A stretch of 64,000 nucleotides of DNA from a virus: IMG/VR virus record IMGVR_UViG_3300009527_000006, positions 1-64,000 of that record; one strand, given 5' to 3'. The number at the start of each line of letters is the position of its first letter. The first letter of the stretch is position 1. The position numbers were made by a program, and so were the translations under genes. The notes beneath the pieces were generated by a model. The model saw nothing but the letters and a program-made list of their open reading frames with translations, searched no databases and was not told the DNA's origin. Shown here in pieces: positions 1 through 64,000 of this stretch.

Positions 1-171
1 AACTCAGCCACCTTCGCGACCACTGGCAACGGAGGCACCGACGCCATTATTTACACCTACAGCAACGGCAACACGCTTCGAGTGCAAAACAATGGTGAGG
101 TGAGAGTTGTAGATGGAGACGGCTTCATACAGGGCGCTACAGTCCAGCTCCAGCTAACCGCCGCCGTTTAA
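1..171 (+). CDS. 3' end of a CDS entering the window (possibly a fibre/structural protein)
   Basis: Frame 1 open from base 1 to TAA at 169-171 (NSATFATTGNGG...QLTAAV*); visibly more GC-rich than the flanks. Confidence 0.6.
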   Translation, partial: NSATFATTGNGGTDAIIYTYSNGNTLRVQNNGEVRVVDGDGFIQGATVQLQLTAAV

Positions 172-191
172 TAGTCACTTCAAAAACCCGC

Positions 192-220
192 TAGCAGACC
201 GGGAATAGTCTGCTAAAAAA
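192..220 (+). terminator. Hairpin after the partial CDS
   Basis: TAGCAGAC-8 nt-GTCTGCTA followed by an A-run. Confidence 0.4.
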
Positions 221-231
221 ACCGTAAAACT

Positions 232-239
232 TATAAATA
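232..239 (+). promoter_or_regulatory. T4-type late promoter TATAAATA
   Basis: Exact T4 gp55 consensus, 6 nt upstream of ATG 246. Confidence 0.75.
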
Positions 240-245
240 ACTAAT

Positions 246-683
246 ATGCCCACACAAGCAACACAGGACATTATCAACGATCATTTAGATGCAGTTTCAG
301 ACGAATTAGCTGAAGCCACTGCACTAAGAAATAAAGTTAGCGTAGTTTCTGCCGCACAAGCATCATTGCAATCTGCATATGATACACTTGTTGCTGCATC
401 CACTGCCACACAAGAGCAACTCCAACTTGCACTAACAACTGCCCTTGCACAAAACACCACACTTGAAGGACAACTAACTCAACTAGGTATTGATCTATCA
501 ACCATCACTACTGAAGAAGGTGTAGAAGAAGCTGCTAGAATTGCTGCTGAGGCTGCTCTTGCTACTGCTAATGCAGACTTAGCTACTGCTAACGACGACC
601 TTGCTGCCGCATTAACGGCACTACAAGACGCTATTGCAGACCTTGCAAGTGACGACTCTGCAAATGCTGCGGCTGTTGCATAA
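246..683 (+). CDS. Ala-rich coiled-coil late protein, hypothetical
   Basis: 145 aa ORF with heptad-like A/L pattern; late promoter upstream. Confidence 0.7.
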   Translation: MPTQATQDIINDHLDAVSDELAEATALRNKVSVVSAAQASLQSAYDTLVAASTATQEQLQLALTTALAQNTTLEGQLTQLGIDLSTITTEEGVEEAARIAAEAALATANADLATANDDLAAALTALQDAIADLASDDSANAAAVA

Positions 684-708
684 TTGATATAAAGTAATCA
701 ATATATAA

Positions 709-742
709 AAAGAACCGTATAGAGAAATCTATACGGTTCTTT
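709..742. terminator. Intrinsic terminator hairpin
   Basis: AAAGAACCGTATAGA-GAAA-TCTATACGGTTCTTT. Confidence 0.8.
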
Positions 743-755
743 CATAAATAACTAC

Positions 756-1277
756 ATGGCTTTACTTTCCGATATTGATAATTGCTTTTCACCGATGGAC
801 GGGATTCGCAGACCTATAAATTTTTCCAGATGCTATGTAGATACTGCGACTAATGATCAGTATATACGTTTTTACTATGATAATGGACAGACTAGATATA
901 TTAACATCACGTCTGAACCTCCTATTGCATATGGACCTGAAAATGAGGATTTTCCCACCACTCTTGTAGAAGTGGATTGTAATGATGTAAATGATAATGT
1001 TGGAAACTGGACAGACAGTTCTGGGACATATAGCACTTCTGGAACACCGCTACAAATTGCAGCAGCATCAATAGGAAGAAAATATTTATTTTTCCAAAAA
1101 CACGGAACAGATACAGTATACCTCAATATAGGAGGTGTTGCTAGTGTAAGTTCAGGTTCTATAGTTTTAGATCAACCTAATCAGATAATTGCTTTTGTTC
1201 ATGATTTTGTTCCAGATGGAGCAATTTCTATTTTTTCGGCAACTGCACCTATCAACTATACTCTCAAAACAGCATAA
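756..1277 (+). CDS. Hypothetical late/structural protein
   Basis: 173 aa ORF; CATAAATA 5 nt upstream; beta-rich C-terminus. Confidence 0.6.
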   Translation: MALLSDIDNCFSPMDGIRRPINFSRCYVDTATNDQYIRFYYDNGQTRYINITSEPPIAYGPENEDFPTTLVEVDCNDVNDNVGNWTDSSGTYSTSGTPLQIAAASIGRKYLFFQKHGTDTVYLNIGGVASVSSGSIVLDQPNQIIAFVHDFVPDGAISIFSATAPINYTLKTA

Positions 1278-1708
1278 TGAAAGAGCCTTTGTGGAAAAAT
1301 CTTCCTCCAGAAGAAGAAATATCTAATTATTTCGGATTTGTATATAAAATAACTCATCCAGAAACTGGGAAATATTATATAGGTAAAAAACAATTTTATA
1401 GAAATGTAAAATTACCTCCTACCAAAAAAATAAAAAGAAATAGGCGAGTTTCTAAAGAGAGTGATTGGAAGACATATTGGGGAAGTTCTAGAGAATTATT
1501 AGCTTTTATTGAAGAAAAAGGCATTGCTACATTTGAAAGAGAAATAATTCATTTAACAACCTGTAAATGGGAGAGTTCGTATTTAGAAGCAGTAGAACAA
1601 ATAAAGCATAATGTCCTATTAGATGATAAAAGTTTTAATGGTATACTCAATTTAAGAATAAACAAAGTTCCTAAAGCACTTAGAGACAAGTACATATTAA
1701 ATAAATAA
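1277..1708 (+). CDS. GIY-YIG (Seg-like) endonuclease
   Basis: GFVYKITHPETGKYYIGKK and YWGSS motifs. Confidence 0.8.
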   Translation: MKEPLWKNLPPEEEISNYFGFVYKITHPETGKYYIGKKQFYRNVKLPPTKKIKRNRRVSKESDWKTYWGSSRELLAFIEEKGIATFEREIIHLTTCKWESSYLEAVEQIKHNVLLDDKSFNGILNLRINKVPKALRDKYILNK

Positions 1709-1714
1709 TTAACA

Positions 1715-2443
1715 ATGACTTCATTTCGAGATTATTTTTATTTCCTTCTAGAAAATAAACAAACTTCATTAGAATTATTAAAAAAATTATTTCCAAATGA
1801 TCACTCATTACAACAATCTATTTTTCAATTAGATGAAACACCTAGTAAAGGTGATATTTCAACAATAGTTAAATTATATTTTTCAGCAAATAGAGACTTA
1901 AATCAATTATCCAGTTATCTTAAAAAATACTATAAACTAAAAAGAAATAATATTAAATTTCAGCTTCCAACTGATTTTATTTCTTTTACTGAAAAAATAG
2001 ATCAATTAGAATATAAACAATCTCAAAAATTAAAACCAGTTGATAATTCTACAGTAAAAATAACTGAAGGTGAAGATGAAAATAAATTAGCAGAAGATCA
2101 ATATTTAATAATTTACAAAGCACATTCACAAAGAGCATGTGTGAAATATGGAGAAGGATATACTTTTTGTATTTCTCGTTCTGCTGGAGGTAATATGTAT
2201 AATAATTATAGATTATCTAAAGATTCTACATTTTATTTTATATTTTTCAAAAATGTTCCAAAAAGCAATCCTAAACATGTTTTGGTATTAGATAAAACTA
2301 GTGATGGGTGGGAATGGACATTTGCAGATAATGCTACTGAAAAAACTACATGGAATGAAGTAATTTCTACTTTTCCTTCTTTAGAAAAATATGAACATTT
2401 ATTTGTTAATAAACCTAAAACACCGGAGGAAAATAAAAAATAG
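1715..2443 (+). CDS. Hypothetical late protein; N-terminal part of a frameshifted gene
   Basis: 242 aa; ACVKYGEGYTFCISR motif; ends GAA AAT AAA AAA TAG, and the -1 frame continues into the next ORF. Confidence 0.7.
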   Translation: MTSFRDYFYFLLENKQTSLELLKKLFPNDHSLQQSIFQLDETPSKGDISTIVKLYFSANRDLNQLSSYLKKYYKLKRNNIKFQLPTDFISFTEKIDQLEYKQSQKLKPVDNSTVKITEGEDENKLAEDQYLIIYKAHSQRACVKYGEGYTFCISRSAGGNMYNNYRLSKDSTFYFIFFKNVPKSNPKHVLVLDKTSDGWEWTFADNATEKTTWNEVISTFPSLEKYEHLFVNKPKTPEENKK

Positions 2444-2448
2444 TAGAT

Positions 2449-3474
2449 TTGAAGAAATTTGAATATAAACAATCATTAGAAATGTTCAAATCATTTGATG
2501 CTGATACGAGATTGGTAGTATTAACATCTGGAATTGCTATTATTGATGAAATTTATGACACATTAAATTTAGAATTGAAAAATGAATATGTTTCTCAAGG
2601 ACCGAATTTAACTGAAAACCAAGTAAATGATATTAGTAAAAATAGTAGTCTAAGAAAAAGATATGTTGAAAGACGGGATATTAGTTTTACGCAAATGGTA
2701 AATACTGGTAAATATGAATTTAATAATTTGGATTTAGAAGTAAAATCAATTCAAATTAAAATAGAAGAAGGAAGAAGTAAAGCACAGAAGATAGTAGATA
2801 GTTATTCTGGAGGAAATTTAAATTTAAGATATATGTGGTTAATAGAATTACCTGATATGTCTAAAATAGATGTGACTGGTGATTTTTTGTGCGCATATAA
2901 TGAACTTGCATCGTTGAAAGGTTGTCCTAGAAGTGTTGTTGGAAGTTTTCATTGTAGCAATAATCAATTATCAACATTAGAAGGTTCTCCTAGTAGAGTT
3001 GGAGGTGATTTTTATTGCAATTATAATAAATTAAAAACACTAGAAGGTGCTCCTAGTAGGGTTGGAGGTGATTTTGAGTGCAATTTTAATAATTTAATAA
3101 CATTAGAAGGTGCTCCTAGTAGTGTTGGAAGAGGTTTTTATTGTAATGATAATAAATTAACAACACTACTAGGTGCTCCTAGTAGTGTTGGAGGATTTTT
3201 TAATTGTAAGGTTAATAAATTAACAACACTACTAGGAGCACCTAGTAGTGTTGGAAGAAGTTTCTATTGCAATTATAATAAGCTAATAACATTAGAAGGT
3301 TCTCCTAGTAGTGTTGGAGGAAGTTTTGAGTGTGATACTAATTCTGATTTAATTTCATTAAAAGGTGCTCCGGCAAAAATAGGGGCAAGATTTCTTTACC
3401 CTGATAAATTTACAGAAGAAGACGCTGACACTGCAATGACAGAGCGGAGAAAGCAACTATCTATACAACAGTAG
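2449..3474 (+). CDS. Leucine-rich-repeat-like protein (C-terminal part of the frameshifted gene)
   Basis: 22-aa repeats NKLxTLEGAPSSVGGxFxC. Confidence 0.75.
   Translation: MKKFEYKQSLEMFKSFDADTRLVVLTSGIAIIDEIYDTLNLELKNEYVSQGPNLTENQVNDISKNSSLRKRYVERRDISFTQMVNTGKYEFNNLDLEVKSIQIKIEEGRSKAQKIVDSYSGGNLNLRYMWLIELPDMSKIDVTGDFLCAYNELASLKGCPRSVVGSFHCSNNQLSTLEGSPSRVGGDFYCNYNKLKTLEGAPSRVGGDFECNFNNLITLEGAPSSVGRGFYCNDNKLTTLLGAPSSVGGFFNCKVNKLTTLLGAPSSVGRSFYCNYNKLITLEGSPSSVGGSFECDTNSDLISLKGAPAKIGARFLYPDKFTEEDADTAMTERRKQLSIQQ
2872..3385 (+). repeat. 66-bp tandem coding repeat, ~7-8 units
   Basis: Recurring GGTGCTCCTAGTAGTGTTGGAGG...TGCAAT at 66-bp period. Confidence 0.85.
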
Positions 3475-3483
3475 TTATATATC

Positions 3484-3789
3484 CTACATATTGTCTGTCT
3501 CTTTGTCCAATTTATAGTAAGCAATATTTATAAGAGATGCCACTCTTTCTAGTAGAAAGGAAACTATAGTTGAAGCCAGCGCAAATGGAAATACATATTC
3601 TTTAGTAAGATATATGGCAGATAGTAGCATACCAGACCAAAATCCGGTACACATTGAACACGAAAATAATTCTTTCAAAATAGAAATCTTTGACCATAAA
3701 GGTCTTAGCCCCATCTTATCCATAATAACACTGTCTACTATGATTATAGTCAAACCTGCGGATGCCAAAAGAAGAAAAAATACATTCAT
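3484..3789 (-). CDS. Small membrane protein with CxxC (DUF1360-like)
   Basis: Three hydrophobic segments; CSMCTGFW. Confidence 0.6.
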   Translation of the reverse strand: MNVFFLLLASAGLTIIIVDSVIMDKMGLRPLWSKISILKELFSCSMCTGFWSGMLLSAIYLTKEYVFPFALASTIVSFLLERVASLINIAYYKLDKETDNM

Positions 3790-3889
3790 ATGATCTAATT
3801 AGCGAAAAATTAGCGCATTTCATTAAAGTATTGTTTTTTATATACTTGTTATTAAATATTTCAATAAAAAAAAAATAGCATTTACTATA

Positions 3890-4660
3890 GTGTTAAATGG
3901 TATGCCTTATATTAAAAAACAAGCGGAAATAATACCTAAAGTCTTTGATCACTGGTATATAGTAGAAGGATATTCGTTTCCTGTGAAAGATACTAGATGG
4001 TGTAGAAATATCAATACATCTCAATTTACTAAAAACTTACTATCTATAGATGGGACGACTGAATTTTTAGATTCGATAAAAAATGAGAACATAACAATAA
4101 TAAGAAAAAATGATGGATGGCAGGGAAAAGTTGAAATGTGCAATTCATTTGCTTCAGAGTTAGATGAGTGTATTTTGATGGAATTTGATGTTGATGAAAT
4201 ATGGAATGAAGGCGTTCTTAATCAAGTATTAAATTTTTCTGAAAATAATCCTATGTTTGATGCTATGCTATTCAATTGTAATTATTACGTAGGAACTAAT
4301 CATAAACTCATTGGTGAAAATTGTTATGGAAATAAAAAAGGCGAATGGCTGAGACTTTGGAACATTAAAAAGCCGTCCTATTGGATTTCACATGAGCCAC
4401 CTAGATTAAATACTACGCAAAAATATCTATCTAAAGAATTTACTAAAAACATGGGATGGATATTTGACCATTATGCTTATGTAACAGAGTCTCAACTAAA
4501 ATTTAAGGAAAATTATTATGGTTATCAAAATGCCGTAGAGCAGTGGAAAGCATTGCAACAAGTTAAAGATTTTCCAGTGAATTTGAAAGATTATTTTTCT
4601 TGGGTGTCGGATCATGCTCAAGTTGATTATGTGAAACAACTTCCTCATAATTTTGACTAG
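3890..4660 (+). CDS. Putative glycosyltransferase (GT-A fold)
   Basis: IVEG, DGTTEFL, EFDVDEIW (DxD) and HYAY motifs. Confidence 0.65.
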   Translation: MLNGMPYIKKQAEIIPKVFDHWYIVEGYSFPVKDTRWCRNINTSQFTKNLLSIDGTTEFLDSIKNENITIIRKNDGWQGKVEMCNSFASELDECILMEFDVDEIWNEGVLNQVLNFSENNPMFDAMLFNCNYYVGTNHKLIGENCYGNKKGEWLRLWNIKKPSYWISHEPPRLNTTQKYLSKEFTKNMGWIFDHYAYVTESQLKFKENYYGYQNAVEQWKALQQVKDFPVNLKDYFSWVSDHAQVDYVKQLPHNFD

Positions 4661-4689
4661 ATATTTTTTAATTACAGGTAAATAATACT

Positions 4690-5370
4690 ATGCCAATTAT
4701 CAGAAAACTTATTGTTGAACATCCTTGCTATGATGTTGAACCGTTGATGGAAAGAAAAAATTTAGATCAAGAACCTAGATATTATTTCACTGGTCAATAT
4801 CTAATGCTATCCAGAAAAAATAAGAATAATAGAATTTATGAAGAAAGTGAAATGCTTCCTGCTATTGACCGATATATCGCAGATTATGTCAAGCACAATC
4901 GCGGTGGAGGAGAATGTAATCACTCATTAGAGCCCGAAATGAAACTTGATAGATTGGCCCACAAAATTGTAGAATTGAAAAGAGATACATCTGAACCAGA
5001 TTTTTATATAGGAAAATCTGAAATTCTCACAGAAAATCCTCCCGGAAAAATACTAGCCGGACTTATTAAGCACAACGTAAATTGGGGTCTTAGTTCTAAA
5101 TGTCTGGGCCAGATAGAAGAGTCTGAAAGAGGTAATCTTGTAAAATCTCCTATCATTCTGGGAGTAGATGCAGTATGGGACGCATCTGCAAATACTAAGT
5201 TTATTAACGGAATATATGAAGAGCGTGAATGGATAATTGGTGATGACCAGAAAGTATACGAAGCATTTCAAGGATTTTCCAAGGCTCATACAAATTACAT
5301 TTCCAAACATCGTTCAGAGGTCAATGCTCACATCATAGAGCAATTATCTAAATTCTTAAAATCACTGTAA
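4690..5370 (+). CDS. gp21: Prohead core protease (T4 gp21-like)
   Basis: NKNNRIY, GECNH, GKILAGLI..NVNWGLSS and DAVWDAS motifs. Confidence 0.9.
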   Translation: MPIIRKLIVEHPCYDVEPLMERKNLDQEPRYYFTGQYLMLSRKNKNNRIYEESEMLPAIDRYIADYVKHNRGGGECNHSLEPEMKLDRLAHKIVELKRDTSEPDFYIGKSEILTENPPGKILAGLIKHNVNWGLSSKCLGQIEESERGNLVKSPIILGVDAVWDASANTKFINGIYEEREWIIGDDQKVYEAFQGFSKAHTNYISKHRSEVNAHIIEQLSKFLKSL

Positions 5371-5374
5371 CTTT

Positions 5375-5914
5375 ATGACTGCAAAATTTGACAAAACATT
5401 AAAGGAAATGTTTCCTGATATTATTGATATGATCCCTGTAGGAGACATAACTGTGACAAAAGAGTATCCAGAAGATACTGAAGAAGAACCTATTGCGGAA
5501 GATATTTCAGAAACAGAAATTGCTACAAAGATAATAGAAAAAACTAAAAAATTGAGAAAAAAGATAGGTCAAGAATCTTACCACTATGCTAAGCAAATTA
5601 TAGACCTTGCAGAAAAATTATTAGATATTCATCCTCAAATAGAAATAGTTCAATTAGAAGAGTCTGTCAAAGATGATATTCTGATAGCATACAAAAGACT
5701 CTCTAGAAAGGGTTCTAGCACAACCGTCACTATTCCAGAATTAGCAGTTGAAGTAGGAATTCCATTAGACGATCTTAAAAAAGAACTTTTAGAAATCAAT
5801 GACACTAATTATGGAGGTTTATATCTTGAACCTCATGATAAACCTAATAGATTGAGTGACGGAGAAAAGCACTTTTTGATTAAAAATATATACTATGGAG
5901 TAGGGAGTTTCTAA
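5375..5914 (+). CDS. Hypothetical acidic protein, possibly an internal head protein
   Basis: 179 aa ORF directly after gp21. Confidence 0.6.
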   Translation: MTAKFDKTLKEMFPDIIDMIPVGDITVTKEYPEDTEEEPIAEDISETEIATKIIEKTKKLRKKIGQESYHYAKQIIDLAEKLLDIHPQIEIVQLEESVKDDILIAYKRLSRKGSSTTVTIPELAVEVGIPLDDLKKELLEINDTNYGGLYLEPHDKPNRLSDGEKHFLIKNIYYGVGSF

Positions 5915-5959
5915 AAACAAAAATCCGATAAATCTTAAATTTATCGGATTTTTGTTTTT
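5913..5959. terminator. Bidirectional terminator between convergent genes
   Basis: AAAAACAAAAATCCGATAAAT / ATTTATCGGATTTTTGTTTTT inverted repeat. Confidence 0.85.
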
Positions 5960-6069
5960 TTTTTTACTAAACACTGCTATTTGCTATTAGTAGCAACCTG
6001 AATGCTCTCAAGTAATAATAATTTCTGCCGCGTTTAGCAAAACAAAAATGTTTATTACATGGATACTTC

Positions 6070-6453
6070 TTACACAGATGAAATTTCAATGTCATGATTT
6101 TTAATAGGCTCTTCTTTTTCAGATGTTGTTATTACTGAATTTATAGATTTTTCTAATTCATCTTTCCAATCTTTCCTCGAAAGTTTAACTGATAAAATTT
6201 TATCTCTTTGAATATCACTTTTCAGAGATTTCAAATTTATTTTAAGAGAAATAAACATTTCAAAGGGGGTAGTTAACACTAGAGTAGAATGATGAACATT
6301 ATTTTCATCATAAATTTTGGCAGAAACACCTACAATAGTAGGGTCACTCACTGTTTCTTTGTTAATTTCTAAGAAATTGATCCATTGTTTCTTAATGAAA
6401 TTAGGAATAATAGATAAATCTACTTTAACGGTTTTGTCTAATTTATTAGTCAT
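6070..6453 (-). CDS. Hypothetical protein
   Basis: 127 aa ORF overlapping the upstream gene. Confidence 0.6.
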   Translation of the reverse strand: MTNKLDKTVKVDLSIIPNFIKKQWINFLEINKETVSDPTIVGVSAKIYDENNVHHSTLVLTTPFEMFISLKINLKSLKSDIQRDKILSVKLSRKDWKDELEKSINSVITTSEKEEPIKNHDIEISSV

Positions 6454-6850
6454 CTTGTTCTATTAACCGTTTCAATTCTAAAAATTCAACAAAAATATCT
6501 GATGGTATTCCTTCTTCCTGAAATTGATCAGAATGTTTGATACTGTTAACTAAATCTATAGACTGTTCTTTAATTTTAATTAACCTAGAATATTCATTTG
6601 CCAAAAATAATACACGCTCAGAAATTTTCTCTACGGAATCCGGGATTTTCAAAATATCCCTCATCACATATGCTCTAATTTCAACAGAATTCATTTTTCT
6701 TGAAGGACAATGGCCTGATGGATAACTGTGATAGTGTTCCCATACAGAGCCATTAAATCTCCAATTAACTAATTCATCTCTTCCCGTAGCAGATGCAAGA
6801 ATTTTACCACAATCACAAATCCAGTACAAATCAGATTCATTCATTTGCAT
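6446..6850 (-). CDS. Hypothetical protein with Cys/His cluster
   Basis: 134 aa; CDCG...HYH..GHCP. Confidence 0.6.
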   Translation of the reverse strand: MQMNESDLYWICDCGKILASATGRDELVNWRFNGSVWEHYHSYPSGHCPSRKMNSVEIRAYVMRDILKIPDSVEKISERVLFLANEYSRLIKIKEQSIDLVNSIKHSDQFQEEGIPSDIFVEFLELKRLIEQDD

Positions 6851-6855
6851 AGTAT

Positions 6856-8187
6856 TTAGCTCGCGTCCTCCACATCTATAAAATCTGATTTCAATTTTGC
6901 AATACCTTCCATGACACGGAACGGAAAGCTCTTGTATTTGTATAGGTCAGGACGTAATCCATAGTTATCCACTCGAACTACTACGCCTTCACAAATATGA
7001 GATGGATCATTATAATCCTCACACAGATTTTTTTCATTTTCTGCAAGAAATACTGCCTGTTGAAAAAGAGCATCTTTATTTCCATCATACACAAAAGTAT
7101 CTACAAGCGTCTTCACCACAGGAATGTTTCTTTTATTACACCAATCTACCATTTGAGAATGGCTCAGGTCCATTTCCACGCCATCAGGATTAGTATAAGA
7201 GATGCGGTATACGCAAATGTTAAATTCATCCTGCATACACCCATACTTGTAAACAACTTTTTTACCATACTTCTGAACAAAAGCATCATCTTTCAATTTA
7301 GTAACATCATGCGTTCCCATAACAGGAGCACCATTGACGTATCCAACAATCTCAAGATAGATGGTCATATTTTTTTCCAGATAGGGTTTTAAAGTTTGTA
7401 AAATATCATAACGATACTTTTCCGAGCCATGAAAACCTGTTTTATTCTCACCATCAGAACCAAGAACGACTCTACGAGTTCCAACTACATACTCATAATC
7501 AGTAACTGATTTTTTAATTTGCCGTGTTTTTTTAATGTTCCTCTTTAGTGAAGGAACGTAAATTTTATCTACAACAGTTTCAACCACTTCTTTTGCAACT
7601 GGAGTAAAGGAATAACGACCAGAAGTTCCGTGATTCTTAGAAGTTATAGTTACTAAAGAACCTTTTGGAATACTATCAATATAGTAAGATAACTGTTCAG
7701 TATCAAGATGTTCATGGAACAATGGAGTAGAATTTTTTTTCCTAGAAGTATTAGAATTTCTAGCACCAGCAGTTTTAGCATTATAAAACTTATTACATAT
7801 TTGATGTTCATTCAGTTCATCAAAAGAATCACCGAATTTAAAAACAGATATGTCATATCCGGTATACGATAGACTGTCTAGAGACATAAAAAGACCCTCA
7901 CTCTTAGTTTTTAAGAATTTCTGAACTTTAAGTTTTCTATTATCTTCTAAATAACCTTTTGCGTTCACATCAGAATTATATTCTGAATGACGGTATAGGT
8001 TATTCATCTTAGCATATTCGTCAGATAACTGAATATCAGTTGCTTCGAAAAATACTCCCAAATCACCTACTTGTACATTTTTAGATACGATAACATTAAA
8101 TCCGTATACTACAGCAGACTGAACAAAATCTGCACCGTCTATGGGGATTATTTTATCAACCTTTCCTATTCTTGCTAAATGTTTCAT
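6856..8187 (-). CDS. RNA ligase (DRB0094/Rnl2-like)
   Basis: N-terminal OB-like domain (IIPIDGADFV); motif I SKNHGTSG; EGVVVR; YKYKS. Confidence 0.8.
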   Translation of the reverse strand: MKHLARIGKVDKIIPIDGADFVQSAVVYGFNVIVSKNVQVGDLGVFFEATDIQLSDEYAKMNNLYRHSEYNSDVNAKGYLEDNRKLKVQKFLKTKSEGLFMSLDSLSYTGYDISVFKFGDSFDELNEHQICNKFYNAKTAGARNSNTSRKKNSTPLFHEHLDTEQLSYYIDSIPKGSLVTITSKNHGTSGRYSFTPVAKEVVETVVDKIYVPSLKRNIKKTRQIKKSVTDYEYVVGTRRVVLGSDGENKTGFHGSEKYRYDILQTLKPYLEKNMTIYLEIVGYVNGAPVMGTHDVTKLKDDAFVQKYGKKVVYKYGCMQDEFNICVYRISYTNPDGVEMDLSHSQMVDWCNKRNIPVVKTLVDTFVYDGNKDALFQQAVFLAENEKNLCEDYNDPSHICEGVVVRVDNYGLRPDLYKYKSFPFRVMEGIAKLKSDFIDVEDAS

Positions 8188-8193
8188 GTTGCT

Positions 8194-8221
8194 AATGTAT
8201 CTGTTGTTGTGGGTATGTCAA
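8194..8221 (-). promoter_or_regulatory. Sigma70-like early promoter
   Basis: TTGACA-16-TACATT, 6 nt before the RNA ligase ATG. Confidence 0.65.
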
Positions 8222-8228
8222 GTAAAAT

Positions 8229-8537
8229 TTATTTTTTAGAGTAAACATCAAAAGTGGTCTTAATAGTTTCTAGTGAAGTGCTGCCTGTAATACGTTTAAC
8301 CTCGATGCCATCTTTATAAAAGATAAAAATAGGAACGGACCTTATACCAAGTTCCTGCGCTAATTCAGGTTCTTCATCTACATCTAATGTTTTTATGGGA
8401 TAATTAGTTTCATCCCATCCTACCATATTTTTTGCCATAGCCTTACAAGGCCCGCACCAAGGAGCCTCTACCTTAATAATTAAGGAACTGTTTTCTGTTA
8501 ATGTCTGGTTATATGTGATTGTAGTAACTTTTTCCAT
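8229..8537 (-). CDS. Thioredoxin
   Basis: WCGPC active site and SVP; likely start ATG 8537 after TTGCAT-16-TACTTT. Confidence 0.9.
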   Translation of the reverse strand: MEKVTTITYNQTLTENSSLIIKVEAPWCGPCKAMAKNMVGWDETNYPIKTLDVDEEPELAQELGIRSVPIFIFYKDGIEVKRITGSTSLETIKTTFDVYSKK

Positions 8538-8591
8538 GTCACAAAGTAGCATATAAGTCAATATATGCAAGAAAAAACTAAATAATTTTTT

Positions 8592-8759
8592 ATGACACCG
8601 AAAACAATTAAAAATGCAAGAGAATTTCTATATAACCTTGGCCGCGAGGATTATGCAAAAAGTAATATTAATTTAAGAAATATAGTAGATGAGAAATACC
8701 AACAAAGATTTAATGAAGCTATGACAAAAGTGGAAAATGCTTCTAAAAGAAAAGTTTAA
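8592..8759 (+). CDS. 55-aa prohead core-like protein (gp67/68 position); not in the ORF track
   Basis: MTPKTIKNAREFLYNLGREDY...RKV*; CTAAATA upstream; directly before the scaffold gene. Confidence 0.6.
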   Translation: MTPKTIKNAREFLYNLGREDYAKSNINLRNIVDEKYQQRFNEAMTKVENASKRKV

Positions 8760-8783
8760 TATTTTTTCAATAAATAAATCATT

Positions 8784-9680
8784 ATGGGAATTCAAACAAT
8801 ACTAGAAAGTCTGGACGAGCAAATCTTTACTCCAGATCTTAAAGAAAATCTCAAGTCTGTCTTTGAAAGCACTATCAATCAAAAGGTGCAAGAAAGATTA
8901 GATCTGGAACTCTCCAGCATGGACGAATCACATGCTAATAAAATGAAGAGTGTTCTGGAAAGCATGGAAACTGCTTTTGAGCAATATAAAAAAGATGTAG
9001 ATGAAGATCATTCAAGTAAGCTTAAAACTGTTCTTGAGCATCTAAAAAACAAGCACAATAATGAATTAAAGATTGTAGCTGAAAGTTATGAAAAGGTGCT
9101 TAAAGACACCGCAGTCACTCATAGAGATGAACTAGTTCTCGCGGTAGAATCTTATATTGAAGAGTATCTTGGTGAAGCCATTCCAGTTAAACAAATTGAA
9201 GAAGCTGCTAAAAATACTTTTGCACTAAAGCAATTAGACGAGGCTAGAAAGGTCTTGGGAATAGATAAAACTATGATAAGTGAAAATCTTAAACAGGGCA
9301 TCTTAGAAGGAAAAAAAGAAATGGATCGTCTGTCTAAAGAAAATGCTGATAGGAAAAGAGCACTTGCTATCTCTGAGAGTAAAAGAGTTTTAACCGAAAA
9401 AACTGCAAATCTTCCAGTAGAAATGGCAAAATATGTTAGACAGCGCTTTGCTGGAAAAACCGCTAATTTCATTCAAGAAAATTTTTCTTATGTTGTAGAT
9501 ATGTATAATAAAAACGAAACTATAAATCGTTCAACACTCATAAAAGAACATAATAATATTCCACAAGTTGATCGCGCAAAATATATTGCAGATGAGAAAC
9601 AGAAAGCTAGCAAACCAGTCATTTCAGAATCCAACGATATCATGGATCAGTATGTAAGATTGCTAAGCACTTCTATGTAA
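8784..9680 (+). CDS. gp22: Prohead core scaffold protein (gp22-like)
   Basis: Coiled-coil; VFESTINQKV; C-terminal MDQYV; precedes the capsid gene. Confidence 0.8.
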   Translation: MGIQTILESLDEQIFTPDLKENLKSVFESTINQKVQERLDLELSSMDESHANKMKSVLESMETAFEQYKKDVDEDHSSKLKTVLEHLKNKHNNELKIVAESYEKVLKDTAVTHRDELVLAVESYIEEYLGEAIPVKQIEEAAKNTFALKQLDEARKVLGIDKTMISENLKQGILEGKKEMDRLSKENADRKRALAISESKRVLTEKTANLPVEMAKYVRQRFAGKTANFIQENFSYVVDMYNKNETINRSTLIKEHNNIPQVDRAKYIADEKQKASKPVISESNDIMDQYVRLLSTSM

Positions 9681-9726
9681 TAGGATTTCCTATTAGAAAA
9701 ATTAATCAAAACACTAAATAAAAAAT

Positions 9727-11244
9727 ATGAGACGTAATTTATACTCAGACACCGATCACCTCCTAGATGAGGATTATAGTAACCGCGTTCACGCACGTTG
9801 GGCAAAAGTGCTCAACTTTGATAAAAATGGCGTAAAGCCAGTTGAAGGAACTCATAAGCGTATCGCTACTGCTATGGTCCTTGAAAACCAATCACGCTGG
9901 ATGGAAAAAAATGGCTTAGGTCTTCTTCAAGAAGCTCCTATCACTGCTACTGGAAGCACCGGAAATGGCCCATGGGGAGCACATTCAACCGTCAACCATG
10001 GCGGAGGTCAAGACGGAAATCTAACTTCACAAGACTTTTATGCTTCTGGTGATGCTAGACTACCTACCACCATTATTCCTATGCTGCGCAGAACTTTCCC
10101 TGAGTTAATCACTCATGAGATCGTTGGTGTTCAGCCTATGTCTGCTCCTGTTGGACTTGCATTTGCTCTTCGTTATTTCTATGATAATGAGTCTCTGACT
10201 TGTGATCCATACAATGATAGTAATTGTGATAGAGACAAGACTTTCTATCAACCATTACCAGCTTCCCAAGTGGCATCGGCTGCCCAAGAAGCAGGTTATC
10301 GCAATCTTCATACTAATTATACTGGCGTAACTGCTGAAGGTCTTTCTGGTGGCGATTGTTTCCCATTTGTAACTGAAGACACTGGTATTGCTCAACTTAC
10401 CTCTCATTTTGAAGGAGCTTCAAACTTCCCAACAATGAGCCTGAGAATTGATAAGCGTGCCATCGAAGCAGGAACTCGTAGACTTGCAACTGGTTTCACA
10501 ACCGAAGTTGAACAAGACCTCAAAAACATGAACGGCATTGACATTGATACTGAGATGACCAACATGATGAGCTATGAAATTCAAGCTGAGATTGACCGTG
10601 AGATGATCATGAGAATGATTCAAATCTGTCTTGATACTGGCCTTGGTTCTGGTGTTTCTATCTGGAAGCCTAGTCTTGCCGATGGACGCTGGTATGCAGA
10701 GAAGAGTGTTAACTTCTACATCAAATTAGTAAATGAGTCTAACTTGCTTGCTATTAAGAACCGTAGGGGAGCTGCTAACTTTATCGTGGCAACACCGAAA
10801 GTTTGCACAATTCTTCAGTCTCTGAAAGAATTCCGTAACTATACCATTTCTTCTGATGTTCAAACCCATCCTAATGGTATCGCTCGCGTAGGAACTCTTG
10901 CTGGTCAATTCACCATTTATCGTGATACTCGTATGACTTCACAATATCTCAGTGGTTCTCGTTCCAGCACAGTAGAATATGCTCTTCTTGGTTACAAGGG
11001 TGCTGAATACTGGGATACTGGCCTGATCTATTGCCCATATATTCCTGTTATTGTTCAAAGAGCAATGACTCCCGGAACATTTGAGAGCAGAGTTGGTATG
11101 ATGACTCGCTATGCAATCATGGATAACCTTTTCGGAAGCGAAAATTATTATCACCTGATCATTGCTAAAGAACTGGATGCTGTTGGAATTGACTGCACCT
11201 CTGCTTGTGAGCCTACAGGTTGCCAAACTCGTTACATGATGTAA
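9727..11244 (+). CDS. gp23: Major capsid protein (gp23)
   Basis: TAMVLENQ, GVQPMSAPVGLAFALR, EIQAEIDRE, YCPYIP and GMMTRY motifs. Confidence 0.97.
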   Translation: MRRNLYSDTDHLLDEDYSNRVHARWAKVLNFDKNGVKPVEGTHKRIATAMVLENQSRWMEKNGLGLLQEAPITATGSTGNGPWGAHSTVNHGGGQDGNLTSQDFYASGDARLPTTIIPMLRRTFPELITHEIVGVQPMSAPVGLAFALRYFYDNESLTCDPYNDSNCDRDKTFYQPLPASQVASAAQEAGYRNLHTNYTGVTAEGLSGGDCFPFVTEDTGIAQLTSHFEGASNFPTMSLRIDKRAIEAGTRRLATGFTTEVEQDLKNMNGIDIDTEMTNMMSYEIQAEIDREMIMRMIQICLDTGLGSGVSIWKPSLADGRWYAEKSVNFYIKLVNESNLLAIKNRRGAANFIVATPKVCTILQSLKEFRNYTISSDVQTHPNGIARVGTLAGQFTIYRDTRMTSQYLSGSRSSTVEYALLGYKGAEYWDTGLIYCPYIPVIVQRAMTPGTFESRVGMMTRYAIMDNLFGSENYYHLIIAKELDAVGIDCTSACEPTGCQTRYMM

Positions 11245-11263
11245 TTTGAGACAGTAACATGTT

Positions 11264-11297
11264 AAAAGCCCGTATAGAGTTTCTATACGGGCTTTTT
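11264..11297. terminator. Bidirectional terminator
   Basis: AAAAGCCCGTATAGA-GTT-TCTATACGGGCTTTT. Confidence 0.85.
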
Positions 11298-11317
11298 ATT
11301 TTCTTTTTATAAAATAA

Positions 11318-13423
11318 TTACATTACATAATCTACTACATCATTGAAAGTCATTTGGTCTTTTTCTGTAATGTCAATATTTTTGAATAATTGAATTATAA
11401 GTTCTGTGACATGCTCATCTTCGTCATATGAAAAAATATCTAAAAATTGGTTGAGCATTTTGTAATTACCTTTTTGTGCCATATGAATTAGAACTGCAAA
11501 TACATTTTCCCAAGATGCAGTAACATCTATTTTTAGATAATCTGGAGCATTATAACTAATAGGTCTATAGGTCATAGTATTACTACTATTGCTCTTAATT
11601 GAATAAAAATAGGATGGTATATGTTCATCATTAGACATATCAACAGTCCGTGCAAAATTTACATCCATATTAATCGGCAAAGTATAAGAAGGTATGATTT
11701 TTCTTGCTAATGCTTGTAAACCTAATGTGAATTGCGAGAGCATCTCACCTTCACCACGCTCCCTGCTATATTTATATTCTTTTATAAATTCTCTAACTAA
11801 AATTAGTGACTTACTTTCACCTATTTTTTTATCTATATCAAACATTTTAAGTAGGACTAGGCGATTCTCTTTGTTATTTGTTATAAAATCTGATAATATG
11901 CCAGAATCAACTAAAGATTCATCAGAATCTTTATCTGTTCTCAAAGATTCAATAAAAGTCAAACTATTTAATAGAGGTAGTGCCCAATAATCCTCATTTT
12001 CATAAACATCTGACTGATAAGCATAATCAATAGTGTTATTTTTTCCTCTCATAATAGTATACAACACTTCGTTTACTTGATCCGTTATATGTTGAATCAA
12101 TATATCTTCATCTATAGTCTCGTCTTCCTCATCTAAGATATATCTATCAACTCTTGTTGCGGGAATAGTTATGCGTAACATAGCTACATCAGGAGAATAA
12201 TCGGTTTCTAAAGTAAAATGATATTTTCTTTTATCATAAAGTCTGTCAACAGTAATATTATGAAAATTTTTCTGCATATAAGTTTTAGGTATAACTAATT
12301 TTACAACAGGAGCAAAGTTAATGTTATCTCTGTCACCTTCACTCATAGAGAGTCGTTTCACAAAAAAATATCTTTCTGCCAGTAAATCAAGCTTTTCGCT
12401 TATTGCATAATTTCCAACAAATTCATATATCTGATCTAAACAACGCTCTCTATGATGTTCTGAGTCTAATTCTTCATTATTTTCAGTATTATAAGAAACA
12501 TCTTTATTCCACAATTTTTCAACAATATTAGATATTTCATATCCATAATCCTCGTAACTGCCGCCTTTTAATGTCAAAGTATCATCCCAATTAAATTCAG
12601 TCACATCTTGTTTTTTAGCCCAACGAATAAACTGTTGTTGAAGATCATTATTCACAGAATACCCCGATTTTCCATAAATTTTGGTCACAGGAACTGCTAC
12701 AGTATTTCCATCAGAGTCTATTATACATCGTATTCGCATTCTCGCCAACGGCTGTATCCCATCAACATCACGGTCTGAATCTGAAAAAATCTCATCATCT
12801 TGTAGATGATCTTTTATTTTATCAAAATCATCATTAGTAATCAAATAAACTACGCCAGCATTTAGCATAGCATCCGCAATAGCGCAGTAATAATACTGTC
12901 CTCCCGGAGCATGGCAGCTTCTAGAAGTCCAATTAAAATCTCCCATACGTAATACATCAACAGGTGCTCTACTGTAAATTACAGTATATTGTGTTTTAGT
13001 GGCATTATCATATTGTTTTTTAAGATCCGGTATTTTGAGATATTTATCAATAGCCTCGATTCGTCTCATCACAGTATCAACATGTGATTGAGGAAGATCT
13101 GGGTTATCCTTTAGATGGGTCTCATATTCTCTTTTCTTATTGAAAAGTATCTTTCCTATTTTAATAGGATTCTTTTTATTAATATCCTTTTCTTTAACAC
13201 CTGTCCATGAAGGAAAATCCAGATTATATCCTGCCGTAACTGCTTGTAAATTATCAGCATATTCTTTTCCGCCTGCAAGAGGCTCTGCAATGCGAACTTT
13301 GTCTCCGAAAATATTATTAAATGGTAATTCTTTTTTATCTAGAAGAGATTTTACATCTGTGGTTATTTTAGAACTTTCTAATCTATGTTGTTCTATCTCT
13401 TGTATCAACTTATAATTTCTCAT
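11318..13423 (-). CDS. Large hypothetical protein
   Basis: 701 aa; SRAPVDVLRMGD..SCH motif. Confidence 0.7.
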   Translation of the reverse strand: MRNYKLIQEIEQHRLESSKITTDVKSLLDKKELPFNNIFGDKVRIAEPLAGGKEYADNLQAVTAGYNLDFPSWTGVKEKDINKKNPIKIGKILFNKKREYETHLKDNPDLPQSHVDTVMRRIEAIDKYLKIPDLKKQYDNATKTQYTVIYSRAPVDVLRMGDFNWTSRSCHAPGGQYYYCAIADAMLNAGVVYLITNDDFDKIKDHLQDDEIFSDSDRDVDGIQPLARMRIRCIIDSDGNTVAVPVTKIYGKSGYSVNNDLQQQFIRWAKKQDVTEFNWDDTLTLKGGSYEDYGYEISNIVEKLWNKDVSYNTENNEELDSEHHRERCLDQIYEFVGNYAISEKLDLLAERYFFVKRLSMSEGDRDNINFAPVVKLVIPKTYMQKNFHNITVDRLYDKRKYHFTLETDYSPDVAMLRITIPATRVDRYILDEEDETIDEDILIQHITDQVNEVLYTIMRGKNNTIDYAYQSDVYENEDYWALPLLNSLTFIESLRTDKDSDESLVDSGILSDFITNNKENRLVLLKMFDIDKKIGESKSLILVREFIKEYKYSRERGEGEMLSQFTLGLQALARKIIPSYTLPINMDVNFARTVDMSNDEHIPSYFYSIKSNSSNTMTYRPISYNAPDYLKIDVTASWENVFAVLIHMAQKGNYKMLNQFLDIFSYDEDEHVTELIIQLFKNIDITEKDQMTFNDVVDYVM

Positions 13424-13424
13424 T

Positions 13425-14039
13425 TTAGATATTTATTATTTCTGAACTTCCTGTAATATTATCTTCATGACTATTATCCTCTAAAATTCTTTGTCTTGCC
13501 TTTTCTTTTTCCAATGCATTTCCGCAAATAAAATCAAATATAGTTTCTCTGTTTGCAGATATAAAAGCATTGTTCTGTTGCAGAAGAACTGCATTTTTAT
13601 CATTTTTACTACCAGATATTGCTATTTTTTCGGATGCTATTTTTTCCTTTGAACTGATATTCATTTCTGTGAGAGTTTTTTTAAGTTCTTGCTCTTTTGT
13701 CTTCAGTTCAAGTTCTTTTTCTTTCAAGAATCTTTCTTGTTTAAGTTTCTCTTGCTCAGTAACTATCATAGATAGAACTTTAAGGTTCTCTGTATTAGCT
13801 TTAGAGACGCTAGAGAAGCTTTCTAAGTAACCCGCCTCACCAGTTGCCACAGCAAGAGCACGGGCCTCTTCTAGAGCCTTCTTATTATGAAGAATGTTGC
13901 CCACCAATTGTTCTATAGTGGCAAAAATAGGGTCTTTTTCAAACTTAGTCAAATCTGCGGTTTCATTTGTAGAATCTTCCTCTGAAGGCTTTCCAATATC
14001 ATCACGCAAAGCATTTAATAATCTATCTATATCACTCAT
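13425..14039 (-). CDS. Terminase small subunit (gp16-like)
   Basis: Helical ALEEARALA..GEAGYLE..SKAN segment and C-terminal NNAFISANRETI resemble T4-like gp16. Confidence 0.55.
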   Translation of the reverse strand: MSDIDRLLNALRDDIGKPSEEDSTNETADLTKFEKDPIFATIEQLVGNILHNKKALEEARALAVATGEAGYLESFSSVSKANTENLKVLSMIVTEQEKLKQERFLKEKELELKTKEQELKKTLTEMNISSKEKIASEKIAISGSKNDKNAVLLQQNNAFISANRETIFDFICGNALEKEKARQRILEDNSHEDNITGSSEIINI

Positions 14040-14072
14040 ATTTTTATTTAGAAAACGACTATAATGTTACAA

Positions 14073-14939
14073 TTATTTCAACAAAGAAAGAATTTTATTC
14101 AATTTTTCTTGTTCAGTCTCTTCATTGCTATTCTTCAATAAAAGAATGTAATATTCTATAGATGTGTATATAGTTTTCAAAATTCGTTTTCTATTATATG
14201 AATTTCTATTAATGTATCTTGCATCATCTATAATATCTCTTTGAACATAATTCATAGTTCTTTTAATATCATGATTATGATGTATTTGATGAGACGTATA
14301 ATCAACACTTTTTATATACTTTCTAAGAAATTCCTGAATAACTGAATTTACTTCTGATTCAGCATTGTAATAACTATCATAATCCATTGCACTGTCTGTT
14401 TTATTTTTATCAACCTTCTTATATAACCTAGTAGTTACATCGTAGTAATCTAACAATGATTCTGTATCAGTTTTTTTATTTTGCGATTTGCTGTCCAATG
14501 GCTCAACTATCTCATGCAAATCCTCTTCAGCATGGGAAAATTCATGGTGAAGAATCTCTAATAGCTCATTAGGTATATATGACTTGAGTTCGTTGAATGA
14601 GTATGACTCATTAGGATCTGTATTTTTGAATATATTGTCAATAATAACATAAACCTTTTCTTGTTCGGAGGAATAAAAAGCAGTCAATTCATCTAAATCA
14701 CATGAATAGCCGTCACCACATTTGAACAGTTTTTTAATAGGATTTGTTATTTTTTTTACAAATTTAGTAACTATTTTATTTCCATTAAATTCTACTGCCA
14801 CTTCATGCCCAGAATATAGTCTATCAGAATTTTGAAAGGATTTTATAATTTCATCCACAATATCACTGAAAAGGATATAATTTTCTACAAAACTTTTTCT
14901 TTCTAATAATATCTTAAAGTGTTTAGAAAATGATAACAT
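14073..14939 (-). CDS. Putative zinc metallopeptidase (HExxH)
   Basis: ILHHEFSH and downstream YYNAESEVNS; likely start 14939 after ATAAATA. Confidence 0.55.
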   Translation of the reverse strand: MLSFSKHFKILLERKSFVENYILFSDIVDEIIKSFQNSDRLYSGHEVAVEFNGNKIVTKFVKKITNPIKKLFKCGDGYSCDLDELTAFYSSEQEKVYVIIDNIFKNTDPNESYSFNELKSYIPNELLEILHHEFSHAEEDLHEIVEPLDSKSQNKKTDTESLLDYYDVTTRLYKKVDKNKTDSAMDYDSYYNAESEVNSVIQEFLRKYIKSVDYTSHQIHHNHDIKRTMNYVQRDIIDDARYINRNSYNRKRILKTIYTSIEYYILLLKNSNEETEQEKLNKILSLLK

Positions 14940-14956
14940 ATAGTAAGTATTTATCT

Positions 14957-15226
14957 GTGAAAAACATATTGTTGTCTGTCTATTGTGGATTTGCGTTAAT
15001 TTCATGTAATTTGAAGGACACTGGTGCGCGTCCAGAAAATGATGAAATGAAAACTTACACATCATTTCCTAGTTTTCCTGAATTGAAAGAATATTCCAAA
15101 AAACCTATTATAGGAACCCAACAAGGAAATTTTATAGTTACTGATGAATTTTTAGGCAATTCTCTAAAATATAAAAATTACGCAGAACGCATTGAATTGT
15201 GGAAAGGTGCTAATGGAATTAAGTAA
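14957..15226 (+). CDS. Putative lipoprotein
   Basis: GTG start; KNILLSVYCGFALIS-C lipobox-like signal; TAAGTA 6 nt upstream. Confidence 0.5.
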   Translation: MKNILLSVYCGFALISCNLKDTGARPENDEMKTYTSFPSFPELKEYSKKPIIGTQQGNFIVTDEFLGNSLKYKNYAERIELWKGANGIK

Positions 15227-15512
15227 TAGGATGGATACTTTATATCGGCTAATAGCAGAAGCCACTAATAGCGCAGACAAAACGATTTCACAACAACTAG
15301 ATCATATGTCTAGATTGATACAAAATAGTAAAGCTATACTGACTCCGGTTCAAATAAAAGCATCTTCTATTATGAATGAAAAGGATATTCAAAATTTTCT
15401 TTACCATCTAAAAGAAAACTATTCTGCATTAGACAGAATGGAAATGATAATTGAAAAATATCGACAAAAAATAGCTATGCCAAATTATAGAGAAGAACAA
15501 TTTGAAGATTAA
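15192..15512 (+). CDS. Hypothetical helical protein
   Basis: ORF, likely start MELSN. Confidence 0.55.
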   Translation: MNCGKVLMELSNRMDTLYRLIAEATNSADKTISQQLDHMSRLIQNSKAILTPVQIKASSIMNEKDIQNFLYHLKENYSALDRMEMIIEKYRQKIAMPNYREEQFED

Positions 15513-15546
15513 AAAAATCCCGTCCTTAATTAAGGACGGGATTTTT
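15513..15546. terminator. Bidirectional terminator
   Basis: AAAAATCCCGTCCTTAA/TTAAGGACGGGATTTTT palindrome. Confidence 0.85.
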
Positions 15547-15559
15547 CATTTTATAGATT

Positions 15560-18500
15560 TTATTCTATGTTGTTAAGGGTCACTCCGCTACGCTCAATTT
15601 GAAGATTGATTAGGACATGCTTGACGGCACGTATCCATTGCACATAATCTGCGACATTGAGAACACCTCTATCAACCAAATCTGGTGGATTGTTGTCTCT
15701 ATCACACTTAACCAAGAAGTCTGCTAAACCGCCATTATCTTTGACAAATTCAAGAATACTAGAATGGTCATTTTTAAGACTAGTTCTAGTATTAATACTG
15801 TTGGGTTTTCCAACAAATCGTCTAGAAGAAGCAATAAGAGCTTTGCCTACCCATAACATACCTCTACGAATATATTCTTCAGAAAGAGCTGATGTTTCTT
15901 TCTGTAGAGTGTTGCTATCATATACAATATATCCTTCTGGGAATTTTACAATAGAATTGGCACCAGCAATAGATATTAAATCTCGGTCCTTTTGTGAAGG
16001 ATTGATTGCTAAATCAACTACATTGCTAAGTTTTCCATTTTCAATACCAAAGGCAGGAGTCCATGCAAAATTTGTAGAATCATTTCTGCAAAGATTTGCT
16101 GCTACAAATGCTGATGGTCCGTACCATCCAAAACTGTCCGTGCTACTATCATAAGTTTTGATCCAGTTTGCTTCAGTAGAAGCAAAATTAGAATTGATCT
16201 TAGACAGCAGATTTTTGAGAGGCGTGTAGATATTTCTTGAGAAAGTAGAATATCTGTTAGAAGGTTGACCTGTAACAGGATCTAAGACTAACTTTTTCTG
16301 TCTTCCTGAAACTTTATAATCTTTTCCATTGATAAAGATTTGACGAAGTGGATCTAGTTTAACTAATGATCCGGCATCTCCTGCGTTTTTGCGAGTATGC
16401 TGCCCAAAGTTAATTAGAACATTTGCCACTGTTGCCCATGCTTCAGCAATATTGCTGAACATATCTGTTCCATTAAAAGATGCCAAGCTATCAGTATCAA
16501 CAAAATAGGTATCATCGAAATAATAGCACACACTTGGGTCAGTTATACAGTCGTCCGCAACGACAGCTTGACGGGTTGACCATATAGTAGACAGTCCTGC
16601 ATCAACAACAATATCAACTGGGAAATCTAATGGGTTTTCTACGCCCATGAGTGCTCTTTCAAGCTTGAGGGGAAGATTTCCAATATCTTTAGTTTTGCAC
16701 AGTTCAAGGGCAACATCCTTACAATGACTATTATAATTGCCTACTCCATACAGTTTATCGCCATAATTTTTAAGAGCCTGCTGAGTATCAAAATTATCAA
16801 ATACTGTTGCGGTTTTTTCTCTATACATTCTTACAGTTTTTTGCGGAACGCCATCTGCTGAATTCCAACAATTATTTTTAGAAAGGTACGGATTTACAAA
16901 CATCTTAACTTTACGAGAAGCATTTACTGCATCTTCAATAAAGACAGAACGAGGAGCACCGCCATATTCGTCAAATACCTTTCTTCCACTATTAAGACTT
17001 CCTATATATTTTTCTACTAATACAGCATCTAATTTATTGATTGTTTCAGTTAAACGTGAAGGACGTAATTTGAAGAGACTGACTGATAGAGAATCATTAT
17101 ATTCTTTATTAGCAAAATTAGGGCCAGACGTTTTTTCAACTATTTCAGAAATGCTATTACGAGTTCCTTGGAAAGTCTCAGAAACTTTAAAATTCCAACG
17201 ATTTTCAGGAACATCTACCCATTCACCAGTAACTCCGGGGCAAAGAGTATCATAATATCCTGCCACAGCAGTTAAATCATTAAAGTCTGTTGCAGGATTG
17301 ACATTTAAGTTATCATTGACTGCAAGGTAGTATCCGCTAAAATCTTCTAGCTGTGCTGCTTTAATTTTATTGACTACTACGATACCTGCTCTTACATCAT
17401 TTTCAACTACATCCAATTCAGGATCTACGTTTGCAAAAGTTCCGCACTTCCAATTAAATTGACCATTTTCTAATAATTCGTATTCTGCTTCTGATAAACT
17501 TCTCGCTACTGGTTCTCCAATAACATAAAAATTAGCATCATTAAGCTGAGCTTCGCCTTCAAGAGGATAAAAGGTATAACGATCTTTTTCAGGAACTTTT
17601 AATCCAAGTTCTTCTACAGTTTGACAAGAAAGACCTACTACTACAGGTGTAGCACAAAAACTGATAAGGCTGTCTTGAGTAGTAGCTGCTAATGCGGAGA
17701 TTTCAACAGAGAAAGTTTCTCCTATTTGGAAATCTCCTAAAGAAGTCAGTCCAGTGTTGTACGTATTAGCAACAGCAGGATCTGCATCAAAGTATTTCAA
17801 AACACCTCCGTCAGAATATGTCCCAAAAATATCTCCAGCACTAACAGGAATACCTGATAGAGTTTGGCCAGTTAAAAATCCTTCAGTGACAGTGAATGAT
17901 GTAGCATAAGGACTGCTTGCAAGATCTACAATCAATCTCTTACCGTCATTAGACAGATTAGATTGATCTTCATCCATAGTAGCATATACGTTACTAAGTT
18001 CGATATAATTGACTACTTCATATGAAATGTTATCTCCGCTAGTTGTAGGGCGAAGTTGCACAACAACTAATTCTTCTTGAGTAGAGTCAGAATCTACTAC
18101 AAATTTGAATCCTGTCAATATAGAATCATAAGAAACAGGGTGATTATGAACATAAAGAGTATTTCCTACTTCATTTTTAGACGAAAGAGGACAATCTAAA
18201 TTTGCACTTCCATAACACAGAGAAGACTTTTTATAATGAACATTGTATAGCTCAGGAAATTCTGTTCTACAAGTATCCTCGTCAATATCACGGAAATAAT
18301 CACATGCAGATGTTTCTACAGCAGAAACACCGATGATAGGATATACTAATGCAGAATAATTATCAGAATAAGAAAATCCTCCACCAGAGCCGAATGGCAT
18401 ACGTGTGAATAACACGTTGCCCGGAGATGTGGTTAGAATTTGTTTAACTGCATTGTGCGAATATCTAGTAGCAGGACACGTAGGTAAACCGAAAGTTTCC

Positions 18501-18667
18501 TCATACTGTTCCATGTTACTTACGAAAGTTGGTTCTTCGGATGGACCTTGTTCAGTAAATCCTGCGATCAAGACAGTTGTTCCGATAGGAGTAGTAATAA
18601 CCTCAGAATTGTCTGTCTCACGCAGTTCTACCGATGGTGAATAATGTATTGGTAAAAATGTTGCCAT
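15560..18667 (-). CDS. gp18: Tail sheath protein (gp18) with large insertions
   Basis: SPSVELRETD, GFTEQGP..FG N-terminus; WTPAFG; VKCDRDNNPPDLVDRG C-terminus. Confidence 0.92.
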   Translation of the reverse strand: MATFLPIHYSPSVELRETDNSEVITTPIGTTVLIAGFTEQGPSEEPTFVSNMEQYEETFGLPTCPATRYSHNAVKQILTTSPGNVLFTRMPFGSGGGFSYSDNYSALVYPIIGVSAVETSACDYFRDIDEDTCRTEFPELYNVHYKKSSLCYGSANLDCPLSSKNEVGNTLYVHNHPVSYDSILTGFKFVVDSDSTQEELVVVQLRPTTSGDNISYEVVNYIELSNVYATMDEDQSNLSNDGKRLIVDLASSPYATSFTVTEGFLTGQTLSGIPVSAGDIFGTYSDGGVLKYFDADPAVANTYNTGLTSLGDFQIGETFSVEISALAATTQDSLISFCATPVVVGLSCQTVEELGLKVPEKDRYTFYPLEGEAQLNDANFYVIGEPVARSLSEAEYELLENGQFNWKCGTFANVDPELDVVENDVRAGIVVVNKIKAAQLEDFSGYYLAVNDNLNVNPATDFNDLTAVAGYYDTLCPGVTGEWVDVPENRWNFKVSETFQGTRNSISEIVEKTSGPNFANKEYNDSLSVSLFKLRPSRLTETINKLDAVLVEKYIGSLNSGRKVFDEYGGAPRSVFIEDAVNASRKVKMFVNPYLSKNNCWNSADGVPQKTVRMYREKTATVFDNFDTQQALKNYGDKLYGVGNYNSHCKDVALELCKTKDIGNLPLKLERALMGVENPLDFPVDIVVDAGLSTIWSTRQAVVADDCITDPSVCYYFDDTYFVDTDSLASFNGTDMFSNIAEAWATVANVLINFGQHTRKNAGDAGSLVKLDPLRQIFINGKDYKVSGRQKKLVLDPVTGQPSNRYSTFSRNIYTPLKNLLSKINSNFASTEANWIKTYDSSTDSFGWYGPSAFVAANLCRNDSTNFAWTPAFGIENGKLSNVVDLAINPSQKDRDLISIAGANSIVKFPEGYIVYDSNTLQKETSALSEEYIRRGMLWVGKALIASSRRFVGKPNSINTRTSLKNDHSSILEFVKDNGGLADFLVKCDRDNNPPDLVDRGVLNVADYVQWIRAVKHVLINLQIERSGVTLNNIE

Positions 18668-18719
18668 AAATCATATTTAGATAATTTCGGCAAAATAAAC
18701 TGTTTAATAAATAGCAAAG

Positions 18720-19028
18720 CTAATTAGTAACTGATTTAGTGATGTATTTTCCTAGAGAAGAAACATACTTTCCTACGTATCTCCACCTAGATACGTCATG
18801 TGCAACCGTAACGGTTTTATCGAAAGATTTAGTATTATCTCTAGAATCTACTATAAGAACTCTATCGGCATTTATAGTAGAACCGTTAATATTTAGGCTT
18901 ACATTTCCTGTGGCCGCAATATAGCCTTCGGTTTTGCTTCCTAAATCTACATCTTTTCCAAAGGGAGTATTGGTGTAACTGCAAGAAAATAATGCCATGC
19001 TTAAAGTTAATAAAAAATAAATTTTCAT
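18720..19028 (-). CDS. Putative lipoprotein
   Basis: MKIYFLLTLSMALFS-C signal. Confidence 0.6.
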   Translation of the reverse strand: MKIYFLLTLSMALFSCSYTNTPFGKDVDLGSKTEGYIAATGNVSLNINGSTINADRVLIVDSRDNTKSFDKTVTVAHDVSRWRYVGKYVSSLGKYITKSVTN

Positions 19029-19030
19029 AA

Positions 19031-19642
19031 TTATATTGTTTTGTTCATTTCTACTGAATTGAATTTGAAAGAAAAGTCAGTTTCTATCTGGTCAGTTTCT
19101 TTCTGAGATATATTTAGACTGCCTAGCTTGTTAATAAAACAATCATTAAAGACCCATTCCATAACAGGCCGTTCTCTTTCAAAATTATCCATAGCAATAA
19201 TATTAATTTTACATGAATAATCTCCTATATTCTTAGAATAATTGTAATTTCCATCATTTAATAACTTCAGCCATTCCCATAAGATATAATAGTTATTGTA
19301 TCTATTATCTACTACAAAATTCACTGTTACAGGTGAATATGTCGAACGACCGTGTGAAGATATTGCTAGTGGTGTTCCACGATATTTAAAATCTAATTCT
19401 TGGATAGTTGTCTCTGGAACAGAATAAGCATTTATAGTAAAAATAAACCGATCTTCATCTGCATTTATACATTTTTTCTCAACTAATCTCCTTTTAAGTC
19501 CACAAGGAAGAGTTAATACCAATTCAAAGTTATCCTTCCTAGCATAATTGGTATAACTTTCAGTATCAGATGAATAAGATTGCTGTGGTTCAATGACCTG
19601 ACAAGACTTGTCAAAAACCGGAATTTCTGGAAAAGAACTCAT
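19031..19642 (-). CDS. Tail tube/tail completion family protein (gp3/gp19-like)
   Basis: YSPVTVNFVVDNRYNNYYILWEWL; FNDCF..LG. Confidence 0.7.
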   Translation of the reverse strand: MSSFPEIPVFDKSCQVIEPQQSYSSDTESYTNYARKDNFELVLTLPCGLKRRLVEKKCINADEDRFIFTINAYSVPETTIQELDFKYRGTPLAISSHGRSTYSPVTVNFVVDNRYNNYYILWEWLKLLNDGNYNYSKNIGDYSCKINIIAMDNFERERPVMEWVFNDCFINKLGSLNISQKETDQIETDFSFKFNSVEMNKTI

Positions 19643-19671
19643 TTTATCATACTTAATTGGTAATTATATAT

Positions 19672-21840
19672 ATGAGTAAAAAGAAGAAAGATGTTTATAT
19701 TAAAAACAATAAAGATTTGCCAGTAGATGTTACTGGTGAATACAATGTAGAAATGATGAGTGAGATGCAGAAATGTAAAGACGATATTTTCTATTTTGCA
19801 GAAAAATATTTTACCATTGTTCATCCAGACAGAGGCAAAGAAATCATGCAACTATATGCACCTCAAAAAAGAGCAATAGATAAGATAGTTAAAAATCGCA
19901 GAACTATTATTTGTGCTTCTCGTCAAATAGGCAAACGACTATGTTTGAATACACCTGTTCCGACTCCTGATGGATGGAGCACTATGGGAGAATTAAGAGA
20001 TGGTGATACTATATTTGATTGGAACGGAGCACCTACTAAAATAGTGAAAGCGCATGATATAGTAGAAAATACGGATGCTTATGAGATAACCTTTAGTAAT
20101 GGAGATAAAATTAAAGCGGATGCAGAACATGAATGGTTTACACAGCACAAATCTGAAACTAAGGCAAAATATTCAGGATCTGTGAAGACTACAAAGGAAA
20201 TATATGAGTCTCTGTATTATGGAATAAAAAATAAACGGCCTGCTCATAGAATCCCTCTACATAAACCAGAAAAATCTAAAAAAAGAAACAAATACGTCTA
20301 CATAAAAAATATAGAAAAAATAGACAGTGTTCCTATGAGATGCATTACTGTAGATAATGATGATCAGATGTATTTAGTAGGAAAAACATGCATACCTACG
20401 CATAATACATCACTGATGACAGTAGTGTGTTTGTGGTATACTCTTTTTAATAAAAATTACAATATTGCTATTCTGGCCAACCAAGAAAAAATGGCTCTTG
20501 AAATTCTATCTAGAATAAAAACTGCATATAAAAATCTTCCCACGTGGTTGAAATCTGGCGTCCCTGTTTGGTCACAAGGTCAAGTAACTTTCTCAAATGA
20601 AAGTAATATATTTGCATCTACTACATCAGAAAACTCTATACGTGGACAGACGACAAATCTAATATTTCTGGACGAGTTTGCATTCGTTCCCCCAGAAATT
20701 GCAGAATCGTTTTATACTGCGGTATCCCCTGCCCTCTCCGCTTCAAAAACCTCAAAAATAGTCATTGTATCTACACCAAATGGAGTCTCTAACAAGTACT
20801 ATGAAATATTCCAAAATGCTGAACGAGGTGATAAAGGTTGGGCATATGAAAAAATGTATTGGTGGGAAATACCGGATCGTGATGAAGCATGGAAAGAGGA
20901 TCAATTGAAATTATTGAATTATGACCGTGATAAATGGGATCAAGAATATGATTTAGTATTTCTAACTTCAGGGTCTACTGCATTGAATAAAAATCTAATG
21001 GATAGATTAGAAAAACAATGCTATATTCCTGATGTAACTTTTGATGACGGAGATTATCTTGTTTACGACACTCCTAAAAAAGGGCATGTATATTCTATAG
21101 GGGTAGACGTGTCTGAAGGAATAGGCCAAGACTATTCAGTTGCGCAAATACTAGACGTTACTGATCCTAAAAACATATCTCAAGTAGGAGTATATTCTAC
21201 AAACAGTTCTCTCCCTTATGTATTTGCAGAGAGGCTTTATCAAATAGCATGTTCATGGGGTAAACCCTTTTTATGCATAGAAAGAAATGGTCCGGGAGGT
21301 CAAGTAATTGATGCATTGAAAAATGTTTATGAGTATGACAATATCGTAACTGCGTCAAAGGTAAATGATTCTTCTGGAAGATATAATAATCAGCTAGGAA
21401 TTGTCAATCATCAGAACACTAAACTTGCAGGAAATAATAATATGAGATACTATCTAGAAACTAAAGAGTGTCTTGAATTATATGATGGCAAAACTGTCGC
21501 TGAATTTAGGACTTATGTAAGAAAGGCGAATCGTTCTTGGGGCGCTCTAAAAGGCAAAACTGATGACCATGTTATGGCTCTTATATGGGGAACATTTATT
21601 TTAGAAAAAACTGTTGCTGAAAAATATTTAGAAATACTTGATATTGATGAAAATGGTAGAGTGGAATCTATTAAAGATCCTATGCAATTTGAAAAAGATA
21701 CTCTTATTGAAAAAATCAAAAGTAATCCTAATTTTCGTATAAAAAATTCCAATTTTCCTACTGCGTTTGTTCAAAGAGGAAATGTTTTTTCTACAGTTGA
21801 TATTCCTACTAATAATGGAAGTATAAAATTTATACTATAA
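19672..21840 (+). CDS. gp17: Terminase large subunit (gp17) with intein
   Basis: SRQIGK|T Walker A, IFLDEFAF Walker B, STPNG, GVDVSEG and DDHVMA motifs. Confidence 0.95.
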   Translation: MSKKKKDVYIKNNKDLPVDVTGEYNVEMMSEMQKCKDDIFYFAEKYFTIVHPDRGKEIMQLYAPQKRAIDKIVKNRRTIICASRQIGKRLCLNTPVPTPDGWSTMGELRDGDTIFDWNGAPTKIVKAHDIVENTDAYEITFSNGDKIKADAEHEWFTQHKSETKAKYSGSVKTTKEIYESLYYGIKNKRPAHRIPLHKPEKSKKRNKYVYIKNIEKIDSVPMRCITVDNDDQMYLVGKTCIPTHNTSLMTVVCLWYTLFNKNYNIAILANQEKMALEILSRIKTAYKNLPTWLKSGVPVWSQGQVTFSNESNIFASTTSENSIRGQTTNLIFLDEFAFVPPEIAESFYTAVSPALSASKTSKIVIVSTPNGVSNKYYEIFQNAERGDKGWAYEKMYWWEIPDRDEAWKEDQLKLLNYDRDKWDQEYDLVFLTSGSTALNKNLMDRLEKQCYIPDVTFDDGDYLVYDTPKKGHVYSIGVDVSEGIGQDYSVAQILDVTDPKNISQVGVYSTNSSLPYVFAERLYQIACSWGKPFLCIERNGPGGQVIDALKNVYEYDNIVTASKVNDSSGRYNNQLGIVNHQNTKLAGNNNMRYYLETKECLELYDGKTVAEFRTYVRKANRSWGALKGKTDDHVMALIWGTFILEKTVAEKYLEILDIDENGRVESIKDPMQFEKDTLIEKIKSNPNFRIKNSNFPTAFVQRGNVFSTVDIPTNNGSIKFIL
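19936..20406 (+). mobile_element. 157-aa class-3 mini-intein in gp17 Walker A
   Basis: RLCLNTPVPTPDGW...ADAEHEW...MRCITVD...IPTHN followed by Thr; no endonuclease domain. Confidence 0.9.
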
Positions 21841-21869
21841 ACTTTTTGAAAATTTGCTAAATAAACAAT

Positions 21870-22625
21870 ATGGAACAAAATATTACCTTACAAAGCCTTT
21901 GCAGACAAACTGTTCTAGGCGAATATACCAAGCCTATCAATGAATCCGTAAATGATACTAAAGTTTTGGAGGAGAAGAAAAAGGCTAAAAAGGCCGCGAA
22001 GCCAGCTAAAAGATCTGCTTACTGTGATGAAGTGGATAGCTACTCAGAGTCTGTCTCTACTAAAAATGTTTTTAGTGACATTATGAAAACTCTTAAAGAA
22101 GAGTATGGTATGGGCGAAAACGATGACACATTTGCATACGATGCTGCCAGTGAAGATGAATTTGATCAGAATGAAGGTGAATCTATGGAAGGAGATACTG
22201 TCAGTGTTTCTCGCGCAGAATTACAACAAATTCAAGATATTGTAACTCGTCTATTAGGTGGAGGATTTGAAGAAGAGGGATTTGAGGACGAAAGTTTTGA
22301 AGACGAATTAAATGCAGAATCTTATGCTTTTGGATCTACTTCTAATCATATCGGTGGACAAGGTGATGATTCTAAAAAAGCATCTCCTCTTCCAGAGACT
22401 GACTTAGTTGATAGCCAAGGAAATACCCGCAGAGATAAAGCTAAAGTAGCAAATACTAAGCCAAAGAGGAAGCCTAGCAAAACAGGTGAAATTGGAAGCC
22501 AAGGAAACTACGACAGTAAGGCACGTAGCGCGTCTCCCACTAATCATGTAAAGTCTAATGGAGATGTCAATTTCGGAACCAATAAAACTGGTTACGGAAG
22601 AGGTAAGGGCGAAGACATTTACTAA
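21870..22625 (+). CDS. Hypothetical acidic/basic late protein
   Basis: 251 aa; CTAAATA upstream. Confidence 0.65.
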   Translation: MEQNITLQSLCRQTVLGEYTKPINESVNDTKVLEEKKKAKKAAKPAKRSAYCDEVDSYSESVSTKNVFSDIMKTLKEEYGMGENDDTFAYDAASEDEFDQNEGESMEGDTVSVSRAELQQIQDIVTRLLGGGFEEEGFEDESFEDELNAESYAFGSTSNHIGGQGDDSKKASPLPETDLVDSQGNTRRDKAKVANTKPKRKPSKTGEIGSQGNYDSKARSASPTNHVKSNGDVNFGTNKTGYGRGKGEDIY

Positions 22626-22642
22626 TACTATAAAATAAAGAC

Positions 22643-22676
22643 AAAACCGCATCTCTTCAGAAGAGATGCGGTTTTT
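22643..22676 (+). terminator. Intrinsic terminator
   Basis: AAAACCGCATCTCTTC-A-GAAGAGATGCGGTTTTT. Confidence 0.85.
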
Positions 22677-22693
22677 ATTTGTAAGTATAGTAA

Positions 22694-23290
22694 ATGTATT
22701 ACTTTGAAGAATTGATTGATAAAACTAAATGTTTAGGAAATACCCTATCTACAATCAACTATGATCTTTCATCATTAGATTCTAACTTATACTCTCTATC
22801 TTCTGATTATGAAGATTTTGTAATTTTCACAGAGACTAGATTTGAAGCGGTTTCATCTGAAATATCATCACTCTATGGAGAATTGACTTCTCTTTCATCT
22901 GAAGTATATGATGGATTTGCAGATTTAGAAACCCAAATAGATACATTATCTGCAAATACAGTATATTTTACCAGAAATACATTATCACATGACTTGTCTG
23001 GCAATATAGAATACGATTTCGGTCTTAATGGTCCGCATGTATATTATATTTTTACTGACGGAGATCAACGTCATTTCAATAATATATCAGACATGACTAG
23101 TATGGAAGATGGACAATTTGGCAAAATAATCATCGAACCGCAATTCGGCGGAAGCATCTCAAGCTGGGGAGGAGATTGGAAGTTCTCTAATGATGCCTCT
23201 GCGTTCAGTCATCCTACTGGAGGAATGGATATTGTAGATTTCTATAAACAGGGAGCATACTTATATGCTAGTGTCAAAAGATTCTTCTAG
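22694..23290 (+). CDS. Putative fibre/structural protein
   Basis: Coiled-coil N-terminus; C-terminal SWGGDWKF..PT..DIVDFY domain. Confidence 0.5.
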   Translation: MYYFEELIDKTKCLGNTLSTINYDLSSLDSNLYSLSSDYEDFVIFTETRFEAVSSEISSLYGELTSLSSEVYDGFADLETQIDTLSANTVYFTRNTLSHDLSGNIEYDFGLNGPHVYYIFTDGDQRHFNNISDMTSMEDGQFGKIIIEPQFGGSISSWGGDWKFSNDASAFSHPTGGMDIVDFYKQGAYLYASVKRFF

Positions 23291-23617
23291 GATTTCTTCA
23301 AAAGGCTCGTCCTTCATTTTATTGACATATTGACTTGCAATTTTCATTGCAAAAATTACCAATTCGTCTTTAGTGACTTGTGATGGTAATTTATTACCGG
23401 GAAATTTCGTATATGCAATAGTTGTGAGAACACCGCTATTAGAATCGTAGCTGGATAAAACTATTAAACTTTCGTTGTCAAAAGTTTCTTCCATTTCAGC
23501 CTTTAAACAAGTAATTTTCTCTCTAAAAAAATCAACATAAATTCTATAATAATTTTGTTTACTGTCTTTCTTAGAAAAGAAAAATCCTGTTATTTTAGGT
23601 ATTTCCATAAGCGTCAT
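23261..23617 (-). CDS. Hypothetical protein
   Basis: 118 aa ORF coupled to the upstream gene. Confidence 0.6.
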   Translation of the reverse strand: MTLMEIPKITGFFFSKKDSKQNYYRIYVDFFREKITCLKAEMEETFDNESLIVLSSYDSNSGVLTTIAYTKFPGNKLPSQVTKDELVIFAMKIASQYVNKMKDEPFEEILEESFDTSI

Positions 23618-23964
23618 TCAAATTGAATTTCTAATATTTTATTGTAAAAGATGCTTTTGTTTTCCTGTAATTCATCTGCTGCTTGTGCCAGCTCTATCAG
23701 AGAATTCTTATTAGTCCATGTGGATATACGATAGTCTAGGTATATCAATCCTTCATCTTCATAATCTTCTATATCGTATGGATAAGGTATTCGATAAGTG
23801 ATAAGTTTATCTTTTTTCTGCAAAGTAAATTCATAAAAATATGTATTAGTATTTTCACAATCTTTATACAAAATAAATTTACCGTTTTTAACTAAAATAC
23901 CATCAATATAAAATTTTACATCTTTTTGAAAATATTTTTTAAGAATCGTGCCCAATTTAGTCAT
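23614..23964 (-). CDS. Hypothetical protein
   Basis: 116 aa ORF; CTAAATA upstream. Confidence 0.65.
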   Translation of the reverse strand: MTKLGTILKKYFQKDVKFYIDGILVKNGKFILYKDCENTNTYFYEFTLQKKDKLITYRIPYPYDIEDYEDEGLIYLDYRISTWTNKNSLIELAQAADELQENKSIFYNKILEIQFE

Positions 23965-23998
23965 CTGTATTATTATTTAGAAATTACAAAAAGACAAT

Positions 23999-24589
23999 CT
24001 ATGTTTTTTTTCTGTTTAAGAAAGATTTTGCTCTATTGGCAAAATCTGAAACAGATTTATTAATACGATTAATAATAGTTTTTGGATATTTTGTAATAGC
24101 ACTCATTACATTTTTCCAACGATTTATCGCTGTAGGAGAGCTAGGAATATTGTTGTTTGCAGGTCCACTGGAAGTAGAAGATGCTTGTTGCTCCATGGTA
24201 ATATAACCCATAAATGCTAATCTTTTTTCTTGTGATAGGTTTATAATATAATCATAGAAATACTTCTGAAAAGCCTCTCGTTCTTCTGGAGTAGAAACTG
24301 GCCATTTTCGGTGCCATGTTATCATTTCACTACCAAAAACTCGGTATTCTTGTCTAAAGATGTCCCAAACTACACATAATCCTTTTGATTTGTAATCATA
24401 TCCCATACCATCACCAGTAGGAGGCATAAATCGTAAAACCTGAAAACCAAATTCGCTATTTAGCAGTTCAAAATTAGTGGTGCCGAATAATCCTCTTATA
24501 TCAGACCACCCTAATTTAGGATGTCTTCTAGTAAATTCTAATTCAACTACATGCGTCCCTAGAATTTGCTGCAAAGAATGGTTATTCAT
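23999..24589 (-). CDS. DUF2693/WYL-like SH3-fold protein
   Basis: VVELEFTRR..IR..GTTN..VVWDIFRQEYRVF. Confidence 0.5.
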   Translation of the reverse strand: MNNHSLQQILGTHVVELEFTRRHPKLGWSDIRGLFGTTNFELLNSEFGFQVLRFMPPTGDGMGYDYKSKGLCVVWDIFRQEYRVFGSEMITWHRKWPVSTPEEREAFQKYFYDYIINLSQEKRLAFMGYITMEQQASSTSSGPANNNIPSSPTAINRWKNVMSAITKYPKTIINRINKSVSDFANRAKSFLNRKKT

Positions 24590-24602
24590 TTACCGTATTT
24601 AT

Positions 24603-24980
24603 TCAATTTTCAAAATATAGAAAATAAATATTGTTATCTATTTCTAACCATTCTTCCATTTCAGAGACACTTTTTTTGAGCAAATTGGCTAGTTTTTGTG
24701 CATGATTGACAGTTTTTACTGCGGGTTCTTTATCCTTTTTAATCCATTTATGATAGCCTTTAGATTTAGGAACCACCATTTTTACAAAATCTAAAAACAT
24801 CTGAGAATCCATTCCTCGATAAAAAATATTAGAGGTTTCTGCTAAAAATTCTGCATTTTGTTCATCTACCATTGATACTCCTTTTTGAAGAAGAAAGGCA
24901 CTAAATTGGTCATCTGGCTTAATGAGATAAGGACGTTTATTACTACAAGCTTCTTTAACAAAATCTACTGGATTTTTCAT
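24603..24980 (-). CDS. gp62: Clamp loader small subunit (gp62-like)
   Basis: NPVDFV, FSAFLLQKGVS and VPKSKGYHKWIKK motifs. Confidence 0.75.
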   Translation of the reverse strand: MKNPVDFVKEACSNKRPYLIKPDDQFSAFLLQKGVSMVDEQNAEFLAETSNIFYRGMDSQMFLDFVKMVVPKSKGYHKWIKKDKEPAVKTVNHAQKLANLLKKSVSEMEEWLEIDNNIYFLYFEN

Positions 24981-25663
24981 TGTCTAGGCAATACTTTGTA
25001 TTTGAAAATTTTATCGCTTTGCTGCCAGCTAGGAGTTTCAAATTCTCCGAGCCCATGGTGAACTACTAAAATAGGCCATACTCCTATTTTAAGACCGATT
25101 TTATTTGCATCATAGCATGTCTTCAGATCGTAATGATGAAACTTAAAGTCTTTATCAAACATAAATTGTTTCTCTCTGCATTTAGATACATTGAAAGCCA
25201 TAAAAAGCCCATCAATGACTGCAACGGCACTAGGACTTTTACCGAATGAAGAACAAGTTACTGCTGGTCCAGAATTATTCATATTTTCAAAATAATGAGC
25301 AACAAATCCTCTTAAATTTTCTCTATCAGTAGAACGATGCCAAAGAGAGGGTTTTTCATTGTTATAGGTCTGTTTTGTTGCCCCGGCTAATCCGACAATA
25401 TCAAAATATTGCATAGCCTTCAAAAGTTTTTGCTTCAATCTAATATCATACAATTCTACATCATCATGAATAAAAACAAGAATATCTGAGGTGGTTTTAT
25501 TCATTTGTTCTTGCATAATTTCACAAAGTCCCCTTGAGTTATTTGCCACTACAGTCAGTAGTATATCACTATGTTCACATACTTCTTTCATAAGACTTCC
25601 GAAATTTCCTTGGAGATAGTCACTTTCAGTCTTTATAGTAGGGACAACGATTTCAATTTGCAT
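24977..25663 (-). CDS. Glycosyltransferase (GT2-like)
   Basis: VFIHDDV, IVGLAG, VIDGLFM and FHHYD motifs. Confidence 0.8.
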   Translation of the reverse strand: MQIEIVVPTIKTESDYLQGNFGSLMKEVCEHSDILLTVVANNSRGLCEIMQEQMNKTTSDILVFIHDDVELYDIRLKQKLLKAMQYFDIVGLAGATKQTYNNEKPSLWHRSTDRENLRGFVAHYFENMNNSGPAVTCSSFGKSPSAVAVIDGLFMAFNVSKCREKQFMFDKDFKFHHYDLKTCYDANKIGLKIGVWPILVVHHGLGEFETPSWQQSDKIFKYKVLPRQ

Positions 25664-25668
25664 CTTTT

Positions 25669-25697
25669 ATATTAACATAATAGAAACTCCCAGTCAA
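25669..25697 (-). promoter_or_regulatory. Sigma70-like promoter
   Basis: TTGACT-17-TAATAT with extended TG, 5 nt before ATG. Confidence 0.6.
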
Positions 25698-25717
25698 GTT
25701 TAATAAATAAGTAAATA

Positions 25718-26248
25718 ATGAAAAAAAATTCTTTCAATAAATTATGGGAAAGCGTTCTGCTAGAAAATCCATATCTTCCCGGACCAGACGGAAAAGGGAC
25801 AGAACAAGGTGTATCAGATTTCGCTGACCCAGATACTGACCCTAATGATTTTTATATAAAAGGTATAAATGATAATAAAAGTAAAATTGTTTCTGGGTTT
25901 ATGCGTAAAATTCAATCATTTGCAGAAAATTTAGATACCGAATCTCTAAACCAAATGACTTTCGGCCAAATCAAAAAAACAGTAACTGAAATTCATAACG
26001 AGATTGAGAAAGTTAATACTTTTGCTAAAGCAAAAATTGATCAGCTAAATAATGATCCTGCTGCTATTATTGCAATGACTATTGCAACTGATGCTGTTAA
26101 AAAGAGCGCATTTGATACGCTCTTCAAAACTATCTCAAATTTCAATAGCCAAATTGAAGACCTTGAAGGAGAATTCTCAACACTCAAGTCTAAAGTAGAT
26201 AATTTTACTAAAAGTGAAACTAAAACAGTAGAATCACAGCCGCAATAA
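25718..26248 (+). CDS. Hypothetical late protein
   Basis: 176 aa; ATAAATA/TAAGTA upstream. Confidence 0.65.
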   Translation: MKKNSFNKLWESVLLENPYLPGPDGKGTEQGVSDFADPDTDPNDFYIKGINDNKSKIVSGFMRKIQSFAENLDTESLNQMTFGQIKKTVTEIHNEIEKVNTFAKAKIDQLNNDPAAIIAMTIATDAVKKSAFDTLFKTISNFNSQIEDLEGEFSTLKSKVDNFTKSETKTVESQPQ

Positions 26249-27229
26249 TCCTTTGCCTTTAGTATAAACATGTTTCAGAACAGAATCTGGGTCTATATGA
26301 TCCAGATTCTTTTTTACACAATAATCATTGAAATCTTTATATTCAGAATATTCATTTTCCCATATAAAAACATCTTCCCCAGCTTTTAAGGTTTCTACTA
26401 TTTTTTTCTTAACATGATCGGATTCTTTTTTATAATTATCAAAAACCCACACTTTTTTATGAAAAGGGTGCTTCGCTTGAAGTTTATCAAATTGATAATC
26501 AGTAAAATTCAATCCTCCTATAGCAATAGAATTTTTAAGAAACATGGCATCTATTTCTCCTTCTAAAATAAAAACATATGGAAGAGAAATGTCTAATTTA
26601 TTAAGATTGAATATTTCTCTTTCCGCATTAAATTTTGCTAGATATTTAGGTCTATCATCCTTTGGTAAAAATGTTCTACTTGTATAAAATATTATTTTAT
26701 TTTTGTCATCTGTATATGGTATCAACAATCTGTTACTATGGTAACGATCATTTACACAATAGTAAAGGCTATTGGGTGAGTATGTAGCGGTGTCTATTTT
26801 TCTATTTTTAATATATGATGCCAATCTAATTAAGTTTCGGTCTTCACTATAATAGGATAATTGCGTCTCATTTGATAAATTGACCGTCTCTCCGGGTAGA
26901 TCTGGAACAGTCGGGACAAATTTTTCACAGTCAGCAGTTAAATCTAAAAATGTCTGAGTAGTATATCCATTATTATGAATGTCCTCTAGTATTTCATTAT
27001 ATGTTAAACCACAAACCTGTTTTATCCAAAAATAAGGTGTCCAAGATCTAGAACAATTATGACAATAAAAATAATCTTCTTTCAATAAATAGAACATTCT
27101 CTTTTTCTTCCCCCACGAATTTCCTTCTCGACATACCGGACAGCATCCATTAATACTATCACGATTAATAGTAACATTACACGAATAGGTGAAAATCTTG
27201 CTTTCGATATATTTTTGAGGAATATCCAT
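26234..27229 (-). CDS. gp61: DNA primase (gp61)
   Basis: CPVC...CHNC zinc finger; LEGEIDAMF; VFDN; KDFND. Confidence 0.92.
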   Translation of the reverse strand: MDIPQKYIESKIFTYSCNVTINRDSINGCCPVCREGNSWGKKKRMFYLLKEDYFYCHNCSRSWTPYFWIKQVCGLTYNEILEDIHNNGYTTQTFLDLTADCEKFVPTVPDLPGETVNLSNETQLSYYSEDRNLIRLASYIKNRKIDTATYSPNSLYYCVNDRYHSNRLLIPYTDDKNKIIFYTSRTFLPKDDRPKYLAKFNAEREIFNLNKLDISLPYVFILEGEIDAMFLKNSIAIGGLNFTDYQFDKLQAKHPFHKKVWVFDNYKKESDHVKKKIVETLKAGEDVFIWENEYSEYKDFNDYCVKKNLDHIDPDSVLKHVYTKGKGLLRL

Positions 27230-27244
27230 TCAATAAATAAGAAT

Positions 27245-27637
27245 ATGACAGAAAAGTTTGATAGGCTTATACTAGAAATACTAGAACAAAGACGTAAATC
27301 TAAATCAAGATACGACAACAAAAGCGGTCTTTCAAGTGATCCTAGAAATTTTCGCGGAATGAGTCAATTTTCTCCAAGCCAAAGAACAAAATTAGGAAAT
27401 ACCCAGTATATAGGAAATACAATTCAGCCAAGAACCAATACTTCTAAAAAAAGTTCTGATGAAATTCATATCGCTAGAGGAATAGGTAGTTATGTAAATC
27501 TTGACCAAGATTCTAATAGAGCAGAGGGATCTAAAATAAATTCTAAACAAAATACAGAAATACAAAGAAATTTCGGAAATGGGAGATATAGAATAGGACC
27601 GAAAAACAAATATAAAATAGAACGAGATGAGCATTAG
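27245..27637 (+). CDS. Basic hypothetical late protein
   Basis: Likely start 27245 after ATAAATA. Confidence 0.55.
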   Translation: MTEKFDRLILEILEQRRKSKSRYDNKSGLSSDPRNFRGMSQFSPSQRTKLGNTQYIGNTIQPRTNTSKKSSDEIHIARGIGSYVNLDQDSNRAEGSKINSKQNTEIQRNFGNGRYRIGPKNKYKIERDEH

Positions 27638-28385
27638 TATTAACATTCCTACAAATTGCGGAAATATTGGCCAGAAATTCTTTTCTAGACCAGAAATACC
27701 ATCATGCCCTGCTGACATTACTCACGGTCATATTCCATTTGTTCATCGTTTATTTTGTGAATGGTCATATACTCCACTGTTAGATTTCTCTTGGGTAATT
27801 GTTATAGAGGCACATAATAAAGATTATCTTCTTGGGAGGCTTAATTCTTCTATGAAAAAATTAGAAGGGTCAGAATGGGGAATAGGAAGAATAGTAACTG
27901 ATACTTGGACCGAACAAACGCAAGAAACTGTTGGTTGCATATTTGCACAAGCTGTAGAAATACCCGGAGAAAAAGCGGACATAGATTATGCCGGAATTTC
28001 TACAGGAGGTAAAAGAGGATTTATTAATGCACCATTTTCAAAGGGAAGACAGAATTTTTCTAACTTACAAATAATGTTTTTAGATACTAATCAATCCTTT
28101 ACTGATGGTGTTTTGCGTCCATGGACAATATTAGCAATGCATGAAGGTCTATTAGCTAGACCGAAAGATAAATCTATTAAGGCTGATATTCATGTATATC
28201 AATTAGCAAAAGCAGGAACCACTACTCCAAATGTAATTACTAAATCGTGGACTTATAGAAATTGTGTTCCTGTTGAAATATCCAAAGATGATCTTAAATA
28301 TGATGGAACCTCTATAATAAAAAGACAGGCATATTTTACCTATACAACATATGACCTTAACCAAGAGCCTCAATCATCTTGTTAA
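27627..28385 (+). CDS. Tail tube-family protein (gp19/gp54-like)
   Basis: LQIMFLDTN..LRPW; WTYRNCVPVEI..L.Y. Confidence 0.6.
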   Translation: MSISINIPTNCGNIGQKFFSRPEIPSCPADITHGHIPFVHRLFCEWSYTPLLDFSWVIVIEAHNKDYLLGRLNSSMKKLEGSEWGIGRIVTDTWTEQTQETVGCIFAQAVEIPGEKADIDYAGISTGGKRGFINAPFSKGRQNFSNLQIMFLDTNQSFTDGVLRPWTILAMHEGLLARPKDKSIKADIHVYQLAKAGTTTPNVITKSWTYRNCVPVEISKDDLKYDGTSIIKRQAYFTYTTYDLNQEPQSSC

Positions 28386-29332
28386 TGAAAAAAAGTAACT
28401 ACCCTATATGGATACCTTCTCTTCAAAAAGAACTCTATTTTAAAGAAGTAGATAGCGACCAACATAGACGCATTCTTAAAATAATAAATGATCTTAGAGA
28501 CAACGAATTTTCAGACTTATTAAACGAAATAATAAAAGAAAATATAGAAGATGATAAATTCTATAAAAATTTGACAGTACTAGACCGATTTATCATAATT
28601 TTATATTCTAGAATGTATAGCTTTGGAGATAAGATACGATTAGAAAAGACTTGTCAGAAATGTGGCGGAAAGCATGTCATTCAAATAGAACTTCCTAAAA
28701 TAATAGATTCTCTTACACCATACATAGATCGTAAATTCAATAAAACCTTGTATATAGACGATTGTTATACTATAGAAGCAGACCTTCCTAATATACGTCA
28801 TTCAGATACAATTAAGAAAGGTTTTTCTAACATATCCCAACATATAGACGTTAACCAAAATAGATTTTACAGCTCATTTATCAAAAATATAAAAATTCAT
28901 GATAAAATTTTTGAATCACTATCATTAAGATTGGATGAAATGACAGAAGTGATGAACTGCTTACCATCTGCTGTAGCGGATAATTTATATAAAAATTTTA
29001 TAAAAGATATTACAAATTTATTTTCAGAATTGGTTATTGTTGATGCTGCATGTCCTACTACATCATGTGCCGAAAAATATCAAGTATCTATGAGATTGGA
29101 CGATCTTAATACTGTATGTAGAATACTTTTTTCGGACGATAATCTAGAAACCTTTTTCATGAATATCTACAACCTATCATCAGCAGCTCACATACCACCA
29201 AATTTTCTACTAAATCTATCTCCATTAGAAGTCAGTATGTTTACTAATTTTCTGAGACAGGAAAATAAACAAAGACATAAGAATGCCGGACATGATAAGA
29301 ATTTATTTGAAGGTCCGTCAGAATTTTCTTAA
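28385..29332 (+). CDS. Baseplate hub assembly protein (gp26-like)
   Basis: IPSLQKELYFK; LTVLDRFIIILYSR..G; CQKC. Confidence 0.65.
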   Translation: MKKSNYPIWIPSLQKELYFKEVDSDQHRRILKIINDLRDNEFSDLLNEIIKENIEDDKFYKNLTVLDRFIIILYSRMYSFGDKIRLEKTCQKCGGKHVIQIELPKIIDSLTPYIDRKFNKTLYIDDCYTIEADLPNIRHSDTIKKGFSNISQHIDVNQNRFYSSFIKNIKIHDKIFESLSLRLDEMTEVMNCLPSAVADNLYKNFIKDITNLFSELVIVDAACPTTSCAEKYQVSMRLDDLNTVCRILFSDDNLETFFMNIYNLSSAAHIPPNFLLNLSPLEVSMFTNFLRQENKQRHKNAGHDKNLFEGPSEFS

Positions 29333-29341
29333 ATATCACAA

Positions 29342-30157
29342 ATGGACGAACCTATTACTAATATAAATGAAGTATTGAATTTAATTCATATAGCTAATAA
29401 AAAGCTAGAGCAAGAATTTACAGTTCCTAGCACCGGGGAAAAAATATTACTGAAACCATTAACTGCTCTTCACACCAAAGATATTACAAAAAGTTCGGTA
29501 GATGGGAATTTTATTCAAAATCAATTTAATATAGAATTTTTCAAAATACTGCACAATATAATCGTAGGAGATAAAGAAGTAGTGCATAGAATTAATACTG
29601 TCGATAAGATTGCTTTGATCTTATTTTTGCGTATGCATAATATCAGTAAAAGAATAAAGGTAAGTTATAGTTCAGACAATTCTGACGAAAATCAAGAAAC
29701 TTTTGAAATGGATATTGAGAAAATTCTTTCAAAATTCTATAAAAATAAAAAAGAGTTCAAATCAATACTAACCAATGATGATTATTCTATAGTATTAGAT
29801 TTGCCTACAGTATCCGAAGAATATATTTTTGATACTAGCTTACACGCTAACCATATTAGTAAATTTGATCGAAACAAGCAGGATAATGCAAAAAATATGA
29901 TAGGAACATTATTTTTATACACATTAGCGTCTTATATCAAAGAATTACTTCTTCCCACTTCGCATGTTCCTCTTAAACAGATGTCGGTCGATTCTCGTAT
30001 CAAAATAGTGGAGAATTTGAGTGCAGATAAAATAACTAAAGTATTAGAAACTATTGATAAAGATTATGGAGAGAGAATTTCTGAATTATTAACTGTTGAA
30101 ACAAAGAATAAAAAAGGAAAAATAGAAATAACTCCTTTACTACTTCTTGCAAGTTAA
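29342..30157 (+). CDS. Second gp26-like baseplate protein
   Basis: VPSTGEKILLKPLT; INTVDKIALILFLR. Confidence 0.6.
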   Translation: MDEPITNINEVLNLIHIANKKLEQEFTVPSTGEKILLKPLTALHTKDITKSSVDGNFIQNQFNIEFFKILHNIIVGDKEVVHRINTVDKIALILFLRMHNISKRIKVSYSSDNSDENQETFEMDIEKILSKFYKNKKEFKSILTNDDYSIVLDLPTVSEEYIFDTSLHANHISKFDRNKQDNAKNMIGTLFLYTLASYIKELLLPTSHVPLKQMSVDSRIKIVENLSADKITKVLETIDKDYGERISELLTVETKNKKGKIEITPLLLLAS

Positions 30158-30167
30158 TTTGAAACAT

Positions 30168-30197
30168 AAAAAACCCGGATAATTATCCGGGTTTTTT
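30168..30197. terminator. Bidirectional terminator
   Basis: AAAAAACCCGGATAATTATCCGGGTTTTTT palindrome. Confidence 0.85.
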
Positions 30198-30208
30198 ATA
30201 AAACATTG

Positions 30209-31111
30209 TTATCTAGTCATAATGTAAACTTTTGCTACAGAAGAATATAAATCGTCAATATCATTTGTACGAGAAGTATTATCACCGTCTAAATCTTCAT
30301 TGTCTGACATAAACATTGCATTACCATAACGTCCTTCAATTCTTTTGATAAAATGGTCTACTTTACGTTCTTCCTCATCAGTTAATCCACTATAATCACC
30401 ATCTATTAAAGCAGATAGTGCCCATGTAGGAACTGTGAAATCTACTGTCGAGGAATCAGTGTCCTCTGGTTCATGAGATTCTTGGACAGGCTGATTTTGT
30501 TGAGGTTGCTGCTGATTTTGTTGCGACTGTTGAGCGGTATTAGCACTATTACCAGCCATATCATATATAAATTGTTTAATTTTTGCAGTAATATCTTGTG
30601 GATTGGCAAATGGCATACCCAACTTAGTAAAATCATTTACAATAGTTTGTGAAACAGAGTTAATGTAGCTCTCAATTTTAGCATTATTCGGCATTGTTTT
30701 AGCTTGTTGTATTTTTTGATTACCTTGCTGCTGTAATGCTTGGCCTCTTTGAGAGAGCGTATTGTTAGAGCCATCTATATTTGTTCCATATACAGAATTA
30801 GCCGCATTAGCAGCTTTATTTGCCAGATTACCAGCAGCATTATAAGCACTGCCTTTCAATTTATCTACCATTCCCCCGGCTGCTTGTTTTGCACCCTGAT
30901 ATGCCCCCTTTGCTTGGCCAAATCGGGATTTCATTCGATCAAACATTCCTTCCTCAACCAATCTTTTTTTAGTAATAGAGTCACAGCTCTCAAGCAATTT
31001 AAGCACTTCGGCAAAATCTCCGCGTTTTTCTGCAAGAGCTATTTTATCATAATTGGTAGAAAATTTAGCGGTACTTTCTACGCACAACATAGTTAATTCA
31101 TCGTATCTCAT
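30209..31111 (-). CDS. Hypothetical Q/A-rich late protein
   Basis: 300 aa; EGMFDRMKSR motif; CTAAATA upstream. Confidence 0.65.
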   Translation of the reverse strand: MRYDELTMLCVESTAKFSTNYDKIALAEKRGDFAEVLKLLESCDSITKKRLVEEGMFDRMKSRFGQAKGAYQGAKQAAGGMVDKLKGSAYNAAGNLANKAANAANSVYGTNIDGSNNTLSQRGQALQQQGNQKIQQAKTMPNNAKIESYINSVSQTIVNDFTKLGMPFANPQDITAKIKQFIYDMAGNSANTAQQSQQNQQQPQQNQPVQESHEPEDTDSSTVDFTVPTWALSALIDGDYSGLTDEEERKVDHFIKRIEGRYGNAMFMSDNEDLDGDNTSRTNDIDDLYSSVAKVYIMTR

Positions 31112-31141
31112 TTATATTATTTAGCATAATAAATAATATAA

Positions 31142-33475
31142 ATGGCTTCCTCATTCAAAGACTTCTTTATTGCAGTAGACAAATATCTTCAATCTAACGG
31201 AAAGGGAAGTGGAGGTAATACTATTGCACAGAAAATAAACAATCTTTTTGATAATACTAAATCACCTTTGTCTCTGAAAAGCGGCAGTGTTTTAGAAAAA
31301 CTTTATCTTAATATGAATAGCTTTGCTGATAGCATAGCATTAAATGAAATAATAATAAATGATTTGGGAAAAGATATTATTAATACTGGAGTTTCTAAAA
31401 ACTTCACAAAAATTAATACAGGAATAGGTAAATTTATCAGGAGTATGGATGCCATGTCTTCTGCGGCAGGCAATGTTACTTCTAAATTATCAGCATTTAA
31501 AATAAAAGGTCTTAATACCAGACCTGCAATTTCTGGAGCAGGAATAGCAGATGCATTTTCTAGCAGATTTACATCAACCAGAATAGATACTAATACTCGT
31601 AATGGGGTTCGTTACAGTCGTGCATTAGATGTAAATTTAAGTAAAAATAGCATAACAAACTTTCTTAATGAATGGACTATACGAAGCATCTATATCGGTA
31701 AAAATATTCCAATGCAAGTATCTATTCATAATATAGATGAAATTATTGCTCGCTGGACTAATCGACTTTCAACAGAAAAACTGCAAACACAGAACCCTAA
31801 TGGAACTTTAGATACTAAAAATCTTTTGAATGTAAGAATAATGGGATTGTCAGATGAAGTATCAAAATCAATCCGTCAATTATCTGGAAAATCTAACAAA
31901 GACTCTGAAAATTCAGGGGGATTGTTTGGCAGAATTTTCGGAACATTTGCTAGCGGAATCGCACTGTTTGGAACTCTGGCAGGATTAAATTATCTACTCA
32001 ATAATACTCCAGTAGGAGGGATGATTAAAAATTTCTTATGGGCAGGAATAGATTTGGTATGGGAAAATAGAGAACCTATTGGTGAATTTTTATATGAGCA
32101 AATAAATGGAGTATATAATTTAGTTACAGGTTACTTCAAAAATCTTTTCAATTTATTAGGTCTTAAAGACAGATTAGGAAAAGAAGGTGAAGGAACTGCG
32201 GTTTTTTTGACTAGATTAGCCCATAAAATCATAGGATTCTTTGATACTAAATTTCTTGGAGGATTGGGAGGAAAAATAGCTAATTCTGTAAAAAGTATAG
32301 CAAAATTACCCGAAACTATTCTTCAGAAAATTGGAGGATTTTTAATGGGGGACCAGATTAAACAAGGTCTGGATACTGTAATGAAAGAATTTTCTAAATC
32401 TTGGAATGTTAAAAATTTAATAACAGGAACAAAAACTCTGTTCAAAGGCGCTGGACTCACCAAAATAGCCGGATATGCCCTATCTCTTGTGGGAAAAGTG
32501 ACAAAGTTATTAAAATTTATACCCGGATTAGGAGCTATTATATCATTTTATTCAGCTTATCAAAGATTTTCAGCAGGTGATTATGTAGGAGGGCTTATTG
32601 AGCTTGGAGGAGCTATTCCGGTAGTCGGCTGGGGATTCATGGCTCTTAATATGTATCTTGATGCCGCAAAGAGTGAAGAAAAAAAATCTTGGAATGCTTC
32701 AATAGGCGATTTCTTAGGAAAGGCTGGTGATTGGATCATGAAAAACGTCAAAAATATTCCATTAATAGGGGGTTTAGTTGACATAGGAGTAGGAATTTAT
32801 GATATAATTAAGGGAGATTATAAGAAAGGTTTTGAAGAAATTTTCAACGGACTTTTCAGAATAACTCCTTTTGGATGGATAGCAGAAGCATATTCTGCTA
32901 TCACCGCTATTACAGAAAATTCCGATGATTCTTCTTCAAAAAACATACTTCCTAACAAAGGAAATTCTATTCCTATAGTTCAATCTATTATGGAATTTTT
33001 TACAAAACCAATTGATGCCTTTGTAGGATTTATAAAAGAATTATCTAATTCGGTTATAGGAAAACTAGCATCTATGGGAAAATCTGGTATTTTAGATACT
33101 CTTTGGAATTTCTCTATGCCGGGAATGGCATATAATGCGGTCAAAAAAAATTCTAATTCTACTTCTTTAGACGTAAAATCTAAAGAACTAATTAGAGGCG
33201 TTGCTGCTACTTCTGAAAAAACTGCTGCGGTTAAAGAGGATAGCAACAATATAATATATGCAGAACTAGAGAAAACAAGAAGTAGTATTGACGAAATGAA
33301 AGTTTTATTAGAGATGTATCTAAAAACTTCTATAGAGGGGATAGCAGGCATGGTAGATGCGTCTCTCAGAGGCTCACAATTAGTATCAGATACAATAGTA
33401 AAGACTACCCAAAATAATCAAAGACCTGTTGATACGAGCATATCAGAATTCCGTAGAAATATAGATCGTAAATAA
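31142..33475 (+). CDS. Tape-measure/baseplate-hub-like protein
   Basis: 777 aa; Gly-rich amphipathic repeats (LKFIPGLG..GDYVGGLIELGGAIP); lies in the baseplate cluster. Confidence 0.6.
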   Translation: MASSFKDFFIAVDKYLQSNGKGSGGNTIAQKINNLFDNTKSPLSLKSGSVLEKLYLNMNSFADSIALNEIIINDLGKDIINTGVSKNFTKINTGIGKFIRSMDAMSSAAGNVTSKLSAFKIKGLNTRPAISGAGIADAFSSRFTSTRIDTNTRNGVRYSRALDVNLSKNSITNFLNEWTIRSIYIGKNIPMQVSIHNIDEIIARWTNRLSTEKLQTQNPNGTLDTKNLLNVRIMGLSDEVSKSIRQLSGKSNKDSENSGGLFGRIFGTFASGIALFGTLAGLNYLLNNTPVGGMIKNFLWAGIDLVWENREPIGEFLYEQINGVYNLVTGYFKNLFNLLGLKDRLGKEGEGTAVFLTRLAHKIIGFFDTKFLGGLGGKIANSVKSIAKLPETILQKIGGFLMGDQIKQGLDTVMKEFSKSWNVKNLITGTKTLFKGAGLTKIAGYALSLVGKVTKLLKFIPGLGAIISFYSAYQRFSAGDYVGGLIELGGAIPVVGWGFMALNMYLDAAKSEEKKSWNASIGDFLGKAGDWIMKNVKNIPLIGGLVDIGVGIYDIIKGDYKKGFEEIFNGLFRITPFGWIAEAYSAITAITENSDDSSSKNILPNKGNSIPIVQSIMEFFTKPIDAFVGFIKELSNSVIGKLASMGKSGILDTLWNFSMPGMAYNAVKKNSNSTSLDVKSKELIRGVAATSEKTAAVKEDSNNIIYAELEKTRSSIDEMKVLLEMYLKTSIEGIAGMVDASLRGSQLVSDTIVKTTQNNQRPVDTSISEFRRNIDRK

Positions 33476-33480
33476 TATAA

Positions 33481-34551
33481 ATGACTGTTAGATATAAAAT
33501 TTCGGACAAATCTTCTAAATTTCTAATTCCTGATAGTAATGGAGGAAATATAGATGTCACTCAAATGGCATGGACTGTCACGCCAAAGAGCGGTAGAACT
33601 GAAATACCCAGCGCAACACTGATAGAGTATCAACAATCCGCAGGACAACTAATTTCATCTATAGCAAATTATACCAAAGCCGGAATAGACTTTTTTGCCG
33701 GAACATCTGAAGATAGTAGAAACAATGCTTATCTACACAAATACTTCGCAAATCCTACTGGGTTTGTTTATAAAATTCCATTCTTTTCTGAAACAAAATA
33801 TTCTAAAACAAATGATTTTGGTGGAGATGATAAAGATAGCATATCATCTATACTGAGTGGAATAACTGGCACAGGCGGTTCGTCTAATAAATATTCAAAT
33901 ATTTTATCTACTCTATCAGTTGCAAAAACAATAGTGCAGTCATCCATGGCTTCAAAATTAAATTTTGAAAATCCGCAACATTGGACATCATCATCAGTTC
34001 CATCAATAAAAATTACTTGGGATTTGCATAATACAGGTTCGGTGGAAGATATAGTCAATAACAGAAATCTAGCATATATTCTTAACTATCAAAATAGTCC
34101 GTCAAGAAAAAATGCCATTTTAATGGACCCTCCAGTAATATATACTCTTCACATTCCTGATTGCGTTCACATGCCTGCATGTTTTGTAGATTCATTGGAA
34201 ATAACTAATTTAGGAAATACCTGGGAAAAGGTTCTTCCTAATTCTGGAAGTAATGAAAAAAGAATAATTCCCGAAGCATACCGTTTTAATATAAGTTTCA
34301 AGTCTTTACTAATGGATACTAGAAATATGCAAACTGGCATGGATGATGGCAAATTTCCTTCAGCAATAACAGATTCAAAATTACTAGAAGATTTCGCAAA
34401 TGTTTTATCCGAATTAGAAGCTACTAAGAACGAAGATATTAAAAATAGGGCACTATCTTTAGCAAATAGATTATCATCAGAATTAGGTTTTCCATTAACC
34501 CCTCTAATCAACACTGTCAATCAGACCGCAGTAAATCAACCGACTCCATAA
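33481..34551 (+). CDS. Baseplate tail-tube cap (gp48-like)
   Basis: PPVIYTLHIP..MPACFVDSLEIT; IPEAYRFNISFKSL. Confidence 0.55.
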   Translation: MTVRYKISDKSSKFLIPDSNGGNIDVTQMAWTVTPKSGRTEIPSATLIEYQQSAGQLISSIANYTKAGIDFFAGTSEDSRNNAYLHKYFANPTGFVYKIPFFSETKYSKTNDFGGDDKDSISSILSGITGTGGSSNKYSNILSTLSVAKTIVQSSMASKLNFENPQHWTSSSVPSIKITWDLHNTGSVEDIVNNRNLAYILNYQNSPSRKNAILMDPPVIYTLHIPDCVHMPACFVDSLEITNLGNTWEKVLPNSGSNEKRIIPEAYRFNISFKSLLMDTRNMQTGMDDGKFPSAITDSKLLEDFANVLSELEATKNEDIKNRALSLANRLSSELGFPLTPLINTVNQTAVNQPTP

Positions 34552-34555
34552 ATTT

Positions 34556-34870
34556 ATGCAAAAACTTCCAACAGATTACTCTAAATTATTTGATATTCAT
34601 ACTGATTCAAACGGATTAGGATTTTTGAATTTATATGATTCTATAATAATAGGTGATAATATTAATCCTGATTTTTACTCCGATTATTATTTTTCTGATG
34701 GTGATGATTTCTATTCTCTTGCTAATAAATTCTACGAAAATCATAGATTGTGGTGGATAATTCTTCTAGTGAATAGAATAGACAATCCTTTTGAATTTAC
34801 AGGTGGACTTATTAAAATTCCTAACCAATCTCTCATAAACATCATATTAGATGCCTTAAATAATAAATAA
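34556..34870 (+). CDS. gp53: Baseplate wedge protein (gp53-like)
   Basis: LANKFYENHRLWWIILLVNRIDNPF..IKIP. Confidence 0.8.
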   Translation: MQKLPTDYSKLFDIHTDSNGLGFLNLYDSIIIGDNINPDFYSDYYFSDGDDFYSLANKFYENHRLWWIILLVNRIDNPFEFTGGLIKIPNQSLINIILDALNNK

Positions 34871-36420
34871 TGTCAGATTTTCCATATAATTTTAATAGAA
34901 CTGATTACATTTTTTCAATAAAACTACTCAATGGAACGCATGAAGTTGAGCTGAAACCCGGAGTATGGGACTATCTAACATTACATGAAGATATTTTTCG
35001 TTGGTGGACAGTAGGTTCTATAGAAATAAATTCATCCAATGAATCTTTAGAAAGAGGTTCAGATTATTTTGGCGTAGTTGGCATTGATGAGAAACAGGTA
35101 AATTATAAATTTAGAAATGATGGAAGAGACACTATTTTTATAAAAATACGGCCCAAAGATGAAAATTTATCAATTTCAGATGCTTCTTTTGATGAAAAAA
35201 GATGGCATATAGAATTAGATTGCGTAATATATCAAGTTGAGGATTTGGCTCATAGTTCTTTAGGCGACAAGAGAAAAAAATTATTCTTCCATGAAAAAAC
35301 TTATCAGTTGATGCTAGAAAAAAATACAACTTTTTCGACATCTACAGTAGGCGAAAATGCTAAAAAGGAAAAGATATACAAACTCACTAATGAAGAAAGA
35401 AGTCTTCCTTCTGGAGAGGCTATTAAAGAACTGCTCAAAAATGACCCAGACTTTTCTAAACATGCCGAAAATACAGATAATACAGAATTATGGGACTTAG
35501 GTAGTAAGGATAACAAGATATTTTATAATTCGCCTAGCAATTATAAATTTATAGATGACCTATATTATCTTTTAGAAAATCACATTTCTTCTGAAGAGAA
35601 CAATTACATGCCCTGTTTGCTGAAGTTTGAACGAAATGGTGAAAACAAACCTAAACAATTTTCACTAATATCATTCAAAAAATTATTTGAAAAAGCTGGA
35701 AAATCGGTTCCCGGAGAATATCAATTAGAACACATATTTTTAGAAGAAAATTCAGAAAATCATAATAAAGATCAAATCTTAATTAAAAAGGCACCTTTGA
35801 ATAAAGATAGTTCTGTGAATGGAGAATTAAAAGCAACGCACTTCACTGATGCACCTCGTTATCAATTAATTGATATGAGCGGAATGGACTATTCTACAAA
35901 ATTGTTCAATAGAAATGTAGTGGCATATAACAGTAAAGATGGGCAATGGAATATAGAAATGGAGGAAAATAAAGCAGAAAAATTCAAAGACTTTTTCAAA
36001 AACGCCATTTCTCAGAATGTGATGACAAATCTTAAAGAAGATCGGTTGCCTATAACACGTTTCTTAAAAGACGGCTACAATACTGAAGACGTATATAGTA
36101 TTCATCCAAGTGATAAATTGCGTTTAGCCGACGGAAGAAATGCTATTATTAAAAATTATCTCTTCCAAAATTTAGCAATAAGTTTAGATTTAAGAGGTCT
36201 TACACAAAGACAGCCCGGAAGATTTTTTGGATTATCTAAATCTACCGAAAATACTCAAGAACATGATAATAAACTCGAAGGTCAATACTTAACAGTAAAC
36301 GTCATTCACCTTTTTAGCACGTCATCTCATTCTTATTCCAATAAAATAATAGGAATAAAAACGCACACGTATCAAGAAAAATTTGCTCTTGTGGATGATG
36401 ATGTAATAACGACTTCTTAA
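34870..36420 (+). CDS. Baseplate hub protein (gp27-like)
   Basis: Position; C-terminal GLTQRQPGRF..GQYLTVNVIHLF. Confidence 0.55.
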   Translation: MSDFPYNFNRTDYIFSIKLLNGTHEVELKPGVWDYLTLHEDIFRWWTVGSIEINSSNESLERGSDYFGVVGIDEKQVNYKFRNDGRDTIFIKIRPKDENLSISDASFDEKRWHIELDCVIYQVEDLAHSSLGDKRKKLFFHEKTYQLMLEKNTTFSTSTVGENAKKEKIYKLTNEERSLPSGEAIKELLKNDPDFSKHAENTDNTELWDLGSKDNKIFYNSPSNYKFIDDLYYLLENHISSEENNYMPCLLKFERNGENKPKQFSLISFKKLFEKAGKSVPGEYQLEHIFLEENSENHNKDQILIKKAPLNKDSSVNGELKATHFTDAPRYQLIDMSGMDYSTKLFNRNVVAYNSKDGQWNIEMEENKAEKFKDFFKNAISQNVMTNLKEDRLPITRFLKDGYNTEDVYSIHPSDKLRLADGRNAIIKNYLFQNLAISLDLRGLTQRQPGRFFGLSKSTENTQEHDNKLEGQYLTVNVIHLFSTSSHSYSNKIIGIKTHTYQEKFALVDDDVITTS

Positions 36421-36431
36421 ATAATATTATT

Positions 36432-37400
36432 ATGATAGTAACCGAAACATTTACAAAGAATCTTACTGCAAATCCTTCTGGTAAAAGAAAAGAGTCGCCT
36501 ACTATTTTTGATGAACTCAGATGGGCAATGCAACATAGTGAGGATCCACTGAGACAAACTATGCAGTTGATTTCTGAAATACACGGTCCTTGGACTGGAA
36601 TGACCGAAGACGTTTTAGGATTACTTAATTTAATACTATCATTATATAATAGCAAATCATCTAAAATAAACATCAATGCAAAGGCGGCAGTAGGAGCACT
36701 GGGTAAATTAGTTGCCCCTAGTAGTAATATTGGAAGGCTCTCTTCTATTACTGCAAATGATATGAACCCTGCCTTTCTTAGAGAATTTGTAAGGCGTTCT
36801 CAAAATATAAACCCAGCAGTATTCACTTTTATCCAGCACAATATCGGAAAATATCCATATTTCCAACAAGTTTCTGAACAAGTAGGAAGCCTTGGCCAAG
36901 CAATATTGACCAAACGCGATGTTAAATTAGAAGATCGCGTAAAAACTAATGGGAAAAATTCATGGCAAACCTCATATCCAGTAAGAAGAAATTCTGATAT
37001 AAAGATATTTTCGCAAATATCATCTAATATAGATATAAGTGATGCTTTTTTAGATGTATGTTTTCTTAGATGTTTAAGCAGCAGCAATAATGGTGCAATA
37101 CTAGAAAAATCTGATACTTCTATTTCGCATGGATTTGATTTATCACCTGATATTCTTAACAAAGACCGTGTTAAAAAATCATCTGCCCCGTGCTTAGCAG
37201 AAGCCGTTAATCGTTTCGGGCCGACAATTAAATTATTAGATACTTTCTTTCCAGTAAAATATGAAGTTAAACCCGTTCCAGAGTTTAAAACTATAAAAAC
37301 TGAAATTGGCTCGGTCATGGTAGACCAATTAGCAAGACCTGTTAAAAACGATCCTGCATTACCTGTTGCTAAACAAGAATACAAGAAAAACAATTCTTAA
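36432..37400 (+). CDS. Hypothetical late protein
   Basis: 322 aa; TAAATA upstream. Confidence 0.6.
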   Translation: MIVTETFTKNLTANPSGKRKESPTIFDELRWAMQHSEDPLRQTMQLISEIHGPWTGMTEDVLGLLNLILSLYNSKSSKININAKAAVGALGKLVAPSSNIGRLSSITANDMNPAFLREFVRRSQNINPAVFTFIQHNIGKYPYFQQVSEQVGSLGQAILTKRDVKLEDRVKTNGKNSWQTSYPVRRNSDIKIFSQISSNIDISDAFLDVCFLRCLSSSNNGAILEKSDTSISHGFDLSPDILNKDRVKKSSAPCLAEAVNRFGPTIKLLDTFFPVKYEVKPVPEFKTIKTEIGSVMVDQLARPVKNDPALPVAKQEYKKNNS

Positions 37401-37408
37401 ATAAACAT

Positions 37409-39046
37409 ATGGATTATAATAGAAATTATCGCGGAATCATTGTGCAAAATGATGATCCTGAAGAAATGGGACGTGTCAAAGTTTTCGTTCCATCGGTAAA
37501 CATGACTTTATATGAAAATTGGAACAAAGAAAAGAAGGATAAAAAATTTACCAAATTTGGTGCAAATCTAAACGAAGAAGGAGACGGAATAACACCAGAA
37601 ATTATGTCAAAGTTGGCAGATTCTCTTCCTTGGGCAATAGTTCAACAACCGATATTTGGAGGAGGTAATGCAGTTAATTTCCATAGAGATATTGATTATT
37701 CTGAAAAAAGCAATGATTCGGATAATTCTATTCAGCACACTTTCACAAATAAAGAACTTCCTCCAAACAATAATACTGATAAACCTTCTTTAGAAGATAG
37801 ATTAGCACATGAAAATGCCATTCCATCAGAAAATTCTTCAGAAAAATCCGAAGATTCATCAAATGATTGGATAAAAAACATAGTTTCATCTGATGAAGCT
37901 ACTAAAACGAGTAATAATGCTGCGGCAGAAGAAGAGGCAGAAACCTCTAATGTCGGAGGTATTACTATAACTCATATTTCAAAAAATATTCAAAATTTGA
38001 GAGGCCGAAAGTTTTTCTCAACTTCTAGTATAGAAACAGGAAACCAAAAATTCAACCAATACTATGATATTACCAACAATAGAATGAGAAATTCTTATAT
38101 TGGCATTGATGGTAATATAGTAAATGTTCCTCCTCTTTTGACATATTCAAATCCTAATCAAAGTAATGTACCAGACTTCACAGAGTTTGTTAGAATATCC
38201 CCTCAAGGAGTAGATCGTTATAAAATAAACTCAGAGCTGCTCCTAATGAATAATGGTAAGATTGTGGCAAAAGACGAATTAGATGCTACTGGCAAAAAAA
38301 GAAGTAATAGCTTTTCTATAAATGTAGAGGACATAGTTGAAATAAATGTAGTCCCCACAAATAGTCTGCCTATAAATTTAATCAATGGCACGTTTAATTT
38401 TATAGCAAATTTAATACAGCCCGCATTAGTTCCAATCACTCCATCTAAAAATCCTGTATTGCCGCCTTTTCCTGTGCCGTTCCCTATGCACAATGCGGGC
38501 GGTGGAGGTGCCGATATGAACACACTCACATCTTCAGACCTACTTCCCACAAATGCCTTGAAAAACAGCCTCTCTGGAGGAAGTAACCCAAATTCAGTAT
38601 CACGTCAAAATCAAGGAACCGAACCAGACAAACAGACCGATCCTAATAAAACTAAACATCCTAATACTAATCATCCAGATAAGAATAAACATCCATTGCG
38701 TTCAAGCACACAAGGAAATAAAGTTAAAGGAATGGTCAGTATTCCTGCGGTAGGAACAAATGTAAATGTATTTTTTGAACAGGGAAATATTAACTATCCT
38801 ATAGTAACAGGCTACTATTTCACAAAAGAAGATTTAAGAGGTATTCATGATTCCAGCACTGAAAAAGAGAGAGAAAACAGTATTAGTGAAAAAGGAATGT
38901 TTGATAAAATAGTAGAAGCAGCGACAGAGGCAAATACTGATATAGCGCATAGTATTACTACTAAATTATCAAAATTGATTTATGGAGATTGGACAAAACC
39001 ATTTACAGAAGAACAATTAAAATCATTTACACAGAAAGAGCCTTAA
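37409..39046 (+). CDS. gp5 N-terminal OB-fold protein with a large insertion
   Basis: YRGIIVQNDDPEEMGRVKV..LPWA and IPAVGTNVNVFFEQGNINYPIV. Confidence 0.8.
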   Translation: MDYNRNYRGIIVQNDDPEEMGRVKVFVPSVNMTLYENWNKEKKDKKFTKFGANLNEEGDGITPEIMSKLADSLPWAIVQQPIFGGGNAVNFHRDIDYSEKSNDSDNSIQHTFTNKELPPNNNTDKPSLEDRLAHENAIPSENSSEKSEDSSNDWIKNIVSSDEATKTSNNAAAEEEAETSNVGGITITHISKNIQNLRGRKFFSTSSIETGNQKFNQYYDITNNRMRNSYIGIDGNIVNVPPLLTYSNPNQSNVPDFTEFVRISPQGVDRYKINSELLLMNNGKIVAKDELDATGKKRSNSFSINVEDIVEINVVPTNSLPINLINGTFNFIANLIQPALVPITPSKNPVLPPFPVPFPMHNAGGGGADMNTLTSSDLLPTNALKNSLSGGSNPNSVSRQNQGTEPDKQTDPNKTKHPNTNHPDKNKHPLRSSTQGNKVKGMVSIPAVGTNVNVFFEQGNINYPIVTGYYFTKEDLRGIHDSSTEKERENSISEKGMFDKIVEAATEANTDIAHSITTKLSKLIYGDWTKPFTEEQLKSFTQKEP

Positions 39047-39057
39047 TATTATTGAAT

Positions 39058-39555
39058 TCAATCCCATAGATTACGAAAATATTTTCCTAGAAGAACAAAT
39101 CCTTCATCAATCCGTGTCTCATGTTCTTTCACAGGTGTCCAATCAATAGATTTTTGCATTTCGTCGCTCATGGTATATTTTCCATCAGCAGTCTTAATCA
39201 TATTGAAGAATGACATTTCATCATAATTTTGCGGATAAATGGGTTTCACAAATTCTTCATGATGCTCCATAGACCATATAATTTTGTCCAAAATATCATT
39301 CCATTCTTGCTCTGTCAAAGTTGCAGGATGGCCACTTAAATTATTTCTATAATGTTTAAGCCTCGGAAGTATCCATGCACAGGTGTAACTATACAAATCC
39401 CAAGATTCTTTTTCATGAAAACCGTTTTTGATACGAAAAATACAACGCTTGACACTCTTACAAATATCATATTTGAATTCTTTGATCATAAATTTAAGGT
39501 GTGAAAATGACCAAAATCCTTCATCTAAATCATCATATATAGCAAATCTTCTCAT
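39058..39555 (-). CDS. Hypothetical protein (common phage family)
   Basis: ILPRLKHYR..EWNDILDKIIW..EGFVLLGKYFRNLWD. Confidence 0.75.
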   Translation of the reverse strand: MRRFAIYDDLDEGFWSFSHLKFMIKEFKYDICKSVKRCIFRIKNGFHEKESWDLYSYTCAWILPRLKHYRNNLSGHPATLTEQEWNDILDKIIWSMEHHEEFVKPIYPQNYDEMSFFNMIKTADGKYTMSDEMQKSIDWTPVKEHETRIDEGFVLLGKYFRNLWD

Positions 39556-39560
39556 TTCTC

Positions 39561-39589
39561 ACTATAACATAGACTCCTAATATTGTCAA
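39561..39589 (-). promoter_or_regulatory. Sigma70 early promoter
   Basis: TTGACA-17-TATAGT with extended TG, 5 nt before ATG. Confidence 0.8.
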
Positions 39590-39602
39590 ATTAAATAAAT
39601 AT

Positions 39603-41663
39603 ATGGCATCAACAACTTATCCCGGAGTCAGAGAAAATGACCCCGAAAGTAATCAATATCCTAGCAGAGATTTATCAGTTATAAATCAACCTGCTGGAGC
39701 AATAGAATTTATAAACACTAAAGATGAAGAAGTGTTAATGATTTCTTATAAAGATGGTTCTTTTGAAAAATATAATAAGTTTTCTAAAGATGAGCTATGT
39801 GTAAATGATAGGAGATTATACGTTCAAGGCGATTCTATTTCACAATTTAATTCAAATAAAATTGAAGTGGTTGATGGTGATACTGATGAGGTGATTTACG
39901 GCGATTCGTTGAAAAAAATTGGTGATGTTTCTAAATGGTTTCCGATATACCAAAAAATTAAAGCCAAATTACGTCCTTTACATGAGCTAAAAAGACTTTT
40001 TGAAATAAAGAGGACAAAAAAACATAATTCTATAGATCAAGGAGGGCAACAAACTAAAATAGGTTCGTATGCAGAATCACCTGCTGACAGCCAAAGCAAT
40101 AAAGTATTAATTTCCTCATCTGCAACAAAATATATTCCTGCTACTAAAGGCGGACCCGGAAGAAAAATATTTGAAATAGAAGACCCTGAAGAATCTTATA
40201 CTACTACATCTGCTGGAGAGGGCTCTTTCGGAGACTTCACATCATATGGAACCGGACATTCTCCGTCTACTCAAGATGGAATATGGGAACCTGAAAGTAA
40301 AAAATTAGATATAGAGAAAACAAGAATATCTATTCAAAAGGATTTATTGGAACTAGAGAAAGAACTTGGTCAAAATAAACATCCTAGCGGCGGGTCAGAA
40401 ATATCTACAATTTCTAAAGATAAAATAGAAATTGTAGGTCTAGAGTTCAATGACATGGAATCTTACAGAAAAGACCCATTTGGAAAACTAGTTCCGGCAG
40501 GCGTGAAAATAGATCCTTCAGGTAAAAGTGTTTACACTCAATATAAACCTAGTGATCTGGTTGAGCTAGTATCTGTAGATTCTCTTCCGGGAGGAAAGTA
40601 CGTGCTAAAGGTGGGCGATGAATACAAATTACTAGTCGGAGCAAATGGCATAGACATGAAAACGGTAGGTCCAATAGAAATGTATGGTTCGACTATACAA
40701 TCTGCTTCGCAATATATGGAATTTAATTCTGCTACTGATTTTAATGTAAAGGCAAAAAGAATAGATCTCAATGCGGATATTATCAGCATCAGACCTAATG
40801 AACACACTGATGATTTAGGAGTAGATAAAACTCTCCCTCTTAATAAAAAAGACAAAACTGAAATAGAAAAACAACTGCTATTAGATTGTAATGTAGGAAT
40901 AACCGGGAACGCTATTATAAAAGGCGGTTTGCATACAGAAGGAAACATAACATATCATTCACAAACTGCTCCCGCTGAATATCATATTTCAGAGACAGAT
41001 TTTGAATTTGTTAAAGAAAAATATTCTATTGAGCCTAGTAATGCAGGATGTGCAGGCAAAACCGATGAAATGGATGAGACTGTTGATAAAGATTATGTAT
41101 GTGCGTCACCTGTTAAAGATGCAACCCGCGCAGATTTATTGGGCGGTTATTTAATAGGCTACTGCCATGTATCCTGTGGTGAATGTGAAGGCTGCTTTCC
41201 AGTTTACTCTGTTCTTTCACCGAACTGTATAATGGTTCATGCACACCATCATTATTATAAAATGCCTCCTACTAAATTTATAGAAACTGACACACCCTTC
41301 AATATTCAAGTAGGCGATAATATTCAAGGACTGCCTTTATCAACACATGATGCAATTCGTGCTATCGGAAGCCGAAACAACTACGTTGAACCAGTTCTTC
41401 CTTTTCCTACAGTGCATGATTTGACTAATTATACCTCTGTTGAAAAATTTGGAGGAAGTACAATTATCAAAGATTGTGAACCTATTGAGATTGTAAATGG
41501 TAGTATGTTAGTTGAAAATCAAAAAGAAATTGTTCCTGATGGCAGTGGTATTCGCCAAAAGGAACAAGAACTTGATTTTTTAATTGAAAAAGCTAAAGAT
41601 TGGGAATCTAAGATGGAAAAAGCATATCTAGAATTACAAGAAAAACTAAAAAATATTAAATAA
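39603..41663 (+). CDS. gp5 C-terminal beta-helix/spike-like protein
   Basis: YP..V.NQPAG.IEF..T..E.L..GSF segment; beta repeats; Cys/His tip (HAHHH). Confidence 0.6.
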   Translation: MASTTYPGVRENDPESNQYPSRDLSVINQPAGAIEFINTKDEEVLMISYKDGSFEKYNKFSKDELCVNDRRLYVQGDSISQFNSNKIEVVDGDTDEVIYGDSLKKIGDVSKWFPIYQKIKAKLRPLHELKRLFEIKRTKKHNSIDQGGQQTKIGSYAESPADSQSNKVLISSSATKYIPATKGGPGRKIFEIEDPEESYTTTSAGEGSFGDFTSYGTGHSPSTQDGIWEPESKKLDIEKTRISIQKDLLELEKELGQNKHPSGGSEISTISKDKIEIVGLEFNDMESYRKDPFGKLVPAGVKIDPSGKSVYTQYKPSDLVELVSVDSLPGGKYVLKVGDEYKLLVGANGIDMKTVGPIEMYGSTIQSASQYMEFNSATDFNVKAKRIDLNADIISIRPNEHTDDLGVDKTLPLNKKDKTEIEKQLLLDCNVGITGNAIIKGGLHTEGNITYHSQTAPAEYHISETDFEFVKEKYSIEPSNAGCAGKTDEMDETVDKDYVCASPVKDATRADLLGGYLIGYCHVSCGECEGCFPVYSVLSPNCIMVHAHHHYYKMPPTKFIETDTPFNIQVGDNIQGLPLSTHDAIRAIGSRNNYVEPVLPFPTVHDLTNYTSVEKFGGSTIIKDCEPIEIVNGSMLVENQKEIVPDGSGIRQKEQELDFLIEKAKDWESKMEKAYLELQEKLKNIK

Positions 41664-42330
41664 CGCTGCAACCATTATCAGTTTTTATAACACCTAATAA
41701 ATCCCAATTATTATTATTGATGATTTTCAAATAAGATTGTGTTCTGTATGCAGAATTTCTGACTGCGCGGTTAGAATGTGTTTTGAGCCATTGTTGCCTT
41801 GCAATGATATATTCAGTAATCCATTTCTTTTCATCACCCCCATTTCTAGGAGTTTTTTCAGAAAATCGGTTTCTTAAAAAACCGAATATTTGACCTGATT
41901 GCAAAAACGAATCAAATATACATAAAATAGCTAGATTAGTCTTAAATCCTTCTGTATGAGCCCACTTCATAGCAGGAGTAAAATACTTCTCTTCAAAAAT
42001 AGTATCCTGACAATCCATCATTATACCATCTTTTTTAGAAGCAATCTTGAGAAGTTCAACGAAAGAAGCATCATTTACTAGTGGAATTTTTCCGATTTTA
42101 TCAACAAAAGGAGACAATTTATCTGCATAAATTCCCTTTTTATTGACATACAACTGAACCACTTTCTTCAAATTTCCGCCAAATTCTGTGAAACCTACGC
42201 CAAGAGTTATTTGCCGAATTCCTTTAGGACCATCAGGCAGAATAGTTATCATATCATATTTCATGTAAGGCGTTCCAGTTTCCATACATGAAAGCAAATT
42301 CCACATTTTCTTTTTTATAGAATGATTCAT
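41656..42330 (-). CDS. Chitosanase/GH46-like lysozyme (putative endolysin)
   Basis: METG..YDMITILPDG..ITLGVGFT; FDSFLQSG. Confidence 0.7.
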   Translation of the reverse strand: MNHSIKKKMWNLLSCMETGTPYMKYDMITILPDGPKGIRQITLGVGFTEFGGNLKKVVQLYVNKKGIYADKLSPFVDKIGKIPLVNDASFVELLKIASKKDGIMMDCQDTIFEEKYFTPAMKWAHTEGFKTNLAILCIFDSFLQSGQIFGFLRNRFSEKTPRNGGDEKKWITEYIIARQQWLKTHSNRAVRNSAYRTQSYLKIINNNNWDLLGVIKTDNGCSVI

Positions 42331-42348
42331 GACATTATTTAATGTGTA

Positions 42349-42666
42349 TTATTCATTGTCCTCTGAACCAGAAGATTGTTCTGCATACAGTAGATTATTA
42401 GAAACCTTTTCTAAAAGCCGCATCGTCGCCTCATGTTGCATAGGAGATTCACTGTGCATAAATCCTACATGATTTTCATTAACATCATAACCTATAATGA
42501 CGAAAGAAGACATATACTCTTTAAGAGTAGACGTTAAACTTTGCATAAATCGACTTCTTTGTGACTTGCTGCTGATTTTTCGCTTTTTAGGCATTTTTAC
42601 AACATCAGGAACCTGACTTAAAAGTTCATCTGCTATTTCATCATCCGTCTTTTCTTTCTTAGCCAT
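42349..42666 (-). CDS. Hypothetical protein
   Basis: EYMSSFVIIGYD motif. Confidence 0.65.
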   Translation of the reverse strand: MAKKEKTDDEIADELLSQVPDVVKMPKKRKISSKSQRSRFMQSLTSTLKEYMSSFVIIGYDVNENHVGFMHSESPMQHEATMRLLEKVSNNLLYAEQSSGSEDNE

Positions 42667-42785
42667 GCACATATTTATATTTTACTTGTCAAAGGTTATA
42701 TTATTTCGGTTTGGTATAATTATATAATAAAGAATCTATGCATAGATATGTCACATAACCATTACATAGATTCTTTATCAATTTA

Positions 42786-43103
42786 CTAGACAGACTCGTT
42801 AAACTGTTTTCCGTAACTCCAGTGTTTGCTGAAAATGTGATAGCTGTTAAGAATATCAACCAAGACTTCTACAGAATCTGCGGAATACCGCAGTTTATGA
42901 AATGATTTACCTCCATCGTTAAAGTGAAAGTATCCATCCTTATAGCATGTTATAATAATAGAATGATAACCGTTATCCATTAAAATAGAGTATTTTCTCT
43001 TATCTTCGGGAGAATATTTAATATCTAATTTATCTACAGTATAACCGCTATCTTTAAGTCGTTTTACTAAATAAGAGCGTGTTGTAATATTATTGGTGGC
43101 CAT
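42786..43103 (-). CDS. Hypothetical protein (paralog of the neighbouring gene)
   Basis: 105 aa ORF. Confidence 0.65.
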   Translation of the reverse strand: MATNNITTRSYLVKRLKDSGYTVDKLDIKYSPEDKRKYSILMDNGYHSIIITCYKDGYFHFNDGGKSFHKLRYSADSVEVLVDILNSYHIFSKHWSYGKQFNESV

Positions 43104-43105
43104 AA

Positions 43106-43453
43106 TTATATAATTTTCTGATTAAGTTCTAAGAGTGATTCTAAATCCACTTTCTCTGGAGATGCTATTGCAACTATAGTATCTATAACAGAATCTAAAT
43201 CCAAATCATATACTATTCTATTAGAAGCAAAAACATCAAAGGTTTCTTGATCTAGTTCCTCTTTATTGATATGATAATTAATTATAATATTATCCATATT
43301 AGGATTAACTACCGCAGTCCATACTCTAGAATCATATTTTGCATATTTAATTTCTAGTTTATTAACTATAATAGAAGCATCATCTAGTTTTTTACTAAAT
43401 TCTTCCACAGTCATTGCCCATTTTTTAGGCTTTTTGTTTATATATTTTTTCAT
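43106..43453 (-). CDS. Hypothetical protein
   Basis: 115 aa ORF. Confidence 0.65.
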   Translation of the reverse strand: MKKYINKKPKKWAMTVEEFSKKLDDASIIVNKLEIKYAKYDSRVWTAVVNPNMDNIIINYHINKEELDQETFDVFASNRIVYDLDLDSVIDTIVAIASPEKVDLESLLELNQKII

Positions 43454-43455
43454 TA

Positions 43456-44184
43456 TTACTTGTTTTTTGAAGTACAGTAAATGGTTGTGTTTGTTTTGTT
43501 AGATGCTATTATTGAGCCTATATCTAGAATTTTTATATTGACTCCTTCTTTAACGGAAAGAATTCTATCTAAAAAATCTAACCGATATACATGTTCTTTG
43601 ATAGCAAAAGAGTTATTGGACGAAATTAAAATTTTCATTCCATCTAGATGATTTTGTTTTTTATCACCGAAGAATAGATATAAATTAGAATTTTCAGTCT
43701 CTAAACCAAATTTCTTATGCTCGGATGAAAAGGAAAGTCCTTTTTTAAGTATCTGATACTGTTTCTCGTCAAGAGAAAACTCAGCTTGAATCTTTTTATA
43801 CGCAAGTAAAGAAAAGGGATTGAATGCTGGAGGAGCAACACTTGCATCAGTCAATAATCTTATTCTAAAAGAGTGATCTGCCCCACAATAAGTCAAAAAT
43901 GAAAAATTGTTAATAGTTTCTACTCGAAGAACTACCAAATCATCTGCTATACATTCCAGTGCCTGACGAAGTTTAGAAATATCTAAATTTATTTTTTCCA
44001 GACCATCTGCAAATTCTTCTAATGTGAACGTAGAGTAAAAATGAACTTCATCTATTACAGATGAATAAATGGTATATACTTGATCATTTTTGAAGAAAAG
44101 TGTTCCCATTCCGTTTCTATTGATGGCTAATAGGGGATTTATAAACTCTGTAATAGCGCGTTTTCTATTGATCTTGAATGTCAT
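43456..44184 (-). CDS. gp45: Sliding clamp (gp45-like)
   Basis: Size, two-domain beta/alpha pattern and replication context. Confidence 0.55.
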   Translation of the reverse strand: MTFKINRKRAITEFINPLLAINRNGMGTLFFKNDQVYTIYSSVIDEVHFYSTFTLEEFADGLEKINLDISKLRQALECIADDLVVLRVETINNFSFLTYCGADHSFRIRLLTDASVAPPAFNPFSLLAYKKIQAEFSLDEKQYQILKKGLSFSSEHKKFGLETENSNLYLFFGDKKQNHLDGMKILISSNNSFAIKEHVYRLDFLDRILSVKEGVNIKILDIGSIIASNKTNTTIYCTSKNK

Positions 44185-44752
44185 TTTCGCTGTTGGTAGA
44201 AGGTTCTACTTCTTTAGTTAGTTTAGCATCTCTCACTTCCTCAAGCAACTCTTTAATCATCTTTTTTATTGCCCTAAGCTCAGACAGCATACTTTTTTCA
44301 TAATCAGTGTTTTTTTCCTTTTTAGTAGAAGATGACTTATCTTGGGATGCCTCAAATCTATTATATTGAGGCATTGTGAAAGTAGCACCGCCTGAAGGAA
44401 TATTAGGATTTTGTAAAGGATTATTATACTGAGGAGGAGCATAATTCACCGGAGCATTATGATCTACAATCATATTTCCTTTTTCATCTATTCCTACTGG
44501 AACGGGAATAAAAGTTGGGGGGGTTTGCTCAATATTAACATTAAAATTTCCTACAGGATGTGACTGTATTTGCGGAATATGTGCCTGTTGAGGAATATTT
44601 CTATTAGAGCTTATAAATTTTTTCGGTGACACGTCATGGGTTCCCATAATATTATTAAGTTCACTTCTACGACTATTACTAAACAGTCTTTTCATTTCTT
44701 GTGAAGTAGAATGTGCTAATTTAGCCAAATCCATCATATCATCAGTTTGCAT
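44165..44752 (-). CDS. Pro/Gln-rich hypothetical protein
   Basis: 195 aa ORF. Confidence 0.6.
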   Translation of the reverse strand: MQTDDMMDLAKLAHSTSQEMKRLFSNSRRSELNNIMGTHDVSPKKFISSNRNIPQQAHIPQIQSHPVGNFNVNIEQTPPTFIPVPVGIDEKGNMIVDHNAPVNYAPPQYNNPLQNPNIPSGGATFTMPQYNRFEASQDKSSSTKKEKNTDYEKSMLSELRAIKKMIKELLEEVRDAKLTKEVEPSTNSENDIQDQ

Positions 44753-44781
44753 GGAGATTATTTATAAGTTAATATTAATAT

Positions 44782-44815
44782 AAAAAGGGGGAAGACGTAG
44801 GTCTTCCCCCTTTTT
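44782..44815 (-). terminator. Terminator after the ssDNA-binding protein gene
   Basis: AAAAAGGGGGAAGAC-GTAG-GTCTTCCCCCTTTTT. Confidence 0.85.
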
Positions 44816-44825
44816 TAATATCTAA

Positions 44826-45779
44826 TTAGATATTAACATCGTCATCATCATCATCATCCAAAATAAAGTCATTAAGACCATCGTCATCACCATCATCATT
44901 ATCAACAACTCTATTCTGTGTTTGAGAGCGAGAATTTGTCGAGCTATTAACAGATTCATTGGCAATAGGACCATCCTCCCCAAACCAATACTGGTCAATG
45001 AGAGATTTGAGTTCGTCTTCAGACTTTACCGCAGGAACTAATTCCAAAAGATTGTGAACTGAATTTTCAATCCTCTCGTAATCAGAAGGTGACAAATTAT
45101 CAACTGCTTTACTGTCAGCAAATTTTGAAGTAGAATAATTATTCCAATCAGCCTTTGTAGTAACACGGACAATCAGCGACCTTCCTTTAGGTGAAAGATC
45201 AAATGCCTTAATTCCTACATCATCTCCACCTAAAACTTCTTCATCAATAAGTTTCGCTAAATCACTCTTAATTTCACCAGTTTTCTTGTCTATACCAGCA
45301 GAATATTTAAGGACAACTACTGTTCCTATTTTTTGTTGTGCATCAGGATCATCGCCTTCCACTTTGTGCAAGAAGGCATTTACCAATTCATGACGCTGTG
45401 GAATCAATTTGTAACTACGCTTCATAGCATCTTCATCACCACTCTTTTTGGCTTCACTAAAAAGCTTCCATTGTAGTTTGTTGATGTAATCATTTTTTGC
45501 TTGAGTAGGATCTGCATCTGATAGAGATCTTCCTAGATAAATGTATTCAGAAGGAGTTGTCAACGTCTCAAACCCAATATCTTTATAGTTTACAAAAGTT
45601 TGATCATTTCCATCTGAATCTGTGGAACGCAAAAGTCTTACATAGTATTTGCAATTTTTCTTGAATTTCAAGATTCTTGGATCAGAATTTCCAGACCCTC
45701 CACTTTTTTCCTTTTTAAGCTTTTCTGCTTTTGAATTTCTAATTTTTTCTAATGTTTCTTCTAATGTTGGTTTTCTCAT
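44826..45779 (-). CDS. gp32: ssDNA-binding protein (gp32-like)
   Basis: DPRILK..YYVRLL; AFDLSPKG; NYSTSKF; acidic tail. Confidence 0.8.
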   Translation of the reverse strand: MRKPTLEETLEKIRNSKAEKLKKEKSGGSGNSDPRILKFKKNCKYYVRLLRSTDSDGNDQTFVNYKDIGFETLTTPSEYIYLGRSLSDADPTQAKNDYINKLQWKLFSEAKKSGDEDAMKRSYKLIPQRHELVNAFLHKVEGDDPDAQQKIGTVVVLKYSAGIDKKTGEIKSDLAKLIDEEVLGGDDVGIKAFDLSPKGRSLIVRVTTKADWNNYSTSKFADSKAVDNLSPSDYERIENSVHNLLELVPAVKSEDELKSLIDQYWFGEDGPIANESVNSSTNSRSQTQNRVVDNDDGDDDGLNDFILDDDDDDDVNI

Positions 45780-45835
45780 AATATATTATTGTTCTTATTG
45801 TTCTTATTCTAGATAGAATATCTATCCGAAAGTAT

Positions 45836-46459
45836 TTATAGTTTATTTGCCAGTATAACCTGATTTATAGTTTTTTTAAGCAATTTACTGGCAGAATATT
45901 TTGTATGTAAAAAATTTAATTGATCTTTCGTATCACCAAGATAAAGCTCATATTCTTCTGGTGGAAGATTAAGAAGTTTGGCAAAACCCTCTAGATAGAA
46001 AACGGTATATAGGTTAGTGCTTTTATTTTTAAGATGAAGAAGATAATCTGGCTGATGAACAGTAGCATAGTTTAGGTAGTCTGTCAACTTTATTTTCTTT
46101 TCTTTACAGAAATCCAGCACAAATTTTACGCATTCTGTAGTATATCTAATATTATCAGGATGATCGGTATTTTCAGATACTAGTAAGTTTACATAGCTAG
46201 AACATACTAGCATACACTTAACTGTAGAAAAATAATTCAAAGAAAAAAACTTTTTATCTTTATAAATTTTATAGGGTGCGATAAAATATGTTCTTGACAT
46301 TAGGTGAGGATGTTTTTGAAAAAACTTTTCAAGTTTTTCAAGAGCACCCTTTTTAGAATCATCTAATTTTTCATATTTTAGCAAACTTTTACATGGGCGA
46401 TCATTTGCTTCAGCAAGAGCCTCTAGGAAAAGATTGTAAATTTTTAATTTATTGTCCAT
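45836..46459 (-). CDS. Hypothetical protein (possibly gp59-like helicase loader)
   Basis: Likely start MDNKLK; adjacent to gp32. Confidence 0.5.
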   Translation of the reverse strand: MDNKLKIYNLFLEALAEANDRPCKSLLKYEKLDDSKKGALEKLEKFFQKHPHLMSRTYFIAPYKIYKDKKFFSLNYFSTVKCMLVCSSYVNLLVSENTDHPDNIRYTTECVKFVLDFCKEKKIKLTDYLNYATVHQPDYLLHLKNKSTNLYTVFYLEGFAKLLNLPPEEYELYLGDTKDQLNFLHTKYSASKLLKKTINQVILANKL

Positions 46460-46913
46460 TGTTGCGACTATACAGAAATTTATCAATATTATCAAGACTT
46501 TCAGGACCAACTAGTTCTCCACTTATAGCGATAGAATGGCCGTCTTTGAGCAAAGTTACTAATGACTCAACCACATCACTTGATAAAAAATCAAATTTAG
46601 CTCCTAGAAAAAATAAATATATTTGTTCTAAAGTTACAAGACCGTCTTTCCATTTAATATAATAAGAACAGAAATCAGTATATTTTACGAGAATATCTAG
46701 ATAAGAATAAGCATTACTGTCGTTGTCTAAAATATTACTACAATCTATATGATCCTGATTTAAAAATTTTTCTTTACTAGAAAGGTAAGTTCCGCAATAA
46801 TAAACAATTTCAGTATCTTTTGACACCGTATTTGTAAAAAATTGTAGCGTTAGTGCAAATGATTCTAACCAAGTATCAAAATCGTAGTCAGGGCAGAGAG
46901 TTTTAATTTTCAT
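46449..46913 (-). CDS. Hypothetical protein
   Basis: Likely start MKIKT after TTGACT-16-TATTCT. Confidence 0.55.
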   Translation of the reverse strand: MKIKTLCPDYDFDTWLESFALTLQFFTNTVSKDTEIVYYCGTYLSSKEKFLNQDHIDCSNILDNDSNAYSYLDILVKYTDFCSYYIKWKDGLVTLEQIYLFFLGAKFDFLSSDVVESLVTLLKDGHSIAISGELVGPESLDNIDKFLYSRNNGQ

Positions 46914-46998
46914 AATAATAGAATACAGCACATAATTCAGAAGTCAAGCGCTAAATTCAATCATTTAGATATTTTGAAGACACTACTAAATCACAAGA

Positions 46999-47087
46999 GG
47001 CGAACAAAACGGATGCAGACAACGCTCTATAAGTTGTTTGTCACATTCATAGTCTTTTATTCGCGTGTCTGATCCGAAGCGTTCGGG
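46999..47087 (+). repeat. attC-like site 1 (type A)
   Basis: GGCGAAC-AAAA-CGGATGCAGACAACG...CGTGTCTGATCCG-AAGC-GTTCGGG; two extrahelical bases. Confidence 0.88.
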
Positions 47088-47113
47088 CAATACGCATCCA
47101 CACAAAATCACGC

Positions 47114-47554
47114 ATGTATAATAGACCGTCTAATTCTGAAGTTGCGGAAATTACTGGATACAATCTTCCTATAGAAGAAATCTCAGAATTTCCCACAGCT
47201 AAACAGCAACAAGAAGGAGGTTATATTTTGAAGTATATTGGCCGCATCTCAGATACTTGTGATACCTTCTTGAAAACTGCACATGGTAAGGTAGTTGCTA
47301 TAATATTGCTTATCCATGGAATCATCGGATTTGCTAGAGATGCATTTGATGGTGCAACATACATCTATAATGCATCTGCTCCTATGCTTGAAAGGATTGA
47401 GACTTTTGTATTTTCTCATAAGAACCAAGAAGTCTCTCCCGAATACCTAGTATTGATCCCAAAAGAAACGCACCTGACACTGCCCGTAAAAGATTGGGCT
47501 GATTTTCCGGCAGGAACCCAATTTGCGCCAGCCAGTAGCATAGATTACACATAG
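47114..47554 (+). CDS. Cassette 1 gene, membrane protein
   Basis: 146 aa, one TM segment; starts 27 nt after R'. Confidence 0.7.
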   Translation: MYNRPSNSEVAEITGYNLPIEEISEFPTAKQQQEGGYILKYIGRISDTCDTFLKTAHGKVVAIILLIHGIIGFARDAFDGATYIYNASAPMLERIETFVFSHKNQEVSPEYLVLIPKETHLTLPVKDWADFPAGTQFAPASSIDYT

Positions 47555-47633
47555 CCAACGATCCAAAATATATAAATGCAAATATTTCACAACAAACCCA
47601 TACTTTATTCAAATAATTATATTTATTAGACAT
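47382..47633 (-). CDS. Cassette 1 antisense ORF/transcript
   Basis: TATAAATA 6 nt upstream of ATG; overlaps the top-strand gene. Confidence 0.35.
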   Translation of the reverse strand: MSNKYNYLNKVWVCCEIFAFIYFGSLAMCNLCYWLAQIGFLPENQPNLLRAVSGAFLLGSILGIRERLLGSYEKIQKSQSFQA

Positions 47634-47669
47634 TTTACCTATTTATAAAGACTTTAGACTAAAACAAGA

Positions 47670-47759
47670 CCCGAACAAAGAAACTGGAGACAACAGCTCA
47701 GCATAGTTATTCTCCTATATTAGTTCTGTGTTCGCTGTGTCTCAGTTTAGACGTTCGCC
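47670..47759 (+). repeat. attC-like site 2 (type B)
   Basis: CCCGAAC-AAAG-AAACTGGAGACAAC...GTGTCTCAGTTT-AGAC-GTTCGCC. Confidence 0.88.
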
Positions 47760-47783
47760 TAACAACACACAGCCTCTACTACA

Positions 47784-48056
47784 ATGTATAAAACTCAGCC
47801 TAAATATCGGGCCATCATTCGTTTCTCCTTGGATAAGGATGAGAGTTCAAAGTTTCGCAACTCTGTTATTAGAAAACTTAGAAAAGCTAAATTCACCAAC
47901 ACAAATAAGACTGGTTCTTGGGAGACTCCATCCGCAGATTTATCTATTATTCAGTCATTAGTCTGCACCGTTATGAACGAACTAGGTAAAGTAACGAATG
48001 ACGACGGAAAGCCCGTAACATTGGACCATATGTGGATGTGCATAGATAAAGTTTAA
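47784..48056 (+). CDS. Cassette 2 gene, hypothetical
   Basis: 90 aa ORF directly after R'. Confidence 0.7.
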   Translation: MYKTQPKYRAIIRFSLDKDESSKFRNSVIRKLRKAKFTNTNKTGSWETPSADLSIIQSLVCTVMNELGKVTNDDGKPVTLDHMWMCIDKV

Positions 48057-48223
48057 TCTTCTTCGTTCCACCTAGGGTCATCATCTGACCATTCATTCCA
48101 TCCAGATTCGATTTCGTCTGAGTCTGAATTGATAACTATTTTTGTTTTAGATTCAGTATGACACCCACAGTTGCCACATACGCCGCTAATAACGACTTCT
48201 ATAGGTTGAGAATTATTTTTCAT
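48053..48223 (-). CDS. Cassette 2 convergent 56-aa ORF (CxxCxCH, acidic Trp-rich tail); not in track
   Basis: MKNNSQPIEVVISGVCGNCGCH...WNEED*; ATAAATA 7 nt upstream; stop overlaps partner stop (TTAA). Confidence 0.55.
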   Translation of the reverse strand: MKNNSQPIEVVISGVCGNCGCHTESKTKIVINSDSDEIESGWNEWSDDDPRWNEED

Positions 48224-48261
48224 AATCAGCTATTTATTGGCAGCTCTTGCTATAAACAAGA

Positions 48262-48350
48262 GGCGAACAAAACGGATGCAGACAACGCTCTATAAGTTTT
48301 ATGTCACATTCAGAGTTTAGTATTCGCGTGTCTGATCCGAGACGTTCGTC
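48262..48350 (+). repeat. attC-like site 3 (type A)
   Basis: GGCGAAC...CTGATCCGAGAC-GTTCGTC. Confidence 0.88.
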
Positions 48351-48937
48351 TTATGAAATGCCACCCAGTGAGTCTGCGCTTTCTTGCCGCTACGGTGGCC
48401 GTAGAGCGGGCGTTCTGGCGTGAGTGCCAGCACTTCGCGGAGCGGGATTTCAGCCTCGCACCATTTGAAGATCATCGTTCCATTCACTTTCAGGACACGG
48501 AAGCATTCAGCGAATCCCGCCCGCAGGTCGTCGCGCCATGTCGCATCCAGAAGCCCGAAGTCGAAGGCGATGCGTCCCGTTGCCCCGGCTCCTTTATGGA
48601 AGTGCGGCGGATCGAATACCACATGCCAGAACGACTCATCAGGGAACGGCATGTTTCGGAAGTCCACCACCATATCAGGCGCGACGGTTTTCGGGGTGCG
48701 CCCGATGGTTCCCGGCGTTCCCACGTCGATGATTCGCGTGCCTTGGCGTTTGTCCACATACAGGGCGCGGTCATCCTGTTTATCGAACCAGAACATTCTG
48801 GTTGAGCAGCACGCATCCAATACCGGAGGCAAAGACGAACAAGTCGCTGCATGCAACCCGCTTTCTGCGTGCTGTTGGCGCGTTAATGTGAAGAGGTCAT
48901 CCATAGGTGTATCGGTGTATTGTGTCAGCGGGTGCAT
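48317..48937 (-). CDS. Cassette 3 SAM-dependent methyltransferase, antisense to the array
   Basis: VLDACC..MFWFDK, VFDPPH and GFAECFRVLK motifs; GC-rich; start in attC4, stop in attC3. Confidence 0.85.
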   Translation of the reverse strand: MHPLTQYTDTPMDDLFTLTRQQHAESGLHAATCSSLPPVLDACCSTRMFWFDKQDDRALYVDKRQGTRIIDVGTPGTIGRTPKTVAPDMVVDFRNMPFPDESFWHVVFDPPHFHKGAGATGRIAFDFGLLDATWRDDLRAGFAECFRVLKVNGTMIFKWCEAEIPLREVLALTPERPLYGHRSGKKAQTHWVAFHKTNVSDQTREY

Positions 48938-48953
48938 GAGCTAGGCGTTCGCC
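48834..48953 (+). repeat. attC-like site 4 (type C)
   Basis: GACGAAC-AAGTC-GCTGCATGCAACCCGC...GCGGGTGCATGAGC-TAGGC-GTTCGCC. Confidence 0.85.
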
Positions 48954-48962
48954 TAAAAACCA

Positions 48963-49217
48963 ATGCACTCATCACAAACTAATTCGCAGATGATAATCGC
49001 GCACATGCTAGCCAATGATAACGGAGCCATTTTTCATTTTGAGGACTATAGATTCAATGTTCGTCCTGAAGATCGAGTCACTTCCAGCAATTGGCCTAGT
49101 GGTATAACATTGCACATTAGACTTTCTAGCACAGGGCTGAGCGCAGCTTCTTACGAGAACGAGACAGTGCTCGGTGAATATGTGGATGAAAGAGGAACTC
49201 CCATTTTGCCTTATTAG
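48963..49217 (+). CDS. Cassette 4 gene, hypothetical
   Basis: 84 aa ORF starting 10 nt after R'. Confidence 0.65.
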   Translation: MHSSQTNSQMIIAHMLANDNGAIFHFEDYRFNVRPEDRVTSSNWPSGITLHIRLSSTGLSAASYENETVLGEYVDERGTPILPY

Positions 49218-49459
49218 GAATTATTACTTGGATCATTCGGAATTGCATGGCCGAATCTCAGCACTTCACCATTGTCATATAGATAGGCCATTCCACGAAT
49301 TCCAAAAGGACCATTATACTTACCTTTCTCATTCTGTATTTTTATGTTCTCGTGCATAGTCCATCTTCGCCAGATTCCAATAGCTTCATCATACGGAAGT
49401 GCCTCTGGATCTGGGTATTTGGTTAAGTCTATTGGGTTGTCTAAATTTAACATATTCAA
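49214..49459 (-). CDS. Cassette 4 convergent ORF
   Basis: 81 aa; ATAAGTA upstream; stop overlaps partner stop. Confidence 0.55.
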   Translation of the reverse strand: MNMLNLDNPIDLTKYPDPEALPYDEAIGIWRRWTMHENIKIQNEKGKYNGPFGIRGMAYLYDNGEVLRFGHAIPNDPSNNS

Positions 49460-49493
49460 AGCTACTTATTCGTAGTCAAATGCTAAAACAAGA

Positions 49494-49583
49494 GGCGAAC
49501 AAAGAAACTGGAGACAACAGCTCAGCATAGCTATTCTCCTATATTAGTTCTGTGTTCGCTGTGTCTCAGTTTAGATGTTCGCC
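49494..49583 (+). repeat. attC-like site 5 (type B)
   Basis: Near-identical to site 2; GGCGAAC...GTTCGCC. Confidence 0.88.
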
Positions 49584-49598
49584 CAACCTCACCACACC

Positions 49599-49784
49599 AT
49601 GTCTATTATAAAGAAACCTAGTTCGTGCGTATTTTGCAGATCTGCACTGATTAAAGGTCCGATTAAGAGAGATCGTAATTTAAATGAAACTATTGAAATG
49701 AAGAGTGTCGTTTATATTTGTGAGCAATGTAATTTTGTTCACGAATTTAATATTCATACTACTAAAAAATCTAAGATGAAGTAG
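49599..49784 (+). CDS. Cassette 5 zinc-ribbon protein
   Basis: CVFC...CEQC. Confidence 0.6.
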   Translation: MSIIKKPSSCVFCRSALIKGPIKRDRNLNETIEMKSVVYICEQCNFVHEFNIHTTKKSKMK

Positions 49785-49935
49785 TAGACACGAAACATGC
49801 AAGCCCATCACATTGAGCATTCCACATTTCATCCAGAATTCTATCATTATTTTCCTGTTCTTCTTTGGAAAGTCTCATCCAATGACACTGCTCCACTTCT
49901 AACCATTCACGTATCTTTGCTTTTATCCATTGCAT
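49771..49935 (-). CDS. Cassette 5 convergent 54-aa ORF; not in track
   Basis: MQWIKAKIREWLEVEQCHW...TTSS*; ATAAGTA 9 nt upstream. Confidence 0.5.
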   Translation of the reverse strand: MQWIKAKIREWLEVEQCHWMRLSKEEQENNDRILDEMWNAQCDGLACFVSTTSS

Positions 49936-49974
49936 AGTAGTCAATACTTATGAAGCTAATAAACAGAAACAAGA

Positions 49975-50063
49975 GGCGAACAAAACGGATGCAGACAACG
50001 CTCTATAAGTTTTATGTCACATTCATAATTTTATATTCGCGTGTCTGATCCGAGACGTTCGGG
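49975..50063 (+). repeat. attC-like site 6 (type A)
   Basis: GGCGAAC...GTTCGGG. Confidence 0.88.
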
Positions 50064-50219
50064 TAAAACAGAACATAAACACCACAATGAATGAATCTAC
50101 GTTAGTTGATTGCGCTAAATGGTTATATGAAAAGCAGCAAGAGAACCTAAAAGCCGGAAAGAATCTACTTTGGCAGCCACATATAATAACCGTTCTTTTA
50201 AACTTACAAAAATCTAAAG

Positions 50220-51446
50220 TCATACTTTTAAGATATAAACTCTCGATTTTTTGTTAAATTCCTGCTTCACAGACGGGCTAACCAAAGTCGTTTCCGACAA
50301 TGGTGAACTCCCATCTCCACAGGCTTGAATTCCCGAAGAACTTTCGGTATAAATTTGTTTCAGATTCAAACTCGCATTTAAATCTCTATCTATTTTCATA
50401 TCACACATTTTACATTCAAATACTCGGTCTGTCAACTTCAAATCTGAATTTTTCCATCCGCAACATGAACATAATTTAGAACTGGCGTAGAAAGTATCTG
50501 CGAAGACAACTTTTCTATTATTCCATTTCGCTTTATATTCAATTTGGCGACGAAATTCATAAAGTCCTACGTCACTGATAGCCTGAGCCAAACAGTGATT
50601 TTTCAACATATTGCTTACTTTCAAATCTTCCAACACAATTACATTGTTTTTCTGTATTATGTTAGAAGTGATTCTATGTAAGCAATCTTTACGAATATTT
50701 GATATGTGATAATGTAATTTTGCTAACTTTTGTTTTGCTTTTCCATAATTTTTACTTCCTTTTTTCTTTCTTGATAATTGTTTTTGTTTGCGTTTTAGTC
50801 TCTTGAGATTTTTCTTTAATGCTTTTGGATTTTCATAAGTTGTCCCATCTGAGCAAGTAGCTAAAGTTTTAATACCTAAATCAATTCCTACTACCTCATT
50901 CTTGGCGTTAGAATGCTCTCTGTCAGGTGTCTCTACTTGAACTGATACAAACCACTTACCCGCACGTTTCGAGACTGTAGCAGACAGTATTTTACAATCT
51001 GTTGGGATGTAATCTTTCTCGGATAATTTGAGTTTGTCGATTCGTGGTAGCTTAATGTAATCAGATTCAACTGAAATCGCGCCGTCTAGTCTGAAGGATT
51101 GCTTTTCGTTTTTCTTAGATTTAAATTTTGGAAATCCTTTCTTACCTTTAACTTTCTTTTTACAACGAGTGAAGAAATTTTGAAATGCTTTATCACAATC
51201 TCTTAACGCATTTTGTGGAGAAGTCTTGCTTGAATTATACATCCAAGGAACATCTGTCTGTTTTAGCTTGTTTAATTCTCTATGAATCTCAATAGCATTT
51301 TGAATTTTCTCTTTCTTATCAAATTGTTCTTTCTTTTTAGCTAATGCCCAATTATATGCCCATCTAGCGCAACCAATATGCTGTAATAACAAGGTTTGTT
51401 GCTTGTTATTTACATCTAGCTGAACTTTATAGGCGCGGAGAATCAT
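50220..51446 (-). CDS. tnpB: TnpB RNA-guided endonuclease
   Basis: GIDLG, VLEDL, CSCCG/CKMC and DRDLNAS: RuvC D-E-D intact. Confidence 0.95.
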   Translation of the reverse strand: MILRAYKVQLDVNNKQQTLLLQHIGCARWAYNWALAKKKEQFDKKEKIQNAIEIHRELNKLKQTDVPWMYNSSKTSPQNALRDCDKAFQNFFTRCKKKVKGKKGFPKFKSKKNEKQSFRLDGAISVESDYIKLPRIDKLKLSEKDYIPTDCKILSATVSKRAGKWFVSVQVETPDREHSNAKNEVVGIDLGIKTLATCSDGTTYENPKALKKNLKRLKRKQKQLSRKKKGSKNYGKAKQKLAKLHYHISNIRKDCLHRITSNIIQKNNVIVLEDLKVSNMLKNHCLAQAISDVGLYEFRRQIEYKAKWNNRKVVFADTFYASSKLCSCCGWKNSDLKLTDRVFECKMCDMKIDRDLNASLNLKQIYTESSSGIQACGDGSSPLSETTLVSPSVKQEFNKKSRVYILKV

Positions 51447-52308
51447 TTTAATCTTTCTAAACAAATATCATAATACTCTTTTTCTTTTTCGATGCCGATA
51501 AACTGACGATTGAGATTTTTGGCGGCAACCAGAGTTGTTCCCGAACCAGCAAAAGGATCGAACACCAAATCCTCTTTATTTGAGATAGACTTCACCAAGT
51601 CTTCCATCATATTCAACGGTTTTTCACATGGATGTTTGTCTTTTCTTTGCGAGACTATTTCATATTCAATTACATCTTCAAATGAAGATAGCGATAACGA
51701 ATCAAATTTTCGTTTGGATAATTTAATACCTAAATCTCCTCTAATTTGGGAAGAAATTTTGGAGATGGAAAGCATCTACCACATTCCCAATTTGATACTT
51801 GACCACCATTATTAACGTTTCCATAAGCACCCAATATTTCAGTAAGCTCTTTTACCGATACCCCCTTAGAAATGCGGGCATTCTTAATGTCATTTGGATA
51901 AGAATCTTGTGAAAAATAAATTATTCTTTCTGATGCTGGATATGGTCGTCTAAGGGAATTTTTATTACACTTATTTTTCCAACCCTCACTCCCCTTATTT
52001 GGAAAAGTTTTCTTCCACACAATTTCAGATTGGAAATTGAAATATTGATTTATCAGGACGGCTAAAAATGGAGCCAATGATGGCTTACAAAAAACGTAAC
52101 CACTACAAGTATTTTTCATCTTCGGTTTAAGAATTTTGAAAAAATAATCAAACCATTTTAAAAATTCAGTATCGTTATCATGTTCATTGTCCCAAGTGTG
52201 CTTTTTAACATTGTGATAAGGTGGATCGGTGACAAGGATATCCACGCTTCCATCTGGAATGTCCTTCATCAATTCTAAACAGTCGCCATGCCAAATTTCT
52301 TGTTTCAT
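51443..52308 (-). pseudogene. Beta-class N4/N6 DNA methyltransferase with internal Cro/C1 HTH, frameshifted
   Basis: GDCLE..DPPY (51730-52308) and HPCEKP..DPFAGSGTT (51443-51775) are in different frames; one extra T near 51732 gives LEEILGIKL. Confidence 0.8.
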
Positions 52309-53336
52309 TCCATCGCCTCCTTTTCTTTCTTTTTACGATTCTGTGAGCTAATCATACCCAATCCTTCTCTAATTAGATACAGGCGACCAGTCGAAGTTTT
52401 TAACTCTTTTGCTACGCCTCTCCAAGTTTGATGTTTATCAAACAAATCGTGCAGTTGTTTTACTGTAATATCTGAACGCTTTTTCCGTAAAATTTGCTGA
52501 GATAGACACTCTAAATATAATTCATACTTTCTATCCAAATACACTTTAGCGTTTGAGTATATTGGTCTTAATATGTTTTGAACTAACTCGACCCCCGCCG
52601 AAGATATGCAGCAAGTTTCTGAATCTCCCTCTCCATATTTTGATAGGATTTTTGCGCGACATTTGCTATACGAAAGAATATACTCTTGAAATTTCTCAAT
52701 AACAAGCCTATTTCCAACAAGATTAATTGTCCACACCCAAGATTTTTTATATTTGGGTTCAAGCGTTTTAGAAATGCAGCCATCACCGTCAAATATGCCT
52801 CGCCAAAAATGACAGTGTAAATCCTTTGGAATTAAATTTAACGGAGGAATAAAGCTAAAAGATTTTCTCGGTAAAATACCAAATTTAGCCAAATCATTGC
52901 ATATTTTTCTGTTACCAATTACAATTCGACACGACTCAAATATTTTACTATTATCACCCCCTTCAAAAGAGGGCGAACTTCTACATATTTTAATTGGATG
53001 CGCCGAACGGCAAAATTTCTTAAATTTTTCTAAGTGCAACAAATCTGACTTTTTTAAACCTATATTCAATCCTCCATAATCGGTTACGTTGCCGTCGGCG
53101 GCAATGAATCCAAGCCAATAAGCCTTATCTTCTGTGTCAATTTTTTCAAAAATAGAATCGTCAATAGTATATTTAGAGTTATTTTTAATTTTGATACCCC
53201 TTTTTTTGGCTTCTCTGGTGCAGCATTCGCTACTTAATCCGTAAACAGCCGCCGCCCTTTGTGCAGAATCCCCGTTTACATATAGATTAATCATTCCGTC
53301 CTTTTCTTCTTGTGTAATAGTGCGTCTCATATACAT
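52305..53336 (-). CDS. LAGLIDADG endonuclease
   Basis: AYWLGFIAADG and FWRGIFDGDG motifs; LDRKY. Confidence 0.9.
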   Translation of the reverse strand: MYMRRTITQEEKDGMINLYVNGDSAQRAAAVYGLSSECCTREAKKRGIKIKNNSKYTIDDSIFEKIDTEDKAYWLGFIAADGNVTDYGGLNIGLKKSDLLHLEKFKKFCRSAHPIKICRSSPSFEGGDNSKIFESCRIVIGNRKICNDLAKFGILPRKSFSFIPPLNLIPKDLHCHFWRGIFDGDGCISKTLEPKYKKSWVWTINLVGNRLVIEKFQEYILSYSKCRAKILSKYGEGDSETCCISSAGVELVQNILRPIYSNAKVYLDRKYELYLECLSQQILRKKRSDITVKQLHDLFDKHQTWRGVAKELKTSTGRLYLIREGLGMISSQNRKKKEKEAME

Positions 53337-53352
53337 ATATTTACACTAAAAA

Positions 53353-53913
53353 TCACTCTTTTTCACAAAAATCTGATAAAACTTCATCATCGGGATAGAT
53401 TTCTGTAGTCACCTCTTCCACCTTTTCAATTCTAACTCCATAGGAATTAAAATAAGACAAAAGATAATTAAAACAAAATCTTGATAATCTATCTTTATGC
53501 TCAATTAAGACTACATCAATTTCTTTCTTTTCTACTAACTCAAAAAGTTTCTGCAATTTCTTGCGATTGTCGTTCATTCCTGAACCAACTTCATCAAAAA
53601 CAGCAACAATAGAATAACCACGCTTCAATGCCTCTGTAGTCATTCTGCCGACTTGTCTTTCTAAATCACCTTTAGTCTTCTGTTCATGTGAACTAACGCG
53701 ACAATAGATAGCCACACGCTTACCATCTGTTACTTTAACAGGTTCTACATAGATTCCCGCCAATTTCTCAATATCGGCTCTGTAATAGCGTCTATGACCA
53801 CCTTTTGTATGGAATGGCGTTAATTTGCCTTCTCGCTCCCAATTTCTAAGAGTTTCGTCGGAAACGCCTAAAATGGACGCAGCATCACTAATTGATAGAA
53901 TCTTTTTATCCAT
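53353..53913 (-). CDS. tnpA: IS607 serine recombinase TnpA, apparently C-terminally truncated
   Basis: MerR-like HTH (GGHRRY), YCRVSS, DEVGSG, DRLSRF; lacks the usual ELVED..FSARLYG helix. Confidence 0.9.
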   Translation of the reverse strand: MDKKILSISDAASILGVSDETLRNWEREGKLTPFHTKGGHRRYYRADIEKLAGIYVEPVKVTDGKRVAIYCRVSSHEQKTKGDLERQVGRMTTEALKRGYSIVAVFDEVGSGMNDNRKKLQKLFELVEKKEIDVVLIEHKDRLSRFCFNYLLSYFNSYGVRIEKVEEVTTEIYPDDEVLSDFCEKE

Positions 53914-54082
53914 TTTTGTCTATCAATCCTTTCTGTTGAAACAACCTAAACCATTCGTCATAGATTCGTTGAAATTCCTCTACGGTTGGAACTTCATCTA
54001 ATTCAAACGGAATATCATGGATAACTCCATCATCGGTTTCAAATTCTGTTGCTGTAACTCTTGTAATCATTTTTGGCTTCAT
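53906..54082 (-). CDS. 58-aa acidic ORF at the IS left end; not in track
   Basis: MKPKMITRVTATEFETDDG...KNG*; overlaps the tnpA start. Confidence 0.6.
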   Translation of the reverse strand: MKPKMITRVTATEFETDDGVIHDIPFELDEVPTVEEFQRIYDEWFRLFQQKGLIDKNG

Positions 54083-54148
54083 ATATATTTACACTAAAAG
54101 TTTAGATTTTCTACGAAAAAAGTGAAAATATTTTAACTTTCTTTAGAT

Positions 54149-54177
54149 ATTTTAGATTATCGGGCAACTGTTGTCAA
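54149..54177 (-). promoter_or_regulatory. Sigma70 promoter at the IS607 left end
   Basis: TTGACA-17-TAAAAT directly inside the GG core. Confidence 0.7.
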
Positions 54178-54273
54178 CCCTCGGAAAGTTGTGGTTACTA
54201 TTTGTTTCCTGTTTTGCGATATTATCCACTGCTCTGATCACCGAGTTTATAAAACAAGATGGGTATAAGTTGT

Positions 54274-54531
54274 TTAAGTCCAGCCTAAATAATGAACACA
54301 CAAAAGCATCGGAACCACCCCCATCACAAACAACAAAACACATAAAATAATCAACCATCCTAATGCCATGAAGAGGCATTCTACAAAAGCCTTAAACTCA
54401 CCATCAAACCCGAACAAAACGGATGCAGGCAACACCTCTGGGCTGTCTGTCGTATTATTCATAGTATTTTCGTTCGGTGTGCCTGATCCGAGACGTTCGC
54501 CTTCTGCTAATTTAGTTTGTTTTTTCATCAA
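54274..54531 (-). CDS. Antisense membrane ORF reading through attC7
   Basis: 85 aa; ATAAATA upstream; alternative ATG (MNNTTD) inside the attC7 loop. Confidence 0.5.
   Translation of the reverse strand: MMKKQTKLAEGERLGSGTPNENTMNNTTDSPEVLPASVLFGFDGEFKAFVECLFMALGWLIILCVLLFVMGVVPMLLCVHYLGWT
54409..54501 (+). repeat. attC-like site 7 (type A variant)
   Basis: CCCGAAC-AAAA-CGGATGCAGGCAACACC...GGTGTGCCTGATCCG-AGAC-GTTCGCC; compensatory stem changes. Confidence 0.88.
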
Positions 54532-54699
54532 AAGCTATTTATGAAATAATATTATTAATTCAACCAGCATAATAATAACCATGTTTAACTACCTAAAGAC
54601 TAGCTTGTGTCAATTTTGTAAAGGAACCACTGACCCATCCACAAAGAAAGAGATTTAAACTCTTCATTTGAGATAAAGTGTGTTATTTATATTTTTGAG

Positions 54700-54790
54700 G
54701 CTCTATAAGTTTTATGTCACATTCATAGCTTAGAACTCACTATGTCTCAGCGTAAACTTACCATTCATGTCTGCGCTAGGCGTTTGCCTT
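54700..54790 (+). repeat. Degenerate attC remnants
   Basis: GCTCTATAAGTTTTATGTCACATTCATAG (type A loop) and GCTAGGCGTTTGCCT (type C end). Confidence 0.6.
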
Positions 54791-54807
54791 AACTGCATAA
54801 TGTTCAA

Positions 54808-55089
54808 CTACAGTGGAACCAAATCTTCAAATTTTATTTTCTTACTTTTATGAAGAATTGGATATTTATTAGAAAGAATTTCTACTATCTCAAACCAAGA
54901 AAGATTTGTCATATCTATGAAAATATCACGTAAATTTTGGCTTTTTTCAAGAGTTAAATATAAATGAATACATGATACAGGTTTATCATATACAGTCGTC
55001 AAAAACCCTCCTAAACACCTAAATTGATGGTCTAGTTCTTCTCGGTCAATGAGTTCAAATGCAGTAGGCTGCTCAAGATTTTTAATCAT
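54808..55089 (-). CDS. Hypothetical protein
   Basis: 93 aa ORF. Confidence 0.6.
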   Translation of the reverse strand: MIKNLEQPTAFELIDREELDHQFRCLGGFLTTVYDKPVSCIHLYLTLEKSQNLRDIFIDMTNLSWFEIVEILSNKYPILHKSKKIKFEDLVPL

Positions 55090-55134
55090 ATTTTTACTTA
55101 AAAAAATAAAAATCTATTGCAATAATTTACTGTT

Positions 55135-56490
55135 TTAGGTTGTCATAAATTCTTCCATCGAGAATTTCTTTTTCAATATACTTGACCTAGAATCTTCATA
55201 TGATTGCTCAGTATCTTCTTCTTCAAAAAATCTCAGTGTGCTATAATCAATATTCAAGTATCCCCCGCCATTGAGAGCACCGTCTCTAGATTTCTTACCC
55301 TTAACTAATACTCTGTTAAGTTCACGGTCTTCATCTGTTTGTGACATGACTGTAAGATTATCAAAATCGCCTAGCATTGAATATGAACCAGCCATATTAT
55401 CCAAGTCAGCAGAATTATTTCGATGTCCGTCTCTATTGAGTTGTGCAGGAGTTAATAGAGGGCATTCAAAAATATAACTGAGCCCTCTTACTTCTTGAGT
55501 AATATACTGAAATTCGTCGTGCTTAGGAACATTGCTTTTTGTAGATTTACATAGAGTAATATAATCCAGTATTATCACCGATGGTTTGAAATTTTTCTTT
55601 CTTTCTAATTTTTTAATAAAGGATTTAATGTTAGTAGGAGTCACTGATTTAGCCGCGAACTCTTTGATTACTAATCTAGAAGTTTTATCAGAAATAAAAT
55701 CATCCACATACTCTCTATACTCTAATAGCCTGTCTCCTATTTCTCCTAGAGCAATACCCGTTAACATACCAGAAATTCTACGAGCATATCTTTTTTCACT
55801 CATTTCTAAAGTTATAATTACTACATCCTCATTCTGTCTGAGAATGTTAGTTCCAATGTTTCCCACCAAAAGTGATTTTCCGACATTAGTGGAGCCAGCT
55901 ACGCCATATATTGCTCGCCCTTCTTTAAACATTCCTCCACCAAATGCTTCATCCACTATCTTATATCCGGTGCTTAGAAAAACATCCTTTTCAGTTAAAA
56001 TAGATTCTACCCTACTTCTTTCGGCAAAATATTCCAACCCTAGATTATCTACTAATGAAATATTAGATATAGTTTCTTGTTCAGTTTGAAAATCATCTAA
56101 ATCTATTTCTTGTTTTTCTGTCTTATCATCAATAGCCTTTTCTAGAAGATTTTCTGTTTTTCTCTGCTTTATAAAATACTCTGCATTAGCAAGCAATTCG
56201 TCTTCATTACATTCATCCGCAATATTTTCATTTTTTATAAGATCAATCGCTTTTTTAAGATGTTCTTTATTTTTAGTAGTATTAAACCGGGTTTTTAATT
56301 CTGTAAAATTAGGAACTGCGGACCTTTCTACATAAAAATCTTTAATAGTCTGTGCTATTGCAGAGAAGTTTTCGTTTTTGAAAATATCTGCTCCAATATA
56401 TTCTATGCAAGAACCTAGTAATATTCCATCTTTTTTGAGAAGATTCTTCATAAGAATCTTCTCAAAAAAATCTAAATCAATTTTGCTCAT
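55135..56490 (-). CDS. gp41: Replicative helicase (gp41)
   Basis: AGSTNVGKS, ITLEMSE, LDYI and AQLNRDG motifs. Confidence 0.93.
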   Translation of the reverse strand: MSKIDLDFFEKILMKNLLKKDGILLGSCIEYIGADIFKNENFSAIAQTIKDFYVERSAVPNFTELKTRFNTTKNKEHLKKAIDLIKNENIADECNEDELLANAEYFIKQRKTENLLEKAIDDKTEKQEIDLDDFQTEQETISNISLVDNLGLEYFAERSRVESILTEKDVFLSTGYKIVDEAFGGGMFKEGRAIYGVAGSTNVGKSLLVGNIGTNILRQNEDVVIITLEMSEKRYARRISGMLTGIALGEIGDRLLEYREYVDDFISDKTSRLVIKEFAAKSVTPTNIKSFIKKLERKKNFKPSVIILDYITLCKSTKSNVPKHDEFQYITQEVRGLSYIFECPLLTPAQLNRDGHRNNSADLDNMAGSYSMLGDFDNLTVMSQTDEDRELNRVLVKGKKSRDGALNGGGYLNIDYSTLRFFEEEDTEQSYEDSRSSILKKKFSMEEFMTT

Positions 56491-56499
56491 ATGTATTTG

Positions 56500-56793
56500 C
56501 TAGACTATAGCATATGTAACCTCTAACAGTCTAGAAGAATCTTTAGATAGGTATTTCATTTCTACCCATTTTTCAAAATAATCTCCGGTAACTTGATCTT
56601 CCAGTTCGGTAGGCTGGTCAGTATAAAAATTACCGCTTTTATATAATTTATATAATTGTCCAGCAGTGACTACTAATTTTGCCCCATTAGCATCTACTGT
56701 TTCTATAGCAGGGGTAGATTCATCAATATGAAAATATTGAATCTTAGGTTTGTCTACAAACATCGAAGTCTTTTTTATTGTGACACGAATCAT
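56500..56793 (-). CDS. Hypothetical protein
   Basis: 97 aa ORF between UvsX and gp41. Confidence 0.6.
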   Translation of the reverse strand: MIRVTIKKTSMFVDKPKIQYFHIDESTPAIETVDANGAKLVVTAGQLYKLYKSGNFYTDQPTELEDQVTGDYFEKWVEMKYLSKDSSRLLEVTYAIV

Positions 56794-57809
56794 ACGTTAT
56801 CTGGATTTAATGCAAACATCTTATTGCACATAGTTTTGAAAGACGCATCTTCTACTAGTGATTGCATAAGATTATCAGTTTCTTCTAGCTCTTTGCGTCT
56901 AAAAACTTTGTCATTGCCAATGAGTTTATACCATCCTTGCTTTTCTGAATAGATATGTTTAGTTTCAAGTGCAAGGTCAAATATTCCAGAGTATTTAGAA
57001 ATTCCATCATCAAAACTAACGGTTACTGGAAAATCGGATTTTTCTCTGACATATCTAGAAAATTTTGATTTCAATACAAAATCAAATCCAGTCAATTCAG
57101 AATCAACCTTCTTTTGTCGTTTTCCAATATTCCACAACGTATGTCCAGCATATTCTGCCCCTCTTCCTCCAGAAGCCTTTTCTTCAGGAAACATGTCCAT
57201 TGTTTGGTAGCTATGATTAATTACTATACAAGTAATGCCCTTGAAATTTATCTGTCCATTAGCAATTCGGAATACAGATTTCAACGCCTTTGCTCTAGTG
57301 AAATCAGCTTTATCATTTTCGTTCTTTGCATCCTCTACTTCTTTCGCACTGGCTAACATACCAATACTATCGACGCAAATAAGAACCTTATCACCGACTT
57401 CTATATCAGTAACTAAATTAGCCAAATCACTCTTCCACTGTTCTACAGTAAAAATAGGTCTTCTGTCAAAATTTTCACCCGGACGAATATCTATTCCTAC
57501 TCCTTCAAAATATGAATTAGGTGAGCCGAACTCCGAATCATAAAAAATGATGAGATTATCTTGGTCCTTATACTTCCTTTGGAACGACTTCATTGCTTGA
57601 ATCATTAGATTAGTTTTGAAGTGCTTTGGTGGAGCAGCAATCATAACTATCCCAGCCGGAAGACCTTTATCGAAAGATCCTGATATTGCTAAATTAAGAA
57701 TAGGAACATCAAAAGGTATAAAATTTTCAGATTCCCAATAATTAGATTTCTCTAATATTTTTTTATCAATTACAGTATTGGCACGAAGTTTATCAAAAAG
57801 TTTTGACAT
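56790..57809 (-). CDS. uvsX: RecA-like recombinase UvsX
   Basis: AAPPKHFKT, YDSEFG, DSIGMLAS and KSVFR motifs. Confidence 0.95.
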   Translation of the reverse strand: MSKLFDKLRANTVIDKKILEKSNYWESENFIPFDVPILNLAISGSFDKGLPAGIVMIAAPPKHFKTNLMIQAMKSFQRKYKDQDNLIIFYDSEFGSPNSYFEGVGIDIRPGENFDRRPIFTVEQWKSDLANLVTDIEVGDKVLICVDSIGMLASAKEVEDAKNENDKADFTRAKALKSVFRIANGQINFKGITCIVINHSYQTMDMFPEEKASGGRGAEYAGHTLWNIGKRQKKVDSELTGFDFVLKSKFSRYVREKSDFPVTVSFDDGISKYSGIFDLALETKHIYSEKQGWYKLIGNDKVFRRKELEETDNLMQSLVEDASFKTMCNKMFALNPDNV

Positions 57810-57815
57810 ATATTA

Positions 57816-57844
57816 ACTATAGCACATCAAATTGACAGTTTCAA
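57816..57844 (-). promoter_or_regulatory. Sigma70-like promoter
   Basis: TTGAAA-17-TATAGT with extended TG, 6 nt before ATG. Confidence 0.65.
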
Positions 57845-57847
57845 GTT

Positions 57848-58213
57848 TTAGTATAAATTAAATTCTGGAACATCTTCTTTAGGAAGAAATCTTTTCACAA
57901 ATTTTTCATTTTTATAACCATTTATTAATTCAGGAGAAAGTTGTAAATTGTCCATGAGAAGACTTTTTTTATGAAGTTTAATATAGTATTCATTAAAATC
58001 TGTATCTGGACTTAAAATAGCCTTCAGAGAAACTGGAACAGGTTCTAATGAAAGTAAATCAATTGGAGGAAATTGAACTTGATAATCTCCGGGCTTAGAT
58101 GATTTAACCGACACCACTGCGGCTGCTTTTAAGTAGATAAATTCTTCATCTTCTTTATAAAGTAATCCTATAATTGTTTCTGAAATGTTTCTATAAACTG
58201 CTCTAACTTCCAT
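57848..58213 (-). CDS. Hypothetical (Sm-like fold) protein
   Basis: 121 aa; ETIIG..L..A pattern. Confidence 0.55.
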   Translation of the reverse strand: MEVRAVYRNISETIIGLLYKEDEEFIYLKAAAVVSVKSSKPGDYQVQFPPIDLLSLEPVPVSLKAILSPDTDFNEYYIKLHKKSLLMDNLQLSPELINGYKNEKFVKRFLPKEDVPEFNLY

Positions 58214-58239
58214 TATATTATTGATAACGAATATTACGT

Positions 58240-58545
58240 TTATGCAAGAAAATAATCTTCTTTCTTTAGAGAATCTTGTCTATCATACTCTTGCCTAACA
58301 CCTATTTTGAAATTCATTACTAAATTATCTTTTTCAAATTGCTCTCTTTGAACTGCTTTTATAAGTTTAGTAACATCATTAGAATACAATCTATACAATT
58401 CTTGCTTAGAAATCCACCGACCCTCAGAAAAATCATCAGATATAATTTCTATATCACGATTTTCAAAAACACTCTGATACGATCTATATAATTCAGCAGA
58501 GTATTTGTTTTTAATACTTAAAAATTTCTGATATAGGTGCTTCAT
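58240..58545 (-). CDS. Hypothetical protein
   Basis: 101 aa ORF. Confidence 0.5.
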   Translation of the reverse strand: MKHLYQKFLSIKNKYSAELYRSYQSVFENRDIEIISDDFSEGRWISKQELYRLYSNDVTKLIKAVQREQFEKDNLVMNFKIGVRQEYDRQDSLKKEDYFLA

Positions 58546-61069
58546 ATTGAAAATCTGGATCTGGTAATTCCCAATTTATTGCTTCATAAATAGGCTTCAG
58601 ACAGCTATTTACAGATTTATCAAACATAGTTCTATAATCTATAGATAAATTAAATTCTACTGGAAATTTGTCAATAAAAGCAATACCTTCAATACCATAT
58701 CCATTCTTCTCAACATGAATAAGTTTTATTTTTTGCCCGTCCTCAATTTTTGCATAAACATTCTGTAAACCATTTTTATCAATAAGAGCATTATAATGCA
58801 GTGACCATTTTGCATGTCTTTGGCATCCTAATTCAGTATATATACCATCAGAATGTTTCCATTTATGTAAAATTTTCATACTGCTCCTAAGAGCAATTTT
58901 ATCTATGGCCATACTTTGATAATTATTATAAGCATCTACATAAAGCATATCACATTCATTTTTAGAATATCCTGACATGATATTCTTAACAATATTCTTT
59001 GCAATGTCCTTAACTTCATCAGAATATATAGATTTGACCAAAGCTATTCCAGAGTATTTTATTTTATTAGTCTTTTTCCCTTCGTTGTTTATTACGTTCA
59101 ATATATAATGTTTCTTTTTAAGCCATATCGCTCTTGTGCAGATGGCCTCTCTCTTAAACTCAATTCTAGGATCTTTGGAATTGAGTTTATTGCGCATCAA
59201 CTCGCTCAAACGTCCATTCACTGTAGTAACAATTTGTTTTTCGAATTTAGAAAAATCTTCTGTAAGATTTCCTTCAGAATCAGCTATTTTTAAGTTAGTC
59301 AATTTAATAACTTTATCTAAAGAGATATACTGGCTATCAGTATCTCCAGCAATAATATGGTCATCATTAGAATTGCAATATTGATTAAGAACCTCATTTA
59401 TTATTCGTTCACTATTCTTTATGATAAACTGACCTGTGGTAGTTATAGAACTGGCACAATCAATATCATACAAGCAGAAAAATCTATTAGCAAAAACACC
59501 ATAGGTAGAATTTAATAGAATTTTATACAAATACTGTTCAGTGTCTAATCTAGCAATAAGGTCATATTCTTTACTTCCACTAGTTTCTAGCTCTAACATT
59601 GTGCCCTTAACAAATTTTCTCTTTTGGTATAAGTCATCAATAAATTTAGAACAAATACTTTTTTCTTTCTGATCAAAAAGAACTCCGCACGATGATATAG
59701 ACCACCCCTTTTTCGATACGTATTCTAACAACTGGTCATCTTCCAATTTAATAGTCCTTTCAGAACCATGTAAAAGATGAACTATAGAATGTCCATCATC
59801 TGTTTTAGTGACCTGTCCGCGTTTACTCTCTGGAGATATATTAAGGGTGATAATAATATTAGGATATAGGCTGTTAATGTCTAAGCTCATGACATTGTCA
59901 TACATGCCCGGAACAGGGACTTTCACATAACCTCCTGCTATTTTTTCTTTTTCAACATCATCGTCAAATCTTGTTAAAAGTATTTTATTTTCTAGATATG
60001 CTTGTTTAGCCAATACTCCTGTAATAATAGGAACTTTGCTCATTGCTCGGTCAACATTACAGAAACCATAAAATGCAGAGAATTTGGCCACGTCTAAGTA
60101 TCTTCTTTTATTATCTATAAGAAGCAGCAGGTGCGTATCCCAAATGTTATAATTAATAAACTTGTTCCAGTTTTTTTCCGAAAGAGATTGCAGAGATTCA
60201 CCAGAATAGTCTAATTTTCCTTGACCTACTTCTAACTTAGAAATAAAATCAAGTGCAAAGCTCTCTTTTTCACCCGGATTATATGTCTTATACAATTGCA
60301 TATAATCAATGTGTGAAAATCCGCCAAAAGTGTATTCTTTATACCTTTTCTGAAAGCTGTCCACTACATCTCTTGCATATATGTTATCTACTGGGGATAG
60401 TTTTGCAGAAAGACCTTCTTTGAGTTTTTCCAATCTTCCTACAATATAAGGAACATCAAAGCTAGCAGAGTTCCATCCAACTAAAACATCTGGATAGTTT
60501 CGTCTCCAGAACTTGACGAAACTTTTCAGCAACAACAATTCAGTAGGACAGTAATAGTATTCTATCTTCTCAGAATCTACACCTTTAATATCATCAAATG
60601 CGGTCCATTTATCATAAGGTTTTATTCCCCATACATAATATTTTTCAGTTTTTGAATCATATATAGTAATGGATGTTATCGGAAATTTACTAGTAATAGG
60701 GTCTGGAAATTCATCTGCAATGACCTCTATGTCAAAATAGAATATACGAAGTTTGTTTTTGGTCAATTCATCTATGCTAGAAGAATGGTATTTCTCTAAT
60801 AAAAATTGCTGTGTTGGAGGAAGATTTAGATAAACCTCCCCACGATAAGATTTTACAAAATTTTTACGCTCTTTTTCGTTGAAGAATTCTCTACGCACCA
60901 AACCCTGACCATCAATGCCAAATGCTTCATCATTTTTACCTTTAGGTGTCTTAATATACAAGAAAGGTCTGAAATTATATTCATATTTTGCAGATTCCTC
61001 ATTTTCATCATATGCCCATAGATGAATTTTGCTATTTTTATGATCGTAGTAACAATTACGGTAAGCCAT
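58511..61069 (-). CDS. gp43: Family B DNA polymerase (gp43)
   Basis: FDIEV, SLDINSLYP, KILLNSTYG, AGDTDS and KKHY motifs. Confidence 0.97.
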   Translation of the reverse strand: MAYRNCYYDHKNSKIHLWAYDENEESAKYEYNFRPFLYIKTPKGKNDEAFGIDGQGLVRREFFNEKERKNFVKSYRGEVYLNLPPTQQFLLEKYHSSSIDELTKNKLRIFYFDIEVIADEFPDPITSKFPITSITIYDSKTEKYYVWGIKPYDKWTAFDDIKGVDSEKIEYYYCPTELLLLKSFVKFWRRNYPDVLVGWNSASFDVPYIVGRLEKLKEGLSAKLSPVDNIYARDVVDSFQKRYKEYTFGGFSHIDYMQLYKTYNPGEKESFALDFISKLEVGQGKLDYSGESLQSLSEKNWNKFINYNIWDTHLLLLIDNKRRYLDVAKFSAFYGFCNVDRAMSKVPIITGVLAKQAYLENKILLTRFDDDVEKEKIAGGYVKVPVPGMYDNVMSLDINSLYPNIIITLNISPESKRGQVTKTDDGHSIVHLLHGSERTIKLEDDQLLEYVSKKGWSISSCGVLFDQKEKSICSKFIDDLYQKRKFVKGTMLELETSGSKEYDLIARLDTEQYLYKILLNSTYGVFANRFFCLYDIDCASSITTTGQFIIKNSERIINEVLNQYCNSNDDHIIAGDTDSQYISLDKVIKLTNLKIADSEGNLTEDFSKFEKQIVTTVNGRLSELMRNKLNSKDPRIEFKREAICTRAIWLKKKHYILNVINNEGKKTNKIKYSGIALVKSIYSDEVKDIAKNIVKNIMSGYSKNECDMLYVDAYNNYQSMAIDKIALRSSMKILHKWKHSDGIYTELGCQRHAKWSLHYNALIDKNGLQNVYAKIEDGQKIKLIHVEKNGYGIEGIAFIDKFPVEFNLSIDYRTMFDKSVNSCLKPIYEAINWELPDPDFQYEAPISEIFKY

Positions 61070-61077
61070 TTATATCT

Positions 61078-61106
61078 AACATAACACTGCTACAGTCTGC
61101 TATCAA
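61078..61106 (-). promoter_or_regulatory. Sigma70-like promoter
   Basis: TTGATA-17-TATGTT with extended TG, 8 nt before ATG. Confidence 0.55.
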
Positions 61107-62452
61107 GCAAACTGTTTTTCATTTCGTGAATAAAAATCTGAGAAAGATTTTCTAGAAGAGTCTCCATAAGGAGTAAGATAAACAGACAGATATTCATCAA
61201 TATGGTCTTCAAGCCAATATCTTGATACATAACTAGCAGCATTTTCAAGTGACTGTCTATAAGATTTGGTAGAAGATGTTATGTTTGCTAGATGCTCCAT
61301 CATCTGTTCACCCGTATCAAATAAATAATTCCATCCATCACTATTATAACAGGATAAATTCTGTGCAATGCATGGTATTCCCATAGCAGCAGCTTCTGTA
61401 ATTTTTATGTTAGCCTTTGCATGATTAAACGGATTATCTGCAAGAGGAGCAATAGCAACATCAGCCCCTATAGAACTGTAGACCGAAGCATAATTAAGAA
61501 TATCGGTCCAAGGATAATATTCTACCAAACCCTTTTCCACATATTTGGCCAGCTCAACAGGATGTCCTCCAAAAAAACACCATTGGTATTTCTTATCCTT
61601 TTCAATATCATTTACTATATGCTGAATAACATGAGTAAAGTCATCTCTTCTATTATTTAGATTTGCCATGTCAATATGAGTAGCACTCCCGGCAAATAAA
61701 ACTCTTGGTTTTTTATTTTTAGACATGCTACTAATTCTTCCCTCTATATCACATCTGAAGTCGAATAAGTAACGAGGAACATAATTGGGTATGATTGAAA
61801 TTCTGGGCATACCTAAATACTTTGAATAATGATCAGCCATATATTGGCTAGGGACAATCATCTCATCTATGTTGCGCATTATACTTCTCATATTAGTTTC
61901 AATGCTAGGATCTAGGAAGCCGCTTTTTGCCACATTATAATTGTTTATAAAACTGGATGGAGCGATAATATCATCAATTTCATATAAAATCTTAAATCCA
62001 CTTTCACCTTTGGTTTTTTGAACATCTGAAACATTTTTCAGAAATTCAACATAGCGTTTTTGCTCATCCGAACATTGTCTCTGGAGTTTGATCGCATTAA
62101 CTCCGTTAAAGGTATCAGGATGAGTAGTTATTCTATACATTCCATCAACCATTGCCTTTTTCTTAGACATTATTATTTGTTGTGGAAAGTGCATACGCCA
62201 AAAAGAACAACCTCCTTGATCTGCATATTGATGTATCAAACGAGGCATATCACTAGGATTCTGTTTTACAGAAACTCTTCTAGACCTAGCCTCGTCCATT
62301 TTTTTAGCAATATTATTATCAACAAAAGAATTTTTTGACCACGGACTCTTAAAAGAATTTTTCAGATTATAATTTTTTTCAAGTATGCCATTATCAGTTC
62401 GATAATTATTAGTTCGATAAGTTTGGTTTCCTCTGCTAGAAGAATTGTGCAT
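61103..62452 (-). CDS. Glycosyltransferase (GT-B fold)
   Basis: GCSFWR, YEIDD, FAGSATH and IAPLADNPFNHAKANIKITE motifs. Confidence 0.85.
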   Translation of the reverse strand: MHNSSSRGNQTYRTNNYRTDNGILEKNYNLKNSFKSPWSKNSFVDNNIAKKMDEARSRRVSVKQNPSDMPRLIHQYADQGGCSFWRMHFPQQIIMSKKKAMVDGMYRITTHPDTFNGVNAIKLQRQCSDEQKRYVEFLKNVSDVQKTKGESGFKILYEIDDIIAPSSFINNYNVAKSGFLDPSIETNMRSIMRNIDEMIVPSQYMADHYSKYLGMPRISIIPNYVPRYLFDFRCDIEGRISSMSKNKKPRVLFAGSATHIDMANLNNRRDDFTHVIQHIVNDIEKDKKYQWCFFGGHPVELAKYVEKGLVEYYPWTDILNYASVYSSIGADVAIAPLADNPFNHAKANIKITEAAAMGIPCIAQNLSCYNSDGWNYLFDTGEQMMEHLANITSSTKSYRQSLENAASYVSRYWLEDHIDEYLSVYLTPYGDSSRKSFSDFYSRNEKQFA

Positions 62453-62481
62453 CTATTATTGATACATATTCAGTTATAATA

Positions 62482-64000
62482 TCAAATAGTATTTTCTATA
62501 AAAGTTACATCATCCTTTTTACGCAATTTTAAGTAAGTCGCATCTGAAGGAATTGCATCTGGTCTGTGAGTCACAATATAAAAACAATCGTCATTTTCTT
62601 CCGCCATCTCTTTGAGCATACTTTGTATTTCTTCTTGACCTTTAGAGTCTATGGCAGAATCAAATAGTTCATCAAATACAGATATATTAAGAGAAATTCC
62701 ACTTTGCATTTTCCTAATATCTCTGAATGCAAACATAAGAGCAAAATCTATCCTAACCGCTTCTCCTCCTGAAGCATTTCCATAAGACACTTCATCACCC
62801 CTAGAATCTGTGATTTTTTCTTCAAAAAATTCATCAAAAATACAAGAATACGGAGATTCTAACCTATTAAGATAATATGCTAATCTGTCATTCAATGTGC
62901 CCAGTATCTTATCAACTATAACAGTTTTAACTCCTTGTGAAGATGCTACAAATTTAACAGCTTCACAAATTAAATCTTCTTCAACTGCTGCATCAAATGA
63001 TATTTTATACTCGTCTATATCATTTTTGTGTTTCTCAATTTTGCCAAAGAACGTATTAGGTTTATTCAAACATTGTTCATATTCTTCTTGTTTTAAACGT
63101 AGGATTTGCTGTTGTAAATTAGCATCGGATAAATCTGCTTCTAATTTCTTTAGTTTTGATTCATCAGTCTTTATATCTGAGGAGTGGCGAGACAATTTAG
63201 TTTCTGCCTTTCTAATTTTAGAAATGAATAAATCGTATTCATTTTTCTTCTCTAATAGTTCTTGCTTAACTATATTTTTTTCATTCTCTATCTCAGCCTT
63301 ATCATGTTCGTTTAGAGGACGTTTACAAGAAGGACATATTTTATTTTTCTCAGTCAAATCTTTTAATTTATTCTCTAAAGAAAGCACTATAGATTGAAAT
63401 TTGACCTTCTTATTATTGGCCTTTATGATTTTATCAGATAACTCTCTTTGCTCAGTGATTCTATTTTTAATAGAATCTTTAATCTTAGTCATCTCATCTA
63501 AAATATCAGAAACTATAAATGTAGAATTTCTTCTATTATCTATATCTCGTTGAATTTTATTCAATTCTATTTTACGAGCCTGTTCTTCTTCATCAGCATA
63601 ATTCTGCAAATTCTGCAAATTTTTAATAGCACTATTGTAAATTGTTTCTTTTTTAACTAAATCCTTAGATGCCGAAGATGCTTGTTCTTTAGCGGATGAA
63701 AATATATCTGAAAAACATTCTAGTGACAATATTCCCTCAATAAATTTGGTCTTTAAATCTTTGCTCTGTGAGATAAAAGAATTTTTAGAATTATTTGTCA
63801 TTACTAAAGTATGATTAAAAATACTCTGAGACACCCCTAATACCTTTTGTATTTCTTTTTCGGTTTCATTTATAGTTTTAGACAAATCTTCGTTATTTTT
63901 ATAAAATAACAACTTATTAGGTTTCAGAGTTCTAATTACTTTATAGTAATCTTTTTCTATAGAAAATTCCAATTCTACTTCACATGGCCCTTTGCTGCGT
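62482..64000 (-). CDS. gp46: Recombination endonuclease subunit gp46 (SbcC-like), 5' truncated by the window
   Basis: CPSC zinc hook; SGGEAVRID; FDELFD; IVTH. Confidence 0.92.
   Translation of the reverse strand, partial: RSKGPCEVELEFSIEKDYYKVIRTLKPNKLLFYKNNEDLSKTINETEKEIQKVLGVSQSIFNHTLVMTNNSKNSFISQSKDLKTKFIEGILSLECFSDIFSSAKEQASSASKDLVKKETIYNSAIKNLQNLQNYADEEEQARKIELNKIQRDIDNRRNSTFIVSDILDEMTKIKDSIKNRITEQRELSDKIIKANNKKVKFQSIVLSLENKLKDLTEKNKICPSCKRPLNEHDKAEIENEKNIVKQELLEKKNEYDLFISKIRKAETKLSRHSSDIKTDESKLKKLEADLSDANLQQQILRLKQEEYEQCLNKPNTFFGKIEKHKNDIDEYKISFDAAVEEDLICEAVKFVASSQGVKTVIVDKILGTLNDRLAYYLNRLESPYSCIFDEFFEEKITDSRGDEVSYGNASGGEAVRIDFALMFAFRDIRKMQSGISLNISVFDELFDSAIDSKGQEEIQSMLKEMAEENDDCFYIVTHRPDAIPSDATYLKLRKKDDVTFIENTI

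Follow-up and report, generated by a model that had tools for sequence, protein, structure and literature searches.

An attC cassette array, without a visible integron integrase, in the replication module of a T4-like phage

The block at positions 46932-54807 of the phage DNA considered here is, in our judgment, very probably a CALIN, a cluster of attC sites with no accompanying integron integrase, inserted in a T4-like replication/recombination module, with its cassettes reshuffled by an integron integrase (IntI) supplied by the host or encoded elsewhere by the phage. The DNA comes from a 92-kb groundwater record, about 35% complete (IMG/VR IMGVR_UViG_3300009527_000006), and the window, the whole stretch analysed, covers its positions 1 to 64,000 (64,000 nucleotides). 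Sites of attC type occur at positions 46999-54788 of the window, seven of them intact hairpins of 89-120 nt and one a truncated remnant. These are listed below along with the cassettes and the flanking phage genes (R1 and R2 are the model searches described further on; plus is the top strand, and the minus strand is the recombinogenic hairpin strand).

44826-45779, gp32-like SSB, array flank
46449-46931, minus, left flanking phage gene o160, from comparison with the relative L188
46999-47087, plus, attC site S1, type 1; R'' GGCGAAC, R' GTTCGGG; R1 110 bits; R2 80.3 bits, E 8e-19
47082-47753, plus, cassette C1, 672 bp, 37% GC; ORFs 47114-47554 (plus) and 47382-47633 (minus)
47670-47759, plus, attC site S2, type 2; R'' CCCGAAC; R2 62.4 bits
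47754-48344, plus, cassette C2, 591 bp; convergent ORFs 47784-48056 (plus) and 48053-48223 (minus)
48262-48350, plus, attC site S3, type 1; R' GTTCGTCTT; R2 82.1 bits
48345-48947, plus, cassette C3, 603 bp, 57.5% GC; orphan DNA methyltransferase, ORF 48317-48937 (minus)
48834-48953, plus, attC site S4, type 4, GC-rich, 120 nt; R'' AAAGACGAAC; R2 49 bits, E 2e-10
48948-49577, plus, cassette C4, 630 bp; convergent ORFs 48963-49217 (plus) and 49214-49459 (minus)
49494-49583, plus, attC site S5, type 2, 94% identical to S2; R2 61.2 bits
49578-50057, plus, cassette C5, 480 bp; convergent ORFs 49575-49784 (plus, CxxC pairs) and 49771-49944 (minus)
49975-50063, plus, attC site S6, type 1; R' GTTCGGGT; R2 83.5 bits
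50058-54495, plus, cassette C6, interrupted by an IS607-like element, about 450 bp when this is left out
50190-54175, minus, IS607-family element by Pfam matches; ends approximate, from loose contig ends in four runs
50220-51464, minus, TnpB of this element
51443-52308, minus, split N6/N4 DNA methylase of this element
52305-53336, minus, LAGLIDADG protein of this element
53353-53913, minus, serine-recombinase TnpA with MerR HTH of this element
54409-54501, plus, attC site S7, type 1 variant; R'' ACCCGAAC; R2 86.4 bits, E 2e-20
54496-54788, plus, cassette C7 remnant with S8
about 54700-54788, plus, attC remnant S8, 5'-truncated; loop, L' and R' (GTTTGCC) kept, R'' and L'' lost
54808-55089, minus, right flanking phage gene o93 (L188 homologue 11475-11744)
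55135-56490, gp41-like helicase, array flank
56790-57809, UvsX, array flank

The seven intact sites share one layout: CGAAC is followed by a spacer of 3-4 nt, a stem of 5 bp, a G bulge, a stem of 6 bp, an A bulge, a stem of 2-3 bp and a variable loop, after which come the mirror arm and GTTCG. In an alignment of the seven, pairing is found in 100% of 131 pair cells, with changes on both sides in 9 of the 14 L-box pairs, while sliding the partner columns as a control leaves pairing at only 14-40%; both bulged bases are invariant, and S7 differs from the other type 1 sites by a compensatory A-T to G-C change. The minus (bottom) strand folds into a hairpin with an R box, a spacer and an L box with two extrahelical bases (T and C), 6 bp apart, situated on the arm that faces the one cleaved at AAC in the crossover. 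Similarity between sites of one type ends abruptly at GTTCG on the right and fuzzily on the left. A preliminary description of this DNA had recognized seven palindromes of about 89-120 bp with attC anatomy, falling into three types (the first, third, sixth and seventh sites; the second and fifth; the fourth), and the positions, shared layout, paired arms and sequences agree with it, as do the bottom-strand hairpins with their two extrahelical bases. The S8 remnant forms no hairpin (z = -0.12), and the stop codon closing the flanking phage gene follows 19 nt after its end.

The relationship of these sites to bacterial integrons was addressed with a covariance model, R2, built solely from 27 attC sites located beside IntI in Verrucomicrobiota genomes. 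In the 92-kb record this model matches exactly the seven array sites, all on the plus strand (E 2e-20 to 2e-10), with no further matches, confirming the attC assignment from IntI-linked bacterial sites only; nor did an R1 search of the whole record with filters off detect any site beyond the seven, the R1 scores being 94-117 bits on the plus strand versus 13-21 bits on the minus strand. A 22-nt motif of the sites is present in at least 120 genome contigs, often in arrays, and among the matches listed 77 of 80 belong to Verrucomicrobiota. IntI homologues were found within loci that had been chosen by attC, with proteins above the curated TIGR02249 cut-off in four of five motif-bearing genomes versus none of 14 control genomes, and the sites beside IntI point away from intI, as is canonical, in 13 of the 14 bacterial loci. 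Judged by sequence, the seven sites are thus shown to belong to the attC family of the Verrucomicrobiota chromosomal integrons, and the phage host is probably a member of this phylum. As to the integrase itself, the 92-kb record, at about 35% completeness, revealed no IntI (TIGR02249), attI, Pc promoter or any PF00589 tyrosine recombinase, extending to the record what had been noted for intI and attI in the window; this counts against reading the array as active, and it is also what makes the array a CALIN, presumably dependent on a host integrase.

The cassettes measure 672, 591, 603, 630, 480, 4438 (about 450 without the IS607-like insertion) and 287 bp, the sizes through C6 being G|TT-to-G|TT distances, in exact agreement with the unit sizes given previously (672, 591, 603, 630, 480 and, with the IS at about 50190-54175 subtracted from 4438, about 450). 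In all six cassettes compared, the R'' of the cassette's attC matches the R' at the start of the same cassette over 7-9 nt, while R'' and R' inside one site match in only one of seven cases. For example, the S2 R'' CCCGAAC is complementary to the S1 R' GTTCGGG, the S4 R'' AAAGACGAAC to the S3 R' over 9 nt, and the S7 R'' ACCCGAAC to the S6 R' GTTCGGGT. As cassette starts are complementary to the R'' of their own attC, the cassettes must have gone in as circles, and the crossover is shown to fall at G|TTCG, within the R' box on the right.

In terms of composition, six of the seven cassettes are phage-like (32-41% GC; phage, 33%), while C3, at 57.5%, resembles bacterial arrays (52-61%). The 146-aa product of the C1 plus-strand ORF, which is overlapped by the minus-strand ORF, and the product of the C4 minus-strand ORF are known in this phage alone, and the low-GC cassettes, encoding proteins seen in this phage alone, have probably resided in phage genomes for a long time. 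The C3 methyltransferase has an FDPPH motif and matches phrog_954 (E 8e-61). Its homologues number 4376, the best being 92% identical (metagenomic), and one 94% identical protein is named Verrucomicrobiota; a SAM-dependent methyltransferase of phage MW202573 is 47% identical. Lacking its own stop codon, the ORF continues into S3. Homology stops at the cassette boundary, at KTN, which corresponds to GTTCGTCTT in reverse complement. We infer that the GC-rich C3 came by integrase action from a Verrucomicrobial cassette pool, and its product probably shields phage DNA from restriction. The reversed orientation of this gene, and possibly of many other cassette genes, relative to bacterial cassettes counts against the integron reading.

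Contigs from other freshwater samples and runs (X2, X3 and X4; X2 is an independent 2022 sample), short, from low-depth metagenomes and unphased to the phage backbone, point to turnover of the array. In X2, which has the same phage flanks, a joint 48342->48946 omits 603 nt, the whole of C3 with its 57% GC methyltransferase; only CGTTCG is common at this joint, between unlike attC types, placing the crossover within the R' box. X2 and X3 each carry other sequence directly 3' of GTTCGCCTAA in an S2-type site, and X2 also carries other sequence directly 3' of the S6 GTTCG. In X4, a joint 48253->49967 omits C3 to C5. The cassette content is not fixed, as samples either lack the third cassette, lack the third to fifth, or have other sequence past an R' box, and the previously proposed shufflable accessory-gene array gains support from whole-cassette differences at this box. 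As read from these contigs, natural phage populations are shown to differ by whole cassettes exactly at G|TTCG, and the array apparently is still active in recombination. During infection, an integron integrase, supplied by the host or encoded in the two thirds of the phage genome beyond this record, would act on hairpins that the attC sites form when extruded from plentiful single-stranded phage DNA, and would excise, insert and reshuffle cassettes via attC x attC recombination.

The most serious alternative, one we still consider unlikely, is an inert relic: a fragment of some cassette array, bacterial or phage, acquired once by illegitimate or homologous recombination, its variation due to general recombination and deletion with no integrase involved. 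The missing integrase would fit such an origin, as would the toleration of an IS within the sixth cassette and the X4 deletion, which falls inside a 59-nt stretch of identical repeat and could be ordinary homologous recombination. The edges of the array are also non-canonical, and these scars count against an active array: on the left, only a cassette-tail fragment lies upstream of S1, the leftmost site, and since IntI would not, on inserting into a plain site, leave a tail fragment plus a full attC, this edge looks scarred; on the right the attC is truncated. However, X2 lacks exactly one cassette with six shared nucleotides between unlike attC types, which is beyond T4-type homologous recombination; compensatory changes have kept all seven hairpins perfectly paired in a genome rich in AT, which points to selection for the fold; and a cassette of 57% GC sits amid cassettes of 36-41% GC with exact G|TT borders.

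The position of the array is clear from the phage genes around it. The carrier is a large, lytic-type, T4-like, deep-branching phage, whose 92-kb record also encodes a T4-type DNA polymerase, a tail sheath and a major head protein, with no close cultured relatives (gp41 identity below 28%). As originally described, the array lies between genes for gp32, here a gp32-like SSB, and gp41, a gp41-like helicase. The gene order uvsX-gp41-o93-o160-o224-gp32 is kept in L188, the only available phage relative (gp41 61% identical), in which the whole array is absent, with no matches to attC sites. As the o93 homologue of L188 (11475-11744) overlaps the o160 homologue (11737-12153), the 7.9-kb block must be a clean insertion in a phage, fitting exactly between genes that abut in L188. 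It is very improbable that an assembler joined a bacterial integron array to a phage contig, this fit being one of the points against it. One cassette does have bacterial GC, and short-read contigs break at the repeat sites, so that the internal cassette order is provisional, but six of seven cassettes are phage-like in GC, source-run contigs show an even depth of 6-11 over flanks and array, Logan contigs connect S1 with o160 at one edge and S7/S8 with the gp41 side at the other, and in X2 the left flank is 100% identical and a single mismatch-free contig spans S7-C7-S8-o93-gp41, so that no sign of the chimeric edges initially considered is seen.

Least credible of all is a set of phage regulatory hairpins, terminators or PeSL-like promoters with stem-loops, shuffled by the phage recombination machinery and unrelated to integrons: a minus-strand promoter-like motif does occur just left of most sites (TATAAATA at S2, looser at S3, S5 and S6), and the sites are located, terminator-like, between convergent or tandem small genes, but no T run follows 3' of the hairpins, the site family adjoins genuine integron integrases, canonically oriented in 13 of 14 bacterial loci, a model trained on bacterial sites only recovers all seven, and the crossover signature is at G|TT. 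The PeSLs of T4-type phages, reportedly described by Arbiol and colleagues in 2010 as 'mobile regulatory cassettes', are said to consist of an early promoter and a stem-loop and to be shuffled by homologous recombination. Like the array, they are repeated stem-loop elements flanking small accessory ORFs in variable T4-type regions, with modular shuffling proposed; the phage sites differ in being integrase-type attC common to bacterial integrons, with a fixed crossover point.

The CALIN reading is best appreciated next to the sedentary integrons of Verrucomicrobiota (L160, L170, L178, L180 and others), with which the phage array shares the family of attC sites, their geometry and the rule of their orientation, the short cassettes, and cassette starts complementary to the R'' of their own attC. 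In contrast, the array is carried by a virus rather than a chromosome, lacks intI, attI and Pc, and has a GC content of 33-41% versus 52-61% in the bacterial arrays, and its cassettes apparently contain pairs of convergent genes and a methyltransferase gene that faces backwards, unlike the single promoterless forward genes of bacterial cassettes. The textbook sedentary chromosomal integron, with homogeneous attC sites, is the Vibrio superintegron. Compared to the attC of mobile integrons, as defined for attC-aadA7 and VCR2 (Nivina et al., 2016; PMC5027507), the phage sites possess the same R''-L''/L'-R' imperfect palindrome with conserved AAC/GTT triplets. Their bulges, too, face the AAC that is cleaved, with 6 bp of stem from the first bulge to the last, which is T at position 24; the spacer is likewise unpaired and the loop variable, and the length of 89-120 nt is inside the canonical range of 57-141 nt. 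The phage sites depart from that consensus, which counts against the integron reading, in the R' box (GTTCGSS, with C at a consensus-purine position, versus GTTRRRY), in the first bottom-strand bulge (C at position 17 versus usually G at 16) and in the spacer (3-4 versus 5-6 nt).

The preliminary statement that arrays of this kind are known chiefly from bacterial chromosomes and plasmids has to be revised, since CALINs have been published in genomes of both temperate and virulent phages (Qi, Rajabal, Ghaly, Tetu, Gillings, 2023, Front Microbiol; PMC9892861). That paper reports at least two attC sites per phage CALIN, with three in TJE1, and cargo including five DNA methyltransferase cassettes, with a putative DNA methyltransferase in the CALIN of phage MW202573. 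The present array is alike in having attC-bounded cassettes in a lytic-type phage without IntI, and a DNA methyltransferase among its cargo. It differs in having seven intact sites versus three in TJE1, a large T4-like carrier without a close cultured relative, a Verrucomicrobial attC family, cassettes that are mostly phage-like in composition, and natural populations that differ in entire cassettes, with breaks at the R' box, a feature not shown there. Integron cassettes in phages have therefore already been reported, and this array is a clear example that stands out by its size, its T4-like carrier and its natural cassette polymorphism.

Between positions 46999 and 54788, seven structured repeats of 89-120 nt (S1 to S7) and one truncated copy (S8) are found, with GTT-to-GTT distances of 672, 591, 603, 630, 480 and 4438 bp, a spacing in exact agreement with the unit lengths of the preliminary description. 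The cassettes they bound are designated C1 to C7, and the main features are as follows:

46999-54788, attC sites S1 to S7 and the remnant S8
48345-48947, C3, a GC-rich cassette with a methyltransferase gene that faces backwards
50190-54175, IS607-family element of roughly 4 kb, inside the 4438-bp unit (cassette C6)

One design fits all seven intact sites: CGAAC, a spacer of 3-4 nt, 5 bp, a bulged G, 6 bp, a bulged A, 2-3 bp and a variable loop, followed by a bulge-free complementary arm, a spacer and GTTCG, with CGAAC...GTTCG present in 7/7 and its AAC and GTT triplets conserved. Standard pairing is seen in 131/131 pair cells over 19 modelled pairs, both-sided changes occur in 9 of the 14 L-box pairs across the three site types, and pairing falls to 14-40% when the partner columns are slid. 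Folding of the - strand gives the expected hairpin, in which a T and a C bulge out on the 3' arm; the alignment of the seven sites and the bottom-strand fold both agree with the hairpin with two unpaired bases that had been proposed. A scan against 4227 Rfam families produced chance-level matches only, no Rfam family matching attC. An ORF at 54274-54531 (- strand) was considered as a gene and rejected, as its only 'homologues' are translated attC sites.

As to the affiliation of these sites, a 22-nt site motif was searched in a set with a single genome for each prokaryotic species, and occurs in at least 120 contigs; among the matches listed, 77 of 80 belong to Verrucomicrobiota, and the motif often occurs there as arrays, with up to 12 matches per 8 kb. 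The carriers listed include Verrucomicrobiaceae, Prosthecobacter, Akkermansiaceae, Luteolibacter, Brevifollis and Chthoniobacteraceae. IntI scoring above the curated TIGR02249 cut-off is encoded in 4/5 carrier genomes versus 0/14 control genomes, and an IntI homologue is located inside at least 12 further loci chosen on no other ground than the attC motif. Of 14 loci, 13 have a divergent layout, with the sites located past the 5' end of intI and directed away from it. The exception is a Luteolibacter MAG contig (L089), in which the array is found downstream of intI and in its orientation. A covariance model built from 27 of these bacterial sites only (R2; 97% of cells paired, 11 pairs with compensatory changes) picks out the seven window sites, all on the + strand and with E 2e-20 to 2e-10, and no further site in the 92-kb record, in the relative L188 or in phage MW202573. 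The preliminary description had proposed a covariance model as a check, and this family-specific model recovers the seven sites and no others in the record; the integron-type attC reading is thus supported by site structure, by the IntI-linked bacterial loci and by the model matches. The attC family makes Verrucomicrobiota the candidate host phylum, and shows that an attC family can point to the host of a phage that could not be placed by other means. Almost no cultured phages of Verrucomicrobiota are known.

The window makes up the opening 64 kb of an IMG/VR virus record of 92,025 bp, ~35% complete by estimate, that encodes a T4-type DNA polymerase, tail sheath, major head protein, gp46-like nuclease subunit, UvsX, gp41-like helicase and gp32-like SSB. 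The identity of its gp41 to cultured-phage counterparts stays below 28%, a search of IMG/VR with the gp41-like protein found no relatives, and megablast of the 10-kb array region against 50,697 phage records gave no match. Comparison with related phages is comparison with one relative, L188, a metagenome contig whose gp41 is 61% identical and in which the gene order uvsX-o97-gp41-o93-o160-o224-gp32 is kept. As the L188 homologues of o93 and o160, the phage genes flanking the array, overlap by 8 nt, and as a search of L188 for attC gave no matches, 46932-54807 represents a lineage-specific insertion exactly between these two genes.

Could the join of array and phage be an assembly artifact? In the probable source run (groundwater, 2017) contigs span the flanks and the array at an even depth of ~6-11, bridging from o160 into S1, and from the C6 tail through S7, C7 and S8 into o93 and gp41; a 2022 freshwater run from a separate study contains both phage flanks without mismatch, one contig spanning from S7 to gp41. 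This bridging covers the array edges; inside the array the short contigs break at the repeated sites, so that the internal cassette order given here is that of the assembled record. Given the even depth, the bridging contigs and the independent 2022 run, the chimera named in the preliminary description as a possible refutation is very unlikely.

No IntI or PF00589 tyrosine recombinase was detected in the 92-kb record, and the left edge of the array is an attC rather than an attI, in line with the earlier statement that neither intI nor attI is visible. The array thus comprises seven sites within 7.5 kb with no IntI in the record, which defines a CALIN (an attC cluster lacking the integron integrase), and the record shows no intI, attI and Pc beside the array, as a complete integron would. 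An integrase acting on these sites would therefore be the host's or encoded in the unseen part of the genome, and with the record only ~35% complete, a distant phage intI may exist. The left edge consists of a cassette-tail fragment followed by a complete attC, and the right edge of an attC without its 5' arm; no cassette start TTCGCC, which would define a 'C0', is present left of S1 within 44001-47000. Simple insertion by IntI at a plain GTT would leave neither edge as it is, and both have decayed.

Two kinds of evidence bear on where exchange takes place. On their right side the sites of the same type (S1, S3, S6 and S7) resemble each other as far as GTTCG, past which the likeness breaks off at once; on the left it fades gradually into the cassette. 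In addition, the R'' of each cassette complements the R' bases at its own cassette start over 7-9 nt (6/6 cassettes), and R'' matches R' inside the same site in 1/7. Together these place the exchange in the right-hand box and make the + strand the top strand, the bulges then falling on the bottom-strand arm that faces the exchange point. The crossover side so deduced and the predicted bulge arm were arrived at independently, and both agree with integron geometry. Crossover at G|TT is further supported by a variant lacking C3, whose joint falls within CGTTCG, and by the point at which the homology of the methyltransferase ends. An excised C3 circle would carry the joint S4-G|TTCGTCTT.

This variant is one of several found in other freshwater sequencing runs (X2 to X4). 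A contig of run X2 joins 48342 to 48946, skipping the 603 nt of C3, and only CGTTCG is common to both sides of this joint, S3 and S4 being of unlike types. A contig of run X4 joins 48253 to 49967, skipping C3-C5; since this joint lies within 59 nt common to S3 and S6, homologous recombination could also account for the deletion. Other contigs differ at the sites themselves. After an S2-type site, matched up to and including GTTCGCCTAA, contigs of X2 and X3 run into two different sequences; an X2 contig matches S6 through GTTCG and then diverges; and in an X4 contig the sequence is different until 5 nt short of the R'' of S1. Cassette content is not fixed, with C3 lacking in X2 and C3-C5 in X4; uncovered parts of the array in X2-X4 (C5 in X2, for example) were not counted as absence, because the contigs are short and shallow. 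Two further joints, 51015 to 54118 (X4) and 52349 to 53423 (X2), were rejected as array variants, as they lie on diverged IS copies with 31 and 61 mismatches.

Like the variants, composition speaks for cassette turnover. The GC content of C3 is 57.5%, versus 36-41% in its neighbours, 33% in the phage and 52-61% in the bacterial arrays. C3 codes for a DNA methyltransferase (phrog_954, E 8e-61; FDPPH motif) with 4376 homologues, the best 92% identical; a fragment named Verrucomicrobiota is 94% identical. The best relative is homologous as far as ...KTN. The reverse complement of GTTCGTCTT, the cassette boundary, codes for this tripeptide, and the stop codon of the gene is taken from the neighbouring site. 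Homologues of 46-52% identity are also found in viral contigs, at L044:4975-5469, L037:4230-4718 and L187:2701-3183, the last being MW202573, the phage in which a CALIN was reported by Qi et al. (PMC9892861). The L037 homologue overlaps a significant match (E 0.0005 to 0.0012) to R1, the other attC covariance model used, and the R1 match adjacent to the L044 homologue is at chance level (E 0.47). From these occurrences, the C3-type methyltransferase may be a recurrent phage cassette. Integron cassettes can be the route by which putative anti-restriction genes, orphan methyltransferases among them, reach a virulent phage.

The proteins of the low-GC cassettes are specific to this phage; the C1 protein is also encoded in a 126-kb contig. 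Each of these cassettes seems to hold two convergent predicted ORFs (47082-50057 and 54180-54495) whose 3' ends meet or overlap, by 4-14 nt in C2, C4 and C5 and by 173 nt in C1. The predicted - strand ORFs have their starts immediately left of the following attC and are preceded by a motif resembling the T4 late promoter (TATAAATAGG before 47633; CAATAAATAG, GAATAAGTAG and CATAAGTATT before other - strand ORFs), and the predicted + strand ORFs start 15-30 nt past R', with A/C-rich leaders lacking a Shine-Dalgarno sequence.

The element within C6 encodes TnpB, a split N6/N4 methylase, a LAGLIDADG protein and a serine-recombinase TnpA. Its assignment to the IS607 family follows from a TnpA with an N-terminal MerR-type HTH (Resolvase, E 2e-19; MerR, E 6e-12) together with TnpB (OrfB_IS605, E 2e-32, also a Cas12f1-like TNB domain). 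The cargo between tnpA and tnpB consists of the LAGLIDADG protein and the N6/N4 DNA methylase, the latter split into two overlapping ORFs (51730-52308 and 51443-51775), and a diverged copy in X2 lacks ~1.07 kb covering the LAGLIDADG gene. In contigs of four runs the IS ends are joined to other sequences, so other insertion sites exist. One X2 contig matches the start of C6 (50087-50191) up to the IS start and is then unlike the window sequence beyond the IS; in a search for an uninterrupted C6, this contig did not rejoin that sequence past 50191. Two forms of C6 exist, or else a rearrangement accompanied the insertion of the IS.

As to the meaning of the array, we consider it quite possible, if short of probable, that a strictly lytic T4-like phage maintains a working cassette bank of its own, as opposed to carrying mere stray bacterial cassettes. 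Such a bank would be made up mostly of AT-rich cassettes with phage-only proteins, apparent convergent gene pairs and the bottom-strand late-promoter-like motif, and its cassettes would be exchanged among phage genomes during infection, via the host integron integrase or an unseen phage one. If true, this would mean a phage-resident cassette pool distinct from the bacterial pool, occasionally importing host cassettes, the methyltransferase for example. With its set of sites, integrase candidates and population variants, the system presents a natural test case for active integron use by lytic phages.

Other viruses carry sites of this family. Approximately 30 IMG/VR viral contigs (52-61% GC) share it, some as arrays, among them L015, L026, L036, L037, L038, L040 and L044, with nine sites in L015 beside genes for SSB, DUF1376 and DUF1064. 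Records rated complete are included, one of 39 kb with ITR and L037, of 71,632 bp, with direct terminal repeats. IntI above the cut-off was found in 0/10 attC-carrying viral records checked. CALINs of the Verrucomicrobial attC family may be common among phages of Verrucomicrobia. A separate case is presented by L191, the IMG/VR record of locus L020 (52 kb, 81% complete), which encodes a nearly full-length IntI-like protein at 32579-33472 (236 bits, E 1e-71, just below the 265-bit cut-off); an exact copy of the 23-nt search pattern lies ~1.6 kb away, and R1 finds no site at E <= 0.01 in the L020 locus. L191 may represent a phage or prophage with a complete integron.

When compared to the attC structure described in the literature, in which the bulges lie on the bottom-strand L'' arm, across from the AAC that is cleaved, the first and the last bulge are 6 bp of stem apart, the last bulge is a conserved T at position 23/24, the first is usually a G at position 16, and the R' core GTTRRRY is complementary to the R'' RYYYAAC (PMC5027507), the phage sites are alike in the bulge arm, in the 6-bp bulge spacing and in the T, at position 24. 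They differ in the first bulge, an invariant C at position 17 instead of a G at 16, in an R' of GTTCGSS, its fourth base always C, instead of GTTRRRY, and in a shorter spacer. Both the C bulge at position 17 and GTTCGSS are also present in bacterial IntI-linked sites of the same family. As to precedent, 17 CALINs have been reported among 10,705 phage genomes screened, some in virulent phages, with 5/6 of the phage attC sites tested recombining with attI1 and with five methyltransferase cassettes noted (Qi et al., 2023; PMC9892861), and a phage-borne CALIN is therefore of an already known kind. The array noticed in the preliminary description is confirmed, its interpretation is supported, and this precedent must be added to its account. 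MW202573, from that study, has no site matching R1 or R2, and its CALIN is of another attC type. What is new here is the T4-like carrier, the seven intact sites, the assignment to a bacterial integron family that suggests a host, and the polymorphism of a single cassette at the crossover point.

Follow-up and report, generated by a model that had tools for sequence, protein, structure and literature searches.

A phage-borne array of integron-type cassettes without an adjoining integrase gene in an uncultured freshwater T4-like myovirus

A CALIN is a cluster made up of two or more attC sites, on one strand and separated by less than 4 kb, that has no nearby integron integrase (Cury et al. 2016, PMC4889954), and CALINs carried by phages were described by Qi et al. 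2023. T4-like phages are also known for PeSL cassettes, small ORFan cassettes set between stem-loop repeats in a hyperplastic region, with a promoter-like motif by the hairpin and loss of several cassettes at once through repeat recombination; PeSLs pair a sigma-70-type early promoter with a terminator hairpin, and the points at which they recombine by homology vary (Arbiol et al. 2010, PMC2839356; Comeau et al. 2014, PMC4122927). The window analysed here, a stretch of 64,000 nucleotides from a T4-like phage record (IMG/VR IMGVR_UViG_3300009527_000006, 92 kb in all), carries seven attC sites on its + strand at 46999-54501 (Table 1). The array is like PeSLs in this layout and in the loss of several cassettes through repeat recombination; unlike PeSLs, its repeats are attCs with fixed G|TT boundaries, common to bacterial integrons.

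The array is a well-documented new example of the phage-borne kind described in 2023. Like the phage CALINs of Qi et al. 2023, it has several one-strand attCs without an integrase, sits in a phage of lytic type, holds cargo of mostly unknown function and includes a methyltransferase cassette (Methyltransf_11-like in the summary of their Table S4). It differs from them in its carrier, a distant T4-like myovirus whose DNA polymerase is ~31% identical to that of any cultured phage, in having seven intact sites and one decayed site, in an attC family traceable to Verrucomicrobiota integrons, in a single-cassette polymorphism between natural samples and in attC loops that have drifted toward phage base composition; their work included recombination assays, whereas this array is known from sequence alone. 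With the sedentary chromosomal integrons of Verrucomicrobiaceae, represented here by an array adjoining IntI (L300) that served as positive control, it shares the attC family with arms near-identical to the bacterial consensus, cassette sizes of about 450-630 bp and a leader TTCGCC.AAC with an ATG 16-32 nt on. Unlike those integrons, the phage array runs antisense to the surrounding genes, its loops and cargo have a much lower G+C content and several of its cassettes have a second ORF on the bottom strand.

Table 1. Array features and borders in the window.
Feature	Coordinates	Strand	Remarks
c0b	45836..46459	-	conserved phage gene, left border of insertion
c0a	46449..46913	-	phage-type accessory gene directly left of attC1; 3' end overlaps c0b start
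attC1	46999..47087	+	type A; R'' GGCGAAC at 46999, R' GTTCGGG at 47081; 77.7 bits (bacteria-only model R2)
cassette 1	47082..47753	+	672 bp; + ORF 47114-47554 (146 aa)
attC2	47670-47759	+	type B; closes cassette 1
cassette 2	47754..48344	+	591 bp; + ORF 47784-48056, - ORF 48053-48223
attC3	48262-48350	+	type A; closes cassette 2
cassette 3	48345..48947	+	603 bp, about 60% G+C; class I SAM methyltransferase
class I SAM methyltransferase (cassette 3)	48317-48796	bottom strand	stop codon inside attC3
attC4	48834-48953	+	cassette 3's own attC
cassette 4	48948..49577	+	630 bp; + ORF 48963-49217, - ORF 49214-49459
attC5	49494-49583	+	type B; closes cassette 4
cassette 5	49578..50057	+	480 bp; + ORF 49599-49784 (CxxC...CxxC), - ORF 49771-49944
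attC6	49975-50063	+	type A; closes cassette 5
cassette 6	50058..54495	+	4438 bp; cassette of ~507 bp split by IS607-family element
IS607-family element	50190..54120 (approximate ends)	-	TnpB, N6_N4 DNA methylase, endonuclease ORF, TnpA
TnpB	50220-51464	-	in IS607-family element
split N6_N4 DNA methylase	51443-52308	-	in IS607-family element
LAGLIDADG-like endonuclease ORF	52305-53336	-	in IS607-family element
serine transposase TnpA	53353-53913	-	NF033518, 160 bits vs cut-off 110
attC7	54409-54501	+	closes cassette 6
decayed eighth attC	54697..54788	+	R''/L'' deleted; type-A loop retained; R' mutated to GTTTGCC (54782-54788)
g93	54808..55089	-	conserved phage gene, right border; about 15 bp from c0b in relatives

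All seven phage sites share a common fold, with an L''/L' stem, an unpaired spacer of 3-4 nt and two extrahelical bases at fixed positions, an architecture given as defining for attCs (PMC5027507). Of the 19 pairs in the consensus fold, 8 show compensatory changes; terminal loops measure 37-70 nt and whole sites 89-120 bp, where roughly 57-141 bp is expected. The CGAAC and GTTCG of the R'' and R' boxes are invariant in 7/7 sites, and the full boxes (GGCGAAC/GTTCGCC) disagree with two of the four degenerate positions in the textbook RYYYAAC/GTTRRRY. Because the Verrucomicrobia arrays that adjoin IntI show the same departure, it is a trait of the family; only the AAC/GTT triplet is universally conserved (PMC5027507). 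The bottom strand was not consistently the more stable one: it exceeded the top in only 3/7 sites, and across the sites the two strands differed by ≤1.2 kcal/mol. Beyond attC7, the decayed eighth site was missed by both covariance models and reads GAGGC where the R' of attC7 (GTTCGCC) leads one to expect an R'' of GGCGAAC.

The origin of the attC family was traced with a 23-nt pattern taken from the attC arms, which matched more than 120 genome loci, almost all in Verrucomicrobiota metagenome-assembled genomes. IntI was found in three of five such genomes (378-395 bits, cut-off 265) and above the cut-off in 55 of 145 Verrucomicrobiaceae genomes; in L300 intI precedes an array built from attCs of this family. 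With a covariance model built solely from 54 bacterial sites, the seven phage sites (42-79 bits) were all recovered and the 92 kb gave no further hit. Judged by these matches, the phage attC family belongs to Verrucomicrobiota chromosomal integrons, which makes a freshwater bacterium of the Verrucomicrobiaceae, or one closely related to them, the probable host. The G+C of arms and loops is 0.53 and 0.34 in the phage, compared with 0.60 and 0.56 in the bacteria, and differing positions number 7/193 in the arms and 33/153 in the loops. Conservation of the arms while the loops drift toward phage base composition suggests continued selection for function.

The earlier note on this DNA had proposed that the bases following each G|TT crossover complement the R'' box of the next attC and that this chain records insertion of the cassettes as circles. 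The chain itself was reproduced in full: all 12 R' and R'' strings that it quoted lie at the coordinates given there, each pair is exactly reverse-complementary, and the match to the next site holds at 6/6 junctions, while site 5 is the only one of the seven whose R' also matches its own R''. Complementarity beyond GTT extends over 4, 5, 6, 5, 4 and 5 bases with the R'' of the next site and over 2, 2, 2, 2, 4, 2 and 2 bases with the site's own R''. Each junction has just 2-4 informative bases, which fall into three classes (GG, CC and TC(TT)), and in a full permutation of the six partners the observed score was reached in 12 of 720 orders (p = 0.017), so the chain by itself is modest evidence, though beyond chance. 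Separate unitigs of the probable source run each hold an R'(i) along with the R''(i+1), which rules out an assembly artefact as the cause of the links. L300 obeys the chain rule too, with runs of 5, 5, 5, 4, 5 and 5 bases to the next site and 1, 2, 0, 0, 0, 0 and 0 to the own site.

Circularisation in silico at G|TT, which the earlier note had suggested as a check, stabilised the bottom-strand hairpin in 6/6 cassettes by -0.9 to -4.8 kcal/mol and lengthened the R stem from 6 bp to 8-10 bp. The chain alone fixes the exchange point only somewhere inside the attC, because homologous recombination between attCs would keep the chain as well; what narrows it to G|TT is cassette 3, compared between its contexts, and a deletion variant of 603 bp with a 6-nt junction. 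Of the original claim, what stands is the identity of the units as integron cassettes with G|TT boundaries, a reading backed by evidence stronger than the chain itself, while insertion as circles would follow from the established IntI mechanism (PMC5027507). Back-joining junctions were not listed among the contigs, a neutral result since contigs cannot reveal rare circles. Some cassettes may have come together in a bacterial integron and reached the phage later.

Cassette 3 provides the clearest view of the boundaries. As the earlier note's proposal predicted, this cassette has different neighbours on both sides in other genomes, with breakpoints at G|TT. Copies with 90-92% DNA identity were found in no fewer than six further contexts (L139/L221, L140, L219, L220, L222), and copies with about 81% identity in L226/L227. 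Homology begins at the TT after the G, upstream of which the loci are unrelated, and stops at ..GCG|TT of the cassette's own attC, downstream of which all of them differ. In a phage contig from another freshwater sample (run X3), position 48342 is joined to 48946, so that 603 bp, exactly cassette 3, are missing, and only CGTTCG is common to both sides of the junction. From this contig it follows that at least one single-cassette event took place inside the phage lineage. A skip of 6742 bp in X3 was given no weight, as one of its sides rests on only 21 nt.

A second variant raises the question of whether the phage's own homologous recombination could account for the locus. In X4, 1713 bp are missing, the junction is ambiguous over 59 nt of identity and the attC6-type 3' half is kept, a pattern that appears better explained by homologous recombination than by G|TT exchange. 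The repeats might then be phage-intrinsic and PeSL-like, with UvsX looping out and reinserting ORFans and the likeness to attC incidental; the carrier is indeed a T4-like phage with a hyperplastic spot between conserved genes, a hairpin lies beside a promoter-like NATAAATA motif on the bottom strand, and PeSL mini-circles have been documented (PMC2839356). However, the repeat family adjoins bacterial IntI genes and fits a model made from bacterial attCs alone, it was found in none of 73 related phage loci, and PeSL crossovers vary within the motif, whereas cassette 3 keeps both ends at G|TT through at least seven contexts, with only 6 nt in common. Sigma-70-like sites (39, against 29.4 with sd 4.8 in shuffled sequence) are barely above expectation and terminator-like sites are not enriched, a scan that carries little information. 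We regard this explanation as highly improbable.

The cargo bears on where the cassettes come from. The small cassette ORFs gave zero Pfam or NCBIfam matches; queries in large protein sets and in the 145 Verrucomicrobiaceae genomes returned no relatives for the cargo of cassettes 1, 2 and 4; and a search with cassette protein P0133 gave no close phage relatives. Contigs of 126 kb and 66 kb encode the same cassette proteins. The methyltransferase of cassette 3 has no solved-structure relative by sequence. No bacterial relative was found for the cargo of cassettes 1, 2, 4 and 5, and a bacterial origin for these four is therefore unsupported. They are low in G+C, and two of them carry the phage's own gene-start motif NATAAATA, located in cassette 1 at 47647 (-) ahead of a bottom-strand ORF. 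Loose contig ends occur at both edges of the IS607-family element (50189/50190 and about 54118-54151).

These properties are relevant to the idea that a piece of a bacterial array entered the phage as a block, by illegitimate or homologous recombination, and that no IntI event ever took place on phage DNA. Block transfer would pass the chain on unchanged, and it agrees with a record that lacks intI and an attI-like left boundary and with a distal end made of decayed attC fragments. It sits poorly with the phage contig that misses exactly cassette 3 at a 6-nt junction, with low-G+C cassettes that have no bacterial relatives and in two cases bear the NATAAATA motif, and with attC arms conserved beside loops drifted to phage composition. 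Inheritance of the whole array in one block is thus unlikely.

The array is embedded in phage DNA. Genes for a major head protein, tail sheath and large terminase, and gp32-, gp41-, UvsX-, gp43- and gp46-like genes flank it, and unitigs of several samples join both of its ends to phage genes. An assembly chimera was ruled out by unitigs from three studies that bridge phage genes and attCs. At the left border, c0b is present in 66 of 73 related loci, where it lies next to g93, and in 1 of the 73 a relative of c0a occupies the same position. In at least 25 related phages the two conserved genes c0b and g93 lie side by side, and attCs are absent from all of these phages; no attC of this family was found in any of the 73 related, more distant phage loci. 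Used as a single-protein query, the helicase likewise gave no close phage relatives.

By the published definition the array is a CALIN: sites 1-6 are spaced 481-672 bp apart, and site 7 sits 4.4 kb further only because the IS607-family element has inserted. Upstream of attC1 there is neither a GTTCGCC nor an attI-like left boundary, the left flank consisting of phage genes, and within 92 kb the array lacks the adjoining intI, attI and Pc that a complete integron, such as those of Verrucomicrobiaceae, would have. Searches of the 92-kb record, which includes 47 kb of sequence upstream of the array and 37 kb downstream and has a CheckV completeness of 35%, detected no IntI (TIGR02249) and no other tyrosine recombinase (PF00589). 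The phage might have an intI of its own in the ~65% of its expected ~260-kb genome that lies off the record, making this a phage-borne integron split across the genome. Some phages carry intI (Qi et al. 2023), and the same cassette proteins recur on the 126-kb contig, which agree with that arrangement along with the low completeness. An integron's intI adjoins its array, however, and the extent of flanking sequence free of tyrosine recombinases, together with the 73 related loci free of this attC family, makes a distant phage intI improbable.

Taken together, we consider it very likely that 46999-54788 is a CALIN in a variable spot of a T4-like replication module, made of true integron cassettes that are probably worked in trans by a host IntI. 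Each cassette starts with TTCGNN after the G of the preceding R' and ends with its own attC up to that G, and in the circular cassette the two ends would pair as an R box. Cassettes would be gained and lost as the folded bottom strand undergoes IntI-type recombination at AA|C, equivalent to G|TT on the top strand. The enzyme would most likely be the integron integrase of the host, acting in trans during infection, and homologous recombination among near-identical attC copies probably also reshuffles the array. The sequences themselves show the attC architecture, the family to which the sites belong, the G|TT boundaries, a polymorphism of one cassette among the phages and the lack of intI in the 92 kb. 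We infer which enzyme acts, where it does so and that circles exist; action of IntI on these sites is suggested by association, the same attC family adjoining IntI in bacteria.

A further reading, which we put forward tentatively, is that the phage lineage keeps working attCs under selection along with its own pool of low-G+C cassettes that lack bacterial relatives, exchanged by means of a borrowed host integron integrase. It is possible, with similar reserve, that some cassettes of such a pool are two-faced, combining a top-strand gene with a bottom-strand gene behind the phage NATAAATA gene-start signal. If this were true, near-identical type-A and type-B attCs on unrelated cargo would imply production of new cassettes in or for phage genomes, a matter relevant to the still unsettled origin of integron cassettes.

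The locus is an unusually complete natural record of integron cassettes moving on a virulent-type phage genome, with exact G|TT boundaries, a cassette that recurs in many contexts and environmental populations that differ by one cassette. Its attC family ties an uncultured phage to a probable host group, and with the methyltransferase cassette the phage may plausibly have gained an anti-restriction function. The orphan cassettes of low G+C, some of them two-faced, offer a test of whether phages maintain a cassette pool of their own.

The bottom strands of all seven attC sites (integron recombination sites) share one fold, with an R stem, an unpaired spacer of 3-4 nt and a loop that varies from 37 to 70 nt; of the 19 pairs in the consensus, 8 show compensatory double changes. 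These unpaired features are the defining ones of attC sites (PMC5027507). By the criterion of the same work, the position of the extrahelical bases marks the + strand as the top strand, and therefore the G^TT crossover assignment of the earlier note is correctly oriented. At two positions the R boxes, GGCGAAC/GTTCGCC, fall outside the degenerate consensus of the textbooks, and the bottom strand of attC1-7 is not consistently more stable than the top.

The earlier note had also claimed that the bases after each G^TT complement the R'' box of the next attC. All twelve of its strings were found in place and are exact reverse complements. Each R' pairs with the following R'' in 6 of 6 junctions, over 4-6 further bases beyond the invariant GTTCG core, while only site 5 has a full match of R' to its own R''. 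The chain score was reached in 12 of 720 partner orders in an exhaustive permutation with few informative bases (p = 0.017). Since a single, independent unitig from the probable source run spans each link, the chain was not created by the assembler. It is textbook knowledge on integrons that each G^TT is followed by bases of the next cassette (PMC5027507).

Coordinates of the array and neighbouring features (for attC sites, first base of the R'' 7-mer / G of R')
Feature	Position	Strand	Remarks
c0b	45836-46459	-	207 aa, beside gp32
attC1	46999 / 47081	+	
attC2	47670 / 47753	+	
attC3	48262 / 48344	+	
Cassette 3	48345-48947		~60% G+C; class I SAM methyltransferase on bottom strand
attC4	48834 / 48947	+	
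attC5	49494 / 49577	+	
attC6	49975 / 50057	+	
IS607-family element	~50190-54120		splits cassette 6
TnpB	50220-51464		IS607-family element
Split N6_N4 DNA methylase	51443-51775 + 51730-52308		overlapping frames, between TnpA and TnpB
LAGLIDADG-like endonuclease ORF	52305-53336		between TnpA and TnpB
TnpA	53353-53913		IS607-family element
attC7	54409 / 54495	+	
Decayed eighth attC	54697-54788		right end of array; R''/L'' lost, R' mutated

When each cassette was circularised in silico, joining its own attC to its first bases made the bottom strand fold more stably in all six cases (by 0.9-4.8 kcal/mol), and its own start was always in the best compatibility class with its own attC. Cassette 3 was also found with other neighbours. 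Its DNA is 90-92% identical to loci L139/L221, L140, L219, L220 and L222 and ~81% to L226/L227. In these copies unrelated sequence precedes the G, followed by the common TTCGTCTTATGAAATG..., and at the 3' end the attC is common up to ..GCG^TT and divergent beyond (GTTCGG, GTTCCC, GTTCGC, GTTCTC, GTTCTA, GTTGTG, GTTCGT). The methyltransferase has thousands of protein relatives, with identity up to 97-98% (113-251 aa among the matches listed), and its gene points away from its attC in all contexts. Its last codons and stop codon lie inside the neighbouring attC3 (48317-48350), past the cassette boundary, and therefore its C-terminus must change with each new neighbour.

Population variants showed rearrangement of the array. 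A contig from run X3, from another freshwater study, joins 48342 to 48946, skipping 603 bp that are exactly cassette 3; CGTTCG is the sole sequence common to this junction, and a length of 6 nt would not suffice for ordinary homologous exchange. In run X4, a contig skips 1713 bp, cassettes 3, 4 and 5, with its junction within 59 nt common to attC3 and attC6 and the attC6-type 3' half kept, which fits homologous recombination between attC copies. G^TT-type exchange and homologous recombination therefore both seem to act on the array. Circularisation, the contexts of cassette 3 and the X3 deletion together support the interpretation of these units as integron cassettes.

Cassette 6 without the IS607-family element is an ordinary cassette of ~507 bp. 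The methylase and the LAGLIDADG-like ORF make an unusual layout between TnpA and TnpB. Three runs have loose contig ends at 50189/50190, a hint of further copies of the element at other sites. The X3 contig skips 1073 bp at 52349-53423; some copies of the element therefore carry the LAGLIDADG-like ORF and others lack it, the pattern that a homing endonuclease would be expected to give.

A 23-nt R''-L'' arm pattern of the attC family was searched in a species-representative genome set and matched >120 loci, nearly all in Verrucomicrobiota MAGs (Verrucomicrobiaceae, Prosthecobacter, Brevifollis, Akkermansiaceae). IntI was found in 3 of 5 matching genomes (378-395 bits; curated cut-off 265), degraded intI copies in 2 of 5, and IntI above cut-off in 55 of 145 Verrucomicrobiaceae genomes. 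With a covariance model from 54 bacterial sites alone, all seven phage sites were recovered (42-79 bits), and they were the only matches in the 92 kb of the phage record. Locus L300 is laid out canonically, with intI on one strand and then a same-family attC array on the other, and served as a positive control for the chain rule: next-site R'/R'' runs were 5, 5, 5, 4, 5 and 5, versus own-site runs of 1, 2, 0, 0, 0, 0 and 0. IMG/VR contigs classed as viral (L001-L005, L139-L149; G+C 0.55-0.6) carry arrays of this attC family together with the methyltransferase cassette; these contigs could be pieces of bacterial integrons or more phage CALINs (attC clusters without an integrase).

The 92,025-bp IMG/VR virus record (35% complete by CheckV) encodes, within its first 64 kb, a major head protein, tail sheath, large terminase and RNA ligase; near the array are genes for a gp32-like SSB, DnaB/gp41-like helicase, UvsX, gp46/SbcC-like protein and gp43-type DNA polymerase, the last ~31% identical at best to cultured T4-like phages. 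Background G+C is ~0.30-0.37. Within an ORF at 2449-3474, a 63-nt unit occurs six times in tandem (2834-3342). The order uvsX-gp41-g93-c0b-gp32, in which g93 and c0b are conserved phage genes, recurs in no fewer than 25 loci of related uncultured phages, whose helicases show 43-52% identity, with a g93-c0b gap of ~15 bp versus 8,348 bp (46460-54807) here, where g93 lies at 54808-55089. Neither an attC of this family nor a relative of any cassette ORF was found in 73 related phage loci (941 kb). The left neighbour of attC1 is a phage-type gene, c0a, whose end overlaps c0b, and no attI-like or GTTCGCC boundary was found left of attC1. The c0b product matches no family; it may be a gp59-like helicase loader, judging from its place beside gp32.

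Because no IntI or any tyrosine recombinase was found on the 92 kb, the array is a CALIN sensu Cury et al. 2016; TnpA of the IS607-family element belongs to the serine recombinases and is unrelated to attC recombination. An intI encoded by the phage itself, in the 65% of the genome outside the record, is improbable. Most economically, an integron integrase of the host would work on the phage attCs in trans during infection. Qi et al. 2023 described 17 CALINs in phages, virulent ones included, noted methyltransferase cassettes among them and, of six phage attCs tested, found five that IntI1 recombined with attI1. The mobile regulatory cassettes of T4-type phages (PeSLs) are superficially alike, but they recombine through homology, at points that vary. 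Phage-borne CALINs are a kind already known, of which this array is a well-documented new example.

Small candidate ORFs occur in convergent pairs, one per strand with 3' ends touching or overlapping, in each of cassettes 2, 4 and 5 (47114-49944 region), and overlap on both strands in cassette 1. Searches with the cargo of cassettes 1, 2 and 4 gave no relative, either in very large protein sets or among 145 Verrucomicrobiaceae genomes. The attC arms and loops have G+C of 0.53 and 0.34 in the phage, and 0.60 and 0.56 in bacteria; sister sites differ at 7 of 193 arm and 33 of 153 loop positions. NATAAATA lies 5-8 nt before the ATG of many phage genes (e.g. 8769, 13437, 31128) and also precedes bottom-strand ORFs of cassettes 1 and 2 (47647 and 48238, - strand). 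The motif resembles a T4-type late promoter set very near the start codon, and at 54543 (-) it precedes an 85-aa ORF reading through attC7. The arm/loop pattern, orphan cargo and phage gene-start motif are signs of long residence in the phage, although G+C is rather low (0.43-0.55) even in the bacterial cassettes of the same family. A phage-native cassette pool is a hypothetical reading.

Follow-up and report, generated by a model that had tools for sequence, protein, structure and literature searches.

The usual view of integron cassettes is that they lack promoters of their own and rely on the Pc promoter of the integron platform. How would such cassettes be read when they sit in the genome of a phage, and on which strand? 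The locus studied here raises this question. It lies in a 64,000-nt window (the whole stretch of DNA that was analysed, positions 1 to 64,000 of IMG/VR record IMGVR_UViG_3300009527_000006). Here an array of integron-type cassettes that lacks an integrase (CALIN) is carried by a T4-like myovirus, and in three or four of these cassettes another small gene is predicted on the other strand, behind the start signal of the phage's own late genes.

An integrase-less cassette array in a T4-like myovirus

The phage was recognized as a T4-like myovirus by protein matches to a gp23-like capsid, sheath, TerL, a gp43-like polymerase, UvsX, gp32 and primase, and its genome has a GC content of 33%. A 451-aa ORF at 55135-56490 matches the Pfam family DnaB_C. 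Phage genes flank the array on both sides (41656-46931 and 54808-64224) and all of them are on the minus strand. Since this holds from 41.6 to 64.2 kb, the bottom strand of the array is the phage sense strand, and the top strand of the integron is opposed to the local direction of phage transcription. The first-pass annotation of this DNA had not made the point that the bottom strand is the sense strand.

Eight attC sites, all on the plus strand, were mapped. The left end of the array is attC1 (46998..47087, type 1), which was identified by pattern match, hairpin fold and an alignment with covariation; its fold leaves a central spacer unpaired and shows two bulges. The type 2 sites attC2 (47669..47759) and attC5 (49493..49583) were supported by repeat family, pattern match, fold and alignment, and the type 1 sites attC3 (48261..48350) and attC6 (49974..50063) by repeat family, pattern match and fold. 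A sequence type of its own is represented by attC4 (48832..48953), whose fold and alignment gave a structure like that of the other sites, and attC7 (54408..54501) is a diverged type 1 site found by pattern match, fold and alignment. The right end is attC8 (54700..54790), a decayed member of repeat family D3 with a type 1 loop and degenerate arms, for which folding gave no stable hairpin. The array thus has seven complete attC sites, and no integron integrase gene was found: the 92-kb contig, which is partial and estimated at 35% completeness, gave no match to TIGR02249 at E <= 10.

An attC site is defined by imperfect inverted repeats, R'' and R', with a conserved GTT at the crossover point in R' (consensus GTTRRRY). 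In an alignment of 20 attC sites GAAC...GTT was invariant, and R' read GTTCGNN, with C and not a purine as the fourth base, which differs from that textbook consensus. In the DNA folds the R box spans 6 bp, the spacer is 3x3 nt, and two bases bulge out on the 3' arm; these are C and T where the usual attC bulges are G and T. Paired bases made up 90.7% of the pair cells compared to 19-37% in slid controls, and eight pairs covaried, with 28 cells changed on both sides, a score that was reached by 0/500 shuffles. The same attC family occurs in arrays of Verrucomicrobiaceae MAGs, with up to 12 copies per 8 kb. IntI (TIGR02249, NCBIfam) scored above cut-off in 4/5 Verrucomicrobiaceae genomes that have such an array compared to 0/14 control genomes, and a minus-strand intI followed by plus-strand attC sites was found on the same contig in L110/L157 and also in L156. 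Judged by sequence and predicted fold, the phage repeats are true attC sites, and their family is the one used by chromosomal integrons of Verrucomicrobiaceae.

The late-type motif in the phage genome

The first-pass annotation had proposed that bottom-strand ORFs of the array follow the motif that also precedes the capsid and tail genes of the phage. Scored as TAA(A/G)TA ending 4-11 nt before an ATG, the motif was found at 35 of the 97 starts of called genes that lie outside the array, including those of capsid and sheath. Its enrichment over background was clear, with 1/78 spurious (non-gene) ORFs of at least 50 aa and 5/493 other ATGs carrying it (background 1.0-1.3%). An ORF of at least 50 aa follows 40/113 TAAATA (35%) and 8/34 TAAGTA (24%) occurrences, compared to 1-5% of occurrences of control hexamers of like composition. 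The derived position weight matrix is centred on TAAATA, whose fourth position may be A or G, and the motif has no -35 element. Both the late promoter of T4, TATAAATA, and that of cyanophages, NATAAATA, agree with this consensus (PMC2988020, PMC2984593). Homologues of gp55, gp33 and gp45 were not identified among the ~30 proteins screened on this incomplete contig.

The element ends 5-9 nt before the ATG at phage genes, and a motif so near the start codon could serve translation initiation instead of, or besides, transcription. One explanation built on this takes TAA(A/G)TA to be a context for starting translation on mRNAs that lack a Shine-Dalgarno sequence, the bottom ORFs of the array being expressed on read-through from phage promoters to its right. 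Besides the short distance, it is favored by the fact that no Shine-Dalgarno sequences were seen at phage genes, and because the array is inside a 22-kb minus-strand block, read-through is possible. However, a general start signal should not be specific to one gene class, and the motif was found at 26/51 genes in the structural-rich part of the genome compared to 2/30 replication genes (Fisher p = 3e-5). Moreover, early-class genes carry TTGACA-N17-TAnnnT at the same distance from the ATG instead, and the sequence of the motif fits the T4-family late promoter consensus. A purely translational role is therefore unlikely.

The late-type motif in the array

All five occurrences of the motif described by the first-pass annotation were recovered at the same positions on the minus strand, and re-measurement gave the same spacing of 6-9 nt at each. 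They are TATAAATA at 47640-47647, ATAAATA at 48231-48237, ATAAGTA at 49463-49469, ATAAGTA at 49945-49951 and ATAAATA at 54536-54542, and they lie 6, 7, 9, 9 and 7 nt before the ATGs at 47633, 48223, 49453, 49935 and 54528, respectively. The first four belong to cassettes 1, 2, 4 and 5. Every one of the four attC-proximal bottom ORFs carries the motif, the element itself being at a fixed 24-26 nt from R'' and the ATG at 38-42 nt from R'' (40 nt in cassette 2). Two of the four are the rarer TAAGTA variant.

Could an AT-rich motif simply occur by chance in AT-rich DNA? The 33% GC content of the genome is in keeping with this, and ATAAATA is not over-represented, with 43 copies on both strands where ~86 are expected. 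However, of the 19 ORFs (first ATG, at least 50 aa) at 46950-50300, four have the motif. They are exactly those proximal to an attC, and they share one strand and that same narrow distance from R''. With 0.013 as the background rate, this gives a binomial p of ~1e-4. A chance origin was rejected on the rates for control hexamers and spurious ORFs, and it is very improbable.

Gene content of the cassettes

In cassettes 2, 4 and 5, and perhaps 1, the top ORFs begin 15-32 nt past the G/TT boundary. The top ORF of cassette 1 (47114..47554, plus strand, 146 aa, codon score 0.27) is in the public gene calls and starts 32 nt past that boundary; no promoter was recognized for it and its homologue search was empty. 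The 83-aa bottom ORF of this cassette (47382-47633, minus strand) overlaps the top ORF by 173 nt, is not among the public gene calls and has a codon score of -0.00, meaning that it is without a phage-like codon signal. Its motif was confirmed, and as a gene it is doubtful and looks non-coding.

Cassette 2 has a 90-aa top ORF (47784..48056, plus strand, codon score 0.14) that is in the public gene calls and for which a phage homologue was not found, and a 56-aa bottom ORF with a CxxC motif (C2bot, 48053-48223, minus strand, codon score 0.45). A distant homologue of C2bot, P0025, is 53% identical over 38 residues (E = 4e-5). In cassette 4 the 84-aa top ORF (48963..49217, plus strand, codon score 0.16) falls in a cluster of n=3 at >=90% identity, one member of which is on a 66.5-kb contig, and the exact protein of the 79-aa bottom ORF (C4bot, 49214-49453, minus strand, codon score 0.29) was found on 4 contigs, while homologue searches with it were empty. 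Cassette 5 combines a 61-aa top ORF with a double CxxC motif (49599..49784, plus strand, codon score 0.18), or 69 aa if the alternative start at 49575 inside R' is used, with a 54-aa bottom ORF (C5bot, 49771-49935, minus strand, codon score 0.30) that is in the public gene calls and gave an empty homologue search. The codon scores of C2bot, C4bot and C5bot lie among those of genuine small phage genes, and only 0-2% of spurious ORFs score as high. Of the four proposed bottom-strand genes, those of cassettes 2, 4 and 5 thus score like phage genes, and that of cassette 1 probably does not code. Homologues are lacking for 3/4 bottom ORFs, and no paralogy was found among the array ORFs.

The two remaining cassettes are built differently. 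Cassette 3 (48345-48947, 57% GC) has a GC-rich gene for a SAM-dependent methyltransferase (48317..48937, minus strand) without the late motif; at 90% identity the cluster of this gene has 40 members. Cassette 6 (50058..54495, plus strand) has a top ORF at 50087-50257 that is broken by an IS607-like element at ~50190-54120, as indicated by ORFs, Pfam matches, and contig loose ends and joints, and the bottom-strand late motif is absent from this cassette near attC7. The fifth ATAAATA was confirmed in position but not as part of a cassette of the same design, as the 84-aa ORF behind it (54274-54528, minus strand) starts right of attC7 and reads through that site, and its tblastn matches are to translated attC sequence only.

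Proposed expression of the bottom-strand genes

The reading that we favor, with a probability of about 0.6, is that the TAA(A/G)TA elements act as T4-type late promoters on the phage-sense strand. Since the element ends only 5-9 nt before the ATG, the transcripts would be leaderless or nearly so, and they would encode small late proteins, which is plausible on codon usage for cassettes 2, 4 and 5. In bottom-strand RNA a long hairpin with a U-rich tail behind it would form at each attC, and these hairpins may insulate the cassettes from their neighbors, in which case each bottom-strand gene would need its own promoter directly behind the attC. The predicted hairpins have energies of -29 to -43 kcal/mol and are followed by UCUUGUUU. 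Their loops of ~35-40 nt are far above those of canonical intrinsic terminators, and a terminator scan made no call at them. We infer promoter activity, late timing and translation, as well as insulation by attC hairpins, from these features. Among the sequencing runs in which this sequence occurs, none was an RNA run.

The first-pass annotation had also raised the possibility of late antisense RNA against the top-strand genes, as a toxin/antidote-like arrangement or a temporal switch. In its full form this explanation has the bottom-strand promoters mainly silencing the convergent top genes, as a temporal switch or a type I-like toxin-antidote pair, the small ORFs being incidental. The overlap of stop codons that it described in cassettes 2 and 4 was confirmed (2 nt each, 48053-48056 and 49214-49217), the convergent ORFs of cassette 5 overlap by 14 nt, and no terminator was found between the convergent ORFs, all of which would suit an antisense role. 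So would cassette 1, whose bottom ORF looks non-coding yet is preceded by a perfect TATAAATA. However, the phage-like codon usage of C2bot, C4bot and C5bot and the protein homologue of C2bot argue for translated products. Also, no plus-strand promoter was found for the top genes, so there is perhaps little to silence. No top or bottom ORF matched a toxin or antitoxin family in Pfam or PHROG at E <= 0.01, and the paired ORFs are convergent, not co-directional as in toxin-antitoxin cassettes. Antisense or toxin-antidote control found no support in this analysis and is unlikely, slightly more so than a translational role of the motif.

Proposed phage adaptation and comparison with known systems

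The motif was present at 0/99 attC flanks of the same family in other contigs, and 23 bacterial cassettes examined had one top-strand ORF each. The AT-rich cassettes of the array have a GC content of 33-44% compared to 49-63% for loci with the same attC family, the imported methyltransferase cassette being at 57%. With the phage's own late-gene start signal before their second-strand genes, the cassettes look tailored to phage life. The low GC content, the class-specific phage motif and the phage-like codons of C2bot, C4bot and C5bot support, by inference, the earlier suggestion that cassettes 2, 4, 5 and perhaps 1 are phage-adapted rather than passively captured. These are cassettes of a bacterial attC family that combine phage base composition with a phage-specific late start signal at a fixed spot by the attC.

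Clusters of attC sites in virulent phages have already been published as CALINs (Qi et al. 2023, PMC9892861). Like those, the array described here is an attC array without intI in a lytic-type phage and includes a DNA methyltransferase cassette, and some of the published cassettes have several ORFs or divergent ORFs. However, neither phage promoters inside cassettes nor a regular two-sided design was reported in that study. The tracing of the attC family to Verrucomicrobiaceae integrons and the cassette-precise presence or absence between metagenomes also go beyond it. Promoter-bearing integron cassettes are known as toxin-antitoxin or ORF-less cassettes (PMC13108822, PMC6557892, bioRxiv 10.1101/2023.11.21.568050 = PMC11014356). 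The likeness is that a promoter inside the cassette, predicted here, frees expression from Pc. However, their promoters are of the bacterial sigma-70 type and drive co-directional pairs or neighboring cassettes, whereas in this array a phage late-class motif precedes a gene that is convergent with the canonical ORF. T4-family late promoters share with the motif the core, the lack of a -35 element, the use of either strand and the association with structural genes, but they differ in that the core here ends so close to the ATG.

If the promoters work, phages would be more than ferries for cassettes, using the integron format to stock and swap small late genes of their own, and cassettes would be able to evolve regulatory parts fitted to their carrier. 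A tentative extension, doubtful at present, is that dual-logic cassettes are made or remodelled in phage genomes, with one strand readable from Pc after transfer and the other by the phage late machinery. If that were true, a T4-like phage and its verrucomicrobial host would draw on one mobile cassette pool, and phages would be a birthplace of integron cassettes. The attC family also points to Verrucomicrobiaceae as the predicted host of this uncultured T4-like phage.

Cassette presence and absence between metagenomes

Another explanation is that the bottom ORFs are ordinary accessory genes and that the attC-like repeats spread by homologous or illegitimate recombination, without mobilization by an integrase. 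This would resemble the PeSL modules of T4-type phages, in which a stem-loop and then a promoter lie between small variable ORFs of a plastic region (PMC2839356, PMC4122927). The same stem-loop-plus-promoter anatomy is seen here. However, the promoters of PeSLs are early ones, and their shuffling is reportedly attributed to homologous recombination, while the stem-loop here is an attC with a G/TT crossover and the promoter motif is late-class. Type 1 and type 2 copies that are 78-94% identical alternate along the array, in keeping with repeat spread, and a contig from run X3 joins 48253 to 49967 within 59 nt common to two type 1 copies, so this joint could be the product of homologous recombination. 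On the other side, a contig from run X4 joins 48342 to 48946 over a shared CGTTCG, so that exactly the 603 nt of cassette 3 are missing, and this indel coincides precisely with the R' CGTTCG boxes of attC sites that differ in type. The distance from R' to the top ORFs is the canonical one for cassettes, as in bacterial arrays. An attC plus top ORF placed between two phage genes would amount to a circular permutation of a cassette, which would not fit integrase chemistry. Repeat spread is unlikely, slightly more so than antisense control. A further joint, 47748 to 54491, spans R' boxes, with one side of only 21 nt. The cassette-3 joint fits gain or loss of cassettes by recombination at G/TT, with cassette-precise presence or absence between metagenomes, and natural populations vary by whole cassettes. 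The hexamer ACAAGA, which had been described as conserved before five R'' sites, does lie before R'' at attC1, 2, 3, 5 and 6 and not at attC4 or attC7; it is a feature of the whole attC family and not a trait specific to the phage.

A T4-like myovirus carrying an integron cassette array

The source virus can be assigned to the T4-like myoviruses. Its contig is 92,025 nt long with a GC content of 32.7%, the window being the first 64 kb, and protein matches were found for a gp23-type major head protein (9727-11244, plus strand), a tail sheath (15560-18667), a large terminase (19672-21840), a primase (26234-27229), a gp32-like ssDNA-binding protein (44826-45779), a DnaB-type helicase (55135-56490), UvsX (56790-57809) and a gp43-type polymerase (58511-61069). 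With about 30% identity between its capsid protein and those of cyanomyoviruses, the phage has no close cultured relative; searches with the helicase and with protein P0021 found no related loci.

Seven complete hairpin elements of 90-120 nt each lie between 46998 and 54501, and a decayed eighth copy lies to their right (54700-54790). Folding of their minus strand gives a 6-bp GAAC/GTTC box, then an unpaired spacer of 3x3 nt, then a long stem; two bases bulge from the 3' arm of this stem, at whose end lies a variable loop. This one structure is common to three sequence types, namely types 1 and 2 and the GC-rich attC4. When 20 sites were aligned, 90.7% of pair cells were paired compared with 19-37% when partners were slid, and eight pairs showed compensatory changes. 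The left-arm pattern was found in 32 viral and at least 120 bacterial contigs, with arrays of up to 12 copies per 8 kb in MAGs of Verrucomicrobiaceae, Prosthecobacter and other Verrucomicrobiota. An integron integrase scored above the NCBIfam cut-off in 4 of 5 array-bearing genomes versus 0 of 14 control genomes. These data identify the repeats of the window as integron attC sites, with R' (one of the two outer boxes, the other being R'') reading GTTCGNN, a departure from the textbook GTTRRRY. In bacterial contigs L110/L157 and L156 intI lies on the minus strand, followed by attC elements in plus orientation, which makes the plus strand of the window the integron top strand. No integron integrase was found in the 92,025-nt phage contig at E <= 10, so the array is a CALIN, a cluster of attC sites without integrase.

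Once intI-linked arrays had been found, two other readings were dropped, in which the repeats were MITEs or formed the 5' leader of a conserved gene; an Rfam search over 44-57 kb gave no family matching them. Complete sites of this attC family occur only in loci with 49-63% GC whereas the phage cassettes have 33-44% GC. A low-GC bacterial source of the AT-rich attC types was also considered, but all low-GC pattern matches lacked a complete element, and exact scans of viral and metagenome contigs gave no matches to type 2 or to the AT-rich loop of type 1. The ACAAGA flank has a consensus near ACAAG(A/G)G(C/G)C that is common to the whole family. Four GC-rich viral contigs (L017, L022, L025 and L028) hold hybrid elements whose left and right arms are of different attC subtypes and do not pair; they may have arisen by recombination inside the loop, or they may be decayed sites. 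As the family is confined to Verrucomicrobiota loci, a verrucomicrobial host is predicted for this 33% GC phage; the source and the other runs are groundwater and freshwater metagenomes.

Setting boundaries at the G|TT crossover position in R' gives cassettes 1 (47082-47753), 2 (47754-48344), 3 (the methyltransferase cassette, 48345-48947), 4 (48948-49577), 5 (49578-50057) and 6 (50058-54495, with an IS607-like insertion). The cassettes of the array move. This was seen by comparing other freshwater metagenome contigs over 43-58 kb, with parts of the stretch that had no contig cover in runs X2-X5 left out of the evidence. In a contig from run X4, position 48342 is followed directly by 48946 over a shared CGTTCG, so that exactly the 603-nt methyltransferase cassette is missing, with the break at the G|TT of two dissimilar attC sites. 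Run X3 has a contig that joins 48253 to 49967, with cassettes 3-5 lost between two type-1 attC sites, and a weaker X4 joint, one side of which is only 21 nt, connects attC2 to attC7. The same or near-identical cassette proteins are also encoded on a 126-kb and a 66.5-kb contig.

A late-class start signal at a fixed place within cassettes

Outside the array, TAA(A/G)TA ending 4-11 nt before ATG was found at 35 of 97 called genes, and the same placement was found at 1 of 78 non-gene ORFs (>=50 aa) and 5 of 493 other ATGs. Conversely, an ORF of 50 aa or more follows 40 of 113 TAAATA and 8 of 34 TAAGTA copies, versus 1-5% for control hexamers. The motif thus exceeds background, a comparison that the first-pass annotation had called for, and the coordinates it reported all proved correct in the sequence. 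In 29 of 33 matched genes, 5-9 nt separate the core from ATG. The motif stands at 26 of 51 genes of the structural-rich part (1-44.8 kb), compared with 2 of 30 for the replication module (p = 3e-5); it is thus a signal of one gene class rather than a start context common to all genes, and it agrees with the late promoters of T4 (TATAAATA) and of cyanomyoviruses (NATAAATA) (PMC2988020, PMC2984593). Early-class genes have TTGACA-N17-TAnnnT at a likewise short distance from ATG. Because both classes lie this close to the start codon, their mRNAs are suggested to be leaderless or nearly so, perhaps throughout the phage; no Shine-Dalgarno sequences are visible at phage genes over the whole contig. 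Examples in which the putative promoter ends 5-9 nt before the start codon are 39058-39555(-), 6856-8187(-) and 9727-11244(+).

Cassettes 1, 2, 4 and 5 share one layout, in which a top-strand ORF begins 15-32 nt past the G|TT boundary, a bottom-strand ORF begins 38-42 nt from R'' and the late motif lies 24-26 nt from R''. The sequence separating the motif from the conserved flank is dissimilar among cassettes, so the regular spacing reflects constraint rather than copying of a ready-made module. Bottom-strand TAA(A/G)TA within 70 nt of R'' was absent from all 99 complete sites of the same attC family in other contigs. Twenty-three bacterial cassettes each hold one top-strand ORF that fills most of the cassette and starts 9-75 nt after R', mostly 13-36. 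Within the phage array, TAA(A/G)TA is not in place before any top-strand ATG, and the top-strand ORFs have no strong sigma-70-type site ahead of them. The leaders from R' to the top ATG (47082-47113, 47754-47783, 48948-48962, 49578-49598 and 50058-50086) are C/A-rich and almost without G or T, and a Shine-Dalgarno sequence is absent from all five.

Coding status of the cassette ORFs

A codon log-odds score trained on 69 long phage genes gave a mean of 0.33 (sd 0.11) for real small phage genes and -0.08 (sd 0.21) for spurious ORFs. The bottom-strand ORFs of cassettes 2, 4 and 5 scored 0.45, 0.29 and 0.30, and small late proteins from these three cassettes are plausible; a look-up of RNA runs containing the stretch listed none. 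The bottom-strand ORF of cassette 1 scored -0.00; it overlaps the top-strand ORF by 173 nt and is missing from public gene calls. The top-strand ORF of cassette 1 scored 0.27, and the lower scores of those of cassettes 2, 4 and 5 (0.14, 0.16 and 0.18) are consistent with a more foreign origin; the imported methyltransferase of cassette 3 scored -0.05. Public calls include the bottom-strand ORFs of cassettes 2, 4 and 5 and the top-strand ORFs of cassettes 1, 2 and 4, but not the 69-aa form of that of cassette 5.

One distant homologue was found for the cassette 2 bottom-strand protein (53% identity over 38 residues, E = 4e-5), with a CxxC core common to both. Apart from this protein, the searched cassette ORFs are orphans. 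Homologue searches with both cassette 4 and 5 bottom-strand proteins and the cassette 1 top-strand protein returned self matches only, tblastn against phages with the cassette 2 top-strand and cassette 4 bottom-strand proteins gave no matches, an Atlas search with the latter gave no usable lead, and no Pfam or PHROG family matched among the cassette ORFs. Tblastn matches of an 84-aa ORF (54274-54528) were rejected as protein homology, being translated attC sequence.

Orientation and significance

On both sides of the array, at 41656-46931 and at 54808-64224, every gene lies on the minus strand. The bottom strand is thus the phage sense strand, and a 22.6-kb block has no plus-strand genes other than the top-strand ORFs of the cassettes. 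The top-strand ORFs may therefore be poorly expressed in the phage, with the bottom-strand ORFs following phage logic. Read as RNA, the attC bottom strand is predicted to form a hairpin (-29 to -43 kcal/mol) with a UCUUGUUU-type tail after it, which would sit just before each late motif and serve as a terminator-like insulator; the loops are large, and a terminator scan called none of these hairpins. This anatomy recalls the promoter/stem-loop (PeSL) modules of T4-type phages (PMC2839356, PMC4122927). Base composition, the motif and codon usage support the proposal of the first-pass annotation that the cassettes are phage-adapted rather than passively captured. Its ideas of late antisense RNA or a toxin-antidote role are hypothetical. 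CALINs in virulent phages, methyltransferase cassettes included, have already been published (PMC9892861), as have cassette-borne promoters (PMC13108822, PMC6557892, bioRxiv 10.1101/2023.11.21.568050 = PMC11014356). What is new here is the fixed placement of a phage late-class start signal within cassettes and the regular use of both cassette strands.

Cassettes 3 and 6

At >=90% identity the cassette 3 methyltransferase falls into a cluster of 40 members. Its GC-rich ORF (48317-48947 region) begins within the stem of its own attC4 and overruns the cassette boundary by nine codons, ending in attC3; close relatives stop earlier (198-199 aa versus 206 aa).

The IS607-like element inside cassette 6 (about 50190-54120) holds TnpB (50220-51464), a serine recombinase (53353-53913), a LAGLIDADG-like ORF (52305-53336) and a 58-aa ORF, together with an N6_N4 DNA methylase that is divided between two frames (51730-52308 and 51443-51775). 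Internal deletions of the element, seen in contigs of other runs, join 51015 to 54118 and 52349 to 53423. A 37-nt repeat (TTTTAGTGTAAATATAT..) at 53335-53371 and 54083-54119 lies directly 5' of two genes of the element and contains TAAATA 1-3 nt from ATG, which suggests that the cargo of the element also uses the phage-type signal.
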